UHGV virus genome: UHGV-1652841
Strand: one strand, 5' to 3'
DNA length: 18,432 bases
Origin: a virus
In this document: positions 1-18,432 of the stretch, one piece after another
How positions within the stretch are numbered: the stretch's first letter is position 1
How the letters are laid out: each line of letters starts with the position of its first letter
Notes under the pieces: generated by a model
The model's input: the letters and a program-made list of their open reading frames with translations, nothing else
Database searches by the model: none
What the model was told of the DNA's origin: nothing
Translations under genes and position numbers: made by a program

Positions 1-1
1 G

Positions 2-406
2 ATTATCACCATCGACGCCAGTGTGATGAAGGGCCGCAAGATTCATGTTGTTCCTATGTCAGACCAGGTGGATGAACTTCTCACTACGCTAAGCTCCATC
101 ACTAAACCAGTATCAGAGTTTGTTTTTGCCGGGCGCAACGATAAGAAGAAGCCAATCTGCGAGAACGCGGTATTGCTTGTGATCAAACAAATCGGCTATG
201 AAGGTCTGGAAAGCGGTCACGGATTCAGGCATGAATTCAGCACGATTATGAACGAGCACGAATGGCCTGCTGACGCTATTGAAGTGCAACTGGCACATGC
301 CAACGGAGGTTCTGTACGTGGAATTTACAACCATGCTCAGTATCTCGATAAGCGCAGAGAAATGATGCAATGGTGGGCGGACTGGCTTGATGAAAAGGTG
401 GAGTGA
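2..406 (+). CDS. Tyrosine integrase, P4-like family, C-terminal part (gene begins left of the window)
   Basis: Translation ...HGFRHEFSTIMNE...QLAHANGGSVRGIYNHAQYLDKRREMMQWWADWLD resembles the catalytic C-terminus of P4-type integrases (R-H-R-Y region, NHAQYL/RREMMQ motif). Frame is open from position 2; stop at 404-406. Confidence 0.85.
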   Translation: MITIDASVMKGRKIHVVPMSDQVDELLTTLSSITKPVSEFVFAGRNDKKKPICENAVLLVIKQIGYEGLESGHGFRHEFSTIMNEHEWPADAIEVQLAHANGGSVRGIYNHAQYLDKRREMMQWWADWLDEKVE

Positions 407-728
407 TCCACCTTAACCCATATCGAATAGAACAAAGTCTTGCAATCCAGTGCAAAGCTTTGTGCGCCTAAGTTTTGTCTAAGCGTTCTACTGAAAACAT
501 AGTAAAATCGGTAACGGCTGGAAATCATTCAATACTCGCACTATCGAAAGTTCGCCAGCCAGCCGTGGCACGTTCTTGCATACGACGTGCTACGGTTTCA
601 TTTATCTCCCGAAACTCCATTTGGATTTATCCGGTGCGCCGTAAAACCCCGTCCTTCAGGGCGTGGAGGATGTCAACTGGACGCACTGGAGCTGGTCGAT
701 ACTTCCGGTGCGCCAGATATTGAATGGC

Positions 729-1337
729 CTACGCCTCCGGCAGTTCAGGCCAGATGACATCCGGCGCGGTGCTGGTATCTGTTGCCGTCACCGCGTCAAT
801 GTAATCCAGCGCAGCGTTAAGTCGGGCGGTTTCTGCCTGCGTCAGATTCCGTCCGGCCCGTAATTTCAGCTGAATCAGACTAATGGAAGCCATTGCTGCA
901 TCAATCAGTGACTGGCGCTTTACTTCTGCCGCGTCTAGTGCGGCACTATGCTGTGCATCGGCATCCGTCACCCATTTTTGGCCATCCCATTTGTCGTATG
1001 GCGTATCAGGTGCTTTGGTGGTGGTTCCTTCCGGGTATTCTCCCAACTGTGAAACTGCCACAGGTTCTCCAGTTTCCGTGCTGTAAACGGTTTCGCCGCG
1101 ATGGTCTGCAACATATTCCCAACCGGTCAAATCAGCCGTCCGGCAAACAGCAAAGCCGTCCTTTTTGCTGATTGGCGCATCCACGCACGAATTGCCTGGA
1201 ACACCAACGCCAACGGGAAGATATTCAACAGATAAACCGATATATTCACGCGTCACGCCATCGTAATTATAAACAGTGATAACCCCAGATTCCGTGGCGA
1301 ACCCGTTTTCATCCAGGTTGATTTCTTTTGTGGTCAT
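729..1337 (-). CDS. Tail fibre assembly protein (Tfa chaperone)
   Basis: 202 aa; position directly downstream of the fibre gene; C-terminus ...DVIWPELPEA typical of Tfa proteins; start ATG overlaps the fibre stop. Confidence 0.8.
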   Translation of the reverse strand: MTTKEINLDENGFATESGVITVYNYDGVTREYIGLSVEYLPVGVGVPGNSCVDAPISKKDGFAVCRTADLTGWEYVADHRGETVYSTETGEPVAVSQLGEYPEGTTTKAPDTPYDKWDGQKWVTDADAQHSAALDAAEVKRQSLIDAAMASISLIQLKLRAGRNLTQAETARLNAALDYIDAVTATDTSTAPDVIWPELPEA

Positions 1338-2203
1338 TATACCGCCCTTACAATGTAGTTGAATGCAATGTTGCGCGGACGGGTTTCTGAGCCGCCCACT
1401 TCGACGGTTGGTCGAGTATCGAAATTTACTACTTTCCCGCTTGCATCTGCTGAAACAAGGTCATAGCCCCCAGTAGGATCAAAGGCGCTTAACCCCCATG
1501 TGCGATCAAAGTTATGGCTGTGGGATTTAAACTCATCGTTCTGAGTAGACAGTAAACCGCGGCCATTATCCACACCGCGCCCGTCATCCCAGCCACGAAT
1601 AAACTCACCACGTAAATCAGGCAATTTATTTGTCGGATAAGCCTTTGCTAGTTCCGGATATTCTTCAGCAGAAAAAGCCGCACCATTGCATTTCAACCAG
1701 CCTGTTGGCGGAGTGGCTGAAGGCCACGGAACAGGCACCCCAACAGGTAATGCTGAGCCTTCTCCCAAACCAAGGTATGTGAGAATATCAGCAATAGTAT
1801 TTTTCCCAATAATGTCACGGCCAACAGAAGTTAAATCAGTCTGCGCTGCTGTATCATTTCCAGTGAAATATGGGAGTTTATTTGCACCTGTTGCGAGCCC
1901 AGCTAATGCCGACAGCGTGGCATCAAGCGCCTGGAAATCTTTCCCGAAAGCGGTCCCCATTTTGGATATAAACCCGTTCAGGTCTCCATCATCAAGCACA
2001 TCCAGCCCGCTTTTGTTGGCGGTGTACTGCGCCAACGCTGCCGCGATAAAGCTGGCTTGCCGAATAGCTTTGTTGACCTGTGCGCTGGATGCTTTACCTG
2101 CCGTAAACCCTGAAAGCAGAGCCGGAAGTGCTTCCCAGTCAGCTTGTGAGGTGACGTTAGCGTTCGGATCAAGCGCGAAAGGTTTAAAGTTGTTTATTGC
2201 CAT
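1337..2203 (-). CDS. Tail fibre protein with collar-type domain
   Basis: Contains GWLKCNGAAFSAEEYPELAKAY...LPDLRGEFIRG (tail collar signature) and C-terminus NIAFNYIVRAV. Probable start is the second Met (MAINNF...), coupled to the upstream stop by TAATG; the listed ORF extends to 2221. Confidence 0.8.
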   Translation of the reverse strand: MAINNFKPFALDPNANVTSQADWEALPALLSGFTAGKASSAQVNKAIRQASFIAAALAQYTANKSGLDVLDDGDLNGFISKMGTAFGKDFQALDATLSALAGLATGANKLPYFTGNDTAAQTDLTSVGRDIIGKNTIADILTYLGLGEGSALPVGVPVPWPSATPPTGWLKCNGAAFSAEEYPELAKAYPTNKLPDLRGEFIRGWDDGRGVDNGRGLLSTQNDEFKSHSHNFDRTWGLSAFDPTGGYDLVSADASGKVVNFDTRPTVEVGGSETRPRNIAFNYIVRAV

Positions 2204-2883
2204 TAGAGTATTGTCCCCCATGCTCCAACATCGAACCCGCCGATGTATTCGTTATCCATATCAAACCCAAAGAATTTAGAGCCTTCTGACGGTGTTTCTA
2301 CCGAAGGCGTTTCAACATCACCGGCCCATACGCCAGCTGATTTAACGGTGAGATAGCCCTGTTTGATAGCGGCGATCAGTTCGAGAGACACATCAGAAAT
2401 ATCAGTTTCAGGGAAAACCCAGACCGAAATCGTCATGTCCTGGTTGTCGACGATCTGCATCCTCAGGCCTGAGCCTGCGGTAGCAGCGTCAAGGATGGGA
2501 GGCAGAGAGTCGTTCCGACCGTCCCAGTTGTTGATAGCGATTTTCGCTTTCAGAATGATGCGGTACGTCTCATCGCTTAGCGTCGTATAGCCAGAATCAG
2601 GATCATATGGCCCTTGCCAGATGCCCTGGTCATACCCAAGCCCGTCAGTGTCCAAGCTGAAATAAACTCCGCTAATTGGCTGGCTGACTATGCGACTGCG
2701 TCCGATCCACAGACCGAGGATGTCGAGCTGTACACCGACAGCAGTATCGATATCGAAGGCTGTTATAAGCCCTGACATAGTGCTGGACACATCAATCAGC
2801 GGGCAGGTGCTCAGATCTATATGGTCAAAAAAGAGTGGCTTGGTAGCGTGGTAGTTAGTGATCAGTTCGGTGTATTTGCTCAT
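2203..2883 (-). CDS. Tail/baseplate protein, gpI-like (DUF2612-type), fibre attachment
   Basis: 226 aa; sits between the baseplate J-like gene and the fibre gene, as Mu gp48 / P2 gpI does; overlapping start/stop coupling with neighbours. Confidence 0.55.
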   Translation of the reverse strand: MSKYTELITNYHATKPLFFDHIDLSTCPLIDVSSTMSGLITAFDIDTAVGVQLDILGLWIGRSRIVSQPISGVYFSLDTDGLGYDQGIWQGPYDPDSGYTTLSDETYRIILKAKIAINNWDGRNDSLPPILDAATAGSGLRMQIVDNQDMTISVWVFPETDISDVSLELIAAIKQGYLTVKSAGVWAGDVETPSVETPSEGSKFFGFDMDNEYIGGFDVGAWGTIL

Positions 2884-4079
2884 GAGGTCACCGTGATACT
2901 GATATTCGCGGTGCTACAGGACGCTGAAGCATCATAGGCAATATCAATGTTTGATGCCGATACGCTGCCAGACGACTTACCGATCAGCAGGTCGGTAATA
3001 TCGTAATAGCGGGCATTCCCGCCGCTCACAACGCCGAGGTTTGCCGGGGAATAAATACGGCTCAGCAGAACGTCGTCGCCAATTGTTAGGCCATTTATAT
3101 AATCGGCAACAGCCTGTTTAATCTGCTCGCCGATTTGAGAGGTATAGCCGGTAAAAACTTTCAGGGTAATGGCTACGAAAATTGGCACATCGGTAGAGCG
3201 CGAAAAACTGATGACGTGAGGATTACCATAAGTATCCGGCACTGTGACAGAAGTTTTACCGTAAGTTGCGGTTCCCTGCCCTTTATTCCCCCTGATGGTC
3301 TGGGCTATCTCGGTAACATCCCCTCCATCGACGATGGCGGAAATAGAGTGTGGCGGCAGCCCGTTGCTGTCGGTTGCCCCAGTATCGTTCTTATATAGTT
3401 TGTGACGTGTCACGCCAGCAACATTAGCGATAGCACCGTCGACACCTTCAAACGGTGTGATCGATGGTAGCGCGACGCTTTGCCCCTGCCGAATGCGCAG
3501 CTCTGCGTCGGTTTCGGCTGGTGAACCGACAGTAGCCGCAACTGGATTGGTTACCGACACCCAACCTCGGGTCGGGGTGTTGATAGTGGTAATAGTCCCG
3601 GCCAGCGCCGCAACCGAACCGCTATTCGCACATGTGGCCGTCACCAGCACAGTACCATCAACGCCGATCGCTACACTTGCGGGAAAATTCCAGATAATGC
3701 CGTTTTTATCCCGTGCGGAGCCATTCGTGATAGTCGTGCCTGCCGTACCGGTTAACAGAAGGTCAGCAGTAGAGTTTGTCGCTACTTTTCGCGTGATCCC
3801 GTTAATTTTCACATTGCTGCTAAGCGCTGCGGCCTGCGCTGTCGTCGGTGAAAAAGAGTTGTAGATCCCGATAGCGGTGTTGTTAGCGTCATGCACGGCA
3901 AGAGCCACCAGCGCGACCATCTGCCCGTCTTTGCTGTCTGGTTCGAGGTAGGCATCACTACCGTAAATCTGCCTGAAATAGCTGGTCAGTGTATCTAGGA
4001 TTGTCTGGTAATCAGGCGCACTAATCCCCTGGGCGGTTACCGTTGCCGATAGCCCCAGCGTGTCGAGGTTCAAAGCCAT
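2880..4079 (-). CDS. Baseplate J-like protein (Mu gp47 / P2 gpJ family)
   Basis: 399 aa; order in the tail operon after the W-like gene; N-terminal region resembles baseplate J family; ATGA-type overlaps on both sides. Confidence 0.75.
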   Translation of the reverse strand: MALNLDTLGLSATVTAQGISAPDYQTILDTLTSYFRQIYGSDAYLEPDSKDGQMVALVALAVHDANNTAIGIYNSFSPTTAQAAALSSNVKINGITRKVATNSTADLLLTGTAGTTITNGSARDKNGIIWNFPASVAIGVDGTVLVTATCANSGSVAALAGTITTINTPTRGWVSVTNPVAATVGSPAETDAELRIRQGQSVALPSITPFEGVDGAIANVAGVTRHKLYKNDTGATDSNGLPPHSISAIVDGGDVTEIAQTIRGNKGQGTATYGKTSVTVPDTYGNPHVISFSRSTDVPIFVAITLKVFTGYTSQIGEQIKQAVADYINGLTIGDDVLLSRIYSPANLGVVSGGNARYYDITDLLIGKSSGSVSASNIDIAYDASASCSTANISITVTS

Positions 4080-4433
4080 TTATGCCTCGCTTGTTACAGT
4101 CGTCTGGCCGTAGATTGTGTCAATGGAGGAAGTGAAGGTGACGCGACGGCTGGTGCCGTCATAATTGGTATCGAAGGAAAGAATCGACAGAACGCCCGGT
4201 GTATCCTGTATGCGTTCGCGTATAGCCAGGATGTAGACATCTGATCGCTGCTTCCCAAGCACTGACTGAACATACGGCGTGCCTTCCGTCAGATCGAGAA
4301 ACCACTGACCGCGCCACAGCTCGAAACGGGTTTTTACGGCCTGGGCGACACATTCCGGACTGTCGATAAGGAAAGTATCGTCACCCTGGCCGAAAGTGTA
4401 ATCGCCTTCAGTATCTTCGCGACGGTATCGCAT
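4080..4433 (-). CDS. Baseplate wedge protein, gpW / Mu gp46-like
   Basis: 117 aa ORF between the spike and J genes; size and position match the W-like baseplate component. Confidence 0.55.
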   Translation of the reverse strand: MRYRREDTEGDYTFGQGDDTFLIDSPECVAQAVKTRFELWRGQWFLDLTEGTPYVQSVLGKQRSDVYILAIRERIQDTPGVLSILSFDTNYDGTSRRVTFTSSIDTIYGQTTVTSEA

Positions 4434-5173
4434 TATTGCGGCCCTCCGGTAGTTCCCCCGCCAGTCTGTACTCCGCCATGTTTATGCGTGGCGACACTGA
4501 TACCAGAAGCTGTTACGTCATTCGTTACCGTCACCGGCCCAAGCATCGTCGCAGTACCGCCGCTTTCGCCCATTCCCTGAGACAAGTTGCCATTAATCGT
4601 TACGTTGCCGTTCAGCGTGATAGTCGGGGATGTGATTGTCGTTCCACCTTCAGCCGTAGCTGTAAGCTGGCCCGGTGTTTTAATGGTGATGTTATGTCCT
4701 GCGGCGACTTCTACAAACGCCGCACCATCATCGGTTCGCAGCTGCGCGGCGCTGGTACTGATACCGCTGATTTTCCGTGCTTGCGACTGTGGGCCAACGA
4801 TGGCGAACGCATCAGATAAGTCATGCTGGCGCGGGTCGACGGTCTCCTGCACGCCGCCGCTCTGCCACCAGAAATCGATGCAACGGTCGGCAAAGAGCAG
4901 CAGGCACTCGTCGCCTTCTTTAACCGGAAAAGTCAGCGTACAACCGCCGCCACGCGGGAAGATAACCGGCACATCCACCAGCGGTTTTAATTCGGTGGAG
5001 CCATCGCCAACGATACCGCGAAGCGCTACCTCTACCGTGCAGGTAACAGTGTCAGGATCGAACGACTGAATGATGCCGGGCATCGCTACGCGCATCTGGG
5101 TAGACACCGAATCGGCAATGGCCTGCGCGGTCTGCTGCTCACCGCCGATCTGTGATTGAGTTGGAATTGGCAT
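4433..5173 (-). CDS. Baseplate spike / assembly protein V-like (Mu gp45 family)
   Basis: 246 aa; N-terminal region (GIIQSFDPDTVTCTVEVAL...) followed by a Gly/Thr-rich repetitive C-terminus (TITSPTITLNGNVTINGN...GGGTTGG) typical of gpV/gp5-like spikes; GGGGG Shine-Dalgarno-like stretch 5 nt upstream. Confidence 0.75.
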   Translation of the reverse strand: MPIPTQSQIGGEQQTAQAIADSVSTQMRVAMPGIIQSFDPDTVTCTVEVALRGIVGDGSTELKPLVDVPVIFPRGGGCTLTFPVKEGDECLLLFADRCIDFWWQSGGVQETVDPRQHDLSDAFAIVGPQSQARKISGISTSAAQLRTDDGAAFVEVAAGHNITIKTPGQLTATAEGGTTITSPTITLNGNVTINGNLSQGMGESGGTATMLGPVTVTNDVTASGISVATHKHGGVQTGGGTTGGPQ

Positions 5174-5181
5174 AAAACCCC

Positions 5182-5208
5182 CATAAAAAAACCAGCCGAA
5201 GCTGGTTT
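5182..5208 (-). terminator. Intrinsic terminator-like hairpin on the minus strand, immediately upstream of the spike gene start
   Basis: Perfect 8-bp stem AAACCAGC / GCTGGTTT with 4-nt loop, followed on the minus strand by TTTTTTTAT. Confidence 0.5.
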
Positions 5209-5395
5209 GGTATCAATTATCTCTTAGTAACTAAGCTACATCAGTGTGAAGTAAGGCTTTTCCGCTGCAATGGCACACATTCACAATGTGTATTAGGATA
5301 TGTTTGCAACAAGTAAGCATTGAAAATCAATTTCAGCCATGAAGCCGCCATAGAGTGGACCTGCACCATCGCATTATTGACTACAGGAGTAACAA

Positions 5396-5686
5396 ATGGG
5401 ATTTAGATTTCGTAAAAGAATCCGGATTGCGCCCGGACTCGCGATCAACATTAGTAAAAGCGGAGTAAGCACTTCAATTGGTGGTAAAGGTTCCACCATT
5501 AACATCGGGAAAAAAGGCGTAAAGATGACAAATGGCCTTCCCGGCACGGGGCTGTCGCATACCACTAACCTTTACTCTCCCGGGAAATCGACAGAAAAAA
5601 AACAACTTACTCATAAGCAAAAAATAATTAGAAACATCCTGTTCGTAATTATTGTGTTTATTATAATTAAAGCTCAATATTTTTGA
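5396..5686 (+). CDS. Small tail-anchored membrane protein with DUF4236-like N-terminus
   Basis: 96 aa; N-terminus MGFRFRKRIRIAPGLAINISKSGVSTSIGGKG...GLPGTGLS matches the DUF4236 pattern as I recall it; C-terminal hydrophobic segment ILFVIIVFIII; AGGAG 8 nt upstream of ATG; AT-rich gene on the opposite strand to the tail operon. Confidence 0.6.
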   Translation: MGFRFRKRIRIAPGLAINISKSGVSTSIGGKGSTINIGKKGVKMTNGLPGTGLSHTTNLYSPGKSTEKKQLTHKQKIIRNILFVIIVFIIIKAQYF

Positions 5687-5691
5687 CGCAT

Positions 5692-5722
5692 GCCCGCCTA
5701 TCTGGCGGGCTATTTTACTTTT
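5692..5722 (+). terminator. Intrinsic terminator downstream of the DUF4236 gene
   Basis: Stem GCCCGCC / GGCGGGC with 5-nt loop, followed by TATTTTACTTTT; lies between two convergent genes. Confidence 0.5.
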
Positions 5723-6600
5723 CGGCAGTCGTATGTTGCATACTGGCGCGGCGCGTCTATGCTGGCCTGCAACCACTGTGCGTTGAGAATAGCTTTTCCG
5801 TTGCGCTTGATGTACTCAAGCCCAACCCAGCGGCCGGGTTGATTAGTGGCAGCCATCCACTCCATCTTGATGTTATCCGGTTCCCCTTTGGTGCTACCAC
5901 CAGAGCCGATTGGGCTAATTTTTTGCGTCTCTGGTTTTGCGCCATTAATTCTGGCCCAACCATCAGCAGAAGACAGATCAATCGTATAAGGACCACAGAC
6001 TGTTTTGTAATTCACGCCAAGCTTTTCGTTACTGTGAACATTACTACTTTTCTCGTAATCAGCCTTGGCTACGTCGTTCATTTTTTGATAGATGGCAGGT
6101 TGCTTCAGCGATAACTCATTTAGCTGTTTTACAAAATTTTCTCGTGAAACCTCTGCAAGCCCCATGGGTTTTCTATCAATGATATAATCATCATAAATCT
6201 TTAATACAACAGCCGAAGAAGAAAGTTTCTTAGCTAAATCATTTACAAAATTGAGATAATTTAGCTGAGAATTATCTCTTACATCGATAGCCCTAACTCC
6301 ACCTGTGCCGTACTCATGATATGCAGCATAAAAAGCTGGTATATTCTCCGGCTTTTTATTGATTGCCTTAATCAACCCGTCAGGACCACAGATCTCGCCA
6401 CTCCAGTCAATTAGTGACTTCCCTTTAGATTTCCATGTCTGACAATCATCTGTCGATAAAATTACTATCGGCTGCCATCCTGGACGTCTTTTGTACTCAG
6501 CGTTCTGCGCGGAATTAAAGCCTGCACTCGCGCCCCCGGATAAGAGCAACCCGGAAAGAAAAAGTGCGCTATATCGAATTCCGTTCTTATTTGTACCCAC
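5710..6600 (-). CDS. Secreted/periplasmic protein of unknown function (moron cargo)
   Basis: 296 aa. GTG start immediately after the TAA stop of the hub gene, preceded by AGGAGGAAA. Predicted signal peptide (basic n-region, hydrophobic core YSALFLSGLLLSGG, ASA-GF cleavage-type site). Lys-rich and AT-rich relative to the flanking tail genes. Confidence 0.7.
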   Translation of the reverse strand: MGTNKNGIRYSALFLSGLLLSGGASAGFNSAQNAEYKRRPGWQPIVILSTDDCQTWKSKGKSLIDWSGEICGPDGLIKAINKKPENIPAFYAAYHEYGTGGVRAIDVRDNSQLNYLNFVNDLAKKLSSSAVVLKIYDDYIIDRKPMGLAEVSRENFVKQLNELSLKQPAIYQKMNDVAKADYEKSSNVHSNEKLGVNYKTVCGPYTIDLSSADGWARINGAKPETQKISPIGSGGSTKGEPDNIKMEWMAATNQPGRWVGLEYIKRNGKAILNAQWLQASIDAPRQYATYDCRKVK

Positions 6601-7668
6601 TTAATTTCCTCCTGAGCGAGCTATAGTCGACTGGCTAATCAGGTCACGAGCCCCACGCGCAAAACACATCAAATCCATGTACCACGCCTGACCTCTGGTG
6701 TCACCAGTATAATCGATAGCTTTGACGATATAAACGCCATCTGTCGCAATGCTGGCAGCCTGTGACGTTGTGCCGGTCAGTACGCGGTTGCCGTTCTCTT
6801 CTGTTTCGGTGATGCGACCGGGCGACTGTGCTATTTCGCTATTACCGAGCGCGGCGCGGTACACCGAAGCCTGATCGAGCTGGATAAGACCATTAATACG
6901 GATGTTTGGGTTTATCAGGCACCGCACGTTTACTCCGCCGCCCATCGTTTGTTGCGGCATACCGATCAGGCCAGTATCGGCATTCAACACAATGGCTTCG
7001 TGAATATATTTATCCTCCGGCACCATCTGGACCTGACCATCCACCAGCTGCCATGTCGCTTTGCACTGCGCAGCAATATTATCCATCACGTTACGGGTGG
7101 ATGAATAAATCGCACGGCCACGAGGAAACACGGTATCAGGAAAGTCACCGGTAATGCCCTGCGTCACGCCGAACGCGTTGAAATCCTGCATAGTCGCCCG
7201 GTGCAGGTCCGCAACGGTATAACCAGCGGCAAGCGTGGTGATGGTAGTCGCGTAGAGGAACGCTTCGTGGTTACTGATGGCCTGAATCAGCACCCAGGAA
7301 TCGGTGATGTTGTCCTTCCCGGTGACGGTGAAGCGAATATCACCGTCAAATATCAGGCCGTAGTTCTGACCGTTCACCTGCCCTACCTGGTCTGGTGAAA
7401 TCTCCCGGGCGACACCAACCTGGCTCGCATCAACATCCGGCGCAATACCGTCATACCCGGCAATGATGCGAATTTTTGCAAACTCCTGCCCCAGTATCTT
7501 GTTCGTGGTATCGGTCGAAAGGTTGTAAATTTTCACGTTCGCCACGCGTGGCCAGCGTGTGTCTGCCCACTCGATCTGGAACGTGACCTTAAAGTCAGAC
7601 AGGGAAACGCCCTGCCCGTTCTGGTCCAACAGTTGCAGCTCAAAATGGCGCATCCAGTTAAGAGACAT
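6601..7668 (-). CDS. Baseplate hub / tail protein (Mu gp44 / P2 gpD-like)
   Basis: 355 aa; size and position (after the tape measure and small tail genes, before the spike in the ancestral order) match the hub protein. Confidence 0.6.
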   Translation of the reverse strand: MSLNWMRHFELQLLDQNGQGVSLSDFKVTFQIEWADTRWPRVANVKIYNLSTDTTNKILGQEFAKIRIIAGYDGIAPDVDASQVGVAREISPDQVGQVNGQNYGLIFDGDIRFTVTGKDNITDSWVLIQAISNHEAFLYATTITTLAAGYTVADLHRATMQDFNAFGVTQGITGDFPDTVFPRGRAIYSSTRNVMDNIAAQCKATWQLVDGQVQMVPEDKYIHEAIVLNADTGLIGMPQQTMGGGVNVRCLINPNIRINGLIQLDQASVYRAALGNSEIAQSPGRITETEENGNRVLTGTTSQAASIATDGVYIVKAIDYTGDTRGQAWYMDLMCFARGARDLISQSTIARSGGN

Positions 7669-7670
7669 TT

Positions 7671-7976
7671 CTACTCCTGTACGAAAATGAGGTGGCTGTA
7701 TGTGCCGAGGTTGGTTTTGGTGGGCTCGTCTGGTGCGCCCTTATCGGTCGCCACCACCAGCGCGCCATCAATGCCAAGCTGTGGATATTGTCGTAAAAGG
7801 TTTACGCCGGTCAGTAGAGGTACGCCAGAGAGAAGCGCGGCACCGCCGCTATCCATCACGTCCATAATCCAGCCAGCCGCATCACGTCAGATGATCCTGA
7901 GTGTATACGTGGTATTGCCCAGCAAAACGCGGAACTGCTGATTGTCAGGAGAAAGCGGTATTTCGTTAAACTGCAT
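7671..7976 (-). pseudogene. Small tail gene with an in-frame TGA (codon 30 of 101); nonsense pseudogene or two mini-ORFs
   Basis: One continuous frame from ATG at 7976 (overlaps upstream stop as TGATATG) to the stop at 7671, just before the hub start, interrupted only by TGA at 7887-7889. Conceptual product MQFNEIPLSPDNQQFRVLLGNTTYTLRII*RDAAGWIMDVMDSGG... Confidence 0.4.
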
Positions 7977-7977
7977 A

Positions 7978-8580
7978 TCATCCCCCGAATGCTGATGTAA
8001 CGCTTCCGCCCAGCTGGCTCAGCAAGGATTCGTTTGGCGGTGTAGTGGATTTCATCCCGGAATTCTGCACCGCCGATGTGCTGACGCCATCCTGCATATC
8101 TGATTTATCTGCAACGCTAACGCTCTGCGTCTGCGACATGATCACTTCACGCAGGGTAAGCGTGCAGTTCAGCACGTTCTCGCTGGTTTTATCCGTTGTC
8201 ACCTCGATGGCTCGCACCAGCATATTGCTGTAAACCCGCTTTCCGGTCACTACATCGAACGGCACCCGAGAGGACTGGAGATCCAGTAGTTGCTGATAGG
8301 TCTCTTTCGGGCTAAGTCCGGCGCTGAGGCCGATTGACGATGTATCAATGAAGTCCAGCAACGAACCGCCACCTGCGAAGCCGCATTCCATCGTGACTTC
8401 GCTGGGGCGCTTATACGCATGATCGGCGATGAAACCCGACGCGCTATTCGTTGTTGGCTTCTCCACCGGGTGCTCAGTAATTTCGAGCGCATCAGAATGC
8501 TTTTCGGAAACGACCACGCTGGGGATCAGCAGGCCAATTCGCCGGGATTGCTGGCGAAAAATCGCTGATAAAATATCCAT
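7978..8580 (-). CDS. Tail protein occupying the position of the Mu gp43 (DNA circulation-type) gene
   Basis: 200 aa; start ATG overlaps the tape-measure stop (TAATG). Family assignment is uncertain; the call is mainly positional. Confidence 0.45.
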   Translation of the reverse strand: MDILSAIFRQQSRRIGLLIPSVVVSEKHSDALEITEHPVEKPTTNSASGFIADHAYKRPSEVTMECGFAGGGSLLDFIDTSSIGLSAGLSPKETYQQLLDLQSSRVPFDVVTGKRVYSNMLVRAIEVTTDKTSENVLNCTLTLREVIMSQTQSVSVADKSDMQDGVSTSAVQNSGMKSTTPPNESLLSQLGGSVTSAFGG

Positions 8581-10217
8581 TATCTCGGTCCTGCGGGGAG
8601 TTGCTGGGTTAACTGTGAATTCACGCCCTTTTGACGGTCAACAGTCAAACGGGCAGCCTCGCGCGGATCGGAAACGCCGTGGATGTTAATGTTCGTTTCC
8701 TGCTGAATCACCGGGGCGCTGGTGGGCATATTGCTCATCACTTTCGGAATGTAGTTGCGCGTTTCCTGCGGCATTAGCCCCATTCCATAACGCTTAACAT
8801 TCCCGATCCCCCAGTTATATGATGCCAGTGCTTTGCTAAGGTCTCCGCCGTTCTGCCGCAACAGCTGGCTGAGGTACTTAGCGGCTGCCTGAGCTGACTT
8901 TTCCGGGTCGAATACATCATTCCCACGCAGGCCCATGTCGCGCGCCGTGCCATCCATAAACTGAAACAGTCCTTTCGCGCCTGCGCCGGATATGGCGAAC
9001 TGGTTACCACCCGACTCGGTGATCGCCACGCTTTTCAACAGGCCAGCTGGCAGCTGATAAAGCGACTCCAGTTTATTGAACATTGGCCCCATCCAGTCGA
9101 GCAATACCTTGCCCTGGGCCGTCGCCTGAGGTCGCTTAACCGACTGCGCTCGCTGCTCCGGCTCCAGTCCCATCTCCTGAATTTTTCGCTGGATTTGCTC
9201 ATCAGTGAAAAAGTCTTTGCCGGGATTTTCCTTTCTCAGCGCCTCATATGCCTGCTGCCTTTCAGGTACGATATTGCTGCCTATACCGCCAATCGACGCC
9301 ATTTCTTCACTGGTGGTCGGCGTATTGTTGGCAGGAATGAACATAAGCAACCATGGATTCTTGATTGCCAGCTGTGCGATCCCCTGCGCCAGCTTACCCA
9401 GCCCACCAATAGAGCCGCCAATTGCCTTACCAAGCCCCATAAATCCGGCGACAAGTCGCCCGATGCCAGTGAGCATGGAGACCAGCTTCGCACCAGCCAG
9501 AAAGCCAAACAGGATGGTGAGCGTATTTTTCCAGCCGCCGAGGTTGTCCTTGAGCTCCAGAAACTTATCGCGCAGCCACTTGAACACCTTCTTTGCCTGC
9601 TCAATTTCTGGCTGCCATTTGGACCAGTCAATCAGGCTTTTACCGCCCTCTTTCCACGTCTGGTAATCGTCGTACAGCAATCCGATCGCCAGAATCAGTG
9701 TGGTGATAATTCCAATCGGGGATTTCAGGAACGCAGAATTAAGCAGACGCCATGCGACCAGTAGAGCACCGAATATTTTCAGCAGATTTTTACTGCCATC
9801 GTCAAGACGCTTCCACCAGTCGATGACAGAGCCAGCGCCCTGTATCAGCCGCCACGCCATTCTCGTGAATGCGTTCGCAAGCCAGATCACGCCTTTAATA
9901 ACTCTGGTCAGCGTCTCTTCAATCTTCGGGAAATTGTCGAGGATGCGCCGCCGCAGGCTGTCCAGCGAACCAGCCAGGCCACCAGCGAGGTTTGAGCCGA
10001 TCTTGTCCCGCATGATGCCGAACAGCGACGTAAGCCCGCGCATGGACGTCATGAATTTGTTGGACTGAACAGCCGCTTTATCAGCGTTGAACCCTGTCTT
10101 TTGCAGCATCGACTGGTAATCGGCGGTAAAGCCATTCATGCCGCGCCGCATCGCCATCAGCGTGTTTTCATCGATGCCAAGCATCTGCGCGTATTGTTTC
10201 GCGCGGTAATACGGCAT
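8580..10217 (-). CDS. Tail tape measure protein with C-terminal lytic transglycosylase (SLT) domain
   Basis: 545 aa; central hydrophobic segments; C-terminal SLT-like motif ...VAITESGGNQFAISGAGAKGLFQFMDGTARDMGL...YNWGIGNV; position upstream of baseplate genes. Upstream context is a deletion junction, so the N-terminus may not be native. Confidence 0.75.
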   Translation of the reverse strand: MPYYRAKQYAQMLGIDENTLMAMRRGMNGFTADYQSMLQKTGFNADKAAVQSNKFMTSMRGLTSLFGIMRDKIGSNLAGGLAGSLDSLRRRILDNFPKIEETLTRVIKGVIWLANAFTRMAWRLIQGAGSVIDWWKRLDDGSKNLLKIFGALLVAWRLLNSAFLKSPIGIITTLILAIGLLYDDYQTWKEGGKSLIDWSKWQPEIEQAKKVFKWLRDKFLELKDNLGGWKNTLTILFGFLAGAKLVSMLTGIGRLVAGFMGLGKAIGGSIGGLGKLAQGIAQLAIKNPWLLMFIPANNTPTTSEEMASIGGIGSNIVPERQQAYEALRKENPGKDFFTDEQIQRKIQEMGLEPEQRAQSVKRPQATAQGKVLLDWMGPMFNKLESLYQLPAGLLKSVAITESGGNQFAISGAGAKGLFQFMDGTARDMGLRGNDVFDPEKSAQAAAKYLSQLLRQNGGDLSKALASYNWGIGNVKRYGMGLMPQETRNYIPKVMSNMPTSAPVIQQETNINIHGVSDPREAARLTVDRQKGVNSQLTQQLPAGPR

Positions 10218-10323
10218 GTTGTTGAGCTTTTGCCCAACCCGCCCTGATAGCTGCCTGTGTGGCGTTTAAATCTTTCAGGTACTCACGGGCAAACAGCTCT
10301 TGTTTGTCGGTGAGCTTTGCCAT
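10174..10323 (-). pseudogene. Terminase small subunit, N-terminal stub (about 28 native residues, then out-of-context sequence)
   Basis: MAKLTDKQELFAREYLKDLNATQAAIRAG matches the conserved N-terminus of P27-type terminase small subunits; after AAIRAG the frame reads WAKAQQHAVLPRETIRADAWHR-stop. No terminase large subunit, portal or capsid genes follow. Confidence 0.6.
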
Positions 10324-10675
10324 TGTTGGCTCCGTTTATCCGTTAAAAGGGATATCAGTTAAGTTATCCCGTGCAGGGTATAAGCCATTGTCGAGACCAC
10401 TCATTGAATGGCCTCTGCAATAACCGATGTCTTTCCATCAGCCCGCCACCACAAAGAATCTTTTTTGCCATAAGGCTGGAGGTTCATCTTTCAGTGGCTG
10501 CCAGTGTTATTTCCCCACTTACTGGCTTGGGTTGCTTCGTGGTACTGCCGTAACTGGTGGTGCACAGATTTAGTTAAATCTGTTCTCGCCTGAACTATCT
10601 TTTACATACCCGGATTGTGGGGATGTAAATCACGGTTTCATTATCAAGCCCACCCGTAGATGGGCTTTGTAATGG

Positions 10676-10933
10676 CTACTTCGCTTTTGCTTCCGCTCGC
10701 TTACGCCGGCGCTCTTCTTTCCTCTCGGCTTTTGCCATGTCCATGAATGCCTGCATGATCGAGTTCCGCATCATGTAGCTAACAAAGTGATGATTGACAC
10801 AGCCGTTGAGGCGCAGCTGCTCGCCAAACTCATCCACCGAGGCCAATGCTTCCCTCATGCCCTTCTCGCCTTTCATGAACTCTGAGAAGTCGCGCCCCGC
10901 TCTGGAGGCGCATTCAATGACACGATCACTCAT
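10676..10933 (-). CDS. Hypothetical small phage protein
   Basis: 85 aa ORF with basic C-terminal tail; start overlaps the stop of the upstream KilA-N gene; followed by a 7-bp-stem hairpin (AAGCCCA / TGGGCTT). Confidence 0.45.
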   Translation of the reverse strand: MSDRVIECASRAGRDFSEFMKGEKGMREALASVDEFGEQLRLNGCVNHHFVSYMMRNSIMQAFMDMAKAERKEERRRKRAEAKAK

Positions 10934-11427
10934 CCCGGAAGCCCGGGGATCGTAATCTGCAGCTGGTTAGCCAGGGAGTTAATCTCAGCGACCAACACTG
11001 GCTTCGTATAGCGCCATGCTGCCAGCCCTTGTCCGCAGAAGCTCGCCATGTCTTTCTTCTGGTCAAACTCATGACATTTCATGTTGAGCTGCGCACTTAA
11101 GCTGTTGCGATGCTGAAGTTCTCCGGTGAAGTAGTCATCGAGGACTTTATAGGCCGCGTACTTGAACCCGGGGTTTAACCAAGCCGCATAATCGTAAGCA
11201 ACAAACTTCCCGCCATATGTTCCACCGTGTACACCGCGCTCAGTAAAAACCACAGATTCGTGGTTTTTCTCCAGCTCGGCTAAGAACTCTTTGGTCTGCT
11301 TGTTTCGCAGGTAGTGGTAAGGCGATTCAGATTCACTTTTACCACTAGCTTTCCACATATCAGTGAGGCAGATCATGCCATCTTCACCGATACGAATTGG
11401 TTGATTGAAGAGGGTTAATGATTTCAT
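10930..11427 (-). CDS. KilA-N domain protein
   Basis: 165 aa; N-terminal ...QPIRIGEDGMICLTDMWKASGK...GGTYGGKFVAYDYAAWLNPGFKYAAYKVL fits the KilA-N pattern. Confidence 0.7.
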   Translation of the reverse strand: MKSLTLFNQPIRIGEDGMICLTDMWKASGKSESESPYHYLRNKQTKEFLAELEKNHESVVFTERGVHGGTYGGKFVAYDYAAWLNPGFKYAAYKVLDDYFTGELQHRNSLSAQLNMKCHEFDQKKDMASFCGQGLAAWRYTKPVLVAEINSLANQLQITIPGLPG

Positions 11428-11541
11428 AGCGTGTACCTACTCTTTGAAATGAACCTTTGCCGCACAGGAAACCAGCCCACCGAGGCTCGCCAGCACTAAC
11501 TGGTATCCTCAAAGGCCCATTCCAAAGGGGCAGGTTCGGTG

Positions 11542-11597
11542 TAAAAAACATGCGTTGCGGTACGCATTTATTGCAAAAAGCCCCGCATCGCGAGGCT
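11542..11597 (-). terminator. Two tandem intrinsic terminators downstream of the lysis cassette
   Basis: Minus-strand hairpin GCCTCGC-GAT-GCGGGGC followed by TTTTTG, then hairpin ATGCGT-ACCGCA-ACGCAT followed by GTTTTTTAC. Confidence 0.5.
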
Positions 11598-11628
11598 CAT
11601 TAAATGGACTTTGTGATTTGCAAAAAAA

Positions 11629-12096
11629 TTATTTCAGGCATTGCGTCCTGATGTATTCCTGCAGGTAGTTAACCTGCGCGGTTATCTTGTCGATTCCACT
11701 TCGTAGACGGTAATAATTGAGTTCAGCATCTGCTGTAAGTCTTGGGCTTTCTCCATCGCCCATGCTGCTGGCTCCGGTCGTTGACTTTGCACAGGTGGCG
11801 GCGACTTGCAGGCGCTTACGGCCAGCAATGACATCGCTATGCAGACGCTCAATGGTTTCTTTCGCATCAGCCAGTTCTCCGGTGTATTTGGCATCCAGTG
11901 CAGCGACATCACGCTGGCGGGTCTGCATGTCTTTAATGGTGGCGGTCGCCAGGAGGAGTTTCTCAGTGGCCTTATCGCGCTGGTCTCTGTAAGTGATGGC
12001 GTTGTCGCGGTAGTGGTTCACGAAGAAAGCCAGTGCGCCGATTAACGCCAGCACCAGCAACTGCAGCCAGTAACGCTTAACCAGTGCGCTAATCAT
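11629..12096 (-). CDS. Rz-like i-spanin
   Basis: 155 aa; N-terminal TM segment then ...[14 protein letters not shown]...[22 protein letters not shown], very close to lambda Rz; ends ...YIRTQCLK; ATGA overlap with endolysin. Confidence 0.85.
11682..11867 (-). CDS. Rz1-like o-spanin lipoprotein, embedded in the +1 frame of Rz
   Basis: Embedded ORF; probable start [20 protein letters not shown] (lipobox VSAC) followed by a proline-rich segment [12 protein letters not shown], as in Rz1. Confidence 0.7.
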
Positions 12097-12542
12097 GACA
12101 GGAACAGAGCTCGCTCTGCCTTGCGGCGATTCGTGAGCCCCGGCATCACCTTTCCGCCTGATTTATTCCAGCGCAGAAATTCATCTGCCGCGCCTTTTAT
12201 ATCGCCAGCATTCAGCTTTTTCAGCAGTGTAGATGTGGAAAGAGCACGCGACCCAACGTTGTAAGCGAACGACACCAGTGCGTCGAACTGGCCTTGTGTC
12301 AGCTTCACCCTGACAACTTTCAGCACGTCATTCTCATAACCAACAAGCCCTGTTTTCAGAAGCCTGTCAGCGGTTTGCTGGTCGATAGTCATACCGCGCT
12401 TTACTGGCTTTCCGTCAACCGGATGGGTCCAGCCATAGCCGATGGTCCACGGCGCATCTCCCGTTCCGGGGTCGGGGTAAGCAGTCAGCCGACAACCTTC
12501 AAATTTTTTTATCAGAGCAATTCCGTCAGGACTGGTTTGCAT
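12093..12542 (-). CDS. Endolysin, T4-lysozyme-like (GH24) family
   Basis: Resembles P22 gp19-type lysozyme (…[18 protein letters not shown]...GYG...[11 protein letters not shown]). Likely start is MQTSPDG (12542), overlapping the holin end; the listed ORF extends to 12614. Confidence 0.85.
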
Positions 12543-12858
12543 CGTCAACTCCCGCCTTTTTTGCTGCAAGTTTTTTAATAAGATTGCCGATCGAATCGGT
12601 GCCGATGTATCCAATAAAGACGCTGGCTATGTAGGCGAGGTTGCTGCTCAGGCCGATAAAGTCCAGAAGGTCACGAACGAACCAGGCAATCATCGCGCAC
12701 ATCAGCGCATCAATTAGCGTTTTTGTTACCGCGCCGCCGTTATAGCGACCACGCAGATACGCCATGATAAAAGCCAGCATTGCACCAATACCCTGCTCCT
12801 TGGCGGCAAGTAGCGCAGCGATGAAATCTTGTTTGTATGGCATTTTCATAGGCCTCAC
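12526..12858 (-). CDS. Holin (lambdoid class, dual-start motif)
   Basis: 110 aa; ...[26 protein letters not shown]...[16 protein letters not shown]... closely resembles lambdoid-prophage holins; N-terminus MRPMKM offers alternative starts; GGAGGT SD upstream. Confidence 0.85.
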
Positions 12859-13057
12859 CTCCGATTTTCCGGATGGTGCTGTGTGTGTGTTTGAAAAGGG
12901 TCAGGCTTCACGGGCTGGATTTATCAACAAAGCACGTAGCGGATGATTCCCGTGAGCCTGAAATTGATGAATATGTCTGAAATAACTAGACCATTAGTAA
13001 AACAACTCGATAAATGTGGTTAAATGAGACTACGTTCTCACAACTTAATTAGTACCA

Positions 13058-13228
13058 ATGATTATCAAGCCCTGCCCCTACTGCGGAAAGTTAATTAACC
13101 CAGAATCACTTGTGTGTAGCCACTGCCGGATAGTGAATCCTTTTGTGAAGGCCAGCAGAAGAGAAAAAGCGAAGAATGTATTAGTAATCGCTCTCGTTGC
13201 TGCTTTTTTAATTTGGATGATTCTCTGA
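13058..13228 (+). CDS. Small zinc-ribbon, tail-anchored membrane protein (not in the supplied ORF list; under 60 aa)
   Basis: 56 codons: MIIKPCPYCGKLINPESLVCSHCRIVNPFVKASRREKAKNVLVIALVAAFLIWMIL; CPYC...CSHC zinc-ribbon spacing plus a C-terminal hydrophobic helix; AT-rich context; weak SD. Confidence 0.4.
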   Translation: MIIKPCPYCGKLINPESLVCSHCRIVNPFVKASRREKAKNVLVIALVAAFLIWMIL

Positions 13229-13259
13229 GTTGCCAGTTTTCAATGAAGATAATGCGGGC

Positions 13260-13286
13260 AAAAAAAGCCTGCTCGGACGAACAGGC
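13260..13286 (-). terminator. Intrinsic terminator (minus strand) in the Q-to-lysis intergenic zone
   Basis: Stem GCCTG / CAGGC with 10-nt loop, followed on the minus strand by TTTTTTT. Confidence 0.4.
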
Positions 13287-13665
13287 ATGAAAAATAACAA
13301 TACCGTCAAGGAGGTGGCGCCGGGTGCCTCCCGGTGGAACAGCCCCAGCCGACTAGTTCCGCGCAAACAAACCTGGACAAAAAAGTTTGACTGGACGCCC
13401 CGCCGCATAGGGGGATTCACCACGAACCAAAAGATAAAATCATCCGGTGACCGGGGCAATATCTAACCGGAACTTTTCAGAATCACTTATTGTTTCCTGG
13501 AGAGTACATGAGCGTTGGTGAATTCACGTGATGCTTTTGGATGAGCGCTGAACCCAAAGGTCAGTATTTTCACACAGCAATTTTGCAAAAAGCAGCGCCC
13601 ATTCAAAACCAGGTCGCTTTCCAGTCACTCCGGGGAACCCATCATCGCAGACTGGAAAGCTTTTA

Positions 13666-13694
13666 CTGGAGCGGGCAAAGGAATCGAACCTCTG
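13666..13694 (-). other. tRNA 3'-end-like fragment (T-arm, acceptor 3' strand, CCA); possible att-core or tRNA remnant
   Basis: Minus strand reads AGAGGTTCGATTCCTTTGCCCGCTCCA: canonical GGTTCGATTCC T-loop and a ...CCCGCTCCA 3' end resembling a Gly-tRNA terminus. No complementary 5' acceptor strand within about 80 nt upstream. Confidence 0.3.
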
Positions 13695-13703
13695 ACGCGC
13701 AGC

Positions 13704-13958
13704 TTATTTCCAGCTTTCGCCATTTAAGGCTGAAAGCACTGTTTGATGTGTTACACCAAACATTCTCCCTAGCCCTCTGGCTCCATAAACCTTATGTCGT
13801 GGAATGTAGTTTTCTCTGATGAACTGGACGCTGTCCATTGTTAGCTTGCTCATACCATTCAGCTCACCAGCTACTAAGTAGCTAAGGTCAAATTTGGTTT
13901 TCTGAATGTGGCATGCAGAACATAGTAGTTGGCACTTTTCAACCTCAGCATAAAACAC
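13704..13958 (-). CDS. HNH endonuclease-like remnant with C-terminal HTH-like region
   Basis: 84 aa, GTG start right after an in-frame TAG; begins inside an HNH-type zinc motif (…LLCSACHIQKT…) without the upstream HNH residues; C-terminus ...FIRENYIPRHKVYGARGLGRMFGVTHQTVLSALNGESWK resembles HTH tails of phage HNH proteins. Confidence 0.35.
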   Translation of the reverse strand: MFYAEVEKCQLLCSACHIQKTKFDLSYLVAGELNGMSKLTMDSVQFIRENYIPRHKVYGARGLGRMFGVTHQTVLSALNGESWK

Positions 13959-14165
13959 CTAATCTGAGTGATAGTGCATCTCGCTTACATTTGCTGATTT
14001 GGTGGAAGGGTCTATGTGGTCAAACTGAAGCGAATATTCGGATCCGCAACTCGCGCAACGACCACCCAACTTTTCCACGGTCTTAGCAAGCCTAGCCCTT
14101 CGATTAAGATAGTAATCTTTGCTCGGCATTTACCACCTCTACCATTGGAGCTAAACCAGCATGTT

Positions 14166-14240
14166 TGGCGGGATAGCGTGGACTCGAACCACGATAAGAA
14201 GGTTAACAGCCTTCCGTAATGACCTTTATACGACTGACCC
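14166..14240 (-). tRNA. tRNA-like element, anticodon GTT (Asn-type), imperfect acceptor and D stems; possibly degenerate
   Basis: Minus strand: GGGTCAG-T-CGTA-TAAAGGTCAT-TACG-GAAGG-CTGTTAA-CCTTC-TTAT-CGTGG-TTCGAGT-CCACG-CTATCCC-G-CCA. Perfect anticodon and T arms and encoded CCA, but two adjacent mismatches in the acceptor stem and no nucleotide 26. Lies 60-90 nt downstream of the Q gene. Confidence 0.35.
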
Positions 14241-14330
14241 AAATAAAAAAGCCACCGTTGCAACTTAAGAGTCACTAACGGCAGCTTATGCGAATAGTGT
14301 TGCTCATTTGCTCAATGATGTCAACACGTT

Positions 14331-14819
14331 CTATGCTACATGTTTAATTTTCTCTACACGTTTCCGGTTTTTAAACGCACTATCCAGAACCGGGTAAATC
14401 ATAAACAACGAGGCATTGAGGATTTCGTCAACTTCCCGACGACAGGTTGCGAGCGATGGTTTTTGAATGCGCCCTCCGCCCCGGCATAACATCTTGCGAG
14501 GTCTTGCGACGCGATGATAGTAAGATGCAATGGCGTGCTTGGAAGATCCATGGGCGTAGTAGCTGAGGAGGATGCCAAAGGCTTTCTTGTCAATGTACAT
14601 GACGGAATCGACGACCTGAGAAATCAACATTCCATCATCATCATTGCACATTGGCCTTGTCATAACTCTTCCCGGCTCTACGCTCTCCATGAACTTCGCT
14701 ATTACGCTGCTCATGCGCTTTTCAAGACGACCTGAATAAACCCATGCCCCCCACAGTTCAAGCCAGCCATTCAGCCACTCGTGCTGCTCTTTGGTGAGGT
14801 TTAGTTCTCTTATGCCCAT
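14331..14819 (-). CDS. Late-gene antiterminator Q (QuuD-like family)
   Basis: 162 aa; LELWGAWVYSG...RPMCNDDDGMLISQVVD...ILLSYYAHG matches the pattern of lambdoid-prophage Q proteins (…RWGAWAA…RPQCCDDDAMII…DYYV…); position after ninH/rusA and before the lysis genes. Confidence 0.7.
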   Translation of the reverse strand: MGIRELNLTKEQHEWLNGWLELWGAWVYSGRLEKRMSSVIAKFMESVEPGRVMTRPMCNDDDGMLISQVVDSVMYIDKKAFGILLSYYAHGSSKHAIASYYHRVARPRKMLCRGGGRIQKPSLATCRREVDEILNASLFMIYPVLDSAFKNRKRVEKIKHVA

Positions 14820-15004
14820 CGTCTTCCCCTCTTGCCCTGTTTGACCATCAGGACGCCGTTAACTATTACGTGACGCTCGCCTTTGCTGTCTCGGTTGTAC
14901 TTAAGCACTGTTCCTCTTGCGCAGGAAAGCATCCTTGCCACTTCGGTCTGATTGCCTCGTGTCTGGATAAGAAGCTCTGGTATCGTTTGAATTGTGGCGT
15001 TCAT
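14810..15004 (-). CDS. ninH: NinH-like protein
   Basis: 64 aa; …TIPELLIQTRGNQTEVARMLSCARGTVLKYNRD…HVIVNGVLMV… closely parallels lambda NinH. Confidence 0.7.
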   Translation of the reverse strand: MNATIQTIPELLIQTRGNQTEVARMLSCARGTVLKYNRDSKGERHVIVNGVLMVKQGKRGRRWA

Positions 15005-15363
15005 ACGTTCTCCAGTTCGGTGATTTTTATTCCAAGCCGTCCGCCTGGTACTTTCACGCCACGAATTACGCGAATGTCATCGAATTGCTCGTCGTCTTCC
15101 GCAAATCCGGCGTGGATAAGGGAGTCGAGTAAACCTTTCAGGATGTTGTCGAGGTCGCGGCGGCGGGAGTCTGGAACGTCTGCGATGACTTTGATGCGGA
15201 GTCGTGATTTGGTGAAAATGTCTAACTTAAGTTGGCGGATGATTTGCTGAACGTCTTTTCGGTATTTCTGGCCTTTATCGCTGATGTAGTATTGGCTTCC
15301 CCGTCTTCGCCAGTAGGTATTCACCGACGGCGGGTATGGAAGCACAAACTGATATTCGTTCAT
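15001..15363 (-). CDS. rusA: Holliday junction resolvase RusA
   Basis: 120 aa; …LPYPPSVNTYWRRRG…DVPDSRRRDLDNILKGLLDSLIHAGF..DD.QF.DIRVI…GGRL.I.ITE… is the RusA family signature with catalytic Asp residues. Confidence 0.9.
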   Translation of the reverse strand: MNEYQFVLPYPPSVNTYWRRRGSQYYISDKGQKYRKDVQQIIRQLKLDIFTKSRLRIKVIADVPDSRRRDLDNILKGLLDSLIHAGFAEDDEQFDDIRVIRGVKVPGGRLGIKITELENV

Positions 15364-15650
15364 GACTTAATCTTCCCCTCCTTCAGCAGTATCGCCTGCG
15401 TCCTGATCACGCCTTCGAGGTGGTAAAGCCTGGCGTCTTTGTTGTCGAGATTATGGGTGCGTCGGTCGATTTCATCGTGACACGCGCTACAAGCCCATGC
15501 GCCGATCAGGTCGTCAGGCTTCATTCCCGTTCCGCAAATTCCAGCCATCCGGTAATGTGCCAGAACTGTAGTTTCAGGGTTGCCATTGCATACGCCGTAA
15601 ATACGTACCTGGCATTCTCTGCCGCGCGCTTCTTTGCGTAGGTTAGCCAT
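15360..15650 (-). CDS. DUF1364-family protein (YbcO-like, putative metal-dependent nuclease)
   Basis: 96 aa; MANLRKEARGRECQVRIYGVCNGNPETTVLAHYR…CSACHDEID… matches YbcO-type nin-region proteins. Confidence 0.8.
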   Translation of the reverse strand: MANLRKEARGRECQVRIYGVCNGNPETTVLAHYRMAGICGTGMKPDDLIGAWACSACHDEIDRRTHNLDNKDARLYHLEGVIRTQAILLKEGKIKS

Positions 15651-16372
15651 TAAGCAGCCTCTCCTGTTACTTTCAGCATTCCGTTATCGAGCAACTTTCT
15701 GGTCAGCCACTGTTGACCGCGCCCGGTGATTTTTGTGGTGAACGATATCTGTATTCCGTGATTTGTATTGACCGCTGTTTCTTTCACTGTGAAATAGCCG
15801 CGATCCATATATTCCTGCATTGGCACATTGCGCCGGGAACCTGAAGCAATAAGGATTTTGTGATCGCGCATCCACGCAAACAGTTTGTTTGGACCAATAC
15901 CGACAACCTTTGCAAAGTTTCCAATCAAAATTCCGCTGGCCTCGCCAACGCGATCGGCAAACTCAACTTTAGGTGCGGCAATTGCGAGCTGGTTTTCCAG
16001 TTGCATTTTCTGCTCAGCAAGATCAGCAGCAAGGCGCAACGCTTCTGGTAGCGTTTTGGGGATATTAACCGCAGCTTCTTCAAGCTCTCGCCAGCGGTCA
16101 ACAAGGCGAGCGGTGAATTCCGGCGACAACTGGGCAACAACGACAATACTGTCTCGCTTACCTTGTTCGCCTTCGAAGACGTAATGCTCGTACTGAACAT
16201 TGAACCCTAAGTTATTGATTCTTTCGGAAACCTCAATTTGAGGAAGCCGGATAACACCATTTTTAGCCAGCGTTTCGATGGTACGTTTCACATTGTCATG
16301 ACGCTTACCAACCAACTCAGCGATTTCAATGCTTGTCATTTTGATGGCATTGCCATTTATTAACTCATTCAT
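15650..16372 (-). CDS. Phage antirepressor (Rha-type N-terminal domain plus KilAC/Ant C-terminal domain)
   Basis: 240 aa; N-terminal …MTSIEIAELVGKRHDNVKRTIETL… (Rha-like) and C-terminal antirepressor-like domain. Confidence 0.75.
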   Translation of the reverse strand: MNELINGNAIKMTSIEIAELVGKRHDNVKRTIETLAKNGVIRLPQIEVSERINNLGFNVQYEHYVFEGEQGKRDSIVVVAQLSPEFTARLVDRWRELEEAAVNIPKTLPEALRLAADLAEQKMQLENQLAIAAPKVEFADRVGEASGILIGNFAKVVGIGPNKLFAWMRDHKILIASGSRRNVPMQEYMDRGYFTVKETAVNTNHGIQISFTTKITGRGQQWLTRKLLDNGMLKVTGEAA

Positions 16373-16535
16373 CGTCTTCTTCCTCGTGCATCGAGCTATT
16401 CGGATCGCTCATCAGTTCTGCGCAGCAGTGCTCACACACGTGAACTTCCAGCACATGCAGCTTCTGACCGTAGTTAGCGCACGTTAAAGCTCGCTCGACA
16501 CTTCCTTGTTCGTAACTTCGATTTTGGTCAATCAC
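16365..16535 (-). CDS. Small Cys-rich ORF (possible zinc-binding protein); not in supplied list
   Basis: 56 codons from GTG with GAGGAAAA SD: VIDQNRSYEQGSVERALTCANYGQKLHVLEVHVCEHCCAELMSDPNSSMHEEEDDE; stop overlaps the antirepressor start. In frame with the truncated helicase after its TAG but unlike a DnaB C-terminus. Confidence 0.3.
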   Translation of the reverse strand: MIDQNRSYEQGSVERALTCANYGQKLHVLEVHVCEHCCAELMSDPNSSMHEEEDDE

Positions 16536-16556
16536 CTTGTTTTCCTCGCACGTTCT

Positions 16557-17591
16557 CTAATCGACCAGAATCATGCCAACACATCCTTTTTCTCGCTTGA
16601 TTCGACGACTTTCGCTGACGATTTGAGCCAGAGATAATCCCGGCGTGTCGTCGATGTAAAGCAGGTCGATTTCACTCAAGCGATTGGCTGTTTCGATCGC
16701 CCTGTTGAAGTCACCATCGTAATCACCCTGATAGCCGTCATCAGCGTCATTTGTCGCCGGAATGTAAAAAATATTCGGGTTAACACCTGACTTCTGTCCT
16801 ACCAGCTTTTCCAGTATCTGGTCGCCTGGCATTTCAAGACTGAACATCAGAGCGGGCTTTTTCTCATGCACTGCGCAGTTGATTGCCATCTGGCTGTATA
16901 GCGTCGTTTTCCCCATCTTAGGGCGAGCGCCAATGACGAACAGAGAGCCTTTCACCAGACCTTTCGGTGACAGCATCCTGTCCAGAGATGGGATCCCTGT
17001 GCTCATTCCTCGTTGTTCGCCTGACGGGTCAAATCGCTTCTCAAGGTCGCTAACCCAGTCTTCCATGACCTCACCAAATGAGCGAAGGCCGCGACGCGAT
17101 CCGGTTTTTGCATGGTCTGTCAGTTGCGTGAAAATCGCCTGAATAGCTTCGTACTTCTGCGTTGCAGTCATTCCGTTGCGGGAATAGAGCAATTCCGTCG
17201 CTTCAGTCATGCGGTTGATGGCGTAGCGTTCCATTGCGGTTTCACGAACCTGCATTGCATAGGCAACGATGTTTGCTGCGCTTGGCGTGTTCTTTGCGAT
17301 CTCAGCGATATAAGCAAAACCGCCAACAGACGCCGTTAACGATTTACGCTCCAGTTCATCGAAAAGCGTCAGGCCATCTACTGGCTTTTGCTCCCGGTGC
17401 ATTCTGGTTATTTCTTCGAAAAGGATTTTGTGTGGTCGGCTGTAAAATGAATCAGGCTTCAGCATCGCCAGAACTTTCTGGACGCGCTCACTGCTGTCAT
17501 CATCCAGAAGCAATCCACCAATCACCGCCTGCTCTGCCTCGATGCTATGGGGCGGCGCATAAAAATTATCGGTCATCGTGTTCACCCTCAC
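16557..17591 (-). CDS. DnaB-like replicative helicase, C-terminally truncated
   Basis: 344 aa with DnaB N-terminal domain and Walker A (GARPKMGKTT); ends ...GCVGMILVD-TAG where intact DnaB-family proteins continue (…IDYLQLM… and about 130 more residues). Confidence 0.8.
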   Translation of the reverse strand: MRVNTMTDNFYAPPHSIEAEQAVIGGLLLDDDSSERVQKVLAMLKPDSFYSRPHKILFEEITRMHREQKPVDGLTLFDELERKSLTASVGGFAYIAEIAKNTPSAANIVAYAMQVRETAMERYAINRMTEATELLYSRNGMTATQKYEAIQAIFTQLTDHAKTGSRRGLRSFGEVMEDWVSDLEKRFDPSGEQRGMSTGIPSLDRMLSPKGLVKGSLFVIGARPKMGKTTLYSQMAINCAVHEKKPALMFSLEMPGDQILEKLVGQKSGVNPNIFYIPATNDADDGYQGDYDGDFNRAIETANRLSEIDLLYIDDTPGLSLAQIVSESRRIKREKGCVGMILVD

Positions 17592-18258
17592 GAACTTTCA
17601 GGTAGGTATTATCGTTAAGCAGGAAATCAAATCCCTTTTTGTGCCAGACGGTTCCGCGTTGATGGTTTGGGCGCTCTTCGAACATCCATCGGCAATTTTC
17701 GCCAACGTAGCTCAAATAATTTCTCCAGTCCTGCATCGTGAACCCATGCCCGTCAAGTTGGCGTGTTATTACTCCGGCTTTGCGCCAGAACGTTCGGATC
17801 TGGTTTTTACGCTTGTCATTCAGTGCGCGGATTCTTGGCGCTTCAGGAAGGATTTCGTGGTAAGCATCGACAACATCCTGACAGCTGACGGAAGGTTTTT
17901 TCTTGTCAGACTTTTTGTCTGCTGTGGCACTCTCTAATACGTCAGTATTAGAGATATTATTTATATTATTGTTTATGGACAACTGTTGGACAACCGTTGG
18001 ACAATCTCCGCTGAGAGCCGCACCATTACTGGTGTTTGCGTTGGACAACCGTTGGACAACCGTTGGACAATTTTTTGACTGAAAATCGTCATATTTAACG
18101 ATTGTAAACAGGCTAAATTTCTTCCCCATCGCGCAAATATTAAGCATCCCTTTCGACTCAAAAGTCCGTAATAAGCTCCGAACTTTGTTGTCGGGGATGA
18201 ATGTTTCTCTGACCAGCGACGGGCGTCCAGTTGTCCGATAGCTCCCTGTACCGGGCAA
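17566..18258 (-). CDS. Replication initiator (lambda O-like organisation: ori iterons inside the coding region); 5' end probably not native
   Basis: 230 aa ORF overlapping the helicase gene by 26 nt; contains six phased iterons in frame (CPTVVQRLSN repeats); the first codons are antisense to the integrase remnant. Confidence 0.5.
   Translation of the reverse strand: MPGTGSYRTTGRPSLVRETFIPDNKVRSLLRTFESKGMLNICAMGKKFSLFTIVKYDDFQSKNCPTVVQRLSNANTSNGAALSGDCPTVVQQLSINNNINNISNTDVLESATADKKSDKKKPSVSCQDVVDAYHEILPEAPRIRALNDKRKNQIRTFWRKAGVITRQLDGHGFTMQDWRNYLSYVGENCRWMFEERPNHQRGTVWHKKGFDFLLNDNTYLKVREGEHDDR
17976..18070. repeat. Origin-like iteron array: 6 x TGGACAA in two triplets, all on an 11-bp register
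   Basis: Copies at 17976, 17987, 17998, 18042, 18053, 18064 (11-bp spacing within triplets, 44 bp between triplets); flanked by AT-rich stretches on both sides. Confidence 0.75.
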
Positions 18259-18432
18259 CGAGTCGGTGATTTATGCGAAATGAAGTGGTCTGATATCGTA
18301 GATGGATATCTTTATGTCGAGCAAAGCAAAACGGGCGTAAAAATTGCCATCCCTACAACATTGCATGTTGATGCTCTCGGGATATCAATGAAGGAAACAC
18401 TTGATAAATGCAAAGAGATTCTTGGCGGAGAA
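18250..18432 (+). pseudogene. Lambda-family tyrosine integrase, internal fragment (5' truncated; continues beyond window end)
   Basis: TGQRVGDLCEMKWSDIVDGYLYVEQSKTGVKIAIPTTLHVDALGISMKETLDKCKEILGGE is nearly identical to the middle of lambda Int as I recall it. Similarity starts abruptly near 18250; upstream in-frame sequence is unrelated and the frame closes at a TAA at 18172-18174. Confidence 0.85.

Follow-up and report, generated by a model that had tools for sequence, protein, structure and literature searches.

The spacer between intS and tfa in a decayed lambdoid prophage reads as a patchwork of reused phage pieces, with a probable seam inside the integrase gene

The closest described counterparts of the locus analyzed here are the prophage CPS-53 (KplE1), which lies at argW in Escherichia coli K-12 and encodes IntS and TorI, and the free phage HK633, in which the order is torI, att core, intS, spacer and tail-fibre gene, as in the IntS/argW module of HK620 and Sf6. 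The right end of lambda and HK97 runs tfa, spacer, sib, attP and int. A further point of comparison is provided by the invertible tail-fibre switches of Mu (G/Gin), P1 (C/Cin) and e14 (P/Pin), together with that of the argW prophage of E. coli PEC122, all of which have a crossover site in the fibre gene. For integrases of the IntS family, a 16-nt core has been described that overlaps the 3′ end of argW and sits in the promoter region of intS, 5′ of the gene (PMC2951348).

We analyzed a stretch of 18,432 nucleotides of viral DNA (UHGV-1652841; hereafter, the window), whose features are collected in Table 1. The window reaches only the C-terminal part of intS, the N-terminal part lying beyond its left edge. 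The C-terminal 134 aa of this integrase match IntS of E. coli CX12 (385 aa; residues 252-385) at 98% identity; the complete CX12 protein combines Arm-DNA-bind_3, Phage_int_M and Phage_integrase, a P4-like set of domains. As a first-pass annotation had noted, the 3′ end of a P4-type integrase lies about 320 bp from tfa (the intS stop ends at 406, the tfa stop is at 729, and the gap, 407-728, measures 322 bp), and a lambda-type int fragment, 97.3% identical to HK97 int (Pfam Phage_integrase, E 2.2e-9), occupies the other end of the window. The element is bracketed by two integrase types, the intS type on the left and the lambda type on the right. When complete E. coli genomes were searched, window 1-520 had a best nucleotide identity of 96%, and the whole element was found in none of them.

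Table 1. Coordinates of features in the window and of the IntS/argW core in relatives
Feature	Position	Strand	Remarks
intS internal part, residues ~252-357	1-320	+	98% aa identity to CX12 IntS; missing in sister copies
Last 86 bp of intS	321-406	+	Integrase stump at tail-fibre end of lambda-site prophages
intS 3′ part (P4-like)	Stop TGA 404-406	+	Pfam Phage_integrase, E 8.8e-24
intS 3′ flank	407-480	+	Imperfect hairpin 432-463 with T-rich tail; weak candidate terminator for intS
Two-hairpin module	502-604	No strand	Covariation support; end of late region in hundreds of lambdoid phages
Hairpin A	516-521 pairs with 555-560		
Hairpin B	563-573 pairs with 585-595		T-rich run after
pin stop and last three codons (GDK, stop), position in relatives	597-609	-	Stump only in window
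Filler	610-676	No strand	Holds 11-mer copy 1; nearly identical in HK97, S51 and FJ_Ec_21
Second, inverted tfa stump (tfa′), last 27 codons	677-757	+	Caudo_TAP positions 111-131 of 131, E 5e-4
tfa, 202 aa	729-1337	-	Caudo_TAP, E 1.2e-30
Collar-domain fibre gene	1337-2221		Follows tfa
Din-invertase-type crossover site (pix/gix-like), TTCTCCCAAACCAAGGTATGTGAGAA	1760-1785	+	Inside tail-fibre gene
STnc100 small RNA	13256-13448		
tRNA-Asn	14166-14240		
Lambda/HK97-type integrase internal fragment	18249-18432	+	Pfam; HK97 int; joined to truncated replication gene
IntS/argW core, 16-nt CTGCAGGGGACACCAT, 15-nt form CTGCAGGGGACACCA	argW 3′ end, immediately 5′ of intS		

Relatives of the window show how this end is usually built. 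In E. coli S51 and CX12, tRNA-Arg (argW) is followed by intS, a short spacer, tfa, the fibre gene, a DUF2612 gene and baseplate J, and CX12 continues past the baseplate with tail, head, terminase, lysis and Q genes. In HK633, torI and intS are followed by the same spacer (window 1-604, 93 to 94% identical) and then by the fibre gene; unlike in the window, stf stands directly at ~604, with neither tfa nor a tfa′ stump. CPS-53 shares with the window the 3′ part of intS and its 74-bp flank (window 1-480, 94.6% identical) and also has a convergent tfa pair, tfaS and yfdK, but it carries at 480/481 about 3 kb with the O-antigen glucosylation genes yfdGHI plus yodE, lacks 481-676 and has its tfa pair flipped relative to the window, whereas the window lacks torI, attL and attR. 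HK97 shares window 502-1372 at 85% identity; the right end of lambda and HK97, and that of the ENA contig NODE_832 described below, runs into sib and the lambda core, whereas the window runs into intS. Across K-12, HK633, HK97, phi80 and Stx phages, homology boundaries recur at the same places, namely, 480/481, 501/502, ~604 and 676/677.

The first-pass annotation had proposed that the gap may be the boundary between two different integrated elements. Against this, intS, the spacer, tfa and the baseplate/tail genes form one contiguous argW layout in CX12 and S51, and the arrangement is also found in the free phage HK633. With a probability that we put at about 0.8, the gap is an ordinary spacer between convergent intS and tfa, assembled as a patchwork of reused pieces, and the seam described below arose by exchange or as a chimera. 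The spacer arrangement would then be that of KplE1/CPS-53- and HK633-type lambdoid (pro)phages, and the pieces of the patchwork would be the intS flank (407-480), the two-hairpin module (502-604), the filler (610-676) and the tfa′ stump (677-757). The gap is an ordinary case of lambdoid mosaicism. Within the intS flank, a terminator scan returned a terminator-like match at 450-467, and the flank folded no better than its shuffles (z = -1.2).

The two-hairpin module is widespread: the segment that holds it, 481-690, has matches in 296 phage records, and carriers of the module include phi80, HK97, HK106, HK75, phiP27 and many Stx phages. For a covariation test, 81 distinct variants from phages and prophages were aligned on a structure set by hand, because indels in hairpin B made the RNAalifold consensus poor. 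Double-sided changes occurred in 37 cells compared to 10.2 in shuffles, and none of the 500 shuffles reached 37; cells in the module stems were paired in 91.6% of cases, versus at most 64% when the partners were slid. Hairpin B alone had double changes in 6 of its 11 pairs. On the plus strand, at least four T residues were present in the 6 nt after hairpin B in 54 of the 81 variants; this run is weak in the window copy (TTTCATTTAT), for which a simple terminator scan made no call. On the minus strand, GAUUUUAC follows hairpin A, and the minus-strand fold had a z of -2.5. Counts of G-U and A-C (65 versus 55) revealed no strand bias, so the hairpins could function in the DNA itself or on either strand. 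From these features, the module probably represents back-to-back terminators between convergent integrase-side and tail-fibre-side transcription, and it would stop transcription of intS arriving from the left and that of pin or the tail-fibre operon arriving from the right. The module is not catalogued in Rfam, where the search gave only a sub-threshold partial match to CssrB.

Two other functions for the gap were weighed against that of an ordinary spacer. The first-pass annotation had offered, besides an element boundary, the att region of a tandem insertion, and more generally the gap might serve one of the two integrases as attP, attL or attR. Such a site might be suspected from the HK633 GenBank record, which labels the homologue of window 502-582 “attP,” from the K-12 ykgJ-ecpE intergenic region, which is 92% identical to window 502-588 (87 bp), and from the presence of an 11-bp direct repeat within the gap. 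The cores themselves argue otherwise. The 15-nt form CTGCAGGGGACACCA sits in argW, 5′ of intS, in K-12 and S51, and CX12 and PEC122 have tRNA-Arg followed by intS in the same layout; in HK633 the exact argW core is found between torI and intS, where published work places it for integrases of this family, and its location 5′ of intS in K-12, S51 and HK633 agrees with the earlier description (PMC2951348). This core is absent from the whole window, the gap 407-728 included, with up to two mismatches allowed, and the lambda core (GCTTTTTTATACTAA) is absent anywhere in the window; the sister contigs carry the lambda core 212 bp beyond position 321 and again adjoining ybhC. A tblastn search with TorI found no torI excision-factor gene in the window, whose far end has the lambda-type int fragment instead. 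The two-hairpin module, moreover, also occurs in phages with other integrases and insertion sites (phi80, HK97 and Stx phage 1717), and the annotated att core of HK97, identical to that of lambda, lies ~190 bp past the module. An attachment site in the gap is by now largely refuted, and we give it hardly any weight. The gap thus compared appears not to be an att region and is best read as an ordinary, widely reused phage spacer; the site used by IntS would lie 5′ of intS itself, beyond the window. The HK633 “attP” feature (L001 3502-3582, with the true argW core at L001 2073) is probably a misannotation, since the same module is found in phages with different integrases and insertion sites. 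The label rests on resemblance to the K-12 ykgJ-ecpE intergenic region, and that similarity is real. In K-12 the module stands alone between ykgJ and ecpE, as an 87-bp copy (L013 3725-3811). The presence of an integrase gene beside tail-fibre genes, with a short repeat in the intervening DNA, is by itself no evidence for an att site or for tandem elements; in the IntS family the att site lies on the opposite side of the gene from the spacer, and a false lead is removed.

The gap might also code for a small RNA similar to CssrB, or for a small protein, and we consider this improbable. CssrB is a small RNA of Shigella flexneri 301 that was detected by Northern blotting and whose 3′ end was set by terminator prediction (PMC3071730). 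Its Rfam model (RF02799) partially matches the minus strand of window 564-627, and hairpins A and B covary; the terminal hairpin of CssrB does resemble hairpin B. However, the match scores 32.2 bits against a gathering threshold of 76 and comprises the terminal hairpin only, with 133 model positions missing, so that the window lacks the body of the RNA. A scan of the gap found no promoter-like site, and ORFs of the gap had no family match apart from the tfa stump.

The right half of the gap contains remnants of coding sequence. The first-pass annotation had seen no convincing ORF in the gap, which holds with one exception: the plus strand of 677-757 codes for the C terminus (27 residues) of a second tfa, with a match to Caudo_TAP. 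This tfa′ stump, translated as LDALELVDTSGAPDIEWPTPPAVQAR followed by a stop, shares 29 nt with the 3′ end of tfa. In five other records (L047, L059, L084, L094 and L101), which have an intact tfa, this DNA is an ordinary part of the coding sequence, and NCBI PGAP annotates the homologous stretch as a partial tfa in S51 and FJ_Ec_21. To its left, pinE of PEC122 ends inside the T run after hairpin B, and the homology to the window ends at 609. We considered 610-676 as a pin or tfa stump, but only the GDK-stop and a possible GVS match were seen and the reading was rejected past 609; this filler had no match when compared with pin, stf and tfa. In one related record (L080, 3541-3660), 25 bp are missing between the ATTTATC direct repeats at 600-606 and 625-631, just upstream of the first 11-mer copy, and this difference looks like a slippage deletion or a duplication.

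The 11-mer TCCGGTGCGCC is present as a direct repeat at 630-640 and 704-714, as had been reported. An exact direct repeat of at least 11 nt arose in 12 of 2,000 dinucleotide shuffles of the gap (0.6%). When the whole window was shuffled, 29% of the shuffles held such a repeat pair within 100 nt, so the repeat is only weakly beyond chance. The second copy corresponds to the T-S-G-A-P codons of the tfa′ stump, and the first lies in the filler; the pair does not appear to be a target duplication. A reading of the first copy as a third tfa stump (frame 3, DLSGAP and a stop, then EDVNWT) is suggestive.

A possible origin for these remnants is found in E. coli PEC122, which carries at the same position a complete invertible tail-fibre switch. 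Its order is intS, the module, pinE (minus strand), a crossover site, an alternative fibre tip, tfa′ (plus strand), tfa (minus strand) and the fibre gene; within the fibre gene is the second crossover site, inverted relative to the first, and the two sites flank the switch. The window resembles this and the other invertible switches in having a crossover site in the fibre gene, a fuzzy match with 4 mismatches to the PEC122 site beside pin, and shares with the PEC122 switch the convergent tfa and tfa′ at the same position beside intS. Unlike these systems, it lacks an invertase (tblastn with PEC122 Pin, E up to 1, found none in the window), a second crossover site (the window has the one at 1760-1785 compared to two in PEC122) and the alternative fibre tip, and therefore cannot invert. 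What it retains is one crossover site, the tfa′ stump and the position of the last three codons of pin. From this, ancestors of the element would have carried the switch here, with pin, the second crossover site, the alternative fibre tip and tfa′, and the window lineage would have deleted it, locking the fibre in one orientation; we infer that the gap is what remained after the deletion. The C-terminal half of tfa is homologous, in flipped orientation, to K-12 tfaS and PEC122 tfa′, and the exact tfa protein was found on 24 contigs. For many relatives, the homology has a start or end point at 1759 or 1784; the fibre tip together with tfa (729-1785) thus behaves as a swappable cassette.

The seam proper appears to lie not in the gap but at 320/321, inside intS. 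Window 321-18432 is 100.000% identical to the ENA contig NODE_832, and a JGI contig and a contig of ERZ914957 are 100% identical to the window over the parts that they cover. In all three, identity begins exactly at 321, and every contig with 100% identity to the remainder of the window departs from it across 1-320. NODE_832 reads, in its left part, ybhC, the lambda core (attL), the int fragment, the truncated replication gene, the truncated helicase gene, Q and the lysis genes, so that the lambda core and ybhC lie beyond the lambda-type int fragment; its right part reads tail genes, fibre gene, tfa, the gap and the last 86 bp of intS. Past this intS stump come 21 bp, sib, the P arm, the lambda core (attR) and ybhB-bioA, where the chromosomal flank is 99.8% identical to K-12. 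The head genes are deleted. Sister copies of this exact element are all located at the lambda site, with lambda attL and attR, and look-ups of the exact tfa, fibre and truncated helicase proteins returned lambda-site copies only; the antirepressor protein was too widespread to discriminate. The element is, on this comparison, most plausibly a decayed lambda-site prophage whose native left end would read intS stump, sib, attR and ybhB. As all sister copies have sib after 321, window 1-320 is foreign to the element. The suggestion of a boundary between two elements thus stands in one respect, in that foreign DNA adjoins the element, and falls in another, in that the join is within intS; the first-pass interpretation as a whole is partly supported.

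Four further places have sib joined to the end point at 321, namely, L003, L004, L007 (a different prophage type) and the chromosome of E. coli FJ_Ec_21, where a prophage ~86% identical has the same 321 end point with a differing linker. A joint shared with a prophage of ~86% identity must be old, and because NODE_832 is identical to the window over 18.1 kb, positions 1-320 would have been acquired recently. The seam looks like homologous exchange, not site-specific recombination, and would be best explained either as an assembly chimera or by homologous exchange, of recent date, with a complete copy of intS; in the latter case the stump would have been extended to a longer intS, as comparison with the sister copies suggests. 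Mismatches of window 1-480 to five intS alleles showed no step in their distribution at 320/321. An exact 60-mer across 320/321 had no match in genome contigs or viral contigs and, in metagenome contigs, gave one unrelated contig at 94%; a 30-mer with the window-specific codon hit, among viral contigs, one P22-like prophage (95%, with gtr genes), which is not the source. No plasmid was found to hold the junction, and a search for homologues of the IntS fragment yielded contig-end fragments only.

In K-12 orientation, the lambda-site stump lies on the minus strand and the argW copy of intS on the plus strand. Exchange would have proceeded through the 86-bp integrase stump and the spacer, which are present as inverted copies at 0.81 Mb (lambda site) and 2.47 Mb (argW), and with copies in this orientation it would invert the 0.81-2.47 Mb segment (1.66 Mb), whose two ends, from the position of dif, we take to be nearly equidistant from the terminus. 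The resulting order would be argW, intS, gap, tfa and so on to int fragment, attL and ybhC, and the window fits this order. We offer only tentatively, at somewhat less than even odds, the reading that two resident prophages recently exchanged with a 1.66-Mb inversion and, separately, that 502-604 may constitute a bidirectional terminator or RNA element, as yet uncatalogued, that marks where modules meet in hundreds of lambdoid phages. Alternatively, a second phage, of the IntS type, may have inserted by homology. The join of 1-320 to 321 could instead be an assembly artefact at a repeat, as the 3′ end of intS and the spacer occur at both argW and the lambda site. Junction 320/321 is in no other record among the contigs, plasmids and complete E. 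coli genomes searched, and three contigs (L008, L009 and L010) end within the gap, at window 512, 520 and 580, where an assembly would be expected to break if the stretch were repeated in those samples. The sequence itself bears no mark of a chimera, its reading frame is intact and real exchanges between prophages are common; we judge an artefact unlikely, though a real contender. Much less probable is a faithful single prophage with two integration modules, of which the lambda-site copies would be deletion derivatives. Both forms are one event apart and the intS frame is open across 320/321, as this would have it, but the joint of truncated intS and sib at 321 is common to prophages ~86 to 89% identical and to a second prophage type; it predates the 100%-identical pair, and so the recent event added 1-320 and did not remove it. 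The preferred reading, an ordinary patchwork spacer with a seam by exchange or chimera, makes the junction at 320/321 a small, concrete case of shared debris letting prophages recombine, and the seam matters mainly if the source genome really has the predicted inversion.

Integrase stumps of this kind are nested in other genomes, beginning at 346 at the dacD site, at 439 in HK106 and PM7 and at 502 in HK97. Together with the two-hairpin module, they supply reusable landmarks for the tail-fibre end of lambdoid prophages. An intS stump matching window 132-479 was also found on ~92-kb plasmids of S. flexneri and E. coli (H126-H128), with a DUF2612 tail gene annotated under the match in two of the three listed records; these are possibly phage-plasmids.

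Elsewhere in the window the element is eroded at several points. At a deletion joint, 18248/18249, an O-like replication gene that lacks its N-terminus is fused to the middle of the lambda-type int. With this deletion, the immunity region, early-left genes and xis were lost; iterons of the origin (TTGGACAACCG repeats) are still present at 17985-18060. The DnaB-like helicase gene (16535-17576) encodes 339 aa compared to 458 aa in relatives and directly adjoins ninF, which points to a second internal deletion. At 8580-10323, a 51-aa fragment of the small terminase overlaps the tape-measure/SLT gene, of 545 aa versus 755 aa in CX12; with the head and proximal tail genes deleted, the prophage is defective. 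The 1.5 kb that separate Q from the holin gene contain an STnc100 small RNA (71.7 bits, above threshold) and a tRNA-Asn.

Follow-up and report, generated by a model that had tools for sequence, protein, structure and literature searches.

Gene organization between baseplate hub and central spike

The analysed stretch of DNA, here called the window, comprises 18,432 nt of virus genome UHGV-1652841, and the segment 5174-6600 lies between two tail genes encoded on its minus strand. Upstream is a baseplate hub gene of 355 aa (6601..7668, minus strand) that ends with TAA and matches the phrog_196 baseplate hub family (E 9e-85); its score against Pfam E217_GP41 was 26 bits, slightly under the cut-off. 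Downstream is a central spike gene of 246 aa (4433..5173, minus strand) with PF18352 (E 2e-41) and the GpV Apex motif. The segment itself encodes a protein of 296 aa (ORF296; 5710..6600, minus strand) with a signal peptide, a helical N-domain and a phrog_3443 beta-barrel. It is coupled to the hub gene: its GTG start at 6600 follows the hub TAA, and its Shine-Dalgarno sequence (SD; AGGAGG, 7 nt upstream) is contained in the last hub codons.

Convergent to this tail operon is a gene for a tail-anchored membrane protein of 96 aa (5396..5686, plus strand) with AGGAG 6 nt upstream of its ATG. The protein matched PF14020 (DUF4236) over residues 3-55 with 73.6 bits (cut-off 27), and AlphaFold2 (AF2) predicted a six-strand beta meander followed by a C-terminal helix (residues 73-95). 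This arrangement of DUF4236, linker and C-terminal helix is common to dozens of homologues of 91-108 aa. The gene is followed by a putative terminator (5692..5720, plus strand) of the form GCCCGCC-loop-GGCGGGC and then TATTTTACTT, with the hairpin at 5692-5710 and a T-rich tail, which overlaps the 3' end of ORF296. The remaining DNA in front of the DUF4236 gene (5209..5395) is AT-rich and non-coding, with a palindrome ACACATT-GTG-AATGTGT at 5275-5291, and presumably contains the promoter of the cassette. A second predicted intrinsic terminator, AAACCAGC-TTCG-GCTGGTTT plus a T-run (5179..5208, minus strand; hairpin 5208-5189), is located 12 nt upstream of the spike start codon. The open reading frames, start and stop signals, hairpins and low GC content (0.39-0.44 against 0.53-0.57, the lowest in the window) were all where the preliminary description had placed them, including the hub-coupled 296-aa frame and the convergent DUF4236-like gene with its own SD and terminator.

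A layout shared by the whole lineage

We compared the segment with related loci, a set of 101 that includes phages Omnitron, SEN34 and Mulock. All 101 showed the same order of hub, exported-protein gene, 0-1.8 kb of variable cargo, intrinsic terminator and spike, and in every one the exported-protein gene was coupled to the hub stop codon. The preliminary description had assumed that hub and spike are normally adjacent, which does not apply to this lineage, as none of the 101 loci had the two genes directly next to each other. Even the eight loci without any cargo retained the exported-protein gene, with a hub-spike gap of 403-427 nt where measured. The layout was identical in phages SEN34 and Mulock at 62% hub identity, and the phrog_3443 domain occurred at the matching position in Omnitron, SEN34, Mulock and Klebsiella prophages. 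Host genus made no difference to the presence of the gene, from plant-associated Pantoea and Erwinia through E. coli and Klebsiella. Among complete E. coli genomes the lineage was found in 53 of 5426.

The segment 5174-6600 is thus very probably the local form of a layout common to all SEN34/Brunovirus-like temperate myoviruses of Enterobacterales. It consists of two variable slots, a fixed exported-protein gene (slot 1) and a swappable DUF4236 cassette (slot 2). Judged by the alignments, ORF296 is a rare long allele of the fixed slot-1 gene and not an insertion, because the exported-protein gene is coupled to the hub stop in all 101 loci and hub-spike adjacency occurs in none. Long forms fell into 18 clusters with 44-99% identity, and every one examined sits between hub and spike. 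We found no description of a hub-spike hotspot of SEN34-like phages in the literature. The layout marks a cargo hotspot in a widespread Enterobacterales prophage lineage, and the order of hub, exported protein, cargo, terminator and spike is a practical landmark independent of mechanism.

Base composition and recombination history

The stretch is compositionally foreign. Across the 18.4 kb all 500-nt windows with less than 0.42 GC start within 5151-6101, with a minimum of 0.386 at 6001. The low-GC DNA forms two blocks (6522-6010 and 5709-5174) that are split by the C-terminal domain of ORF296 with its near-normal GC of 0.503. ORF296 as a whole had a GC content of 0.441 and its N-domain 0.396 (GC3 0.36), while the DUF4236 gene had 0.392, the intergenic stretch 0.405, the hub gene 0.537 (GC3 0.62) and the spike gene 0.574. 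Taken together, the AT-rich parts showed 0.39-0.40 GC and 0.36-0.39 GC3 against 0.53-0.57 GC and 0.55-0.65 GC3 in the neighbouring genes.

Sequence comparison further indicated that both AT-rich blocks were acquired through recombination, with breakpoints at about 6653/6626, 5870/5725 and 5196/5191. Their histories differ: locus L003 shares the sequence from 5870 onwards at 98.4% identity, whereas L032 shares it up to 5725. Related prophages thereby defined recombination boundaries, but no insertion-free hub-spike junction was found in the 101 loci. Of the AT-rich cargo island proposed at first, the foreign composition and the swappable DUF4236 gene hold, but there are two blocks instead of one, and the 296-aa gene is the fixed slot-1 allele.

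Terminators and promoters

A pre-spike hairpin (dG -8 to -14) followed by at least six T residues was present in 101 of 101 loci, cargo-free ones included, so the hairpin with its T-run is not an island boundary as it had been taken to be. There were 26 distinct hairpins with compensatory stem changes, among them CCAGC/GCTGG, CCCGC/GCGGG, GCCGC/GCGGC, CCCAC/GTGGG and CCTCGC/GCGAGG, and the T-run ended 12-20 nt ahead of the spike start codon across loci. The element thus has the features of a Rho-independent terminator, and termination is predicted here. The number of terminator-like sites (3) was no higher than in shuffled sequences (2.0 +/- 1.4), so that the reality of the terminators rests on their conservation in related loci. 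Rfam gave only sub-threshold, terminator-driven matches (isrK, 23 bits against a gathering score of 50).

A consensus promoter scan returned four sites, no excess over the 3.4 +/- 1.7 in shuffles, with none upstream of DUF4236 on the plus strand. A promoter-like site at 5677-5648 might give rise to a transcript antisense to DUF4236. The sole candidate in front of ORF296 (6734-6706) lies within a coding region that is itself strongly conserved, and an alignment of hub 3' ends showed only codon-level conservation and no conserved promoter upstream of slot 1. The lineage also encodes a Q antiterminator (PF06530, E 9e-25) and a standard set of holin, lysozyme and Rz.

Slot 2, a swappable cargo site

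The DUF4236 gene was found in 25 of the 101 loci, always in the same orientation and with 96-100% identity to the window protein. Among E. coli genomes it occurred in 19 of 5426, only in the hub-spike context. By these comparisons the DUF4236 unit, which has an SD and a predicted terminator of its own, is real exchangeable cargo. It resembles the morons of phage late operons reviewed in PMC3594210 in its presence/absence pattern (25 of 101 loci, with eight loci cargo-free), in its terminators (5692-5710 on the plus strand and the tail-direction one at 5208-5189) and in a GC and GC3 content below that of neighbouring genes. The slot-1 gene does not share the presence/absence pattern (101/101).

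At least 25 different cargo arrangements were seen in slot 2, Phd/Doc, HEPN-like and T5orf172 among them, and identical cassettes recurred in different backbones. A fixed site between conserved genes with many alternative cassettes, toxin-antitoxin pairs included, is hotspot-like. The accessory or defence-moron type of layout suggested in the preliminary description therefore fits the site, with its Phd/Doc, HEPN-like and other cassettes, but not the universal slot-1 gene. Most slot-2 cassettes had no model match in PADLOC, and DUF4236 and three other slot-2 proteins had none; a literature search for DUF4236 returned an unrelated mention only.

The exported protein of slot 1

The predicted signal peptide of ORF296 comprises residues 1-26 (6523..6600, minus strand), MGTNKNGIRYSALFLSGLLLSGGASA, with G following the cleavage site. 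It consists of a basic n-region (MGTNKNGIR), a 14-residue hydrophobic h-region (YSALFLSGLLLSGG) and a c-region with ASA before the G. The call was made by rule, not by a signal-peptide predictor; the AF2 model had pLDDT below 50 for residues 1-32. Together with the two invariant Cys pairs, this putative site for signal peptidase I gives ORF296 the features of a Sec-exported periplasmic protein. Signal types vary in the family, with AxA followed by D in short alleles and lipoboxes in most long alleles. At the lipobox position the window allele reads L-S-G-G versus L/V-S/T-G-C in most long-form clusters that have the N-terminus, and codon 23 (6534..6532) is Gly in the window and the lipobox Cys in most relatives. 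Near-identical alleles (L032-L034) read LLLSGCASAG, whereas the window and L029-L031 read SGG. The pattern [LVI][ASTVI][GAS]C is absent from the window allele, so the window copy does not class as a lipoprotein, while most of the family does. With the lipid-anchor Cys replaced by Gly, the window product is therefore probably soluble in the periplasm.

The N-domain (residues 27-197, about 170 aa; 6010..6522, minus strand) is AT-rich, predicted to be all-helical, and carries an invariant Cys53/Cys71 pair. No relatives beyond its small family and no convincing fold match were detected; an exhaustive search with the N-domain only yielded 15 representatives. One of these 15, P0106, a low-complexity repeat protein of 3135 aa, was dismissed as spurious. 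Fusions of the N-domain with different C-domains also occur, both in slot 1 (L014) and on an integrase/primase element adjoining TumE. A degenerate SLT/lysozyme domain, for which a lysozyme-like fold and a catalytic Glu would be expected, was rejected; a weak pairwise similarity to the SLT region (E 0.003) was not confirmed by profile comparison.

The C-domain (residues 198-296, 99 aa; 5710..6009, minus strand) matched positions 21-114 of the 115 of the phrog_3443 profile (E 3.4e-34) and carries an invariant Cys202/Cys292 pair; the short allele of L003 matched the same profile with E 2.5e-45. This PHROG family of unknown function was carried by the slot-1 gene in 96 of 101 loci, and the five loci without it show that slot 1 tolerates full domain replacement. 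The predicted C-domain structure is similar to avidin/calycin-like eight-stranded beta-barrels. For the slot-1 protein the fold matches were generic small barrels, with nothing under E 0.17 in Foldseek searches of the PDB and nothing under E 0.02 in BFVD. Searches with Pfam, NCBIfam, PADLOC and PDB sequence profiles returned no named family for ORF296, and the single match in PADLOC-DB v2 was at chance level (PDC-S15, E 0.024, 11.7 bits). The slot-1 protein thus showed no homology to any characterised protein, as had been noted before.

Ratios of dN/dS were 0.05-0.08 in both ORF296 domains, which indicates purifying selection on both and, by this measure, a functional gene. Against the close allele of L032 the ratio was 0.05-0.35 over three segments, calculated from very few changes. 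Alleles of slot 1 were far more diverse than their surroundings. In 54 modules whose hubs are at least 94% identical, the hub formed one group, the spike three (52/1/1) and the barrel 12 allele groups. Slot-1 proteins were 62-72% identical where hub and spike were 95-100% identical, and dS reached about 1.4-1.7 between slot-1 alleles carrying 98%-identical hubs. In NZ_CP059283 the long allele is called a pseudogene by PGAP, a call we reject since the full 296-aa frame with lipobox is present there. Such mis-annotation as a pseudogene fragment makes the family invisible in current annotation.

Similarity to the tape measure protein

Within the N-domain, residues 44-67 (6400..6471, minus strand; PIVILSTDDCQTWKSKGKSLIDWS) form a tape-measure-like motif. 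They reproduce DDYQTWKEGGKSLIDW, the lineage's invariant tape measure motif and the most conserved one of the phage's own tape measure protein (TMP). In the window's TMP gene this motif (DDYQTWKEGGKSLIDWS; 9621..9671, minus strand) directly follows a hydrophobic helix and served as the model for the ORF296 motif. BLASTP of ORF296 against the window's own TMP gave E 2e-6, and profile-profile comparison (hhalign) of N-domain and TMP gave 92% probability and E 5.6e-7 over 51 columns. The similarity is limited to these approximately 51 columns, and a database-wide search gave no significance. Across 14 divergent TMPs the residues D332, Y333, W336, K337, E338, G339, S342, L343, I344 and W346 were invariant. 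The N-domain motif and the TMP motif showed no covariation signal across loci, because the TMP motif is nearly invariant.

Condition of the prophage

The prophage hosting the window is defective. Its plug gene has an in-frame stop, and the genes from terminase through the tail chaperones are deleted, as are the first ~148 codons of the tape measure gene. The Cys-to-Gly allele of slot 1 is also found in L030 and L031, both with an intact plug gene, and L031 has a full-length TMP of 693 aa. Lipobox loss and prophage defect together imply that the window copy may be inactive.

Possible functions of the slot-1 protein

We tentatively propose that the slot-1 protein could be a periplasmic, non-virion factor for superinfection exclusion or injection interference, a reading we regard as a real possibility, somewhat short of probable. 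This caution concerns the inferred mechanism; the architecture is graded apart and held to be very probable. From within the periplasm the protein would target the tail-tip machinery that incoming phages have ejected; the N-domain could be a decoy or competitor for the binding partner of the tape measure loop motif and the beta-barrel a binding module. Q-antiterminated late transcripts would pass through the conserved terminator, at which a Q-independent slot-1 or slot-2 transcript would end. The DUF4236 protein, tail-anchored in the inner membrane, would be an independent moron, probably with a membrane-level function, and would be shut off in the lytic cycle by late transcription running antisense to its gene. 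A virion role for the slot-1 protein is made less likely by its signal peptides, lipoboxes and invariant Cys pairs and by the shuffling of alleles. On the other hand, slot 1 is always coupled to the hub and no conserved promoter was found, so that the gene, which for exclusion would be expected to be expressed in the lysogen, is possibly purely late. Its presence in every lineage member resembles a core phage function more than cargo, and an invariant TMP motif as target would leave the strong allele diversity of the barrel unexplained.

A core late lytic function is accordingly the alternative to be taken most seriously, although we consider it unlikely. The product would then be a late periplasmic protein and not a lysogen-expressed defence. 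It might prevent adsorption and ejection of new virions at the dying cell and its debris, as T5 Llp is said to do, or it might condition the envelope for lysis or egress. Universal hub coupling, the lack of a detected independent promoter and strong purifying selection are in line with such a role, as is the standard lysis gene set; since holin, lysozyme and Rz are already present, any role of slot 1 in lysis would be accessory. The conserved terminator right after slots 1 and 2, however, suggests a transcription unit able to end there, and 12 allele groups among 54 near-identical modules are unusual for a housekeeping role, as is the tolerance of complete domain replacement in the five loci without phrog_3443.

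It appears rather improbable that the two genes are decaying along with a dead prophage, which would leave this copy without current function. The stop in the plug gene, the deleted genes and the loss of the lipobox Cys would fit, but both frames are intact, the Gly allele also occurs in L030 and L031 beside an intact plug gene (and in L031 a full-length TMP), ASA before G is still a plausible signal peptidase I site, and the dN/dS against L032 is low over three segments, albeit from very few changes.

Very unlikely is a host-fitness or virulence factor, such as a Bor/Iss-like envelope lipoprotein for serum resistance, envelope stress or host interaction, unrelated to phage-phage conflict. A small exported or lipidated protein from a prophage late region with diverse alleles would suit this role, but the gene is universal from Pantoea and Erwinia to E. 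coli and Klebsiella, its N-domain copies a phage TMP motif, and it showed no similarity to Bor/Iss or any Pfam family.

We give a shade less credence still to a virion or assembly component, such as a hub-spike adaptor or chaperone whose hydrophobic N-terminus is not a signal peptide. The gene does lie universally inside the baseplate block, and in intact relatives one of the two genes has a homologue at the corresponding position, but nothing marks it as structural in the sense that the preliminary description had considered. Lipoboxes, AxA sites and the two invariant Cys pairs suit a disulfide-bonded protein of the periplasm instead, whole domains are swapped, and identity falls to 62-72% where that of hub and spike is 95-100%. 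Furthermore, gp43 is unmentioned in the Pa193 paper and hence lies outside the modelled baseplate proteins; the SEN34 paper contains no virion proteomics.

A single 1.4-kb two-gene island inserted between otherwise adjacent hub and spike, with the hairpin as its edge, is hardly credible. In its favour, GC is low over 5174-6600, Omnitron matches the flanks (96.5% identity) and not the middle, and most relatives lack DUF4236, but no related locus has adjacent hub and spike, phrog_3443, found throughout the lineage, makes up the C-terminal third of ORF296 at near-normal GC, the two AT-rich blocks differ in breakpoints and histories (L003 versus L032), and the hairpin occurs in all 101 loci, cargo-free ones too.

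Extending the proposal of injection interference, slot 1 could represent an unrecognised family of modular periplasmic injection-blocking proteins, in which the helical lipoprotein domain of long alleles displays the invariant membrane-proximal loop of TMP as a decoy that poisons TMP channel assembly or docking, while slot 2, bounded by the universal terminator, would be a lineage-specific defence and accessory hotspot. In this full form we regard the idea as doubtful. If injection interference is the true mechanism, exclusion lipoproteins that target the tape measure would gain a Gram-negative counterpart whose mechanism can be read from the copied TMP motif, which would also point to the part of TMP that is functionally exposed during myovirus injection, a poorly understood step in contractile phages.

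Comparison with known systems

A close functional parallel to the proposed exclusion factor is Ltp, a superinfection-exclusion lipoprotein from phage TP-J34 of Streptococcus thermophilus; its family is described in PMC3952083. Both would be prophage-encoded proteins with helical domains, located in the periplasm or at the outer surface of the cytoplasmic membrane, with a proposed interplay with the TMP of incoming phages. The target of Ltp is reportedly the tape measure protein of the incoming phage; for ORF296 the TMP link is a shared motif known from sequence alone. The Ltp gene is part of the lysogeny module of a Gram-positive siphovirus, whereas slot 1 is located in the baseplate block. 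The two showed no similarity in sequence or fold, and ORF296 has an extra beta-barrel and, in the window allele, no lipid anchor.

HK97 gp15 is a superinfection-exclusion moron within the tail gene cluster (PMC3594210). The slot-1 gene likewise would be an accessory gene in the late tail operon of a lambdoid-regulated temperate phage, terminator-bounded and with a proposed block of DNA entry at the tape-measure step. In contrast, gp15 resides in the inner membrane, is expressed from a promoter of its own and is absent from close relatives, while the slot-1 gene has a putatively exported product, occurs in all relatives and is coupled to the hub, and no conserved promoter was found for it.

The lipoproteins Llp of T5 and Cor of T1, phi80 and N15 block the outer-membrane receptor FhuA. 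The parallel is that these small lipoproteins are exported, have their genes beside those for tail tip or receptor binding, and protect the infected or lysogenic cell and progeny from further infection. No homology to them was detected, and the slot-1 domain is conserved across phages with different tail fibres, which makes receptor masking unlikely. The one hint of a relation was a Foldseek match of the slot-1 protein to a Serratia phage Scapp protein named 'Lipoprotein' (probability 0.98, E 0.05). Spackle (Sp) of T4 is a periplasmic inhibitor of the tail-spike lysozyme. Like the proposed slot-1 factor, it has a signal peptide and targets, from the periplasm, the apparatus with which superinfecting phages puncture the cell; unlike slot 1, it is a small all-helical protein of a lytic phage, with its gene far from the baseplate genes. 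Slot 2 differs from known cargo hotspots in belonging to another phage lineage, the SEN34-like phages, and in occupying another position, between hub and spike.

Organization of the hub-spike interval

The comparison covered 101 loci with both a hub and a spike gene. Their sources were complete E. coli genomes, a set with a single genome for each species, contigs from IMG/VR, and phages in GenBank. All 101 encoded, on the hub strand and starting a few bases from the hub stop codon, a protein recognized as exported by its export signals (slot 1). The preliminary description had assumed that hub and spike are normally adjacent; since slot 1 is always occupied, this is never the case in this lineage. 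In 96 loci the mature part of the slot-1 product is a domain of about 95 residues matching residues 198-296 of ORF296, the slot-1 protein of the window, which belong to PHROG family phrog_3443 (E 3.4e-34). The common form comprises 111-125 aa, a signal peptide ending in AxA↓D plus this domain. The other five loci (L014, L055, L065, L076 and L108) carry a lipoprotein in which a different C-terminal domain, reading ...IDFEHAARLAKMH...APCSG.GDV..., replaces phrog_3443; in L014 it is joined to an N-terminal domain like that of ORF296. In eight loci the slot-1 gene stands alone, with measured hub-spike gaps of 403-427 nt.

Every sequence feature listed in the preliminary description was found where stated. 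On the minus strand, the hub gene (7668..6601, 3' end ...TCAGGAGGAAATTAA) is followed by ORF296 (296 aa, GTG start at 6600, end at 5710). The 96-aa DUF4236 gene lies on the plus strand (5396..5686) with AGGAG 6 nt 5' of its ATG and a hairpin with T-rich tail 3' of it (5692-5710). The spike start codon is at 5173, and 12 nt upstream of it is a second hairpin with T-run (5208-5189, minus strand). GC content is 0.441 in ORF296, 0.392 in DUF4236 and 0.405 in the spacer, versus 0.537 in hub and 0.574 in spike, and across the entire 18.4 kb the 500-nt windows with GC below 0.42 start exclusively within 5151-6101. The low GC was thus borne out, but not as a single block: codons 27-197 of ORF296 have a GC of 0.396 (GC3 0.36) and the last 99 codons one of 0.503 (GC3 0.52), splitting the AT-rich stretch in two. 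Likewise, of the proposed two-gene inserted island only DUF4236 is strictly cargo; the other gene, ORF296, is not an insertion but one allele of a gene that is fixed at this position. In relatives, the stretch that departs from the window sequence runs only from 6626 to 5870 in L003, only from 5725 to 5196 in L032, and from 6653 to 5191 in Citrobacter phage Omnitron, a mosaic that supports two separate histories within 5174-6600.

Phage context and decay of the prophage

The window is from a temperate myovirus with lambdoid regulation, and its genes are given here in minus-strand order. Replication genes are followed by Rha/ANT, YbcO, RusA, antiterminator Q (PF06530, E 9e-25), holin, lysozyme and Rz, then by the tape measure protein (TMP) with SLT domain, a Dit-like protein, plug, hub, the interval described here and spike, and finally by sheath initiator, baseplate J, wedge, tail fibre and fibre assembly protein. 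The tail module is of the type of Salmonella phage SEN34 (Brunovirus), which combines lambda-like regulation with contractile-tail morphology (PMC5261728), and is common to Klebsiella phage Mulock and Omnitron. Positions 1604-12668 are 100% identical over 11,065 nt to IMGVR_UViG_3300030379_000026 (18,814 nt) in IMG/VR; the window probably derives from this contig.

Genes for terminase, portal, capsid, sheath, tube and chaperone are absent from the window and present in relatives such as L031. Homology of the TMP gene to the 693-aa TMP of intact relatives begins at about codon 142, where an ORF starting MAKLTDKQELFAREYLKDLNATQAAIRAGW runs into it (10217-10330, minus strand). This start resembles a small-terminase N-terminus, and the junction therefore indicates deletion of the genes from terminase through tail chaperone; the "545-aa" ORF 10217..8580 is accordingly a 5'-truncated TMP gene and the prophage a remnant. 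In addition, an in-frame stop at about 7880-7878 interrupts the Pam3_gp18-like plug gene (7671-7976, minus strand), whose product has 101 aa in relatives. This Trp-to-stop change (RII*RDAAG versus RIIWRDAAG) is found only in the window and L029, with ten other close relatives intact. The window copy is a dead prophage, and its slot-1 protein lacks a lipid anchor.

The long-form slot-1 family

Long-form slot-1 proteins formed 18 clusters with 44-99% identity, and every one examined, even at 44-53% identity, was encoded between hub and spike. Most carry a lipobox (L/V-S/T-G-C). Gly takes the place of the lipobox Cys in the window, L029-L031 and protein cluster P0001, whereas the near-identical alleles L032-L034 keep the Cys; ASA↓G in the Gly allele is plausibly a signal peptidase I site. 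Two carriers of the Gly allele, L030 and L031, have an intact plug gene, and L031 also a full-length TMP gene. The AlphaFold2 model of ORF296 (mean pLDDT 76.7) consists of disordered residues 1-32, an all-helical domain at 35-185 (pLDDT 80-97) and a beta domain at 199-294 (pLDDT about 80). Two cysteine pairs, C53/C71 and C202/C292, are invariant in the family. A structural neighbour search with the helical N-domain gave no convincing match.

An exhaustive search of 1.84 billion proteins yielded 15 representatives of the N-domain, one of which, P0106, was judged spurious. Some others are 350-374-aa lipoproteins bearing another C-terminal domain; one of these (L109 6001-7071) is encoded next to a TumE-family gene within an integrase/primase (DUF927) element. 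In L002 (NZ_CP059283.1, 3204-3491) the PGAP annotation covers no more than the 3' third of the long allele and labels it a pseudogene ("hypothetical protein, incomplete, missing N-terminus"), a status ruled out by an intact GTG-initiated lipoprotein ORF of 296 aa. The long-form family is thus invisible in RefSeq annotation.

Residues 44-67 of ORF296 (PIVILST-DDCQTWKSKGKSLIDWS) resemble a segment of the window's own TMP (PIGIITT...DDYQTWKEGGKSLIDWS; BLASTP E 2e-6). In TMP the motif (9621..9671, minus strand) sits immediately C-terminal to a hydrophobic helix and belongs to the small number of clusters that stay invariant in the C-terminal half of a protein otherwise 44-66% identical among relatives. 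The two family profiles matched with 92% probability (E 5.6e-7, 51 columns), no alignment was obtained outside the motif segment, and the exhaustive search did not retrieve TMPs by the motif alone. The motif may be a captured gene fragment or convergent mimicry.

Purifying selection acts on both domains: in comparisons with finite dS, the N-domain has a dN/dS of 0.05-0.07 and the C-terminal barrel one of 0.05-0.08. The window allele differs from those of L002 or L011 by a dS of about 1.4-1.7, their hubs being 98% identical. Old alleles have been brought into nearly identical tail modules by recombination. In a set of 54 modules sharing at least 94% hub identity, 90% groups numbered one for hub, three for spike (52/1/1) and 12 for the barrel.

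Slot-2 cargo and a conserved terminator

The position 3' of slot 1 (slot 2; for example L004 3032-3852, L019, L018, L063 and L074) held at least 25 different contents. DUF4236 was found in 25 loci, in reverse orientation without exception, Phd/Doc in 5-6, two-gene units ending in a HEPN-like protein (weak likeness) in eight, signal-peptide proteins in eight and seven, and a 409-aa coiled-coil protein with T5orf172 domain in one; eight were empty. Rha/ANT-like regulators also occur in slot 2 of related loci. PADLOC matched no model to five slot proteins from the hotspot of related loci.

DUF4236 is cargo, as the preliminary description held. Across loci with different slot-1 alleles, its protein is 96-100% identical to the window copy. 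In E. coli it occurred in 19 of 5426 complete genomes, only in this prophage context. In the model, six beta strands form a meander (residues 7-60), which a low-complexity linker joins to a C-terminal helix (73-95, pLDDT 86-94). Dozens of proteobacterial proteins of 91-108 aa share this architecture, and in a Vibrio variant the helix is followed by periplasmic SH3 domains, which fits a predicted N-in tail anchor. PADLOC matched no model to DUF4236, and a search for functional literature on the family found none. We regard it as an independent moron encoding a predicted membrane protein. Owing to its orientation, late transcription runs antisense to it. A perfect palindrome (ACACATT-GTG-AATGTGT, 5275-5291) in the non-coding DNA 5' of the gene may be an operator. 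A promoter-like site (TTGAGC-18-AATAAT, 9/12; 5648-5677, minus strand) just beyond the ORF296 stop codon points antisense across DUF4236 toward the terminator and might be the source of an antisense RNA; the region is not enriched in promoter-like sites over shuffles.

A hairpin (dG -8 to -14 kcal/mol) with a run of six or more T behind it was present in all 101 loci (window copy 5179-5208, minus strand), and 12-20 nt separate the end of the T-run from the spike start codon. The hairpins were of 26 distinct sequences, several with compensatory stem changes. The hairpin had been read as the island boundary; it is kept even where slot 2 is empty and is therefore a feature of the lineage, not an island scar. 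An Rfam match to isrK, an Hfq-binding sRNA of Salmonella prophages (5186-5268, minus strand), is sub-threshold (23.4 bits versus a gathering score of 50, E 0.023) and probably driven by this hairpin. In lambdoid late operons the Q antiterminator lets late transcription pass terminators. As this phage encodes Q, late read-through of the predicted terminator, which lies mid-position in the late operon, is expected, and any transcript of either slot made independently of Q would end there.

Possible role of the slot-1 protein

We infer that the slot-1 protein is no virion part and has its site of action in the periplasm. Our tentative best guess is that it disturbs the ejected tail-tip machinery of incoming phages, a form of superinfection exclusion acting during injection; the N-domain of long alleles would then compete with the TMP loop for its binding partner. 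Pointing to such interference are the predicted periplasmic location, the neighbouring genes whose products enter the periplasm first, the modular composition and exchange of alleles, and the terminator closing the unit. Counting against exclusion are the strict coupling of slot 1 to a late gene and a slot-1 promoter search that found none; the diversity of the barrel despite the invariant TMP motif argues against interference via the TMP loop. The main rival, a core function in the lytic cycle, would suit the presence of the gene in every locus and appears rather unlikely.

Literature searches found no description of a hotspot at the hub-spike position, of a fixed exported-protein slot with domain shuffling, of an N-domain family with the TMP motif or of a universally conserved terminator before the spike gene. 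The finding offers a clear, testable lead among elements of known kinds, namely morons, prophage hotspots and exported exclusion proteins: Ltp provides a precedent for injection interference by slot 1, and HK97 gp15 is a moron with a layout like that described here.

Follow-up and report, generated by a model that had tools for sequence, protein, structure and literature searches.

The DNA analyzed here, referred to as the window, is the 18,432-nucleotide viral contig UHGV-1652841. A scar within it is best explained, with a probability of roughly 93%, as the product of one illegitimate deletion across an AAC microhomology, which would have removed approximately 11.6–12.4 kb from the late operon of an E. 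coli lambdoid myovirus prophage in the course of ordinary prophage decay. The deletion would have fused codon 29/30 of the small terminase gene (terS) to codon 141/142 of the tape-measure protein (TMP) gene, out of frame. A single, RecA-independent deletion within one prophage appears to be the simplest account of this arrangement.

The deletion junction and the lost interval

The first-pass annotation had proposed that positions 10174–10323 hold a deletion junction at which a terS stub abuts the tape-measure gene. This was confirmed by alignment to intact relatives, which places the breakpoints at base level at 10236–10238 (Table 1). When window 9600–10900 (1301 nt) was compared by megablast with 5,426 complete E. 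coli genomes, the query split at its positions 637–639, equivalent to window 10236–10238. The left part (query 1–639) matches tail genes annotated as “transglycosylase SLT domain-containing protein” at 93–98% identity, and the right part (query 637–1301) has a 97% match to “hypothetical protein/terminase small subunit”. No more than 51% of the query is covered in one place in any of these 5,426 genomes, from which the junction is absent. Base-level alignment showed that TMP identity ends at 10238 and that terS identity begins at 10236. The former limit is exact in five relatives (PEC422, ET650, Citrobacter phage Omnitron, CUPF09 and a metagenome contig), and the latter is found in ET650 and CUPF09.

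Table 1. Features of the window around the deletion junction
Feature	Position	Strand	Remarks
Fibre assembly protein, 202 aa	729–1337	-	Full length relative to relatives
Collar-domain fibre	1337–2221	-	Full length relative to relatives
Wedge1/DUF2612	2203–2883	-	Full length relative to relatives
Baseplate_J	2880–4079	-	Full length relative to relatives
Sheath initiator	4080–4433	-	Full length relative to relatives
Spike gpV	4433–5173	-	Full length relative to relatives
DUF4236 gene	Between ORF296 and the gpV-type spike	Opposite strand	
ORF296, 296-aa secreted/lipoprotein-like protein	5710–6600	-	Long form of phrog_3443; inside the tail module
Motif shared by ORF296 and TMP	6400–6438 (ORF296); 9621–9659 (TMP)	-	
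Baseplate hub, 355 aa	6601–7668	-	Full length; phrog_196
Baseplate plug gene (Pam3_gp18 type), pseudogene	7671–7976	-	TGA at 7887–7889 replaces Trp30 (TGG to TGA)
Dit-like baseplate protein, 200 aa	7978–8580	-	Full length
Tape-measure remnant	8580–10238	-	DNA from codon 142 of the intact gene onward; C-terminal SLT lytic-transglycosylase domain
terS stub ORF, 51 aa	10168–10323	-	Codons 1–29 genuine small terminase; codons 30–51 out-of-frame tape-measure DNA to a chance stop
Deletion junction	10236–10238	none	3-bp microhomology AAC (+ strand), the only bases common to the terS and TMP parents
Native spacer, 352 nt	Starts at 10324, upstream of the scar	-	Collinear with intact relatives
orf85 (85 aa)	10676–10933	-	Collinear with intact relatives
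KilA-N protein	10930–11427	-	Collinear with intact relatives
Rz/Rz1	11629–12096	-	Collinear with intact relatives
Endolysin	12093–12542	-	Collinear with intact relatives
Holin	12526–12858	-	Collinear with intact relatives
tRNA-Asn	14166–14240	-	

The stub matches the Pfam Terminase_2 profile (PF03592) at positions 1–31 of 141 (E=3.8e-11) and so holds a fragment of the domain as opposed to its full length. Its residues 1–29 are identical (29/29) to those of the 184-aa TerS of strain ET650, and the two proteins diverge thereafter. The description of a conserved terminase N-terminus followed by unrelated sequence thus stands, with the conserved part being 29 residues long as opposed to the approximately 28 claimed. 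The same alignment to the 184-aa TerS rules out the 51-aa ORF as a regulatory ORF. The product is a nonsense peptide, which would not be expected to function in assembly.

On the other side of the junction, the longest ORF of the TMP remnant runs from 8580 to 10217 on the minus strand (545 aa), with its ATG at 10215–10217. Met1 of this ORF is the internal Met149 of the 755-aa PEC422 protein, and residues 1–148 are missing. It otherwise corresponds to residues 149–755 of that protein, with a shorter variable middle. The ORF is assigned to phrog_2276, tail length tape measure, over profile positions 195–658 of 673; positions 1–194 are absent, and the PhageMin_Tail-like region (residues 37–158 of the intact protein) is nearly all lost. 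The C-terminal domain is present, with SLT being the sole Pfam domain of the ORF (PF01464, residues 379–479, E=2e-25). The middle of the gene (window 9149–9547, minus strand) contains repeats and is variable in length, also from one intact phage to another: CUPF09 has an additional 219-nt tandem copy there, and intact TMPs span 667–857 aa. Alignment to these 667–857-aa homologs rules out the alternative that the 545-aa protein is a full-length native gene that lies beside a short regulatory ORF, and identifies it as an N-terminally truncated TMP.

The two ORFs overlap by 50 nt, 1 nt out of frame. The stub and TMP frames are separated by stops, and thus no fusion protein is formed. It had been stated that the TMP ORF begins in another frame about 100 nt upstream of the stop of the stub. 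The difference in frame holds, but the distance is shorter, as the ATG precedes the end of the stop codon by 50 nt and the TMP-derived DNA itself begins 70 nt upstream of it. No Shine–Dalgarno-like sequence can be read in the 20 nt (GGGCAAAAGCTCAACAAC) before the internal ATG. The TMP remnant could be made only from this internal methionine without a ribosome-binding site, and would not be expected to function in assembly.

The organization of the locus before the deletion can be seen in intact lambdoid myovirus prophages of E. coli (CUPF09, ET650, PEC422 and metagenome contig ERZ1304794 NODE_160) and in Citrobacter phage Omnitron (CP115737), which have the same late-operon order as the element. 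This begins with holin, endolysin, Rz, (KilA-N, orf85) and terS; following the head and tail genes it resumes with the SLT tape measure, Dit-like protein, plug and hub, and ends with a small secreted protein, spike, sheath initiator, Baseplate_J, wedge1, fibre and assembly protein. The nucleotide identity of these relatives to the retained genes is 90–98%. In contrast to the element, they keep the 11.6–12.4 kb that separate terS codon 30 from TMP codon 141, a TMP of 667–857 aa, a TerS of 184 aa and an intact plug. In ET650, 11,643 nt separate the breakpoints (15680 and 27323 of the locus), and in CUPF09 12,448 nt (16639 and 29087 of the locus), with both flanks in matching order and orientation in each; the difference between the two intervals is mostly one extra HNH gene in CUPF09. 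The deletion size is an estimate because no relative matches both flanks at high identity and the exact parent has not been seen. In ET650, the flank identity is 96.7% on the terS side and 64.6% on the TMP side; in CUPF09, it is 98% on the TMP side and 80% over the first 81 nt of terS.

In both ET650 and CUPF09, the breakpoints enclose contiguous essential genes. According to the annotation of these two prophages, the interval includes TerS residues 30–184 and TerL, followed by a DUF1073 portal and the genes of the head (head morphogenesis, DUF2213, scaffold, cement and the DUF2184 major capsid protein). Four genes for head completion and the neck come next, together with a sheath of the DUF3383 type and a tube of the DUF3277 type. 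The interval ends with two chaperone genes (one for tail assembly, the other for a small DUF6889 protein) and the first 141 TMP codons. No terL, portal, capsid, sheath or tube gene was found in the whole element from attL to attR, and between these two sites neither a DUF3383/E217_gp31 sheath gene nor a DUF3277/PhiTE tube gene is present. The earlier observation that the large terminase subunit, portal, capsid, sheath, tube and chaperones are missing is therefore borne out, as the intact relatives hold them in this very interval.

The junction could also have arisen by illegitimate recombination between two prophages, or between a resident remnant and an infecting phage, as opposed to a deletion in one. 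This would account for the best matches of the two flanks residing in different genomes, and for the mosaic nature of the element, which has lambda int and att sequences and an IntS-type int remnant beside the fibre genes. In addition, the block formed by the fibre C-terminus, the assembly protein and attR recurs in an otherwise very dissimilar element at this site. Such mosaicism is, however, the norm among lambdoid phages. The terS type and the tail module co-occur in both ET650 and CUPF09, in an order and orientation that fit a simple deletion. A two-parent origin needs an extra assumption to reach an identical end product, and it is considered very improbable next to deletion within a single prophage.

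Carriers, integration site and the remainder of the element

The exact 545-aa protein is present on eight contigs of public assemblies. An identical junction was found in ENA ERZ28810828 (a 50-kb contig with 44x coverage), ENA ERZ773108, IMG/VR UViG 3300030379_000026 and Logan SRR31716339. All sightings of the junction are in metagenome or read-set assemblies, with no isolate genome among them. Exact-pattern scans with a 65-mer and a 28-mer (the latter being GAGCTTTTGCCCAACCCGCCCTGATAGC) did not find the junction in the representative genomes of 185,579 species, so that the source lineage cannot be among the GTDB representatives. The carriers are 100% identical to each other over up to 18 kb, and the 50-kb contig of ERZ28810828 is 100% identical to window 321–18432. 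This contig has the order ybhC, attL (BOP' with a lambda int fragment), the element, attR (P arm and core GCTTTTTTATACTAA), ybhB and bioA. The element is thus an integrated prophage at lambda attB (ybhC/ybhB-bioA), with a host flank 99.9% identical to E. coli.

Window 1–320 reads into an IntS-type integrase (ORF 23–406, plus strand), while every other carrier (four other assemblies) runs on from 320/321 as the P arm of lambda attP and attR. The left end of the window is probably a misjoin at the contig end through the 86-nt int 3' remnant; the alternative is a structural variant. The resemblance of these first 320 nt to a contig-end misjoin, in a window that appears to be a metagenome-derived viral contig, could suggest that the junction itself is an artefact of assembly on a chimeric contig. 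This has a negligible probability, and is ruled out by the recurrence of the junction in independent assemblies: the junction and its flanks are base-identical in four further assemblies from different pipelines, including a 50-kb contig that has host genes on both sides.

The genes of the central window are all on the minus strand. The late-operon region upstream of the scar extends over 10324–12858, with Q beyond the holin gene. At attL, a 67-aa lambda int fragment is followed directly by replication genes, and no xis, recombination genes, immunity region or repressor were found in the element from attL to attR. The gene for a DnaB-type helicase (window 16557–17591, minus strand) breaks off at profile position 312 of 421 and abuts ninF. 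A second deletion scar is located at this DnaB/ninF boundary, at approximately 16557–16569. An HNH-endonuclease-like gene between Q/tRNA-Asn and the holin gene (13704–14129, minus strand) is split by a single in-frame stop, and an 86-nt remnant of an IntS-type int resides beside the fibre genes. The scar is one of several inactivating events, and the element would represent one stage of progressive prophage decay.

A strong terminator-like hairpin at 13267–13286 (minus strand), between Q and the holin gene, is probably tR'. No sigma-70-like promoter was found on the gene strand near the scar. Together with the hairpin, this suggests that the remaining tail genes depend on the Q-mediated late transcript. 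Such transcription would have lost its upstream activating circuit, and the remaining late genes are presumably silent. Judged from its gene content, the element appears to be a non-functional, much-decayed prophage remnant. It is predicted to yield no particles on induction, as it has no head, sheath or tube genes, a truncated int, and neither xis nor a repressor.

The retained tail module: selection or leftover

The first-pass annotation had described a complete baseplate-to-fibre set downstream of the junction. This does not hold, as the plug gene carries a nonsense codon at 7887–7889 (minus strand). PEC422, ET650 and an intact relative with 98% identity all have Trp at codon 30 of the plug, and the stop is common to every carrier that covers the site (L004, L007 and L008). 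The module thus falls short of the simple myovirus baseplate of the Pam3/E217 type, with seven of its eight genes being full length and the plug having TGA at codon 30. The accompanying statement that the element can form neither virions nor a tailocin is upheld at the level of gene content: with every head, sheath and tube gene absent, it should be able to make neither.

Within the module, ORF296 belongs to a small family of secreted or lipoprotein-like proteins of approximately 284–299 aa. Its relatives have an L-S-G-C lipobox, whereas the copy in the window has Gly23. Searches of Pfam, NCBIfam and PDB sequences returned nothing for ORF296. In PHROGs, it matches phrog_3443 by its C-terminal domain only, with nothing for the N-terminal domain, and intact relatives often have a short form of 111–123 aa (phrog_3443) in its place. 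The GC content of the N-terminal domain is 41%, against 51–54%. An invariant Cys-flanked loop of the family, DDCxTWKxxGKSLIDWSGExC, matches the conserved TMP motif DDYQTWKEGGKSLIDWSKW at the peptide level. No DNA repeat between ORF296 and the TMP gene that would explain this shared motif was found, and the codons differ. ORF296 is likely a moron (“cargo”) gene; it may, speculatively, encode a tape-measure mimic for superinfection exclusion.

A sibling defective prophage is found at the same lambda attB in the E. coli assemblies GCA_003686925.1 (positions 855–6609 of the locus), GCA_018318005.1 and GCA_020417755.1. It shares with the element the last 146 fibre residues and the 202-aa assembly protein, both identical, and the same end formed by the IntS remnant, P arm and attR. 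It is also without capsid, sheath, tube and TMP genes. In contrast to the element, it keeps a lambda-type terL, gpW and portal and a Mu-like baseplate (gp45–gp48). Its scar is a 295-aa in-frame fusion of the N-terminus of lambda gpC (approximately 75 aa) to the Mu gp44/GPD hub (from profile position 115). As this gpC–Mu gp44 scar lies elsewhere, the head-to-tail genes were lost independently of the deletion in the window. Megablast against the phage collection gave no match for the sibling element.

It had been suggested that the baseplate, fibre and cargo genes are retained under selection. The analysis does not support this suggestion, in light of the plug stop, the truncated TMP, the identical carriers and counts of codon changes that are not distinctive. 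Lineage-specific nonsynonymous:synonymous changes over seven retained genes number 12:42 in the window, 23:50 in PEC422 and 54:150 in Omnitron, counts in which most changes pre-date the deletion and for which the Omnitron plug coordinates are probably out of register. As a check for purifying selection, the 12:42 of the window is not different from the ratios of the intact relatives PEC422 and Omnitron. The intactness of the genes is likewise uninformative on selection, because the carriers are identical over up to 18 kb and there has been no time for decay.

Two related proposals give the remaining genes a function. The first is a domesticated element, in which the baseplate/fibre block or its morons are kept for the benefit of the host, e.g., as a reservoir of fibre genes or for superinfection exclusion. 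Apart from the plug, the distal genes are all full length, and ORF296 is a conserved secreted protein with a tape-measure-like motif. Additionally, the sibling element independently lost its head, sheath and tube genes while keeping baseplate, fibre and the identical assembly protein. In published surveys of incomplete prophages, losses fall preferentially on terminase, portal and capsid genes, and tail-fibre genes show a statistical enrichment (PMC7744054); the enrichment would suit domestication, and the deletion pattern in the window fits these surveys. However, no contractile device is possible without sheath and tube, and the plug nonsense codon occurs in all carriers covering the site, alongside the truncated TMP. 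The junction is also absent from the 5,426 complete E. coli genomes and from the representatives of 185,579 species, and neither the intactness of genes in identical carriers nor the codon counts speak for domestication, which is consequently regarded as highly doubtful.

The other is that the distal tail block has been kept and not left over, and that it could serve the host by excluding superinfecting phages through a tape-measure decoy and/or by storing fibre genes with which incoming phages can recombine. Its basis is that baseplate, fibre and an identical assembly protein survived each of two unrelated head-to-tail deletions at lambda attB. The block further includes ORF296, the conserved secreted protein in which a disulfide loop copies the conserved TMP motif. 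This is at best a slim possibility. Under the preferred reading of ordinary decay, the distal baseplate and fibre genes would remain since the deletion missed them and, presumably, little time has passed.

Known systems and meaning of the scar

The cryptic lambdoid prophages of E. coli K-12 (DLP12, Rac, Qin and e14) are chromosomally locked, with internal deletions and a truncated int, and retain lysis and/or tail-fibre genes. In comparison, the element resides at lambda attB and has a myovirus-type tail module; it is rare (0 of 5,426 complete genomes) and not lineage-fixed. A likeness to R-type tailocins (pyocin R2 type) can be seen in the presence of tail genes without head genes beside a lysis cassette. 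Unlike these, the element lacks sheath, tube and chaperones, its TMP is truncated and its plug is a pseudogene.

The scar provides a clean, base-resolved example of how a prophage is disabled, here by loss of its packaging, head and sheath block at a microhomology. Both ORFs, of 51 and 545 aa, should be annotated as fragments of pseudogenes. IMG/VR lists the contig among its viral genomes, yet on its sequence it would be a non-viable prophage remnant and not a phage. Its importance extends little beyond this correct annotation, as the scar is a further example of a well-known kind. The sole thread of wider potential is the secreted protein that copies a tape-measure motif.

Follow-up and report, generated by a model that had tools for sequence, protein, structure and literature searches.

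A conserved small gene for a predicted tail-anchored zinc-ribbon protein in the Q-holin gap of lambda-like prophages

The short open reading frame (ORF) at positions 13058..13228, on the + strand, of the virus genome UHGV-1652841 is a real gene under purifying selection at the protein level. The whole stretch of DNA that was analysed, 18,432 nucleotides long, is called the window here. The gene belongs to the accessory genes (morons) of lambda-like prophages in Enterobacteriaceae and is conserved yet dispensable, and its product of 56 amino acids is predicted to combine a zinc ribbon with a C-terminal membrane anchor. This adds a validated small gene to the Q-lysis cargo hot-spot, a site that also bears Shiga toxin genes. 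It is also a case of a selected small protein, predicted to lie in the membrane, that is overlooked by standard pipelines and by ORF thresholds of 60 amino acids, and RefSeq misses it in every complete Escherichia coli genome that carries it. The features of the window that are needed for the argument are the following, with the basis of the assignment in brackets where it applies.

12526..12849, - strand: lambda-family holin; lysozyme and Rz, also on the - strand, lie past it along the late transcript, toward lower coordinates
12997..13025, + strand: candidate promoter, with -35 GTAAAA at 12997-13002, a 17-nt spacer and -10 TTAAAT at 13020-13025 (suggested by a conserved box)
13000..14034, no strand: dispensable segment with the candidate promoter, the ORF, STnc100 and most of the HNH gene (missing from a near-identical prophage)
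13058..13228, + strand: coding sequence of the 56-aa protein, stop codon included (ORF listing, frame conservation, dN/dS)
13073..13126, + strand: predicted C4 zinc-ribbon region, residues 6-23, CPYCG ... CSHC (invariant cysteines, Pfam, AlphaFold2)
13133..13153, + strand: invariant VNPFVKA motif, residues 26-32, at the joint of ribbon and helix (alignment of both clades)
13148..13177, + strand: basic juxtamembrane stretch K31-N40, KASRREKAKN (seen in the sequence)
13178..13225, + strand: predicted C-terminal hydrophobic anchor V41-L56, with zero residues beyond it (Kyte-Doolittle, AlphaFold2)
13256..13448, - strand: sRNA gene STnc100 (RF02076), convergent with the ORF (Rfam, 71.7 bits against a gathering score of 47)
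13267..13286, - strand: GC-rich hairpin with a - strand T-run, the STnc100 terminator, 39 nt past the ORF stop (terminator scan)
13704..14129, within the - strand lambdoid late region: HNH endonuclease gene, broken
14166..14240, within the - strand lambdoid late region: tRNA-Asn
14331..14819, - strand: Q-family antiterminator

The surroundings of the ORF in the window are thus a lambdoid late region on the - strand, and the ORF is antisense to the late transcript. In the ORF listing of the window it starts with ATG and encodes MIIKPCPYCGKLINPESLVCSHCRIVNPFVKASRREKAKNVLVIALVAAFLIWMIL. ATGATTA is the start in every allele, and a longer in-frame version is absent from the window. A first-pass annotation, made from the sequence, had described a small + strand ORF of 56 codons at this position, with two CxxC pairs, a basic stretch and a hydrophobic C-terminus, lying opposite to the late operon in an AT-rich zone. 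This description stands in all its parts: the protein has CPYC-x10-CSHC followed by K31-N40 and V41-L56, the holin, lysozyme, Rz and Q genes are all on the other strand, and the GC content is 0.40-0.42 over 12900-13300 as against 0.50-0.56 in the flanking late genes.

Length by itself is not significant in this case, because the window has 81 ORFs of at least 60 amino acids in its six frames. The ORF is lifted above chance by its conservation, which is visible as an open frame, as variation at third codon positions and as an excess of synonymous changes. A search of 5.8 billion proteins returned only four relatives, from E. coli, Citrobacter freundii and Salmonella, at 84-96% identity. The exact protein, which is present on 583 contigs in public collections, was not returned by this search because the 90% cluster that holds it has an unrelated representative of 980 amino acids. 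A scan of IMG/VR gave 25 homologous loci and a metagenome scan 8 further ones, and a search with a divergent form of the protein led to relatives in Citrobacter. The open frame is kept in all of the 42 homologous loci that were fetched (13 nucleotide alleles, 9 proteins), and these come from E. coli, Citrobacter, Salmonella and metagenomes. The homologues split into two clades that are about 54% identical to each other at the protein level: clade A, with 56 amino acids and 80-100% identity to the window protein, and clade B, with 59-61 amino acids and about 50-57% identity to it. In the alignment, the four cysteines, H22, the VNPFVKA motif, E36, K39 and N40 are invariant in both clades; the one exception for the cysteines is a metagenomic allele on a 2.2-kb contig (L046) that carries both C9Y and C23Y with the frame intact. 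Either the zinc site is not absolutely required, or this is a decaying copy.

The pattern of substitutions is that of a protein-coding gene. Counting variable sites at codon positions 1/2/3 gives 9/9/21 in clade A and 9/11/22 in clade B, and 8/13/26 when the window is set against the locus L024. Within the clades, dN/dS by the Nei-Gojobori method is 0.07-0.26 for the informative pairs, and between the clades the synonymous sites are saturated (pS 0.76-0.96) with pN at about 0.3. Three phylogenetically independent contrasts, with dN/dS at about 0.15-0.25, were scored for synonymous excess over the neutral expectation. The window against the Salmonella locus L005 gave 14 synonymous and 11 non-synonymous changes (P = 2e-4), L024 against L031 gave 20.5 and 17.5 (P = 7e-5), and clade A against clade B gave 30 and 34 (P = 6e-6). 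Frame +1 is the only one that is stop-free in all alleles, the other frames having stops in at least some of them. The antisense frame -2 was considered as a coding frame, having a dN/dS of 0.23 that is as low as that of the real frame, but it contains stops in clade A; it mimics a low ratio because its third positions are shared with the real frame. The earlier annotation had asked for conservation and Ka/Ks among relatives and had named loss of the reading frame in them as the outcome that would speak against a gene. The frame survives in every one of the loci, down to about 54% identity, and the ratios and contrasts point to purifying selection.

The architecture of the protein is that of a short soluble head on a hydrophobic tail. 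The four cysteines, at residues 6, 9, 20 and 23, are unchanged in 41/42 loci, and the protein fits a C4 zinc ribbon fold of two CxxC knuckles, with zinc binding predicted. The net charge over residues 1-40 is +6. The maximum of the Kyte-Doolittle profile over 15 residues is 3.1, starting at residue 41 (span 41-55), and the protein ends at L56. With a single hydrophobic segment, at the extreme C-terminus, and no signal peptide it fits a tail-anchored layout, in which membrane insertion is predicted; at 16 residues the hydrophobic stretch is short for a full membrane span. The C-terminus of clade B is equally hydrophobic and has another sequence. AlphaFold2, run on an alignment of eight sequences, models the knuckles as short beta elements within residues 4-26, followed by a single helix over 28-55 (pLDDT 79.7). 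Searching the PDB with Foldseek gave NZF/RanBP2-type zinc fingers only, at an rmsd of 1.1-1.3 Å over 26-27 residues and with non-significant E-values above 0.4, and a profile search of the PDB sequences gave noise only and no relative of solved structure.

In Pfam, the window protein falls just below the cut-offs of the closest families. It scores 24.6 bits against DUF2116 (E = 2.5e-5), below the gathering cut-off of 26.8, with an alignment that runs end to end from residues 6-56 on positions 6-56 of a profile of 59. The relatives P0002 and P0003 score 20.2 and 22.3 in the same family, and 6/12 broader relatives match it at E <= 0.01. Against Zn_ribbon_3 the window protein reaches 23.5 bits where the cut-off is 27, a value that is passed by P0003 (91% identical, 27.2) and by the distant P0012 (28.1); here 10/12 relatives match at E <= 0.01. 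Searches of NCBIfam, PHROGs and PADLOC gave nothing informative. In PADLOC-DB 2.0 no defence family was matched, the only hit being one of 17 bits between the zinc knuckle and a homing-endonuclease model, and no toxin relative was found. The zinc ribbon and C-terminal anchor that had been read from the letters at first are supported by the constancy of the cysteines, by these near-threshold Pfam matches and by the AlphaFold2 model.

Some more distant relatives share the layout. An HMM search of 1.84 billion representatives gave 140 matches, which were mostly generic zinc-ribbon repeats. About ten of them are proteins of 61-78 amino acids that show PCPxCG...CxxC...(N/D)PF-x-K followed by a basic stretch and a hydrophobic end, and in these distant small relatives the cysteines and (N/D)PF-x-K are kept. 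In the three of them with readable contexts, no conserved neighbour and no prophage setting was found, and IMG/VR scans with the distant relatives P0010, P0012 and P0013 gave nothing. An alignment of these three diverges too much to serve as a search query.

All loci place the gene between Q and the holin, with the late genes on the other strand, and what surrounds it there changes from locus to locus. The holin beside it is the lambda-type Phage_holin_3_1 in the window, L001, L005 and L039, Phage_holin_2_3 in L002 and L031, and Phage_holin_8 together with Phage_holin_3_7 in L004, while L038 has a 279-nt gene annotated as 'phage holin' that is of a type other than the lambda family. The Q gene near the ORF belongs to several families across the loci, and one identical allele was found in three Q contexts, with two holin types. 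In E. coli MS 115-1 this allele adjoins an 837-nt Q and tRNA-Gly/Thr/Ile; in KL53 its neighbours are a 489-nt Q, tRNA-Asn and an intact HNH gene. In the Shiga toxin-producing (STEC) strain RM9088, which also has the identical allele, the order is Q, stxA1, stxB1, STnc100, ORF (+), holin, and the gene sits a short way downstream of stx1AB, with about 300 bp between it and stx1B. In clade B loci the neighbours are instead isrI, ynfU and csp genes that have cspA-type leaders. The Q-holin gap serves generally as a site for cargo, with stx1, the csp genes and ynfU as further occupants. L005, the locus from Salmonella, has flanks without relation to the window, and the homology covers only about 13049-13248, which is essentially the gene alone.

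The gene can also be missing. In E. coli C 236-04A (L040), positions 12501-12999 of the window (100% identity) are fused directly to 14035-14900 (97%). This is a natural loss of 13000-14034, and the gene is therefore dispensable for the upkeep of the prophage. It thus has several of the properties by which morons are recognised, as it sits between genes that are adjacent in a related phage, is dispensable and has a GC content unlike that of its flanks. The idea that this is moron-type cargo, which was part of the first reading of the window, agrees with the constant slot among changing neighbours, the lower GC content and the natural deletion; the membrane-acting role that this reading had called plausible is a prediction. 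The gene is rare. Among 5426 complete E. coli genomes, 10 carry it, with all copies at least 99.6% identical, and a RefSeq feature is placed at the gene in 0/10 of them. A tblastn search of 50,697 phage records with the proteins of both clades did not find it, giving only zinc-knuckle matches at E >= 0.07, and it is absent from the species-representative genomes that were scanned.

The constant position beside the lysis cassette raises the question of whether the protein acts in lysis, as an antiholin-like or holin-associated protein that restrains a leaky holin in the lysogen or tunes the timing of lysis. It is predicted to be in the same membrane as the holins, which would suit such a role. 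We nevertheless consider this improbable. At least three unrelated holin families adjoin the gene, the identical allele occurring with two of them, and in L005 about 800 nt, including STnc100, separate the gene from the holin. Because it lies on the opposite strand, the gene is not expressed together with the holin. Its slot is also a site for cargo in general, shared with stx1, csp genes and ynfU.

The ORF would not be made from the late transcript, being on the strand opposite to the late operon. About 35 nt upstream of the ATG there is a box that is conserved in all lineages and reads TGTGGTTAAAT in clade A and TGTGGTAAAAT or TGTGGTAAAGT in clade B. L005 carries it as CATGGTTTAAT, and its upstream homology to the window ends just before the box. 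The last three bases of the spacer are TGG, and the TG at 13017-13018 makes an extended -10 pattern; a weak -35 lies 17 nt upstream of the -10, as GTAAAA in the window and TTAAAA in other alleles. The box is thus probably a weak extended -10 promoter that is private to the gene, although a strict consensus scan reported zero promoters for the ORF. The gene is probably expressed in the lysogen, as its position opposite to the late genes and a promoter of its own would fit. No Shine-Dalgarno sequence was found in any allele, the start context being ...gtaccaATG.

On the downstream side the ORF faces STnc100, which in the window ends 28 nt past the ORF stop. A terminator scan found no + strand terminator after the gene. 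For the ORF, the hairpin at 13267-13286 does not qualify as a canonical terminator because the + strand has no T-tract there, and a hairpin with a - strand T-run is found within 120 nt downstream of the ORF in 28/42 loci. The convergent pairing of the ORF and STnc100 also occurs in L001-L004, L009 and L021 and in the divergent L031. STnc100 flanks the ORF on its other side in L005 and L023, and L024-type loci lack it. For two STEC strains, a copy of STnc100 immediately downstream of stx2 is described in the literature, and STnc100 matches are reported as frequent in prophage and phage sequence alike.

This arrangement resembles that of a type I-like toxin-antitoxin pair, in which a hydrophobic protein would damage the membrane and the convergent STnc100 would silence its mRNA through an overlap at the 3' end. 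The protein is small and has a hydrophobic end, the pairing recurs up to the divergent L031, and with no + strand terminator the ORF mRNA would run into STnc100. The pairing is not obligate, however, as the loci with STnc100 on the other side or absent show, and STnc100 is frequent in phages and prophages, including near stx2, while the ORF is found in only 10/5426 E. coli genomes. The predicted duplex energy of STnc100 and the ORF mRNA is no better than that of shuffled sequences (fractions 0.47 and 0.33), and it is the soluble zinc ribbon, not the hydrophobic segment, that is most strongly constrained. We know of no type I toxin with a zinc ribbon, and overall we think it very unlikely that this is such a toxin.

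A related thought is that the transcription itself is what matters, colliding or pairing with the leader of the late operon between Q and the holin and thereby dampening holin expression, with the peptide being incidental. The antisense position of the ORF and the missing Shine-Dalgarno sequence are in line with this. The selection, however, acts on amino acids in each of the three contrasts, 54% identity is kept after the synonymous sites have become saturated, and the invariant cysteines and NPF motif are not expected for a role purely at the RNA level, which leaves such an explanation with hardly any probability. That the ORF is there by chance and has no function, as could be thought from its shortness, from the 81 longer ORFs around it and from the RefSeq annotation skipping it in 10/10 complete E. 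coli carriers, is effectively refuted by the 42/42 intact loci, the third-position variation, the low dN/dS and the stops in the other frames.

Taking this together, we lean towards the view that the gene is an independently transcribed moron encoding a tail-anchored inner-membrane zinc-ribbon protein which likely tethers a partner, with a trait of the lysogen as the pay-off. Its own weak extended -10 promoter would drive it in the lysogen. The product would be a 56-aa tail-anchored protein of the inner membrane, with a ribbon (residues 6-23) in the cytoplasm, then VNPFVKA, the basic stretch and the C-terminal helix; the cytoplasmic placement is suggested by the basic stretch and the positive-inside rule. 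The most conserved part of the protein is the ribbon with the NPF motif, while the sequence of the anchor drifts between the clades, and from this constraint the ribbon is the part likeliest to bind a partner and keep it on the cytoplasmic side of the inner membrane. This would favour a binder or sequestering factor tethered to the membrane over a pore or a detergent-like toxin. As the gene moves among differing Q genes, holins and neighbours, the partner is more likely a host factor or a general lambdoid factor than the product of an adjacent gene. The likeliest pay-off would be a lysogen trait such as superinfection exclusion or the modulation of a host membrane-associated process. Finding the partner might uncover a new means by which prophages alter the lysogen.

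A bolder version of this goes considerably further, and we regard it as unlikely. In it, the protein founds a class of prophage tail-anchored zinc-ribbon effectors at the cytoplasmic face of the inner membrane, which could stop a superinfecting phage at DNA entry or at replication, or could act by capturing a host regulator or protease. It would travel as a cassette with STnc100, including in a Stx1 prophage, so that protein and sRNA would form a lysogen-conversion module beside toxin genes.

Some records already list the protein, under the name of a generic domain. In public collections the names are 'DUF2116 family Zn-ribbon domain-containing protein' or 'predicted nucleic acid-binding Zn ribbon protein', and NCBI and UniRef use the former for the exact protein and its close relatives. 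The likeness to DUF2116 (PF09889, 'probable treble clef') consists of the end-to-end alignment and the four cysteines in two knuckles, and Zn_ribbon_3 (PF13248), Zn_Ribbon_1 and DZR are generic zinc-ribbon families that are also close. The difference is that the window protein stays below the gathering cut-offs of both DUF2116 (24.6 vs 26.8) and Zn_ribbon_3 (23.5 vs 27). Such a label explains nothing, because these are families without known function.

The gene compares well with other morons of the Q-holin gap, such as stx1/stx2, cspB/cspF/ynfU of Qin-like prophages, and the sRNAs STnc100 and PasD, which occupy the same cargo site and are likewise dispensable, lower in GC and shuffled. In the case of stx, Q-dependent read-through is possible, but not for this ORF, which is transcribed against the late operon, and the ORF also differs from these morons in its product and role. 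Among bacterial tail-anchored proteins of the inner membrane, ElaB, YqjD, DjlC and Flk have one hydrophobic segment at the C-terminus, next to nothing of a periplasmic tail beyond it, and a functional domain in the cytoplasm. These proteins are larger, without zinc ribbons and unrelated in sequence to the ORF protein. Type I toxins and the exclusion proteins P22 SieA, T4 Imm and HK97 gp15 are small, prophage-encoded, located in the membrane and expressed in the lysogen. They differ in that a cytoplasmic zinc ribbon is not their conserved part, and no homology to type I toxins or superinfection-exclusion proteins was found in PADLOC or PHROGs.

A further comparison is with DanI of uropathogenic E. 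coli, a protein of 69 amino acids, described as DUF2116, that inhibits the LytTR regulator DanR, and whose zinc finger is described as homologous to that of DksA (bioRxiv 10.1101/2025.06.10.658900). Like the ORF protein it is a small four-cysteine zinc protein with the DUF2116 label; it is encoded on a mobile island, and it binds and inhibits a partner. The DanI sequence from UTI89, however, has no hydrophobic anchor, and its cysteine motif is in the C-terminal half. DanI was not recovered by either of the two protein searches, and there is no LytTR gene in the loci examined and none next to the ORF. With no anchor and a different cysteine layout, DanI was rejected as an analogue. The ORF protein is best filed among the small zinc-ribbon membrane proteins, as an uncharacterised moron of the Q-holin cargo site.

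Around the 56-aa ORF (13058-13228, +), a predicted tail-anchored zinc-ribbon protein gene antisense to the late transcript, the window holds the following features between the holin gene and Q.

12840-12975 (-): late-transcript leader, upstream of the holin gene, with a predicted fold
13286-13267 (-): intrinsic terminator of STnc100
13256-13448 (-): STnc100, a prophage sRNA (Rfam RF02076), a full-length match at 71.7 bits (gathering score 47)
13704-14129 (-): HNH endonuclease gene, broken by a nonsense mutation
14166-14240 (-): tRNA-Asn, directly downstream of Q

Homologous loci (L-numbers) contribute these:

L039 2539-2709 (+): identical ORF allele in the Stx1a prophage of E. coli RM9088
L046 416-586 (+): 80%-identical ORF allele on metagenome contig Ga0153982_1009111
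L024 2497-2593 (-), 3542-3712 (+) and 4120-4499 (-), and L032: other small cargo in the Q-holin gap of clade B, the group with the longer, divergent ORF alleles

STnc100 and the ORF are convergent in the window. The gene order in RM9088 is Q, stxA1, stxB1, STnc100, ORF, holin, and here STnc100 separates stxB1a from the ORF, which follows about 300 nt downstream on the other strand. Because identity to the RM9088 locus ends at window 13422, within STnc100, the alignment suggests a recombination junction inside the sRNA gene. A natural deletion is found in E. coli C 236-04A, where 1,035 bp corresponding to window 13000-14034 are missing. The ORF and STnc100 are lost together with the 3' part of the HNH gene, and HNH codon 32 now abuts the holin leader; identity to the window is 100% and 97% in the two flanks. 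The HNH gene of the window itself carries a TCA to TAA nonsense mutation at codon 57 (stop at 13959-13961). An intact version of 141 aa is found in E. coli KL53 (L038 3185-3610), and apart from the nonsense codon the two genes differ by only two substitutions.

In the metagenome allele the frame is intact, but C9Y and C23Y remove two of the four predicted zinc ligands, and this may be a decaying copy. The cargo of the clade B loci consists of the isrI sRNA, a 56-aa zinc protein resembling YnfU, and cold-shock genes preceded by cspA-type thermoregulator leaders. In a protein collection clustered at 90% identity, the cluster that contains the 56-aa ORF protein is represented by P0147, an unrelated protein of 980 aa that appears to be a solute-binding protein. 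The initial homology search missed the exact protein because of this artefact of the clustering.

Between both ORF clades the holin leader is better conserved than the ORF, and its holin-proximal portion (12860-12965) is also found in 60 other matched E. coli genomes. The leader has a minimum free energy of -37.2 kcal/mol (z = -2.46), with a long predicted hairpin (arms 12901-12914 and 12949-12961) and a second one that pairs the holin Shine-Dalgarno GGAGGUG. A (TG)5 run in this leader (12880-12889) differs in length between related loci, the window being 4 bases longer than most relatives in the alignment. The holin begins Met-Lys-Met, a dual start like that of lambda S.

Downstream of Q, 194 bp (14137-14330) are 97-99% identical to the region of phages 21, Sf6 and SfI, whose records annotate a late promoter, a qut site, a terminator and tRNA-Asn/Thr there.

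What the first reader, a model, noticed from the sequence alone, without database searches (positions are those of the whole stretch)
14166..14240. tRNA-like element (anticodon GTT) just downstream of the Q gene, with a defective acceptor stem
Anticodon arm (GAAGG-CTGTTAA-CCTTC), T arm (CGTGG-TTCGAGT-CCACG) and CCA end are canonical, but the 5' acceptor strand GGGTCAG does not fully pair with CTATCCC (two adjacent mismatches). Lambdoid phages often carry tRNA genes between Q and the lysis genes. This could be a decaying phage tRNA, or a 3' tRNA half carried as an att-type sequence; the minus-strand TTGACA at 14319-14324 would sit upstream of it.
Basis: seen in the sequence. Interest (0 to 1): 0.5.

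Follow-up and report, generated by a model that had tools for sequence, protein, structure and literature searches.

The report
Phage 21-type tRNA-Asn gene, point-mutated
This is the well-known asparagine tRNA gene that phage 21 and many related phages carry just after their late-gene switch; one of its two stem mismatches is a conserved family trait and the other is a private mutation in a broken prophage, so the finding is largely ordinary.

Summary
ARAGORN and Rfam call a 75-nt tRNA-Asn(GTT) at 14240..14166 on the minus strand, with acceptor mismatches U4•U69 and C5•A68.

It is not an odd tRNA-like element. It is the phage 21-type tRNA-Asn. The upstream Q protein is 100% identical to phage 21 Q. 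The pR' promoter, Q-binding element and tR' terminator match phage 21 apart from one T, and the tRNA starts right after the tR' T-run.

U4•U69 is a family hallmark. It occurs in nearly all of about 165 phage 21/Klebsiella-type loci and in all 115 loci of a divergent HK639-type lineage, while other stems show compensatory changes.

Only C5•A68 (G68A, window 14174) is private. It occurs only in this same element: an IMG/VR locus and one independent ENA contig, both 100% identical.

That element is a defective prophage with a terminase-to-tape-measure deletion, an amber-mutated HNH gene and a truncated partner tRNA-Thr. Early decay is therefore plausible but unproven.

The att-type half-tRNA idea is rejected.

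The family probably supplies a replacement tRNA-Asn during late infection. By inference it resists the PARIS AriB and P2-OLD nucleases.

The parts
14331..14819 (-). Q antiterminator gene, phage 21 type (162 aa)
   Evidence: Pfam Phage_antitermQ at 87 bits. The protein is 100% identical (162/162) to phage 21 Q.
14296..14324 (-). Late promoter pR': -35 TTGACA (14324..14319), Q-binding element ATTGAGCA+AATGAGCA (14316..14301), -10 AACACT (14301..14296). The inferred transcription start is at 14289.
   Evidence: Base-for-base identical to the annotated phage 21 pR'/QBE/-10/TSS in OL657228. Coordinates were transferred by alignment.
14241..14287 (-). tR' intrinsic terminator: a 17-bp interrupted hairpin followed by UUUUUUAUUU. 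The short terminated transcript is the 'aRNA' of the old phage 21 record.
   Evidence: Fold energy -20.2 kcal/mol, z = -4.8, 0 of 200 shuffles as good. Annotated as a terminator in phage 21 (PMID 1704887) and as 'tR' late terminator' in Nil2. It differs from phage 21 only by one fewer T.
14166..14240 (-). tRNA-Asn(GUU) gene, the finding itself. It has U4•U69 (family-wide) and C5•A68 (private G68A at 14174), discriminator G73 and an encoded CCA.
   Evidence: ARAGORN. Rfam 51.0 bits. One substitution away from the phage 21 tRNA-Asn.
14137..14160 (-). 5' stub (first 24 nt) of the partner tRNA-Thr(UGU), cut off in the D arm
   Evidence: Identical to nt 1-24 of phage 21 tRNA-Thr. Homology ends at GGTAGAG. 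No 3' part of tRNA-Thr is present anywhere in the window.
13704..14129 (-). HNH endonuclease ORF that replaced the rest of tRNA-Thr. In the window it carries an in-frame TAG at 13961..13959.
   Evidence: The intact 141-aa homologue in E. coli KL53 matches Pfam HNH. The window has Ser57 TCG changed to TAG. The independent contig L291 has the same stop.
13667..13705 (-). 3' stub of a tRNA-Gly(UCC)-like gene, running from anticodon-loop A37/A38 to CCA, directly after the HNH stop codon
   Evidence: Aligns with nt 37-76 of the PhiR47_1 tRNA-Gly and with HK639. Its 3' acceptor strand TGCCCGC is not complementary to the tRNA-Thr stub. ARAGORN finds no tRNA here.
13256..13448 (-). STnc100-like RNA element ending in a strong terminator, upstream of the holin gene (context only)
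   Evidence: Rfam RF02076 at 71.7 bits against a gathering score of 47. Terminator-like hairpin at 13286..13267 followed by seven T's.

Best explanation
Identity. The element is a genuine copy of the phage 21-type tRNA-Asn(GUU) gene. It is the first gene downstream of the tR' terminator of a Q21-controlled late operon.

Expression (inferred from phage 21 biology). The constitutive promoter pR' makes a roughly 50-nt RNA that stops at tR'. When Q21 binds its element and modifies RNA polymerase, transcription reads through tR' into the tRNA and then the lysis genes. RNase P would cut at G1, directly after the terminator's U-run. The CCA end is encoded. Host AsnRS should charge the tRNA, because the known identity set (G34, U35, U36, G73) is present.

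The two mismatches. U4•U69 is a conserved feature of lambdoid-phage tRNA-Asn genes and is not damage. C5•A68 comes from a single G68A transition private to this element. It costs about 3.8 kcal/mol of predicted cloverleaf stability, but the cloverleaf remains the predicted minimum-energy fold. The element sits in a deletion-crippled prophage that has also lost the partner tRNA-Thr and carries an amber-mutated HNH gene. G68A is therefore most simply a neutral or mildly damaging mutation under relaxed selection. I put the chance that this copy still yields some functional tRNA at roughly 60%.

Family function (inferred, about 50%). The tRNA-Asn(GUU)+tRNA-Thr(UGU) cassette supplies nuclease-resistant replacements for the two host tRNAs that both the PARIS AriB and P2-OLD Toprim nucleases cleave.
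For: Identity and architecture:
- tRNA calls by two methods.
- Q is 100% identical to phage 21 Q.
- The pR'/QBE/tR'/tRNA segment is 99% identical over 205 nt to phage 21. In that genome the promoter, QBE, TSS, pause element, terminator, tRNA-Asn and tRNA-Thr are individually annotated with PMIDs.
- The tR' hairpin folds at -20.2 kcal/mol, z = -4.8.
- In 127 loci the tRNA always abuts a T-run, behind at least four different upstream sequence classes. This indicates a cassette kept in several late-promoter contexts.

The tRNA is under selection:
- Compensatory double changes occur at 6:67, 7:66 and 28:42 in the Klebsiella-phage clade.
- 8 of 14 non-acceptor stem pairs are changed on both sides between the phage 21-type and HK639-type.

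U4•U69 is conserved:
- It is unpaired in 19 of 21 distinct phage 21/Klebsiella-type sequences.
- It is present in all 9 distinct HK639-type sequences, covering 115 loci.

G68A is private but real:
- The only matches are an IMG/VR locus and an ENA metagenome contig, both 100% identical to the window over 13.8 and 14.8 kb.
- It is absent from 185,579 species-representative genomes.
- No full-length 100% match appears at the top of the ranking among 5426 complete E. coli genomes.
- The closest relative, KL53, has G68.

Stability: predicted energy is -17.8 (window), -21.6 (canonical) and -25.6 kcal/mol (hypothetical fully paired). Acceptor pair probabilities stay above 0.9. Rfam scores are 51.0 against 55.3 bits.

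Defective prophage:
- A 34-aa terminase small subunit stub is fused to tape-measure residue 149.
- The HNH gene has an amber codon.
- tRNA-Thr is truncated.

Counter-defence inference:
- P2-OLD kills by cleaving host tRNA-Thr(UGU) and also cuts tRNA-Asn(GUU). Phage 21's own tRNA-Thr protects.
- AriB targets Lys(UUU) and Thr(UGU), with Asn(GUU) as a secondary but biologically relevant target. U39 is critical for its cleavage.
- Host tRNA-Asn has U36AAU39C|C and paired CNG motifs. The phage tRNA-Asn has U36AAC39C|U and no CNG motif.
Against: - No expression, processing or charging data exist for this tRNA-Asn, either here or in the papers I could read.
- A tandem U•U/C•A internal loop in the acceptor stem could impair RNase P processing or stability enough to inactivate this copy.
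- In a 160-nt precursor context the predicted acceptor-stem probability falls to 0.08, against 0.99 for a G68 revertant. The wild-type phage 21 precursor control also scores 0.03, so this test does not discriminate.
- The counter-defence role is shown only for the partner tRNA-Thr, not for tRNA-Asn.
- The Klebsiella-phage clade retains paired CNG motifs (CAG/CUG), so by the published rule it would be OLD-sensitive.
- AriB recognition also depends on distal determinants, so loss of U39 is not proof of resistance.
- The SfI authors found no Asn codon bias and called the tRNA's significance unclear.
Confidence: 0.85

Rival explanations
1. This copy is a dead pseudogene. The added C5•A68 next to U4•U69 opens a 2x2 internal loop. 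RNase P processing, CCA-end maturation or stability then fails, and no functional tRNA-Asn is made. This concerns only the window's copy and is compatible with the family identification.
For: G68A is unique to this element among about 280 family loci, where 5:68 is otherwise C-G with one other exception, L265. The element is a defective prophage with another inactivating mutation 200 nt away and a truncated partner tRNA. About 3.8 kcal/mol of predicted stability is lost. The precursor-context fold favours a misfold, pairing CUAUCCC with GGUAGAG of the tRNA-Thr stub.
Against: The cloverleaf is still the predicted MFE, with acceptor pair probabilities above 0.9. Rfam still gives 51 bits, well above the threshold of 29. 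All tertiary-interaction and identity nucleotides are intact. The precursor-fold control fails for wild-type phage 21, so that test is uninformative. C•A can form a wobble-like pair (general knowledge, not tested here).
Confidence: 0.35
2. The family's role is plain codon supplementation: extra tRNA-Asn boosts translation of Asn-rich late structural proteins, with no link to host nucleases.
For: This is the classical explanation for phage tRNAs. The partner tRNA-Thr(UGU) matches an ACA codon excess in SfI, 17.3% against 7.1% in the host. The position at the head of the late operon fits a need during virion protein synthesis.
Against: The SfI authors found no Asn codon bias and called the tRNA-Asn unexplained. 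E. coli already has about 4 asn tRNA genes per genome, and a single isoacceptor reads both Asn codons. The Asn+Thr(UGU) pairing matches the shared target set of AriB and P2-OLD, and phage 21 tRNA-Thr acts experimentally as an anti-OLD factor.
Confidence: 0.25
3. The tRNA acts mainly in cis as an RNA-processing signal. RNase P and 3'-end cleavage at the tRNA detach the terminator hairpin leader from read-through late transcripts and set the 5' end of the lysis mRNA. Decoding would be secondary.
For: The tRNA 5' end abuts the terminator U-run in every one of the 127 loci examined, across several terminator types.
Against: The anticodon loop, G73, the T loop and D-loop G18G19 are invariant, and stems covary to preserve a full cloverleaf. 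That is more than a processing signal needs. Many lambdoid phages lack any tRNA at this position (general knowledge; one search shows HK75 and CUS-3 without one under the match).
Confidence: 0.08
4. It is a 3' tRNA half, or a tRNA-derived attachment-site remnant carried at a prophage boundary.
For: None for this element. Genuine tRNA stubs do lie nearby: the tRNA-Thr 5' stub and the tRNA-Gly 3' stub.
Against: The gene is full length with both acceptor strands. It sits between Q and the lysis genes in the interior of the element. It shares only 48 of 78 aligned columns with the host asn tRNA. It occupies the same internal position in more than 120 phage contigs.
Confidence: 0.01

Closest known systems
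Phage 21 tRNA-Asn (CPT_21_64 in OL657228). The same gene is reported in SfI, Sf6, ST64T, PS3, Kapi1, mEp506 and phage L.
   Same: Same position, immediately after tR' downstream of Q. The Q protein is identical and the pR'/QBE/tR' segment is the same. 74 of 75 nucleotides are identical, including U4•U69, G73 and the encoded CCA.
   Different: The window has G68A, which adds C5•A68. The terminator T-run is one T shorter. The tandem partner tRNA-Thr(UGU) is truncated after nt 24 by an HNH-bearing segment.
HK639-type lambdoid tRNA-Asn
   Same: Same anticodon, same position right after a Q-linked terminator, and an identical acceptor stem GGGUCAG/CUGUCCC with U4•U69, G73 and CCA. C39 replaces the host's U39 here too.
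   Different: The D arm, anticodon stem, variable loop and T stem all differ: 8 of 14 pairs are changed on both sides. It has A8 instead of U8.
Nuclease-resistant phage tRNAs: T5 tRNA-Lys/Thr/Asn against PARIS AriB, and phage 21 tRNA-Thr against P2-OLD
   Same: Same anticodon as a demonstrated secondary target of both nucleases. It carries substitutions at the published determinants: U39 to C, position 41 changed, and no paired CNG motif in the phage 21 type. Its natural partner is the experimentally protective tRNA-Thr21.
   Different: Resistance and rescue have never been tested for this tRNA-Asn. The Klebsiella-phage clade keeps the CNG motifs. The protective partner is destroyed in the window.
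ileZ-argN-argO tRNA genes downstream of Q/tR' in Stx phages
   Same: They are tRNA genes placed between the late terminator and the late genes, so they are transcribed by Q-modified polymerase.
   Different: The anticodons differ (rare Ile and Arg codons) and the sequences are unrelated. In Q21-type Stx2c phages such as Nil2, only the first 24 nt of the tRNA-Asn remain ahead of that array.

Membership tests
Bacterial elongator tRNA (Rfam RF00005) | Score above the curated threshold, and detection by an independent tRNA finder | tested here: met
   51.0 bits against a gathering score of 29, E = 1.5e-8. ARAGORN reports tRNA-Asn gtt.
Bacterial elongator tRNA (Rfam RF00005) | Four-stem cloverleaf with a fully paired 7-bp acceptor stem | tested here: inconclusive
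   The D, anticodon and T stems are fine. The acceptor has 5 of 7 pairs, with U4•U69 and C5•A68 unpaired. The cloverleaf is still the predicted MFE at -17.8 kcal/mol.
Bacterial elongator tRNA (Rfam RF00005) | Conserved tertiary nucleotides: U8, A14, G18G19, U33, T-loop UUCGA with A58 | tested here: met
   All are present in the sequence and invariant across 21 distinct family sequences.
tRNA-Asn (substrate of E. coli AsnRS) | Identity set G34-U35-U36 plus discriminator G73 (from my knowledge of Li, Pelka & Schulman 1993; not verified in a held paper) | tested here: met
   The anticodon loop is CUGUUAA and the 3' end is ...CCC-G-CCA. Aminoacylation itself cannot be tested with these tools.
Phage 21-type late-operon tRNA-Asn | Lies directly after the tR' T-run downstream of a Q gene and upstream of the lysis genes | tested here: met
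   The order on the minus strand is Q 14819..14331, tR' 14287..14241, tRNA 14240..14166, then holin, lysozyme and Rz further on.
Phage 21-type late-operon tRNA-Asn | Near-identity to the family sequence, including the U4•U69 acceptor mismatch | tested here: met
   74 of 75 nt identical to the sequence found in 104 loci. U4•U69 is present.
Phage 21-type late-operon tRNA-Asn | Tandem partner tRNA-Thr(UGU) 5 nt downstream | tested here: not met
   Only nt 1-24 of tRNA-Thr remain (14160..14137), and there is no 3' part in the window. This is a usual accompaniment, present in most of the 127 loci, and not a requirement for the tRNA-Asn itself.
Nuclease-resistant (anti-AriB / anti-OLD) phage tRNA | Same anticodon as a host tRNA cleaved by the nuclease | tested here: met
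   Host tRNA-Asn(GUU) is a secondary target of AriB and a substrate of P2-OLD.
Nuclease-resistant (anti-AriB / anti-OLD) phage tRNA | Substitutions at the cleavage determinants: U39/N41 for AriB, and paired CNG at 28-30/40-42 for OLD | tested here: met
   Host: UAAUC|C with CGG/CCG. Window and phage 21: UAACC|U with AAG/CUU. Caveat: the Klebsiella-clade homologues keep CAG/CUG.
Nuclease-resistant (anti-AriB / anti-OLD) phage tRNA | Resists cleavage in vitro and rescues growth or infection | not testable with these tools
   This has been shown only for phage 21 tRNA-Thr and for T5 tRNAs.
tRNA-derived att site / 3' tRNA half | A partial tRNA (usually the 3' part) duplicating a host tRNA at a prophage end next to an integrase | tested here: not met
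   The gene is full length and internal, and shares 48 of 78 aligned columns with the host asn tRNA.
tRNA pseudogene | A disrupted cloverleaf or lost invariant nucleotides, with lineage-specific damage | tested here: inconclusive
   There is one lineage-specific stem-breaking substitution (G68A) in a defective prophage. The score, the fold and the invariant nucleotides are retained.

The most novel reading that the evidence does not exclude
The U4•U69 acceptor mismatch is identical in two lambdoid tRNA-Asn lineages whose other three stems have been almost completely rewritten. It could be a selected functional determinant. Together with the C39 and CNG-less anticodon stem, it could mark this tRNA-Asn as a nuclease-evading replacement tRNA. 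With tRNA-Thr(UGU) it would form a dedicated, Q-controlled anti-Toprim-nuclease (PARIS AriB / P2-OLD) cassette in temperate phages. [quoted passage not shown] The window's copy would then be a decaying remnant of such a cassette.
Probability: 0.3. Interest if true: 0.55.

Novelty: already known. Interest (0 to 1): 0.22.

Why it matters
For this locus, little changes. It is a routinely annotated phage tRNA gene carrying one private point mutation, inside a dead prophage.

The comparative work does add two points about the family.

Automated or manual curation should therefore not treat these genes as pseudogenes.

Second, the Asn(GUU)+Thr(UGU) pairing matches the shared target set of two recently characterised E. 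coli anti-phage nucleases. The phage tRNA-Asn differs from the host tRNA at exactly the published cleavage determinants. This gives a concrete, testable reason for a tRNA whose presence in lambdoid and P22-like phages had been unexplained. About 7% of complete E. coli genomes carry the phage 21-type gene.

Tried and rejected
1. G68A linked to the HNH insertion (for example a homing-endonuclease immunity or co-conversion mark). Rejected: KL53 has the same insertion at 99.4% identity but carries G68.

2. G68A as an assembly error. Rejected: an independent ENA contig is 100% identical over 14.8 kb.

3. Mismatches created by recombination between two tRNA variants (GGGTCAG/CTGACCC with GGGATAG/CTATCCC). 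Rejected: no such variants exist among about 280 loci.

4. tRNA-Thr split by an intron-like HNH element. Rejected: there is no 3' tRNA-Thr part in the window, and the 3' stub after the HNH gene belongs to a tRNA-Gly whose acceptor strand is not complementary.

5. Precursor-context folding to judge the damage from G68A. Uninformative: the wild-type phage 21 precursor control also fails to show the acceptor stem.

6. The simple promoter scan missed pR' because its -10 (AACACT) is weak. Both were identified by homology to phage 21 and by folding.

7. Guo, Kainz & Roberts 1991 and the ST64T genome paper are not held. Supplementary tables of the OLD paper are not held. An aaRS review did not state the AsnRS identity elements, so that point rests on my own knowledge.

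8. MAFFT misaligned the phage 21-type and HK639-type tRNAs around the D and variable loops. I replaced that alignment with a structure-aware comparison.

Full report
**1. The observation**

ARAGORN finds one tRNA in the window: tRNA-Asn (anticodon gtt) at 14166..14240 on the minus strand. Rfam's tRNA model scores it 51.0 bits against a gathering score of 29, E = 1.5e-8, and marks the same two non-standard acceptor pairs.

The RNA-sense sequence is GGGUCAG UC GUAU AAAGGUCA UUAC G GAAGG CUGUUAA CCUUC UUAU CGUGG UUCGAGU CCACG CUAUCCC G CCA. The unpaired positions are U4•U69 (window 14237/14173) and C5•A68 (14236/14174). U8, A14, G18G19, U33, the T loop, discriminator G73 and an encoded CCA are all present.

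**2. The surroundings**

On the minus strand the order of features is as follows:
- Q, 14819..14331 (Pfam Phage_antitermQ).
- TTGACA, 14324..14319.
- ATTGAGCA+AATGAGCA, 14316..14301.
- AACACT, 14301..14296.
- A long hairpin plus UUUUUUAUUU, 14287..14241.
- The tRNA.

The Q protein is 162/162 identical to phage 21 Q. The 205 nt from the Q stop codon to 24 nt past the tRNA are 99% identical to phage 21.

The complete phage 21 genome record annotates that stretch feature by feature:
- the pR' -35
- the Q-binding element (PMID 31455742)
- the -10
- the transcription start
- the sigma-dependent pause element
- the terminator (PMID 1704887)
- tRNA-Asn
- tRNA-Thr
- the S21 holin

An older record calls the ~50-nt terminated transcript 'aRNA'. 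The hairpin folds at -20.2 kcal/mol, z = -4.8.

A strong terminator lies between it and the tRNA, however. By analogy with phage 21, tRNA transcription should depend on Q antitermination. That step is inferred, not shown here.

**3. A known family**

- The phage 21 genome announcement lists 2 tRNA genes.
- An exact 39-nt core of the tRNA occurs in at least 120 IMG/VR viral contigs.
- The 75-mer matches 368 of 5426 complete E. coli genomes, where PGAP annotates it as tRNA-Asn.
- In 127 loci the tRNA always abuts a terminator T-run, behind at least four different upstream sequence classes. Only 44 have the Q21 binding element. It therefore behaves as a cassette maintained in several late-control contexts.

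**4. The two mismatches are different things**

Among the phage 21-type loci, 104 share one sequence whose 3' acceptor strand is CUGUCCC, which gives a single U4•U69 mismatch. The window's CUAUCCC adds G68A.

A Klebsiella-phage clade (Mulock, 2b LV-2017 and 38 IMG/VR loci) has compensatory double changes at 6:67 (A-U to G-C), 7:66 (G-C to A-U) and 28:42 (A-U to C-G). It keeps U4•U69.

Formal counts on 21 distinct sequences:
- 89.8% of cells are paired.
- The covariation score is 0.131, against 0.056 in shuffles (0 of 500 shuffles reach it).
- Pair 4:69 is unpaired in 19 of 21 sequences.
- Pair 5:68 is C-G in 20 of 21. The exception is the window.

A second, much more divergent lineage came to light in HK639. 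It lies right after that phage's Q terminator and is present in at least 115 IMG/VR loci. Compared with the phage 21 type, 8 of its 14 D, anticodon and T stem pairs are changed on both sides. All seven acceptor positions are identical, U4•U69 included.

U4•U69 is therefore a conserved hallmark of lambdoid-phage tRNA-Asn genes and not decay. Rare variants do restore a wobble pair: U4G once and U69G once. Whether the mismatch is selected for something or merely tolerated is not known.

**5. G68A is private but real**

The exact variant is found in only two places:
- an IMG/VR locus that is 100% identical to the window over 13.8 kb
- one contig from an independent ENA metagenome assembly, 100% identical over 14.8 kb

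It is absent from 185,579 species-representative genomes. No full-length 100% match appears at the top of the ranking among complete E. coli genomes. The closest relative, E. coli KL53, is 99.4% identical and has the same HNH insertion. It carries G68 and instead has a harmless-looking U60C.

Predicted cloverleaf energies are -17.8 (window), -21.6 (canonical) and -25.6 kcal/mol (hypothetical fully paired). The cloverleaf remains the MFE, and the five remaining acceptor pairs keep probabilities above 0.9. Rfam scores are 51.0 against 55.3 bits.

A precursor-context fold suggested a misfold of the G68A allele. The wild-type phage 21 control failed in the same way, so I discount that test.

**6. 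The host element is a decaying prophage**

- tRNA-Thr stub. Immediately after the tRNA, the first 24 nt of the usual partner tRNA-Thr remain (14160..14137). Homology to phage 21 then stops.
- HNH gene. An HNH endonuclease ORF begins at 14129 and runs to 13704. It is intact in KL53 but has Ser57 changed to TAG in the window.
- tRNA-Gly stub. Right after its stop codon lies a 3' stub of a tRNA-Gly(UCC)-like gene (13705..13667). Its acceptor strand does not match the tRNA-Thr stub, so the HNH segment replaced everything between two tRNAs and did not split one.
- Large deletion. Further downstream, the first 34 codons of a terminase small subunit (Pfam Terminase_2, 44.5 bits) run straight into a tape-measure/transglycosylase ORF. 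That ORF starts at residue 149 of its 670-aa homologue. One deletion has therefore removed the rest of the terminase small-subunit gene and the head, sheath, tube and chaperone genes that precede the tape measure in the intact relative.

A private stem-breaking mutation in such an element is most simply relaxed selection.

**7. What the family probably does**

The SfI authors could explain tRNA-Thr(UGU) by ACA codon bias. For tRNA-Asn they found no bias and called its significance unclear. Two 2025 papers suggest an answer.

P2-OLD, the effector of P2-lambda interference, kills by amputating the anticodon arm of host tRNA-Thr(UGU). It cleaves tRNAs that have A37 and paired CNG motifs in the anticodon stem. 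Host tRNA-Asn(GUU) was among the slower substrates the authors followed. Phage 21's own tRNA-Thr protects against OLD and resists cleavage.

[quoted passage not shown] It cuts between 40 and 41 in the context U36-A-A-U39-C40|N41, and U39 to A abolishes cleavage. The T5 Lys, Thr and Asn variants together rescue.

I verified the host tRNA-Asn sequence: 100% identity in 5425 of 5426 genomes, about 4 copies each. The determinant positions compare as follows.

| tRNA | nt 36-41 | nt 28-30 / 40-42 |
|---|---|---|
| Host tRNA-Asn | UAAUC\|C | CGG / CCG (paired CNG) |
| Phage tRNA-Asn, phage 21 type | UAACC\|U | AAG / CUU (no CNG) |
| Phage tRNA-Asn, Klebsiella-phage clade | UAACC\|U | CAG / CUG (CNG kept) |
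| Phage tRNA-Asn, HK639 type | UAACC\|G | UCG / CGA (no CNG) |

All three phage lineages thus replace the host's U39 with C39. The lambdoid cassette encodes exactly the two tRNAs targeted by both Toprim nucleases, each altered at the published determinants.

This is inference from sequence and from experiments on the partner tRNA. No one has tested the tRNA-Asn. AriB also needs distal determinants. I give the counter-defence role about 50%, plain codon supplementation about 25%, and a purely cis processing role under 10%.

A further observation, not specific evidence: the phage tRNA has G1-C72, whereas the host has U1-A72. U1-A72 with G73 is what the CdiA-CT(EC869) toxin prefers, and a G1-C72 variant of its tRNA-Gln substrate was cleaved poorly.

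**8. Verdict**

The element is real and correctly described, but it is an already known, routinely annotated gene. The apparent defect is half family trait and half a private mutation in a dead prophage. The att-site reading is refuted.

Overall interest is low. The modest added value is the deep conservation of U4•U69 and a testable link between this long-unexplained tRNA and PARIS/OLD.

Noticed in passing
window 13704-14129 (-), stop at 13959-13961: An HNH endonuclease ORF sits where tRNA-Thr should continue. In the window it carries an in-frame amber codon (Ser57 TCG to TAG) relative to the intact 141-aa copy in E. coli KL53. The independent contig L291 has the same stop.
   Followed up: yes
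window 14137-14160 (-) and 13667-13705 (-): Two orphan tRNA pieces flank the HNH gene: the first 24 nt of tRNA-Thr(UGU), and the last ~39 nt of a tRNA-Gly(UCC)-like gene (from anticodon-loop A37/A38 to CCA). Their acceptor strands are not complementary. The HNH-bearing segment therefore replaced the interval between two different tRNAs of an ancestral array.
   Followed up: yes
window 10222-10323 (-) joined to 8580-10217 (-): This is a deletion junction. A 34-aa terminase small-subunit stub (Pfam Terminase_2, 44.5 bits) runs into a tape-measure/SLT protein that begins at residue 149 of its 670-aa homologue. The rest of the terminase small-subunit gene and the head, sheath, tube and chaperone genes that precede the tape measure in the intact relative are missing, so the prophage is defective.
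   Followed up: yes
window 13256-13448 (-): An Rfam STnc100 match (71.7 bits) lies between the tRNA/HNH region and the holin gene and ends in a strong terminator (13286..13267 followed by seven T's). The stretch just upstream (13523..13690) is 92% identical to an unannotated leader in phage HK639. It may be the leader and terminator of a second, different late-control module. Its role was not examined.
   Followed up: partly
L170 1371-1445 (phage HK639) and at least 115 IMG/VR loci (L171 onward): A second lambdoid tRNA-Asn lineage has an identical acceptor stem, U4•U69 included, but a rewritten D arm, anticodon stem and T stem. It also has A8 in place of the near-universal U8. It is unannotated in the HK639 RefSeq record.
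   Followed up: partly
L129 907-930 (phage Nil2) and other Q21-type Stx2/Stx2c phages: Stx2/Stx2c phages with a Q21-type antiterminator keep tR' plus only the first 24 nt of this tRNA-Asn. An IS285-like insertion follows, then ileZ-argN-argO and stx2A. This is a tRNA-Asn remnant upstream of the toxin genes.
   Followed up: partly
L133, L128, L063, L157 (IMG/VR and Klebsiella phage 2b LV-2017): Several family members encode ...G-ACA instead of ...G-CCA at the 3' end. They would need trimming and repair by the CCA-adding enzyme, or they may be impaired.
   Followed up: no
L127 (Klebsiella phage Mulock) compared with phage 21-type loci: The compensatory change at pair 28:42 (A-U in E. coli/Salmonella phages, C-G in Klebsiella phages) switches the paired CNG motif that P2-OLD recognises: absent in the former, present in the latter. 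This could reflect different nuclease pressures in the two host groups.
   Followed up: no
L169 916-1225 (phage PhiR47_1): Another lambdoid late-leader array carries tRNA-Met, Lys(UUU), Thr(UGU) and Gly(UCC). Lys(UUU) and Thr(UGU) are the two prime AriB targets. This Thr copy keeps the host-like UAAUC|A site.
   Followed up: no

Follow-up and report, generated by a model that had tools for sequence, protein, structure and literature searches.

The window, by which we mean the whole 18,432-nt stretch of DNA that was analysed, carries near its right end a joint at which two truncated phage genes meet. When the window was compared by megablast with 5,426 complete E. coli genomes and 50,697 phage records, the two sides of this joint gave independent sets of matches. 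The first set covered an O-like replication initiator gene on the minus strand (17566–18235), and among the matches listed the homology stopped at 18235, with a few matches ending at 18232. About 2000 E. coli records and about 120 phage records matched this segment at 98–99% DNA identity, and the relatives included Sf6 gp43, Huey, HK106, mEp506, strain 64 and many prophages. The second set was confined to 18249–18432 on the plus strand and corresponded to a lambda-type int gene. This segment was identical to the int gene of an E. coli KTa005 prophage (184/184 nt, 100%, E 2e-90), 98.9% identical to phage Huey and 96.7% identical to lambda (J02459 nt 28259–28076), so that lambda nt 28259 is the counterpart of window position 18249. 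Judged by sequence comparison, the onset of the Int similarity at 18249 is abrupt and, with E values of about 1e-90, far past chance. The initial annotation had placed this onset near 18250, in agreement with the nucleotide searches, and had described int as lying directly against the O-like gene; the two do meet at one joint, but 13 nt of filler (18236–18248) separate them. The earlier start coordinate of the feature, 18172, is the TAA from which a stop-free frame runs into the int remnant; up to the remnant, this frame consists of O-gene antisense and filler, not int.

The filler, CGATAGCTCCCTG, fits neither parent. It aligned neither with the continuation of the O gene nor with the int sequence upstream of the break, and by eye it agreed with the flanking int and O parental sequence at 4/13 and 3/13 positions, which is the chance level. 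A search of the breakpoints and of the missing early genes, as present in Huey, KTa005 and Sf6, gave no source matching it at 10/13 positions or better, and the 10/13 matches that turned up are no more than chance would give. Within the window, the filler came closest to TGATAGCTGCCTG (11/13) at 10245–10257, a native terS sequence located 7 nt from the terS/tape-measure junction described below. A templated copy should be exact, and this likeness is therefore probably a coincidence; it is odd all the same that the best partial match adjoins the element's other junction. A possible slipped alignment of the filler to a second CAGTTATC repeat in the O gene was rejected as too weak. The joint as a natural mosaic boundary of a variant O allele was likewise rejected, since all matches stop at 18232–18235. 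There was no microhomology between O and int at the joint, and a scan for promoters and terminators around it scored iterons only, at the level expected by chance.

The int remnant (18249–18432, plus strand) was identified by megablast, BLASTP and Pfam (PF00589). The first matching residue in BLASTP was T209 of lambda Int, and 146 of the 148 residues from T209 to K356 were identical, the part beyond the window being taken from a sister contig (L004). Residues T209–E269 are encoded within the window, and K356 and the stop codon are reached in the sister contigs. Residues 1–208 are absent, which means that 208/356 residues (58%) have been lost, not the N-terminal third as had been supposed, and that the back 42% of the integrase gene was retained at the joint. 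The remnant matched PF00589 with an E value of 6.9e-33 over profile positions 30–168 of 172, confirming it as int homology. In lambda Int, the arm-binding and core-binding domains comprise residues 1–169 and the catalytic domain residues 170–356. All six catalytic residues are still encoded, R212 and K235 inside the window and H308, R311, H333 and Y342 in the sister contigs. In the remnant, no in-frame ATG precedes M219, which lies past the catalytic R212, so the full catalytic set cannot be translated from it. Gene callers in three assemblies called int merely as a 67-aa C-terminal ORF, and the surviving part of the gene is without a promoter.

The O-like initiator gene was identified by DNA identity, BLASTP and PHROG 345. 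BLASTP gave 217/221 identical residues starting at residue 76 of the 296 in Sf6 gp43, and the match to PHROG 345 ('replication initiation O-like') covered profile positions 74–292 of 297. The gene thus lacks about 75 of 296 N-terminal codons and is not full-length; its stop codon lies at 17566–17568. In three assemblies it was called as a 193-aa ORF with an internal start, and what survives is without its N terminus and its promoter. A repeat search found five copies of TTGGACAAC-type repeats with 11-nt spacing at 17976–18082, a putative iteron origin kept inside the truncated O-like gene at a position corresponding to the rep_origin annotated in Sf6.

The adjoining DnaB-like helicase gene (16557–17576, minus strand) is truncated at its 3′ end and encodes 339 aa compared to 478 aa in Sf6 gp44. 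Homology to Sf6, Huey and KTa005 starts abruptly at 16558, which places a further junction at 16557/16558, and Pfam DnaB_C was matched over profile positions 1–136 of 255 only. The stop codon of the helicase was created at this junction, 22 nt upstream of ninF, and the NinB and NinE region found in the relatives is missing near it.

Sister contigs, attachment sites and gene content

A look-up of the 339-aa truncated helicase protein returned nine contigs, of which five were fetched as loci and four reached the joint. The joint, including the filler, was present base for base in ENA ERZ28810828, ENA ERZ773108, JGI 3300030379 and Logan SRR30861120. These four contigs (labelled L004, L005/L026, L006 and L007, where L004 is ENA ERZ28810828, L006 is ERZ773108, and L005, L026 and L032 are all contig Ga0167483_1001372 of JGI 3300030379) come from four samples that were assembled separately, and they are 100% identical to the window over the overlap. 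No record spanning the joint was found among the 5,426 complete E. coli genomes or the 50,697 phage records. An exact 38-mer across the joint was absent from the GTDB species representatives and occurred once in IMG/VR, in the JGI contig that had already been found. The JGI contig is 18,814 nt long and extends 62 nt past the att core at either end; ends of this kind would arise if the sample also contained cells with an empty attB, or if assembly stopped at the att flanks.

To the right of the window, the sister contigs continue with the rest of int to its normal stop, the P′ arm and core, host DNA and ybhC. Lambda and the sisters agree at every position of the P′ arm and the 15-bp core (100% identity), the attL core being GCTTTTTTATACTAA, and 529/536 positions from the int breakpoint to the att core are identical to lambda. 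On the other side, the contigs carry the tail-fibre-assembly gene, a lambda-type P arm (88% identical to lambda), the attR core, ybhB and bioA-bioD, and the host DNA beside the element matches E. coli at 99.3% identity. The element measures 18,675 bp (18.7 kb) from core to core. The sister contigs match the window at 100% identity over 321–18432, and in them the element is thus a chromosomal prophage bounded by att sites, with the 3′ end of int, attL and attR all intact. The initial annotation had proposed reading past the right end of the window for the integrase C-terminus and an att site, and both were found in this way. It had also named an intact repressor/immunity region immediately outside the window as the finding that would contradict it, and no such region was found on either side of the element in the sister contigs. 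On the host side, the aconitase-family gene adjoining ybhC (ybhJ in KTa005) was called at 352 aa in ERZ28810828 (L004 3966–5024) vs 753 aa in ERZ773108 (L006 4968–7229), and the alignment of these contigs falls into two blocks with about 1.2 kb missing in between, a host-side deletion near the prophage.

The genes missing at the joint were read from the relatives. In phage Huey, 10,177 bp lie between the two breakpoints, and this interval holds the 5′ part of int, xis, abc2, an endonuclease, SSB, Erf, kil and an N-like gene, and further a repressor, a cro-like gene, a cII-like gene and the 5′ end of O. The KTa005 and strain 64 prophages have the same kind of content between the breakpoints. 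This comparison bore out the earlier claim that everything normally located between int and the replication genes is absent. The claim that the repressor and the switch have been lost held as well, since no called gene of the 18.7-kb element gave a Pfam match to a repressor, Cro or HTH domain, and the element encodes no repressor, cro, cII, N or xis.

What was retained comprises the truncated int, O and helicase genes, NinF, Rha/Ant, YbcO, RusA, NinH, Q, the holin, lysozyme, Rz, KilA-N, a truncated terS, a truncated tape-measure gene and the baseplate, fibre and fibre-assembly genes. The truncated terS and tape-measure genes are fused at another deletion junction at 10236–10238, where the homologies overlap by 3 nt: homology on the tape-measure side ends at 10238 and homology on the terS side begins at 10236. 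The 5′ remnant of terS is a 51-aa ORF with a match to Pfam Terminase_2, and the tape-measure/SLT gene lacks about 200 N-terminal codons (PHROG 2276, positions 195–658 of 673). The element has none of the genes for the terminase large subunit, the portal, the head and the tail shaft. With essential excision, immunity, replication and virion-assembly genes all missing or truncated, the gene content is that of a defective prophage. Neither the terS/tape-measure junction, nor the helicase junction at 16557/16558, nor the O/int joint was spanned by any of the 5,426 complete E. coli genomes, and the junctions are therefore lineage-specific. Between Q and the holin gene, in a gap of 1.5 kb, lie a tRNA-Asn (GTT) gene (14166–14240, minus strand) and a match to the sRNA family STnc100 (13256–13448, minus strand; 71.7 bits, gathering score 47); lambdoid phages usually carry morons and tRNA genes at this place.

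The left end of the window differs from the sister contigs. The window opens in the 3′ end of an intS-type (argW, P4-like) integrase gene (1–406, plus strand; PF00589), of which the part in the window is 94% identical to the CX12 intS region. A breakpoint at 320/321 separates it from the sister contigs, and positions 1–320 are unlike every one of them. In the sisters, intS is reduced to its last 86 nt, which are fused to the lambda P arm, attR and ybhB. The left variant, with intS running across 320/321, was absent from 24 contigs encoding an identical tail-fibre-assembly protein, and it had no matches in IMG/VR or among the GTDB representatives. One match to it in a JGI metagenome (L024) was rejected because its context was unrelated at 94%. 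The left end may be a longer intS remnant, it may result from recombination or inversion involving an argW prophage, or it may have been misjoined at a shared repeat. One version of the second of these seems rather unlikely: the remnant in the window's own genome would have lost its attR end, and the window would be one joint of a large inversion between the lambda attB (~0.8 Mb) and argW (~2.5 Mb). Such an inversion would have arisen by recombination between prophages at lambda att and argW, roughly symmetric about the terminus, and on the K-12 map the tail modules of the lambda-att and argW prophages presumably lie in inverted orientation. The genomic setting of the window's copy is therefore established only in part: its right flank, with the 3′ end of int and attL, is read from the 100%-identical sister contigs, and its left 320 nt differ from theirs.

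Origin of the joint

The joint is best read, with a probability of about 90%, as the scar of an internal deletion in a lambda-family prophage located at the lambda att site of an E. coli chromosome; its size of about 10 kb is an estimate from relatives. The prophage would sit at the lambda attachment site between ybhC and ybhB-bioA, and the deletion would have ended at codon 74/75 of the O-like gene and at codon 208 of the lambda-type int. A deletion with these ends would have removed the arm-binding and core-binding domains of Int together with the first 39 residues of its catalytic domain. It would also have taken xis, the early-left recombination and kil genes, N, the repressor, cro and cII with the associated promoters and operators, and a quarter of the O-like protein at its N terminus. 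Two further junctions cut the helicase to 339 of 478 aa and fuse terS to the tape-measure gene. Both Huey and HK106 carry int as well as the O/helicase genes, and a single parent genome with both is therefore realistic. As to the molecular mechanism, the lack of microhomology and the 13 bases of filler lead us to infer an illegitimate, RecA-independent end joining or a template switch, possibly in more than one step.

The number of steps is where the first alternative departs from this reading. The unexplained filler leaves a single clean deletion unproven, and there is a lesser but real chance that the joint arose from at least two successive deletions, with the filler as the last scrap of what lay between, or from one deletion across tandem prophages at lambda att. 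The 13 unassigned bases and the lack of microhomology fit such a history, and the two other independent junctions in the element demonstrate that deletion recurred in the lineage. However, as noted above, comparison with Huey, KTa005 and Sf6 gave no match of at least 10/13 for the filler, either at the breakpoints or among the early genes that were lost; nor was any intermediate with only some of the three junctions present in the 5,426 complete E. coli genomes. For the element, the outcome is equal under the single-deletion and the multi-step history.

It is improbable that the two truncated genes came from different prophages, namely a P22-like argW/intS-type prophage and a resident lambda-att prophage, and were joined by a chromosomal rearrangement. 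The former would have contributed the tail, lysis and O genes and the latter the int remnant and attL, so that the int remnant would not derive from an integrase of this element at all. The 3′ end of the intS-type integrase gene at window positions 1–406 would suit this origin, and the order intS on the plus strand followed by tail to O on the minus strand is the natural layout of an argW prophage, as in CX12 and strain 64. The strain 64 argW prophage also carries torI, and the O/helicase segment is closest to Sf6-like phages. On the other hand, the sister contigs that are identical over 321–18432 place the element between lambda attR and attL. The free lambda-att phages Huey and HK106 pair the same int with the same O/helicase, Huey has an 86-nt intS remnant adjoining its att region, and HK97 pairs a related tail-fibre-assembly region with the same int. 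These cases show that such a combination is native to lambda-att phages.

Finally, an assembly chimera of two int- or O-bearing prophages in one sample is very unlikely, because, although both flanks are repeated in many E. coli prophages and such repeats are sites of short-read misjoins, the identical joint recurred with its filler in four assemblies from different samples and pipelines, and a misjoin would not add 13 novel bases.

Consequences for the element and comparison with other prophages

From its gene content, the 18.7-kb remnant is predicted to be unable to repress, excise, replicate or package. In lambda, a prophage without xis and the DNA-binding domains of Int cannot excise itself. 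Without pR and the N terminus of O, and with half a helicase, there should be no replication despite the surviving iterons, and without pR and N, the Q and lysis genes should stay silent. The selective logic of the deletion would follow from the same functions: we infer that a lysogen survives the loss of its repressor only if the lethal functions expressed from pL and pR and the O-dependent replication go too, and one deletion running from int into O would remove the repressor, these lethal functions and this replication together.

The element had been described as locked-in and cryptic. That is apt as far as the trans-acting functions are concerned, which are lost, but the sister contigs retain attL and attR intact. 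A related phage that provided Int and Xis in trans could therefore, in principle, still excise the element.

Overall, the element is an ordinary defective (grounded, cryptic) lambdoid prophage produced by ordinary prophage decay, a fresh instance of a well-known type. The inactivation of the integrase has been proposed as the grounding step on the way to cryptic prophages (PMC6379469). The element resembles the E. coli cryptic lambdoid prophages Qin (with its intQ pseudogene), DLP12, Rac and e14, which are likewise fixed remnants with an inactivated integrase, large internal deletions and scattered late, nin and lysis genes that were kept. Unlike these, it occupies the lambda attB (ybhC / ybhB) and has three junctions of its own, shared with none of the 5,426 complete E. 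coli genomes, and its two att sites are intact in the sisters.

Compared to lambda itself, the int remnant is nearly identical (146/148 residues), as are the P′ arm and core in the sister contigs (100%), whereas Int residues 1–208 are missing together with xis and the promoters from which int is expressed in lambda, and the first ATG lies past R212. For the early region of the parent, the best model at hand is offered by the free phages Huey and HK106, with 97.8–98.9% identity in int, 98.1–98.4% in O/helicase (98.1% in Huey) and an equal relative orientation of the two. In contrast to the remnant, both phages still have the early-left and immunity interval of 10 kb, their int, O and helicase genes are full-length, and their structural modules differ from the baseplate and tail-fibre module of the remnant.

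A further parallel is found in the lambda cI857 delta(cro-bioA) lysogens used for recombineering, in which the early lethal and replication functions have been deleted, resulting in a stable prophage that neither excises nor replicates. These constructs keep cI and pL, whereas the element has lost the repressor and both early promoters, and the delta(cro-bioA) deletion runs rightwards into bio, whereas that of the element runs leftwards into int.

The sequences provide a base-level record of a lambda-att prophage reduced to 18.7 kb by three deletions, and a textbook case of grounding by the loss of trans-acting functions with the att sites left intact. The element occurs in several metagenome assemblies, at least one of them labelled human gut, and in 0 of the 5,426 complete E. 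coli genomes, which makes it a possible lineage marker. Beyond annotation its significance is little; for annotators, it is a warning that the integrase and O-like ORFs at this joint should not be called genes. The JGI contig, a dead remnant, is itself listed in IMG/VR as a viral genome.

Follow-up and report, generated by a model that had tools for sequence, protein, structure and literature searches.

What keeps six copies of one heptamer on a single 11-bp register in the middle of a phage replication gene, and what could such a structure still do once the gene around it has been cut down to a stump? Both questions are raised by the virus genome UHGV-1652841, which we analysed as one 18,432-nucleotide stretch of DNA (hereafter the window). 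Our answer is that the array is very probably the putative replication origin of an Sf6/L/mEpX2-type lambdoid module, orphaned in a multiply deleted prophage at att-lambda. The feature is therefore already known, real but ordinary: the Sf6 record AF547987 holds a rep_origin (L001 2911-3006, 96 bp) that corresponds exactly to 17976-18071 of the window and is labelled 'putative; repeat region reminiscent of the phage lambda origin; similar to phage HK620', whilst in HK620 the corresponding position of the O gene is annotated with a two-part rep_origin. For phage L, the genome paper puts forward the six 11-bp repeats seen here as the likely origin (PMC8022706), and this was the only paper returned by a literature search, including one with the literal repeat, for a binding, footprint or ori-plasmid assay on this class of 11-bp iterons. 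The published wording for the class is 'putative' or 'likely', and we keep to it here.

The array and its setting

The cores, all exact TGGACAA on the plus strand, begin at 17976, 17987, 17998, 18042, 18053 and 18064, giving start-to-start spacings of 11, 11, 44, 11 and 11 bp and so placing all six on one 11-bp register. The heptamer is expected by chance in about 2.4 copies per whole window, and a single copy does lie outside the array, at 13374, the seventh in 18.4 kb. Clustering is another matter: across 300 windows simulated under a Markov-1 model, no 7-mer of any kind reached more than 3 copies in 95 bp, against the 6 observed, and chance does not account for the six-core array. Tandem Repeats Finder reports two 11-bp arrays (17976-18004 and 18039-18070, with 94-100% matches), and a repeat search places all six copies in one family. 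The true unit is a complete 11-bp direct repeat, TTGTCCAACGG on the minus (gene) strand, in which TTGTCCA is invariant; measured in these 11-mers the array covers 17972-18070, and measured in cores 17976-18070.

Read in the sense of the gene, on the minus strand, triplet A comes first (18038-18070), with the tandem units TTGTCCAACGG, TTGTCCAACGG and TTGTCCAACGC; it makes up the first half of the rep_origin feature of Sf6. A non-repeated spacer (18005-18037, minus strand) separates it from triplet B (17972-18004, minus strand), whose units are TTGTCCAACGG, TTGTCCAACAG and TTGTCCATAAA. The spacer is 33 bp long, exactly three unit lengths, and for this reason both triplets stay on one 11-bp register and the open reading frame stays in frame. 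The DnaA-box consensus is TTATCCACA, and we rejected the possibility that the repeats are DnaA boxes: TTGTCCAAC agrees with it at 6 of 9 positions, and the iterons of HK620-type relatives do not match it.

Directly downstream of the last iteron, again in the sense of the gene, lies a block in which 20 of 21 bases are A or T (17955-17975, assigned to no strand), presumably the DNA-unwinding element. It is adjoined by a palindrome (17931-17954, likewise without strand), TCTCTAATAC-gtca-GTATTAGAGA, with perfect 10-bp arms around a 4-nt centre. The AT-richest 40 bp of the whole gene, at 82% A+T, are found at 17937-17976, and the opposite flank of the array (18071-18119) reaches only about 70%.

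The minus-strand open reading frame that holds the array runs over 17566-18258. Within it, 17566-18232 (minus strand) is the remnant of an O-like, or gene-18-like, replication initiator, with codons 76-296 of 296 present and 98% nucleotide identity to Sf6 gene 43 and to the O gene of mEpX2. The array occupies codons ~129-160 of the 296, in the linker between the N- and C-terminal domains of the initiator. The helicase gene follows directly downstream and overlaps the end of the initiator gene, in the window as in Sf6 and mEpX2; here it is a remnant (16558-17576, minus strand) of a DnaB-like replicative helicase of the P22 gene 12 / Sf6 gene 44 type. Taken as a whole, 16558-18235 (1678 bp) shows 98.3% identity with the replication modules found in Shigella phage Sf6 and coliphage mEpX2. 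A first reading of the locus, made from the sequence only, had described six TGGACAA cores in two triplets on a common 11-bp register with a 44-bp step, inside the replication gene, and the exact positions bear it out on each of these points. Its further statement that the array is flanked by AT-rich DNA holds for the low-coordinate side; the flanks are asymmetric, and the other side falls short.

The same 11-mer as in the window, TGTCCAACGG, recurs in phage L gene 18, in Sf6 gene 43 and in the O genes of mEpX2, HK106 and HK75. The window shares with this class the six repeats of ~11 bp, TGTCCAACGG(A), in a 3+3 arrangement with spacings of 11, 11, 44, 11 and 11 bp, the homologous host gene, the position in the linker, the AT-rich block and palindrome that come next, and the DnaB-like helicase downstream, 3'-truncated in our case. 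The O genes of HK620 and HK022 carry a putative origin of the same class with another iteron sequence. What sets the window apart from its Sf6/L-class relatives is context: the initiator is without codons 1-75, the C-terminus of the helicase is missing, and a fragment of int is joined to the module. There is no intact cognate initiator in cis, which makes this an orphan origin and not another kind of element.

An orphaned module and its possible fate

How did the module come to be stranded? Homology to the initiator stops at about 18232, and the first 75 codons together with everything upstream (cII, cro and pR) are deleted. Without residues 1-75, the remnant protein has lost about half of its N-terminal domain, so that a binding assay would need an intact homologue and not the protein encoded here. 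The helicase is cut at its other end: the first 339 of 478 codons are present and the 3' 418 bp are missing, blastn homology ending at 16558. The product is short of 139 C-terminal residues and, compared with the full-length Sf6 protein, retains Pfam DnaB plus a partial DnaB_C (positions 1-136 of 255).

The deletion joint itself (18233-18248, assigned to no strand) consists of 16 bp without a megablast match to the initiator gene or to int. At the joint, the 9-mer CAGTTGTCC (18228-18236) is an inverted match to iteron 1; chance alone would give about 0.5 of these per 500 bp, and we take it as coincidence. Beyond the joint lies the 3' part of a lambda/434-type integrase gene (18249-18432, plus strand), 97.8-98.9% identical to int of 434, HK106 and Huey, which runs off the end of the window towards attL. 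Across the joint, the IMG/VR contig UViG_3300030379_000026 matches the window at 100% identity, and it goes on to the stop codon of int and to the lambda att core GCTTTTTTATACTAA; this continuation identifies the element, on sequence grounds, as a multiply deleted prophage remnant at att-lambda. The lost segment began inside int and ended inside the initiator gene, a stretch where lambdoid prophages carry xis, the early-left operon and the immunity region. Damage extends to the late region, with a lysis cassette that abuts a tape-measure fragment and no terminase or head genes between them. The element had been called defective on first reading, and so it is: initiator and helicase are both cut, int is fused to the stump, and the terminase and head genes are missing.

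With half of the initiator N-domain and the promoter region gone and the helicase truncated, the origin is orphaned and cannot fire in cis. The DNA site is another matter. The live phage mEpX2 has the same six iterons, AT-rich block and palindrome, base for base, and the origin region as a whole differs from it by one base, in the spacer; a few differences from Sf6 fall in the iteron flanks. As a site, then, the origin is intact in sequence, and from its identity to the iterons of a live phage it is plausible that it retains the potential to be bound by an initiator. At most, it could be bound, and conceivably fired, only in trans, if a co-resident or superinfecting phage with the same iteron type supplied initiator and helicase.

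Could such an orphan be something other than inert? We posit, as an outside chance, that the initiator of an infecting or induced Sf6, mEpX2, HK106 or L-class phage would load onto it, leading either to decoy titration or to firing in situ. If true, titration would act as a decoy, much as in the iteron-dependent 'inhibition phenotype' of lambda, and in-situ firing would amplify the gal-bio region along with the tail and lysis genes of the remnant. A related suggestion is that the orphan origin has been kept as something useful to the host or to the remnant, either a decoy that titrates incoming initiators of the same type or a site amplified by a helper phage. The match to the iterons of live mEpX2 is in keeping with this, and encounters are plausible, as the same module, through the iterons, is present in 143 of 5426 complete E. 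coli genomes; moreover, plasmid-borne lambda iterons together with oop block the replication of rep-lambda phage (PMC3349717). Inhibition in lambda also needed oop transcription, however (PMC3349717), and here the deletion has removed the corresponding region, upstream of the initiator gene. Nor is intactness informative: identity to live phages is 98% along the entire remnant, so that 95 intact bp are no evidence of selection. The exact joint between initiator gene and int, for its part, was found in one metagenomic contig only, with 0 matches in species-representative genomes and none in the best-matching of the 5426 complete E. coli genomes, none of which extends past 18235. We therefore regard retention for use as improbable.

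Diverged relatives and other readings of the repeats

The case for the origin is best considered across its relatives. Initiators 31-78% identical to Sf6 gp43 keep the layout whilst the sequence of the iteron changes: a 3+3 arrangement of 11-bp repeats, with 66 bp from triplet start to triplet start, is found in SE1Spa, HK620/HK022, Chronis and Eho59. On the gene strand the iteron reads ATGTCCAACGG in SE1Spa, TTACCAGCA(G/A)A (i.e. TTACCAGCAnA) in HK620 and HK022, TGTCCAGCC in Klebsiella phage Chronis and TTGCCAnCAnA in Erwinia phage Eho59. The arrays of these relatives start within about 10 codons of one another (gene positions ~385-398). In each, the AT-richest 40 bp of the gene come right after the last iteron, as in lambda, and are followed by a palindrome, which is kept at the same place with differing sequences.

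The comparison of Sf6 with HK620/HK022 is particularly telling as to what travels with what. Identity is 49% in the N-domain, 15% in the segment encoded by the iterons and 95-97% in the C-domain (95% for HK620), and at the nucleotide level the match between HK620/HK022 and the window (97-98%) breaks off precisely at 17976, where the iterons meet the AT-rich block. The iteron type is thus co-inherited with the N-terminal domain of the initiator.

Among 71 distinct IMG/VR relatives, which are related to one another and non-independent and so offer support and not a formal test, nucleotide diversity (pi) was 0.0035 in the AT-rich block and 0.024 in the iteron cores, compared with 0.048 in the C-domain coding sequence, 0.063 in the 33-bp spacer and 0.144 in the N-domain coding sequence. 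The comparison across diverged relatives supports a function at the level of the DNA, on which the constraint would act. Spacings of 11, 11, 44, 11 and 11 bp recur in 76 of 80 IMG/VR loci, and 2 further loci differ by point changes in one copy only. The last two are copy-number variants, one with 9 copies (three triplets) and one with 3 (a single triplet). Copy number changes only in multiples of three units, since other changes would break the reading frame. The 3+3 layout is probably, then, in part forced by its coding context, in which only changes of 33 bp or of 66 bp (triplet plus spacer) keep the open reading frame in frame; and if the 3-copy and 9-copy relatives are viable, six sites are not strictly required.

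Could the repeats instead exist for the sake of the protein, encoding a duplicated linker peptide (CPTVVQRLS ... CPTVVQQLS), with no function as DNA? The triplets do lie 66 bp, or 22 codons, apart, and a peptide repeat does appear in translation. Yet 11 is not a multiple of 3: the three copies within each triplet are read in three different frames and cannot be preserved by selection for a peptide. A common frame exists only between one triplet and the other, through their 66-bp offset, and the peptide duplication follows as a by-product. Relatives, moreover, keep the geometry of the DNA (11-bp units, 3+3, 66 bp) with a wholly changed peptide (VPADYQQIT, CPADVQPMS, VPTDCHQSA), and the iteron cores with the adjoining AT-rich block are the least variable DNA of the gene. 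We find this reading very hard to sustain.

Much the same must be said of the idea that the triplets are transcription signals, namely sigma-70 promoters on the plus strand, antisense to the initiator gene, with the palindrome and a T-rich run as an intrinsic terminator. A promoter scan did return TGGACA-18 nt-GACAAT at 17976-18005 and 18042-18071, and a terminator scan a terminator-like hairpin at 17931-17954. However, the promoter matches are weak (9/12) with poor -10 hexamers, three promoter-like sites were found where 1.3 +/- 1.1 are expected, and the matches arise from the repeat as a by-product. Iterons of the HK620 type (TTACCAGCA) and of the Erwinia type, with the same geometry, are unlike TTGACA, and the hairpin has only 3 G-C pairs; a role in transcription is accordingly most unlikely.

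The repeats of parC on plasmid R1 are also 11 bp long, and are bound by ParR. That the array should be a centromere-like or other protein-loading site of this kind, and not an origin, is scarcely credible, even if R1 parC likewise has two separate sets of 5-fold repeated iterons (PMC2241845), for the neighbouring genes are those for initiator, helicase, int and anti-repressor, with no ParR/ParM-like genes adjoining whose promoter the repeats could flank, as in type II partition centromeres, and the array lies inside the initiator gene and upstream of a DnaB-like helicase gene, has an iteron type co-inherited with the initiator N-terminal domain, and is followed by an AT-rich block as in the lambda and SPP1 origins.

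The class of origin and how it might work

If the array is a putative origin, as we consider very probable, to which of the better-known origins is it closest? The sequence-only reading had likened it to the architecture of a lambdoid origin, and the likeness is good as regards place and order. In lambda, too, the origin lies centrally within the initiator gene, between the parts for the N- and C-terminal domains, with iterons (ITN1-4), AT-rich region and palindrome all within gene O, and iteron specificity is likewise inherited with the N-terminal domain; the annotations of Sf6 and HK620 match this reading. The likeness fails at the iterons themselves. Those of lambda number four, are ~19-20 bp long with internal dyad symmetry and are spaced 20, 24 and 23 bp apart, in contrast to the six 11-bp direct repeats found here, and the partner of the lambda initiator is the P loader as opposed to a DnaB-like helicase. 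The initiator does not belong to the lambda O family either: BLASTP of the protein against lambda O gave no similarity (E >= 4.5), and intact Sf6 gp43, searched against Pfam at E <= 0.01, returned only a sub-threshold DUF7376 and no Phage_rep_O (PF04492).

P22 offers a mixed comparison. Its origin also lies inside the initiator gene (gene 18) and is followed by an AT-rich run, the partner is again a DnaB-like helicase (gene 12), and gp18 shows weak C-terminal similarity to the initiator (25% identity, E = 2e-4). Its four repeats of ~20 bp, spaced 20, 24 and 23 bp apart, are different, and its N-terminal domain is unrelated by BLASTP. The 11-bp direct repeats, in short, are a class distinct from the iterons of lambda and P22.

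A parallel for the N-terminal domain comes from further afield. The intact homologue of our initiator matches PHROG 345 ('replication initiation O-like') and also PHROG 2514 and 186 ('DnaD-like helicase loader', E = 4e-24 and 8e-16, respectively); searches of Pfam, NCBIfam and PDB sequences with the intact initiator and a 7-member profile turned up neither a usable family nor a solved relative, family links having come only from PHROGs and tblastn. By tblastn, residues 20-127 of the intact homologue are 28% identical to the product of SPP1 gene 38 (E = 9e-6), and gene 38 has short tandem repeats, in 9-bp units, at the equivalent position. In SPP1, the direct repeats of oriL, which G38P binds, lie within gene 38 itself beside an AT-rich unwinding element, and replication in vitro has been demonstrated (PMC6316719). 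Related N-terminal domains, and short direct repeats together with an AT-rich unwinding element in the initiator's own gene, are thus common to both systems. SPP1 differs as a virulent phage of Gram-positive hosts with a separate helicase loader, G39P, a second origin, oriR, and other repeat units and spacing; in the window, no gene for a G39P-type loader stands between initiator and helicase.

By analogy with lambda O and ori-lambda on the one hand, and with SPP1 G38P and oriL on the other, we can propose how an intact version of this origin might work. The initiator would bind the six 11-bp repeats, which lie within its own coding sequence, through its N-terminal domain (residues ~22-128), a relative of SPP1 G38P and DnaD-like proteins, and the common register would set the bound proteins roughly on one face of the helix, favouring a compact nucleoprotein complex. 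With repeats of 11 bp and a helical turn of 10.5 bp, the two triplets would lie about 100 degrees out of phase on relaxed B-DNA, so that they would share a face strictly only if the DNA were underwound or wrapped. The complex could then destabilise the adjoining AT-rich block, and the C-terminal domain would bring to the opened DNA the DnaB-like helicase that the phage itself encodes in the gene immediately downstream.

What does the array tell us, then, about the remnant and about the phages from which it derives? For the remnant, the array marks its replication type, and the 1.7-kb replication stump is an orphan origin. For the phages, the invariance of the 3+3 arrangement, the 11-bp register and the 66-bp spacing across five diverged iteron types provides comparative support for this putative class of origin, and the steps of three units by which copy number varies fit what one would expect of an origin confined to an essential reading frame.

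Position of the remnant and its joints

The window is identical to the IMG/VR contig UViG_3300030379_000026, of which positions 1-420 lie beyond the window's right end. This contig runs on past the stop codon of the integrase (int) fragment and reaches GCTTTTTTATACTAA, which we take to be the lambda att core, followed by bacterial flank. On this assignment, the remnant sits at att-lambda.

At 18228-18248 the initiator stump meets the int fragment in a deletion joint, 16 bp of which (18233-18248) match neither the initiator side nor the int side. This joint also forms a 9-mer, CAGTTGTCC, that matches iteron 1 in inverted orientation; since chance alone predicts ~0.5 matches of this kind, we treat it as a coincidence.

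The early-right region has a second rearrangement joint, at 16372-16560: the helicase gene ends abruptly at 16558, with 339 of its 478 codons left, and after the break come a small PHROG-672 ORF at 16365-16535 and, at 15650-16372, a gene for an Ant-like anti-repressor. Within 8580-12858, a lysis cassette (holin, endolysin and Rz-like spanin) and a regulator gene directly precede a tape-measure fragment, which matches positions 195-658 of a 673-position profile and is accompanied by baseplate and tail-fibre genes of Mu/P2-like type. Genes for terminase, portal and head are absent between the lysis/regulator genes and the tape-measure/tail genes in this interval, making this a further large deletion or else a mosaic joint. 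The stretch that separates the Q-like antiterminator gene from the lysis genes carries, both on the minus strand, a tRNA-Asn(GTT) gene (14166-14240) and a match to the STnc100 sRNA (13256-13448) that scores 71.7 bits, exceeding the gathering score. The lone seventh TGGACAA core, at 13374, falls within the STnc100 match.

The edge of the array and its palindrome

Over 17269 to exactly 17976, the lambdoid phages HK620 and HK022 share 97-98% identity with the window, and past that point the sequences are unrelated; this places a mosaic recombination joint precisely between the first iteron and the AT-rich block. Adjoining that block, at 17931-17954, is a palindrome whose 10-bp arms, TCTCTAATAC/GTATTAGAGA, pair perfectly. 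Palindromes of different sequence occupy the equivalent place in another relative, L091 (CTCATTAGG/CCTAATGAG), in Klebsiella phage Chronis (TTACTACC/GGTAGTAA) and in Erwinia phage Eho59 (ATCTAATAC/GTATTAGAT), and lambda likewise carries one, GTCAGAGAATTC/GAATCCTCTGAC, in the matching relative position. From these comparisons, it appears to be the symmetry that is conserved here, and not the sequence.

The iteron triplets and their copy number

Each iteron triplet can also be read as a weak sigma-70-like promoter (TGGACA-18 nt-GACAAT, 9/12 matches), at 17976-18005 and 18042-18071 on the plus strand, antisense to the initiator gene. As other iteron types do not share this likeness, it probably arises from the repeat itself.

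The array varies naturally in copy number among IMG/VR relatives. One of them, L066 (1588-1748), has nine iterons in three triplets (+66 bp), and another, L068 (1588-1616), has three iterons in a single triplet (-66 bp), the reading frame being kept in both. The iteron counts observed are 3, 6 and 9, each a multiple of three 11-bp units, as would be expected if the origin were locked within an essential ORF.
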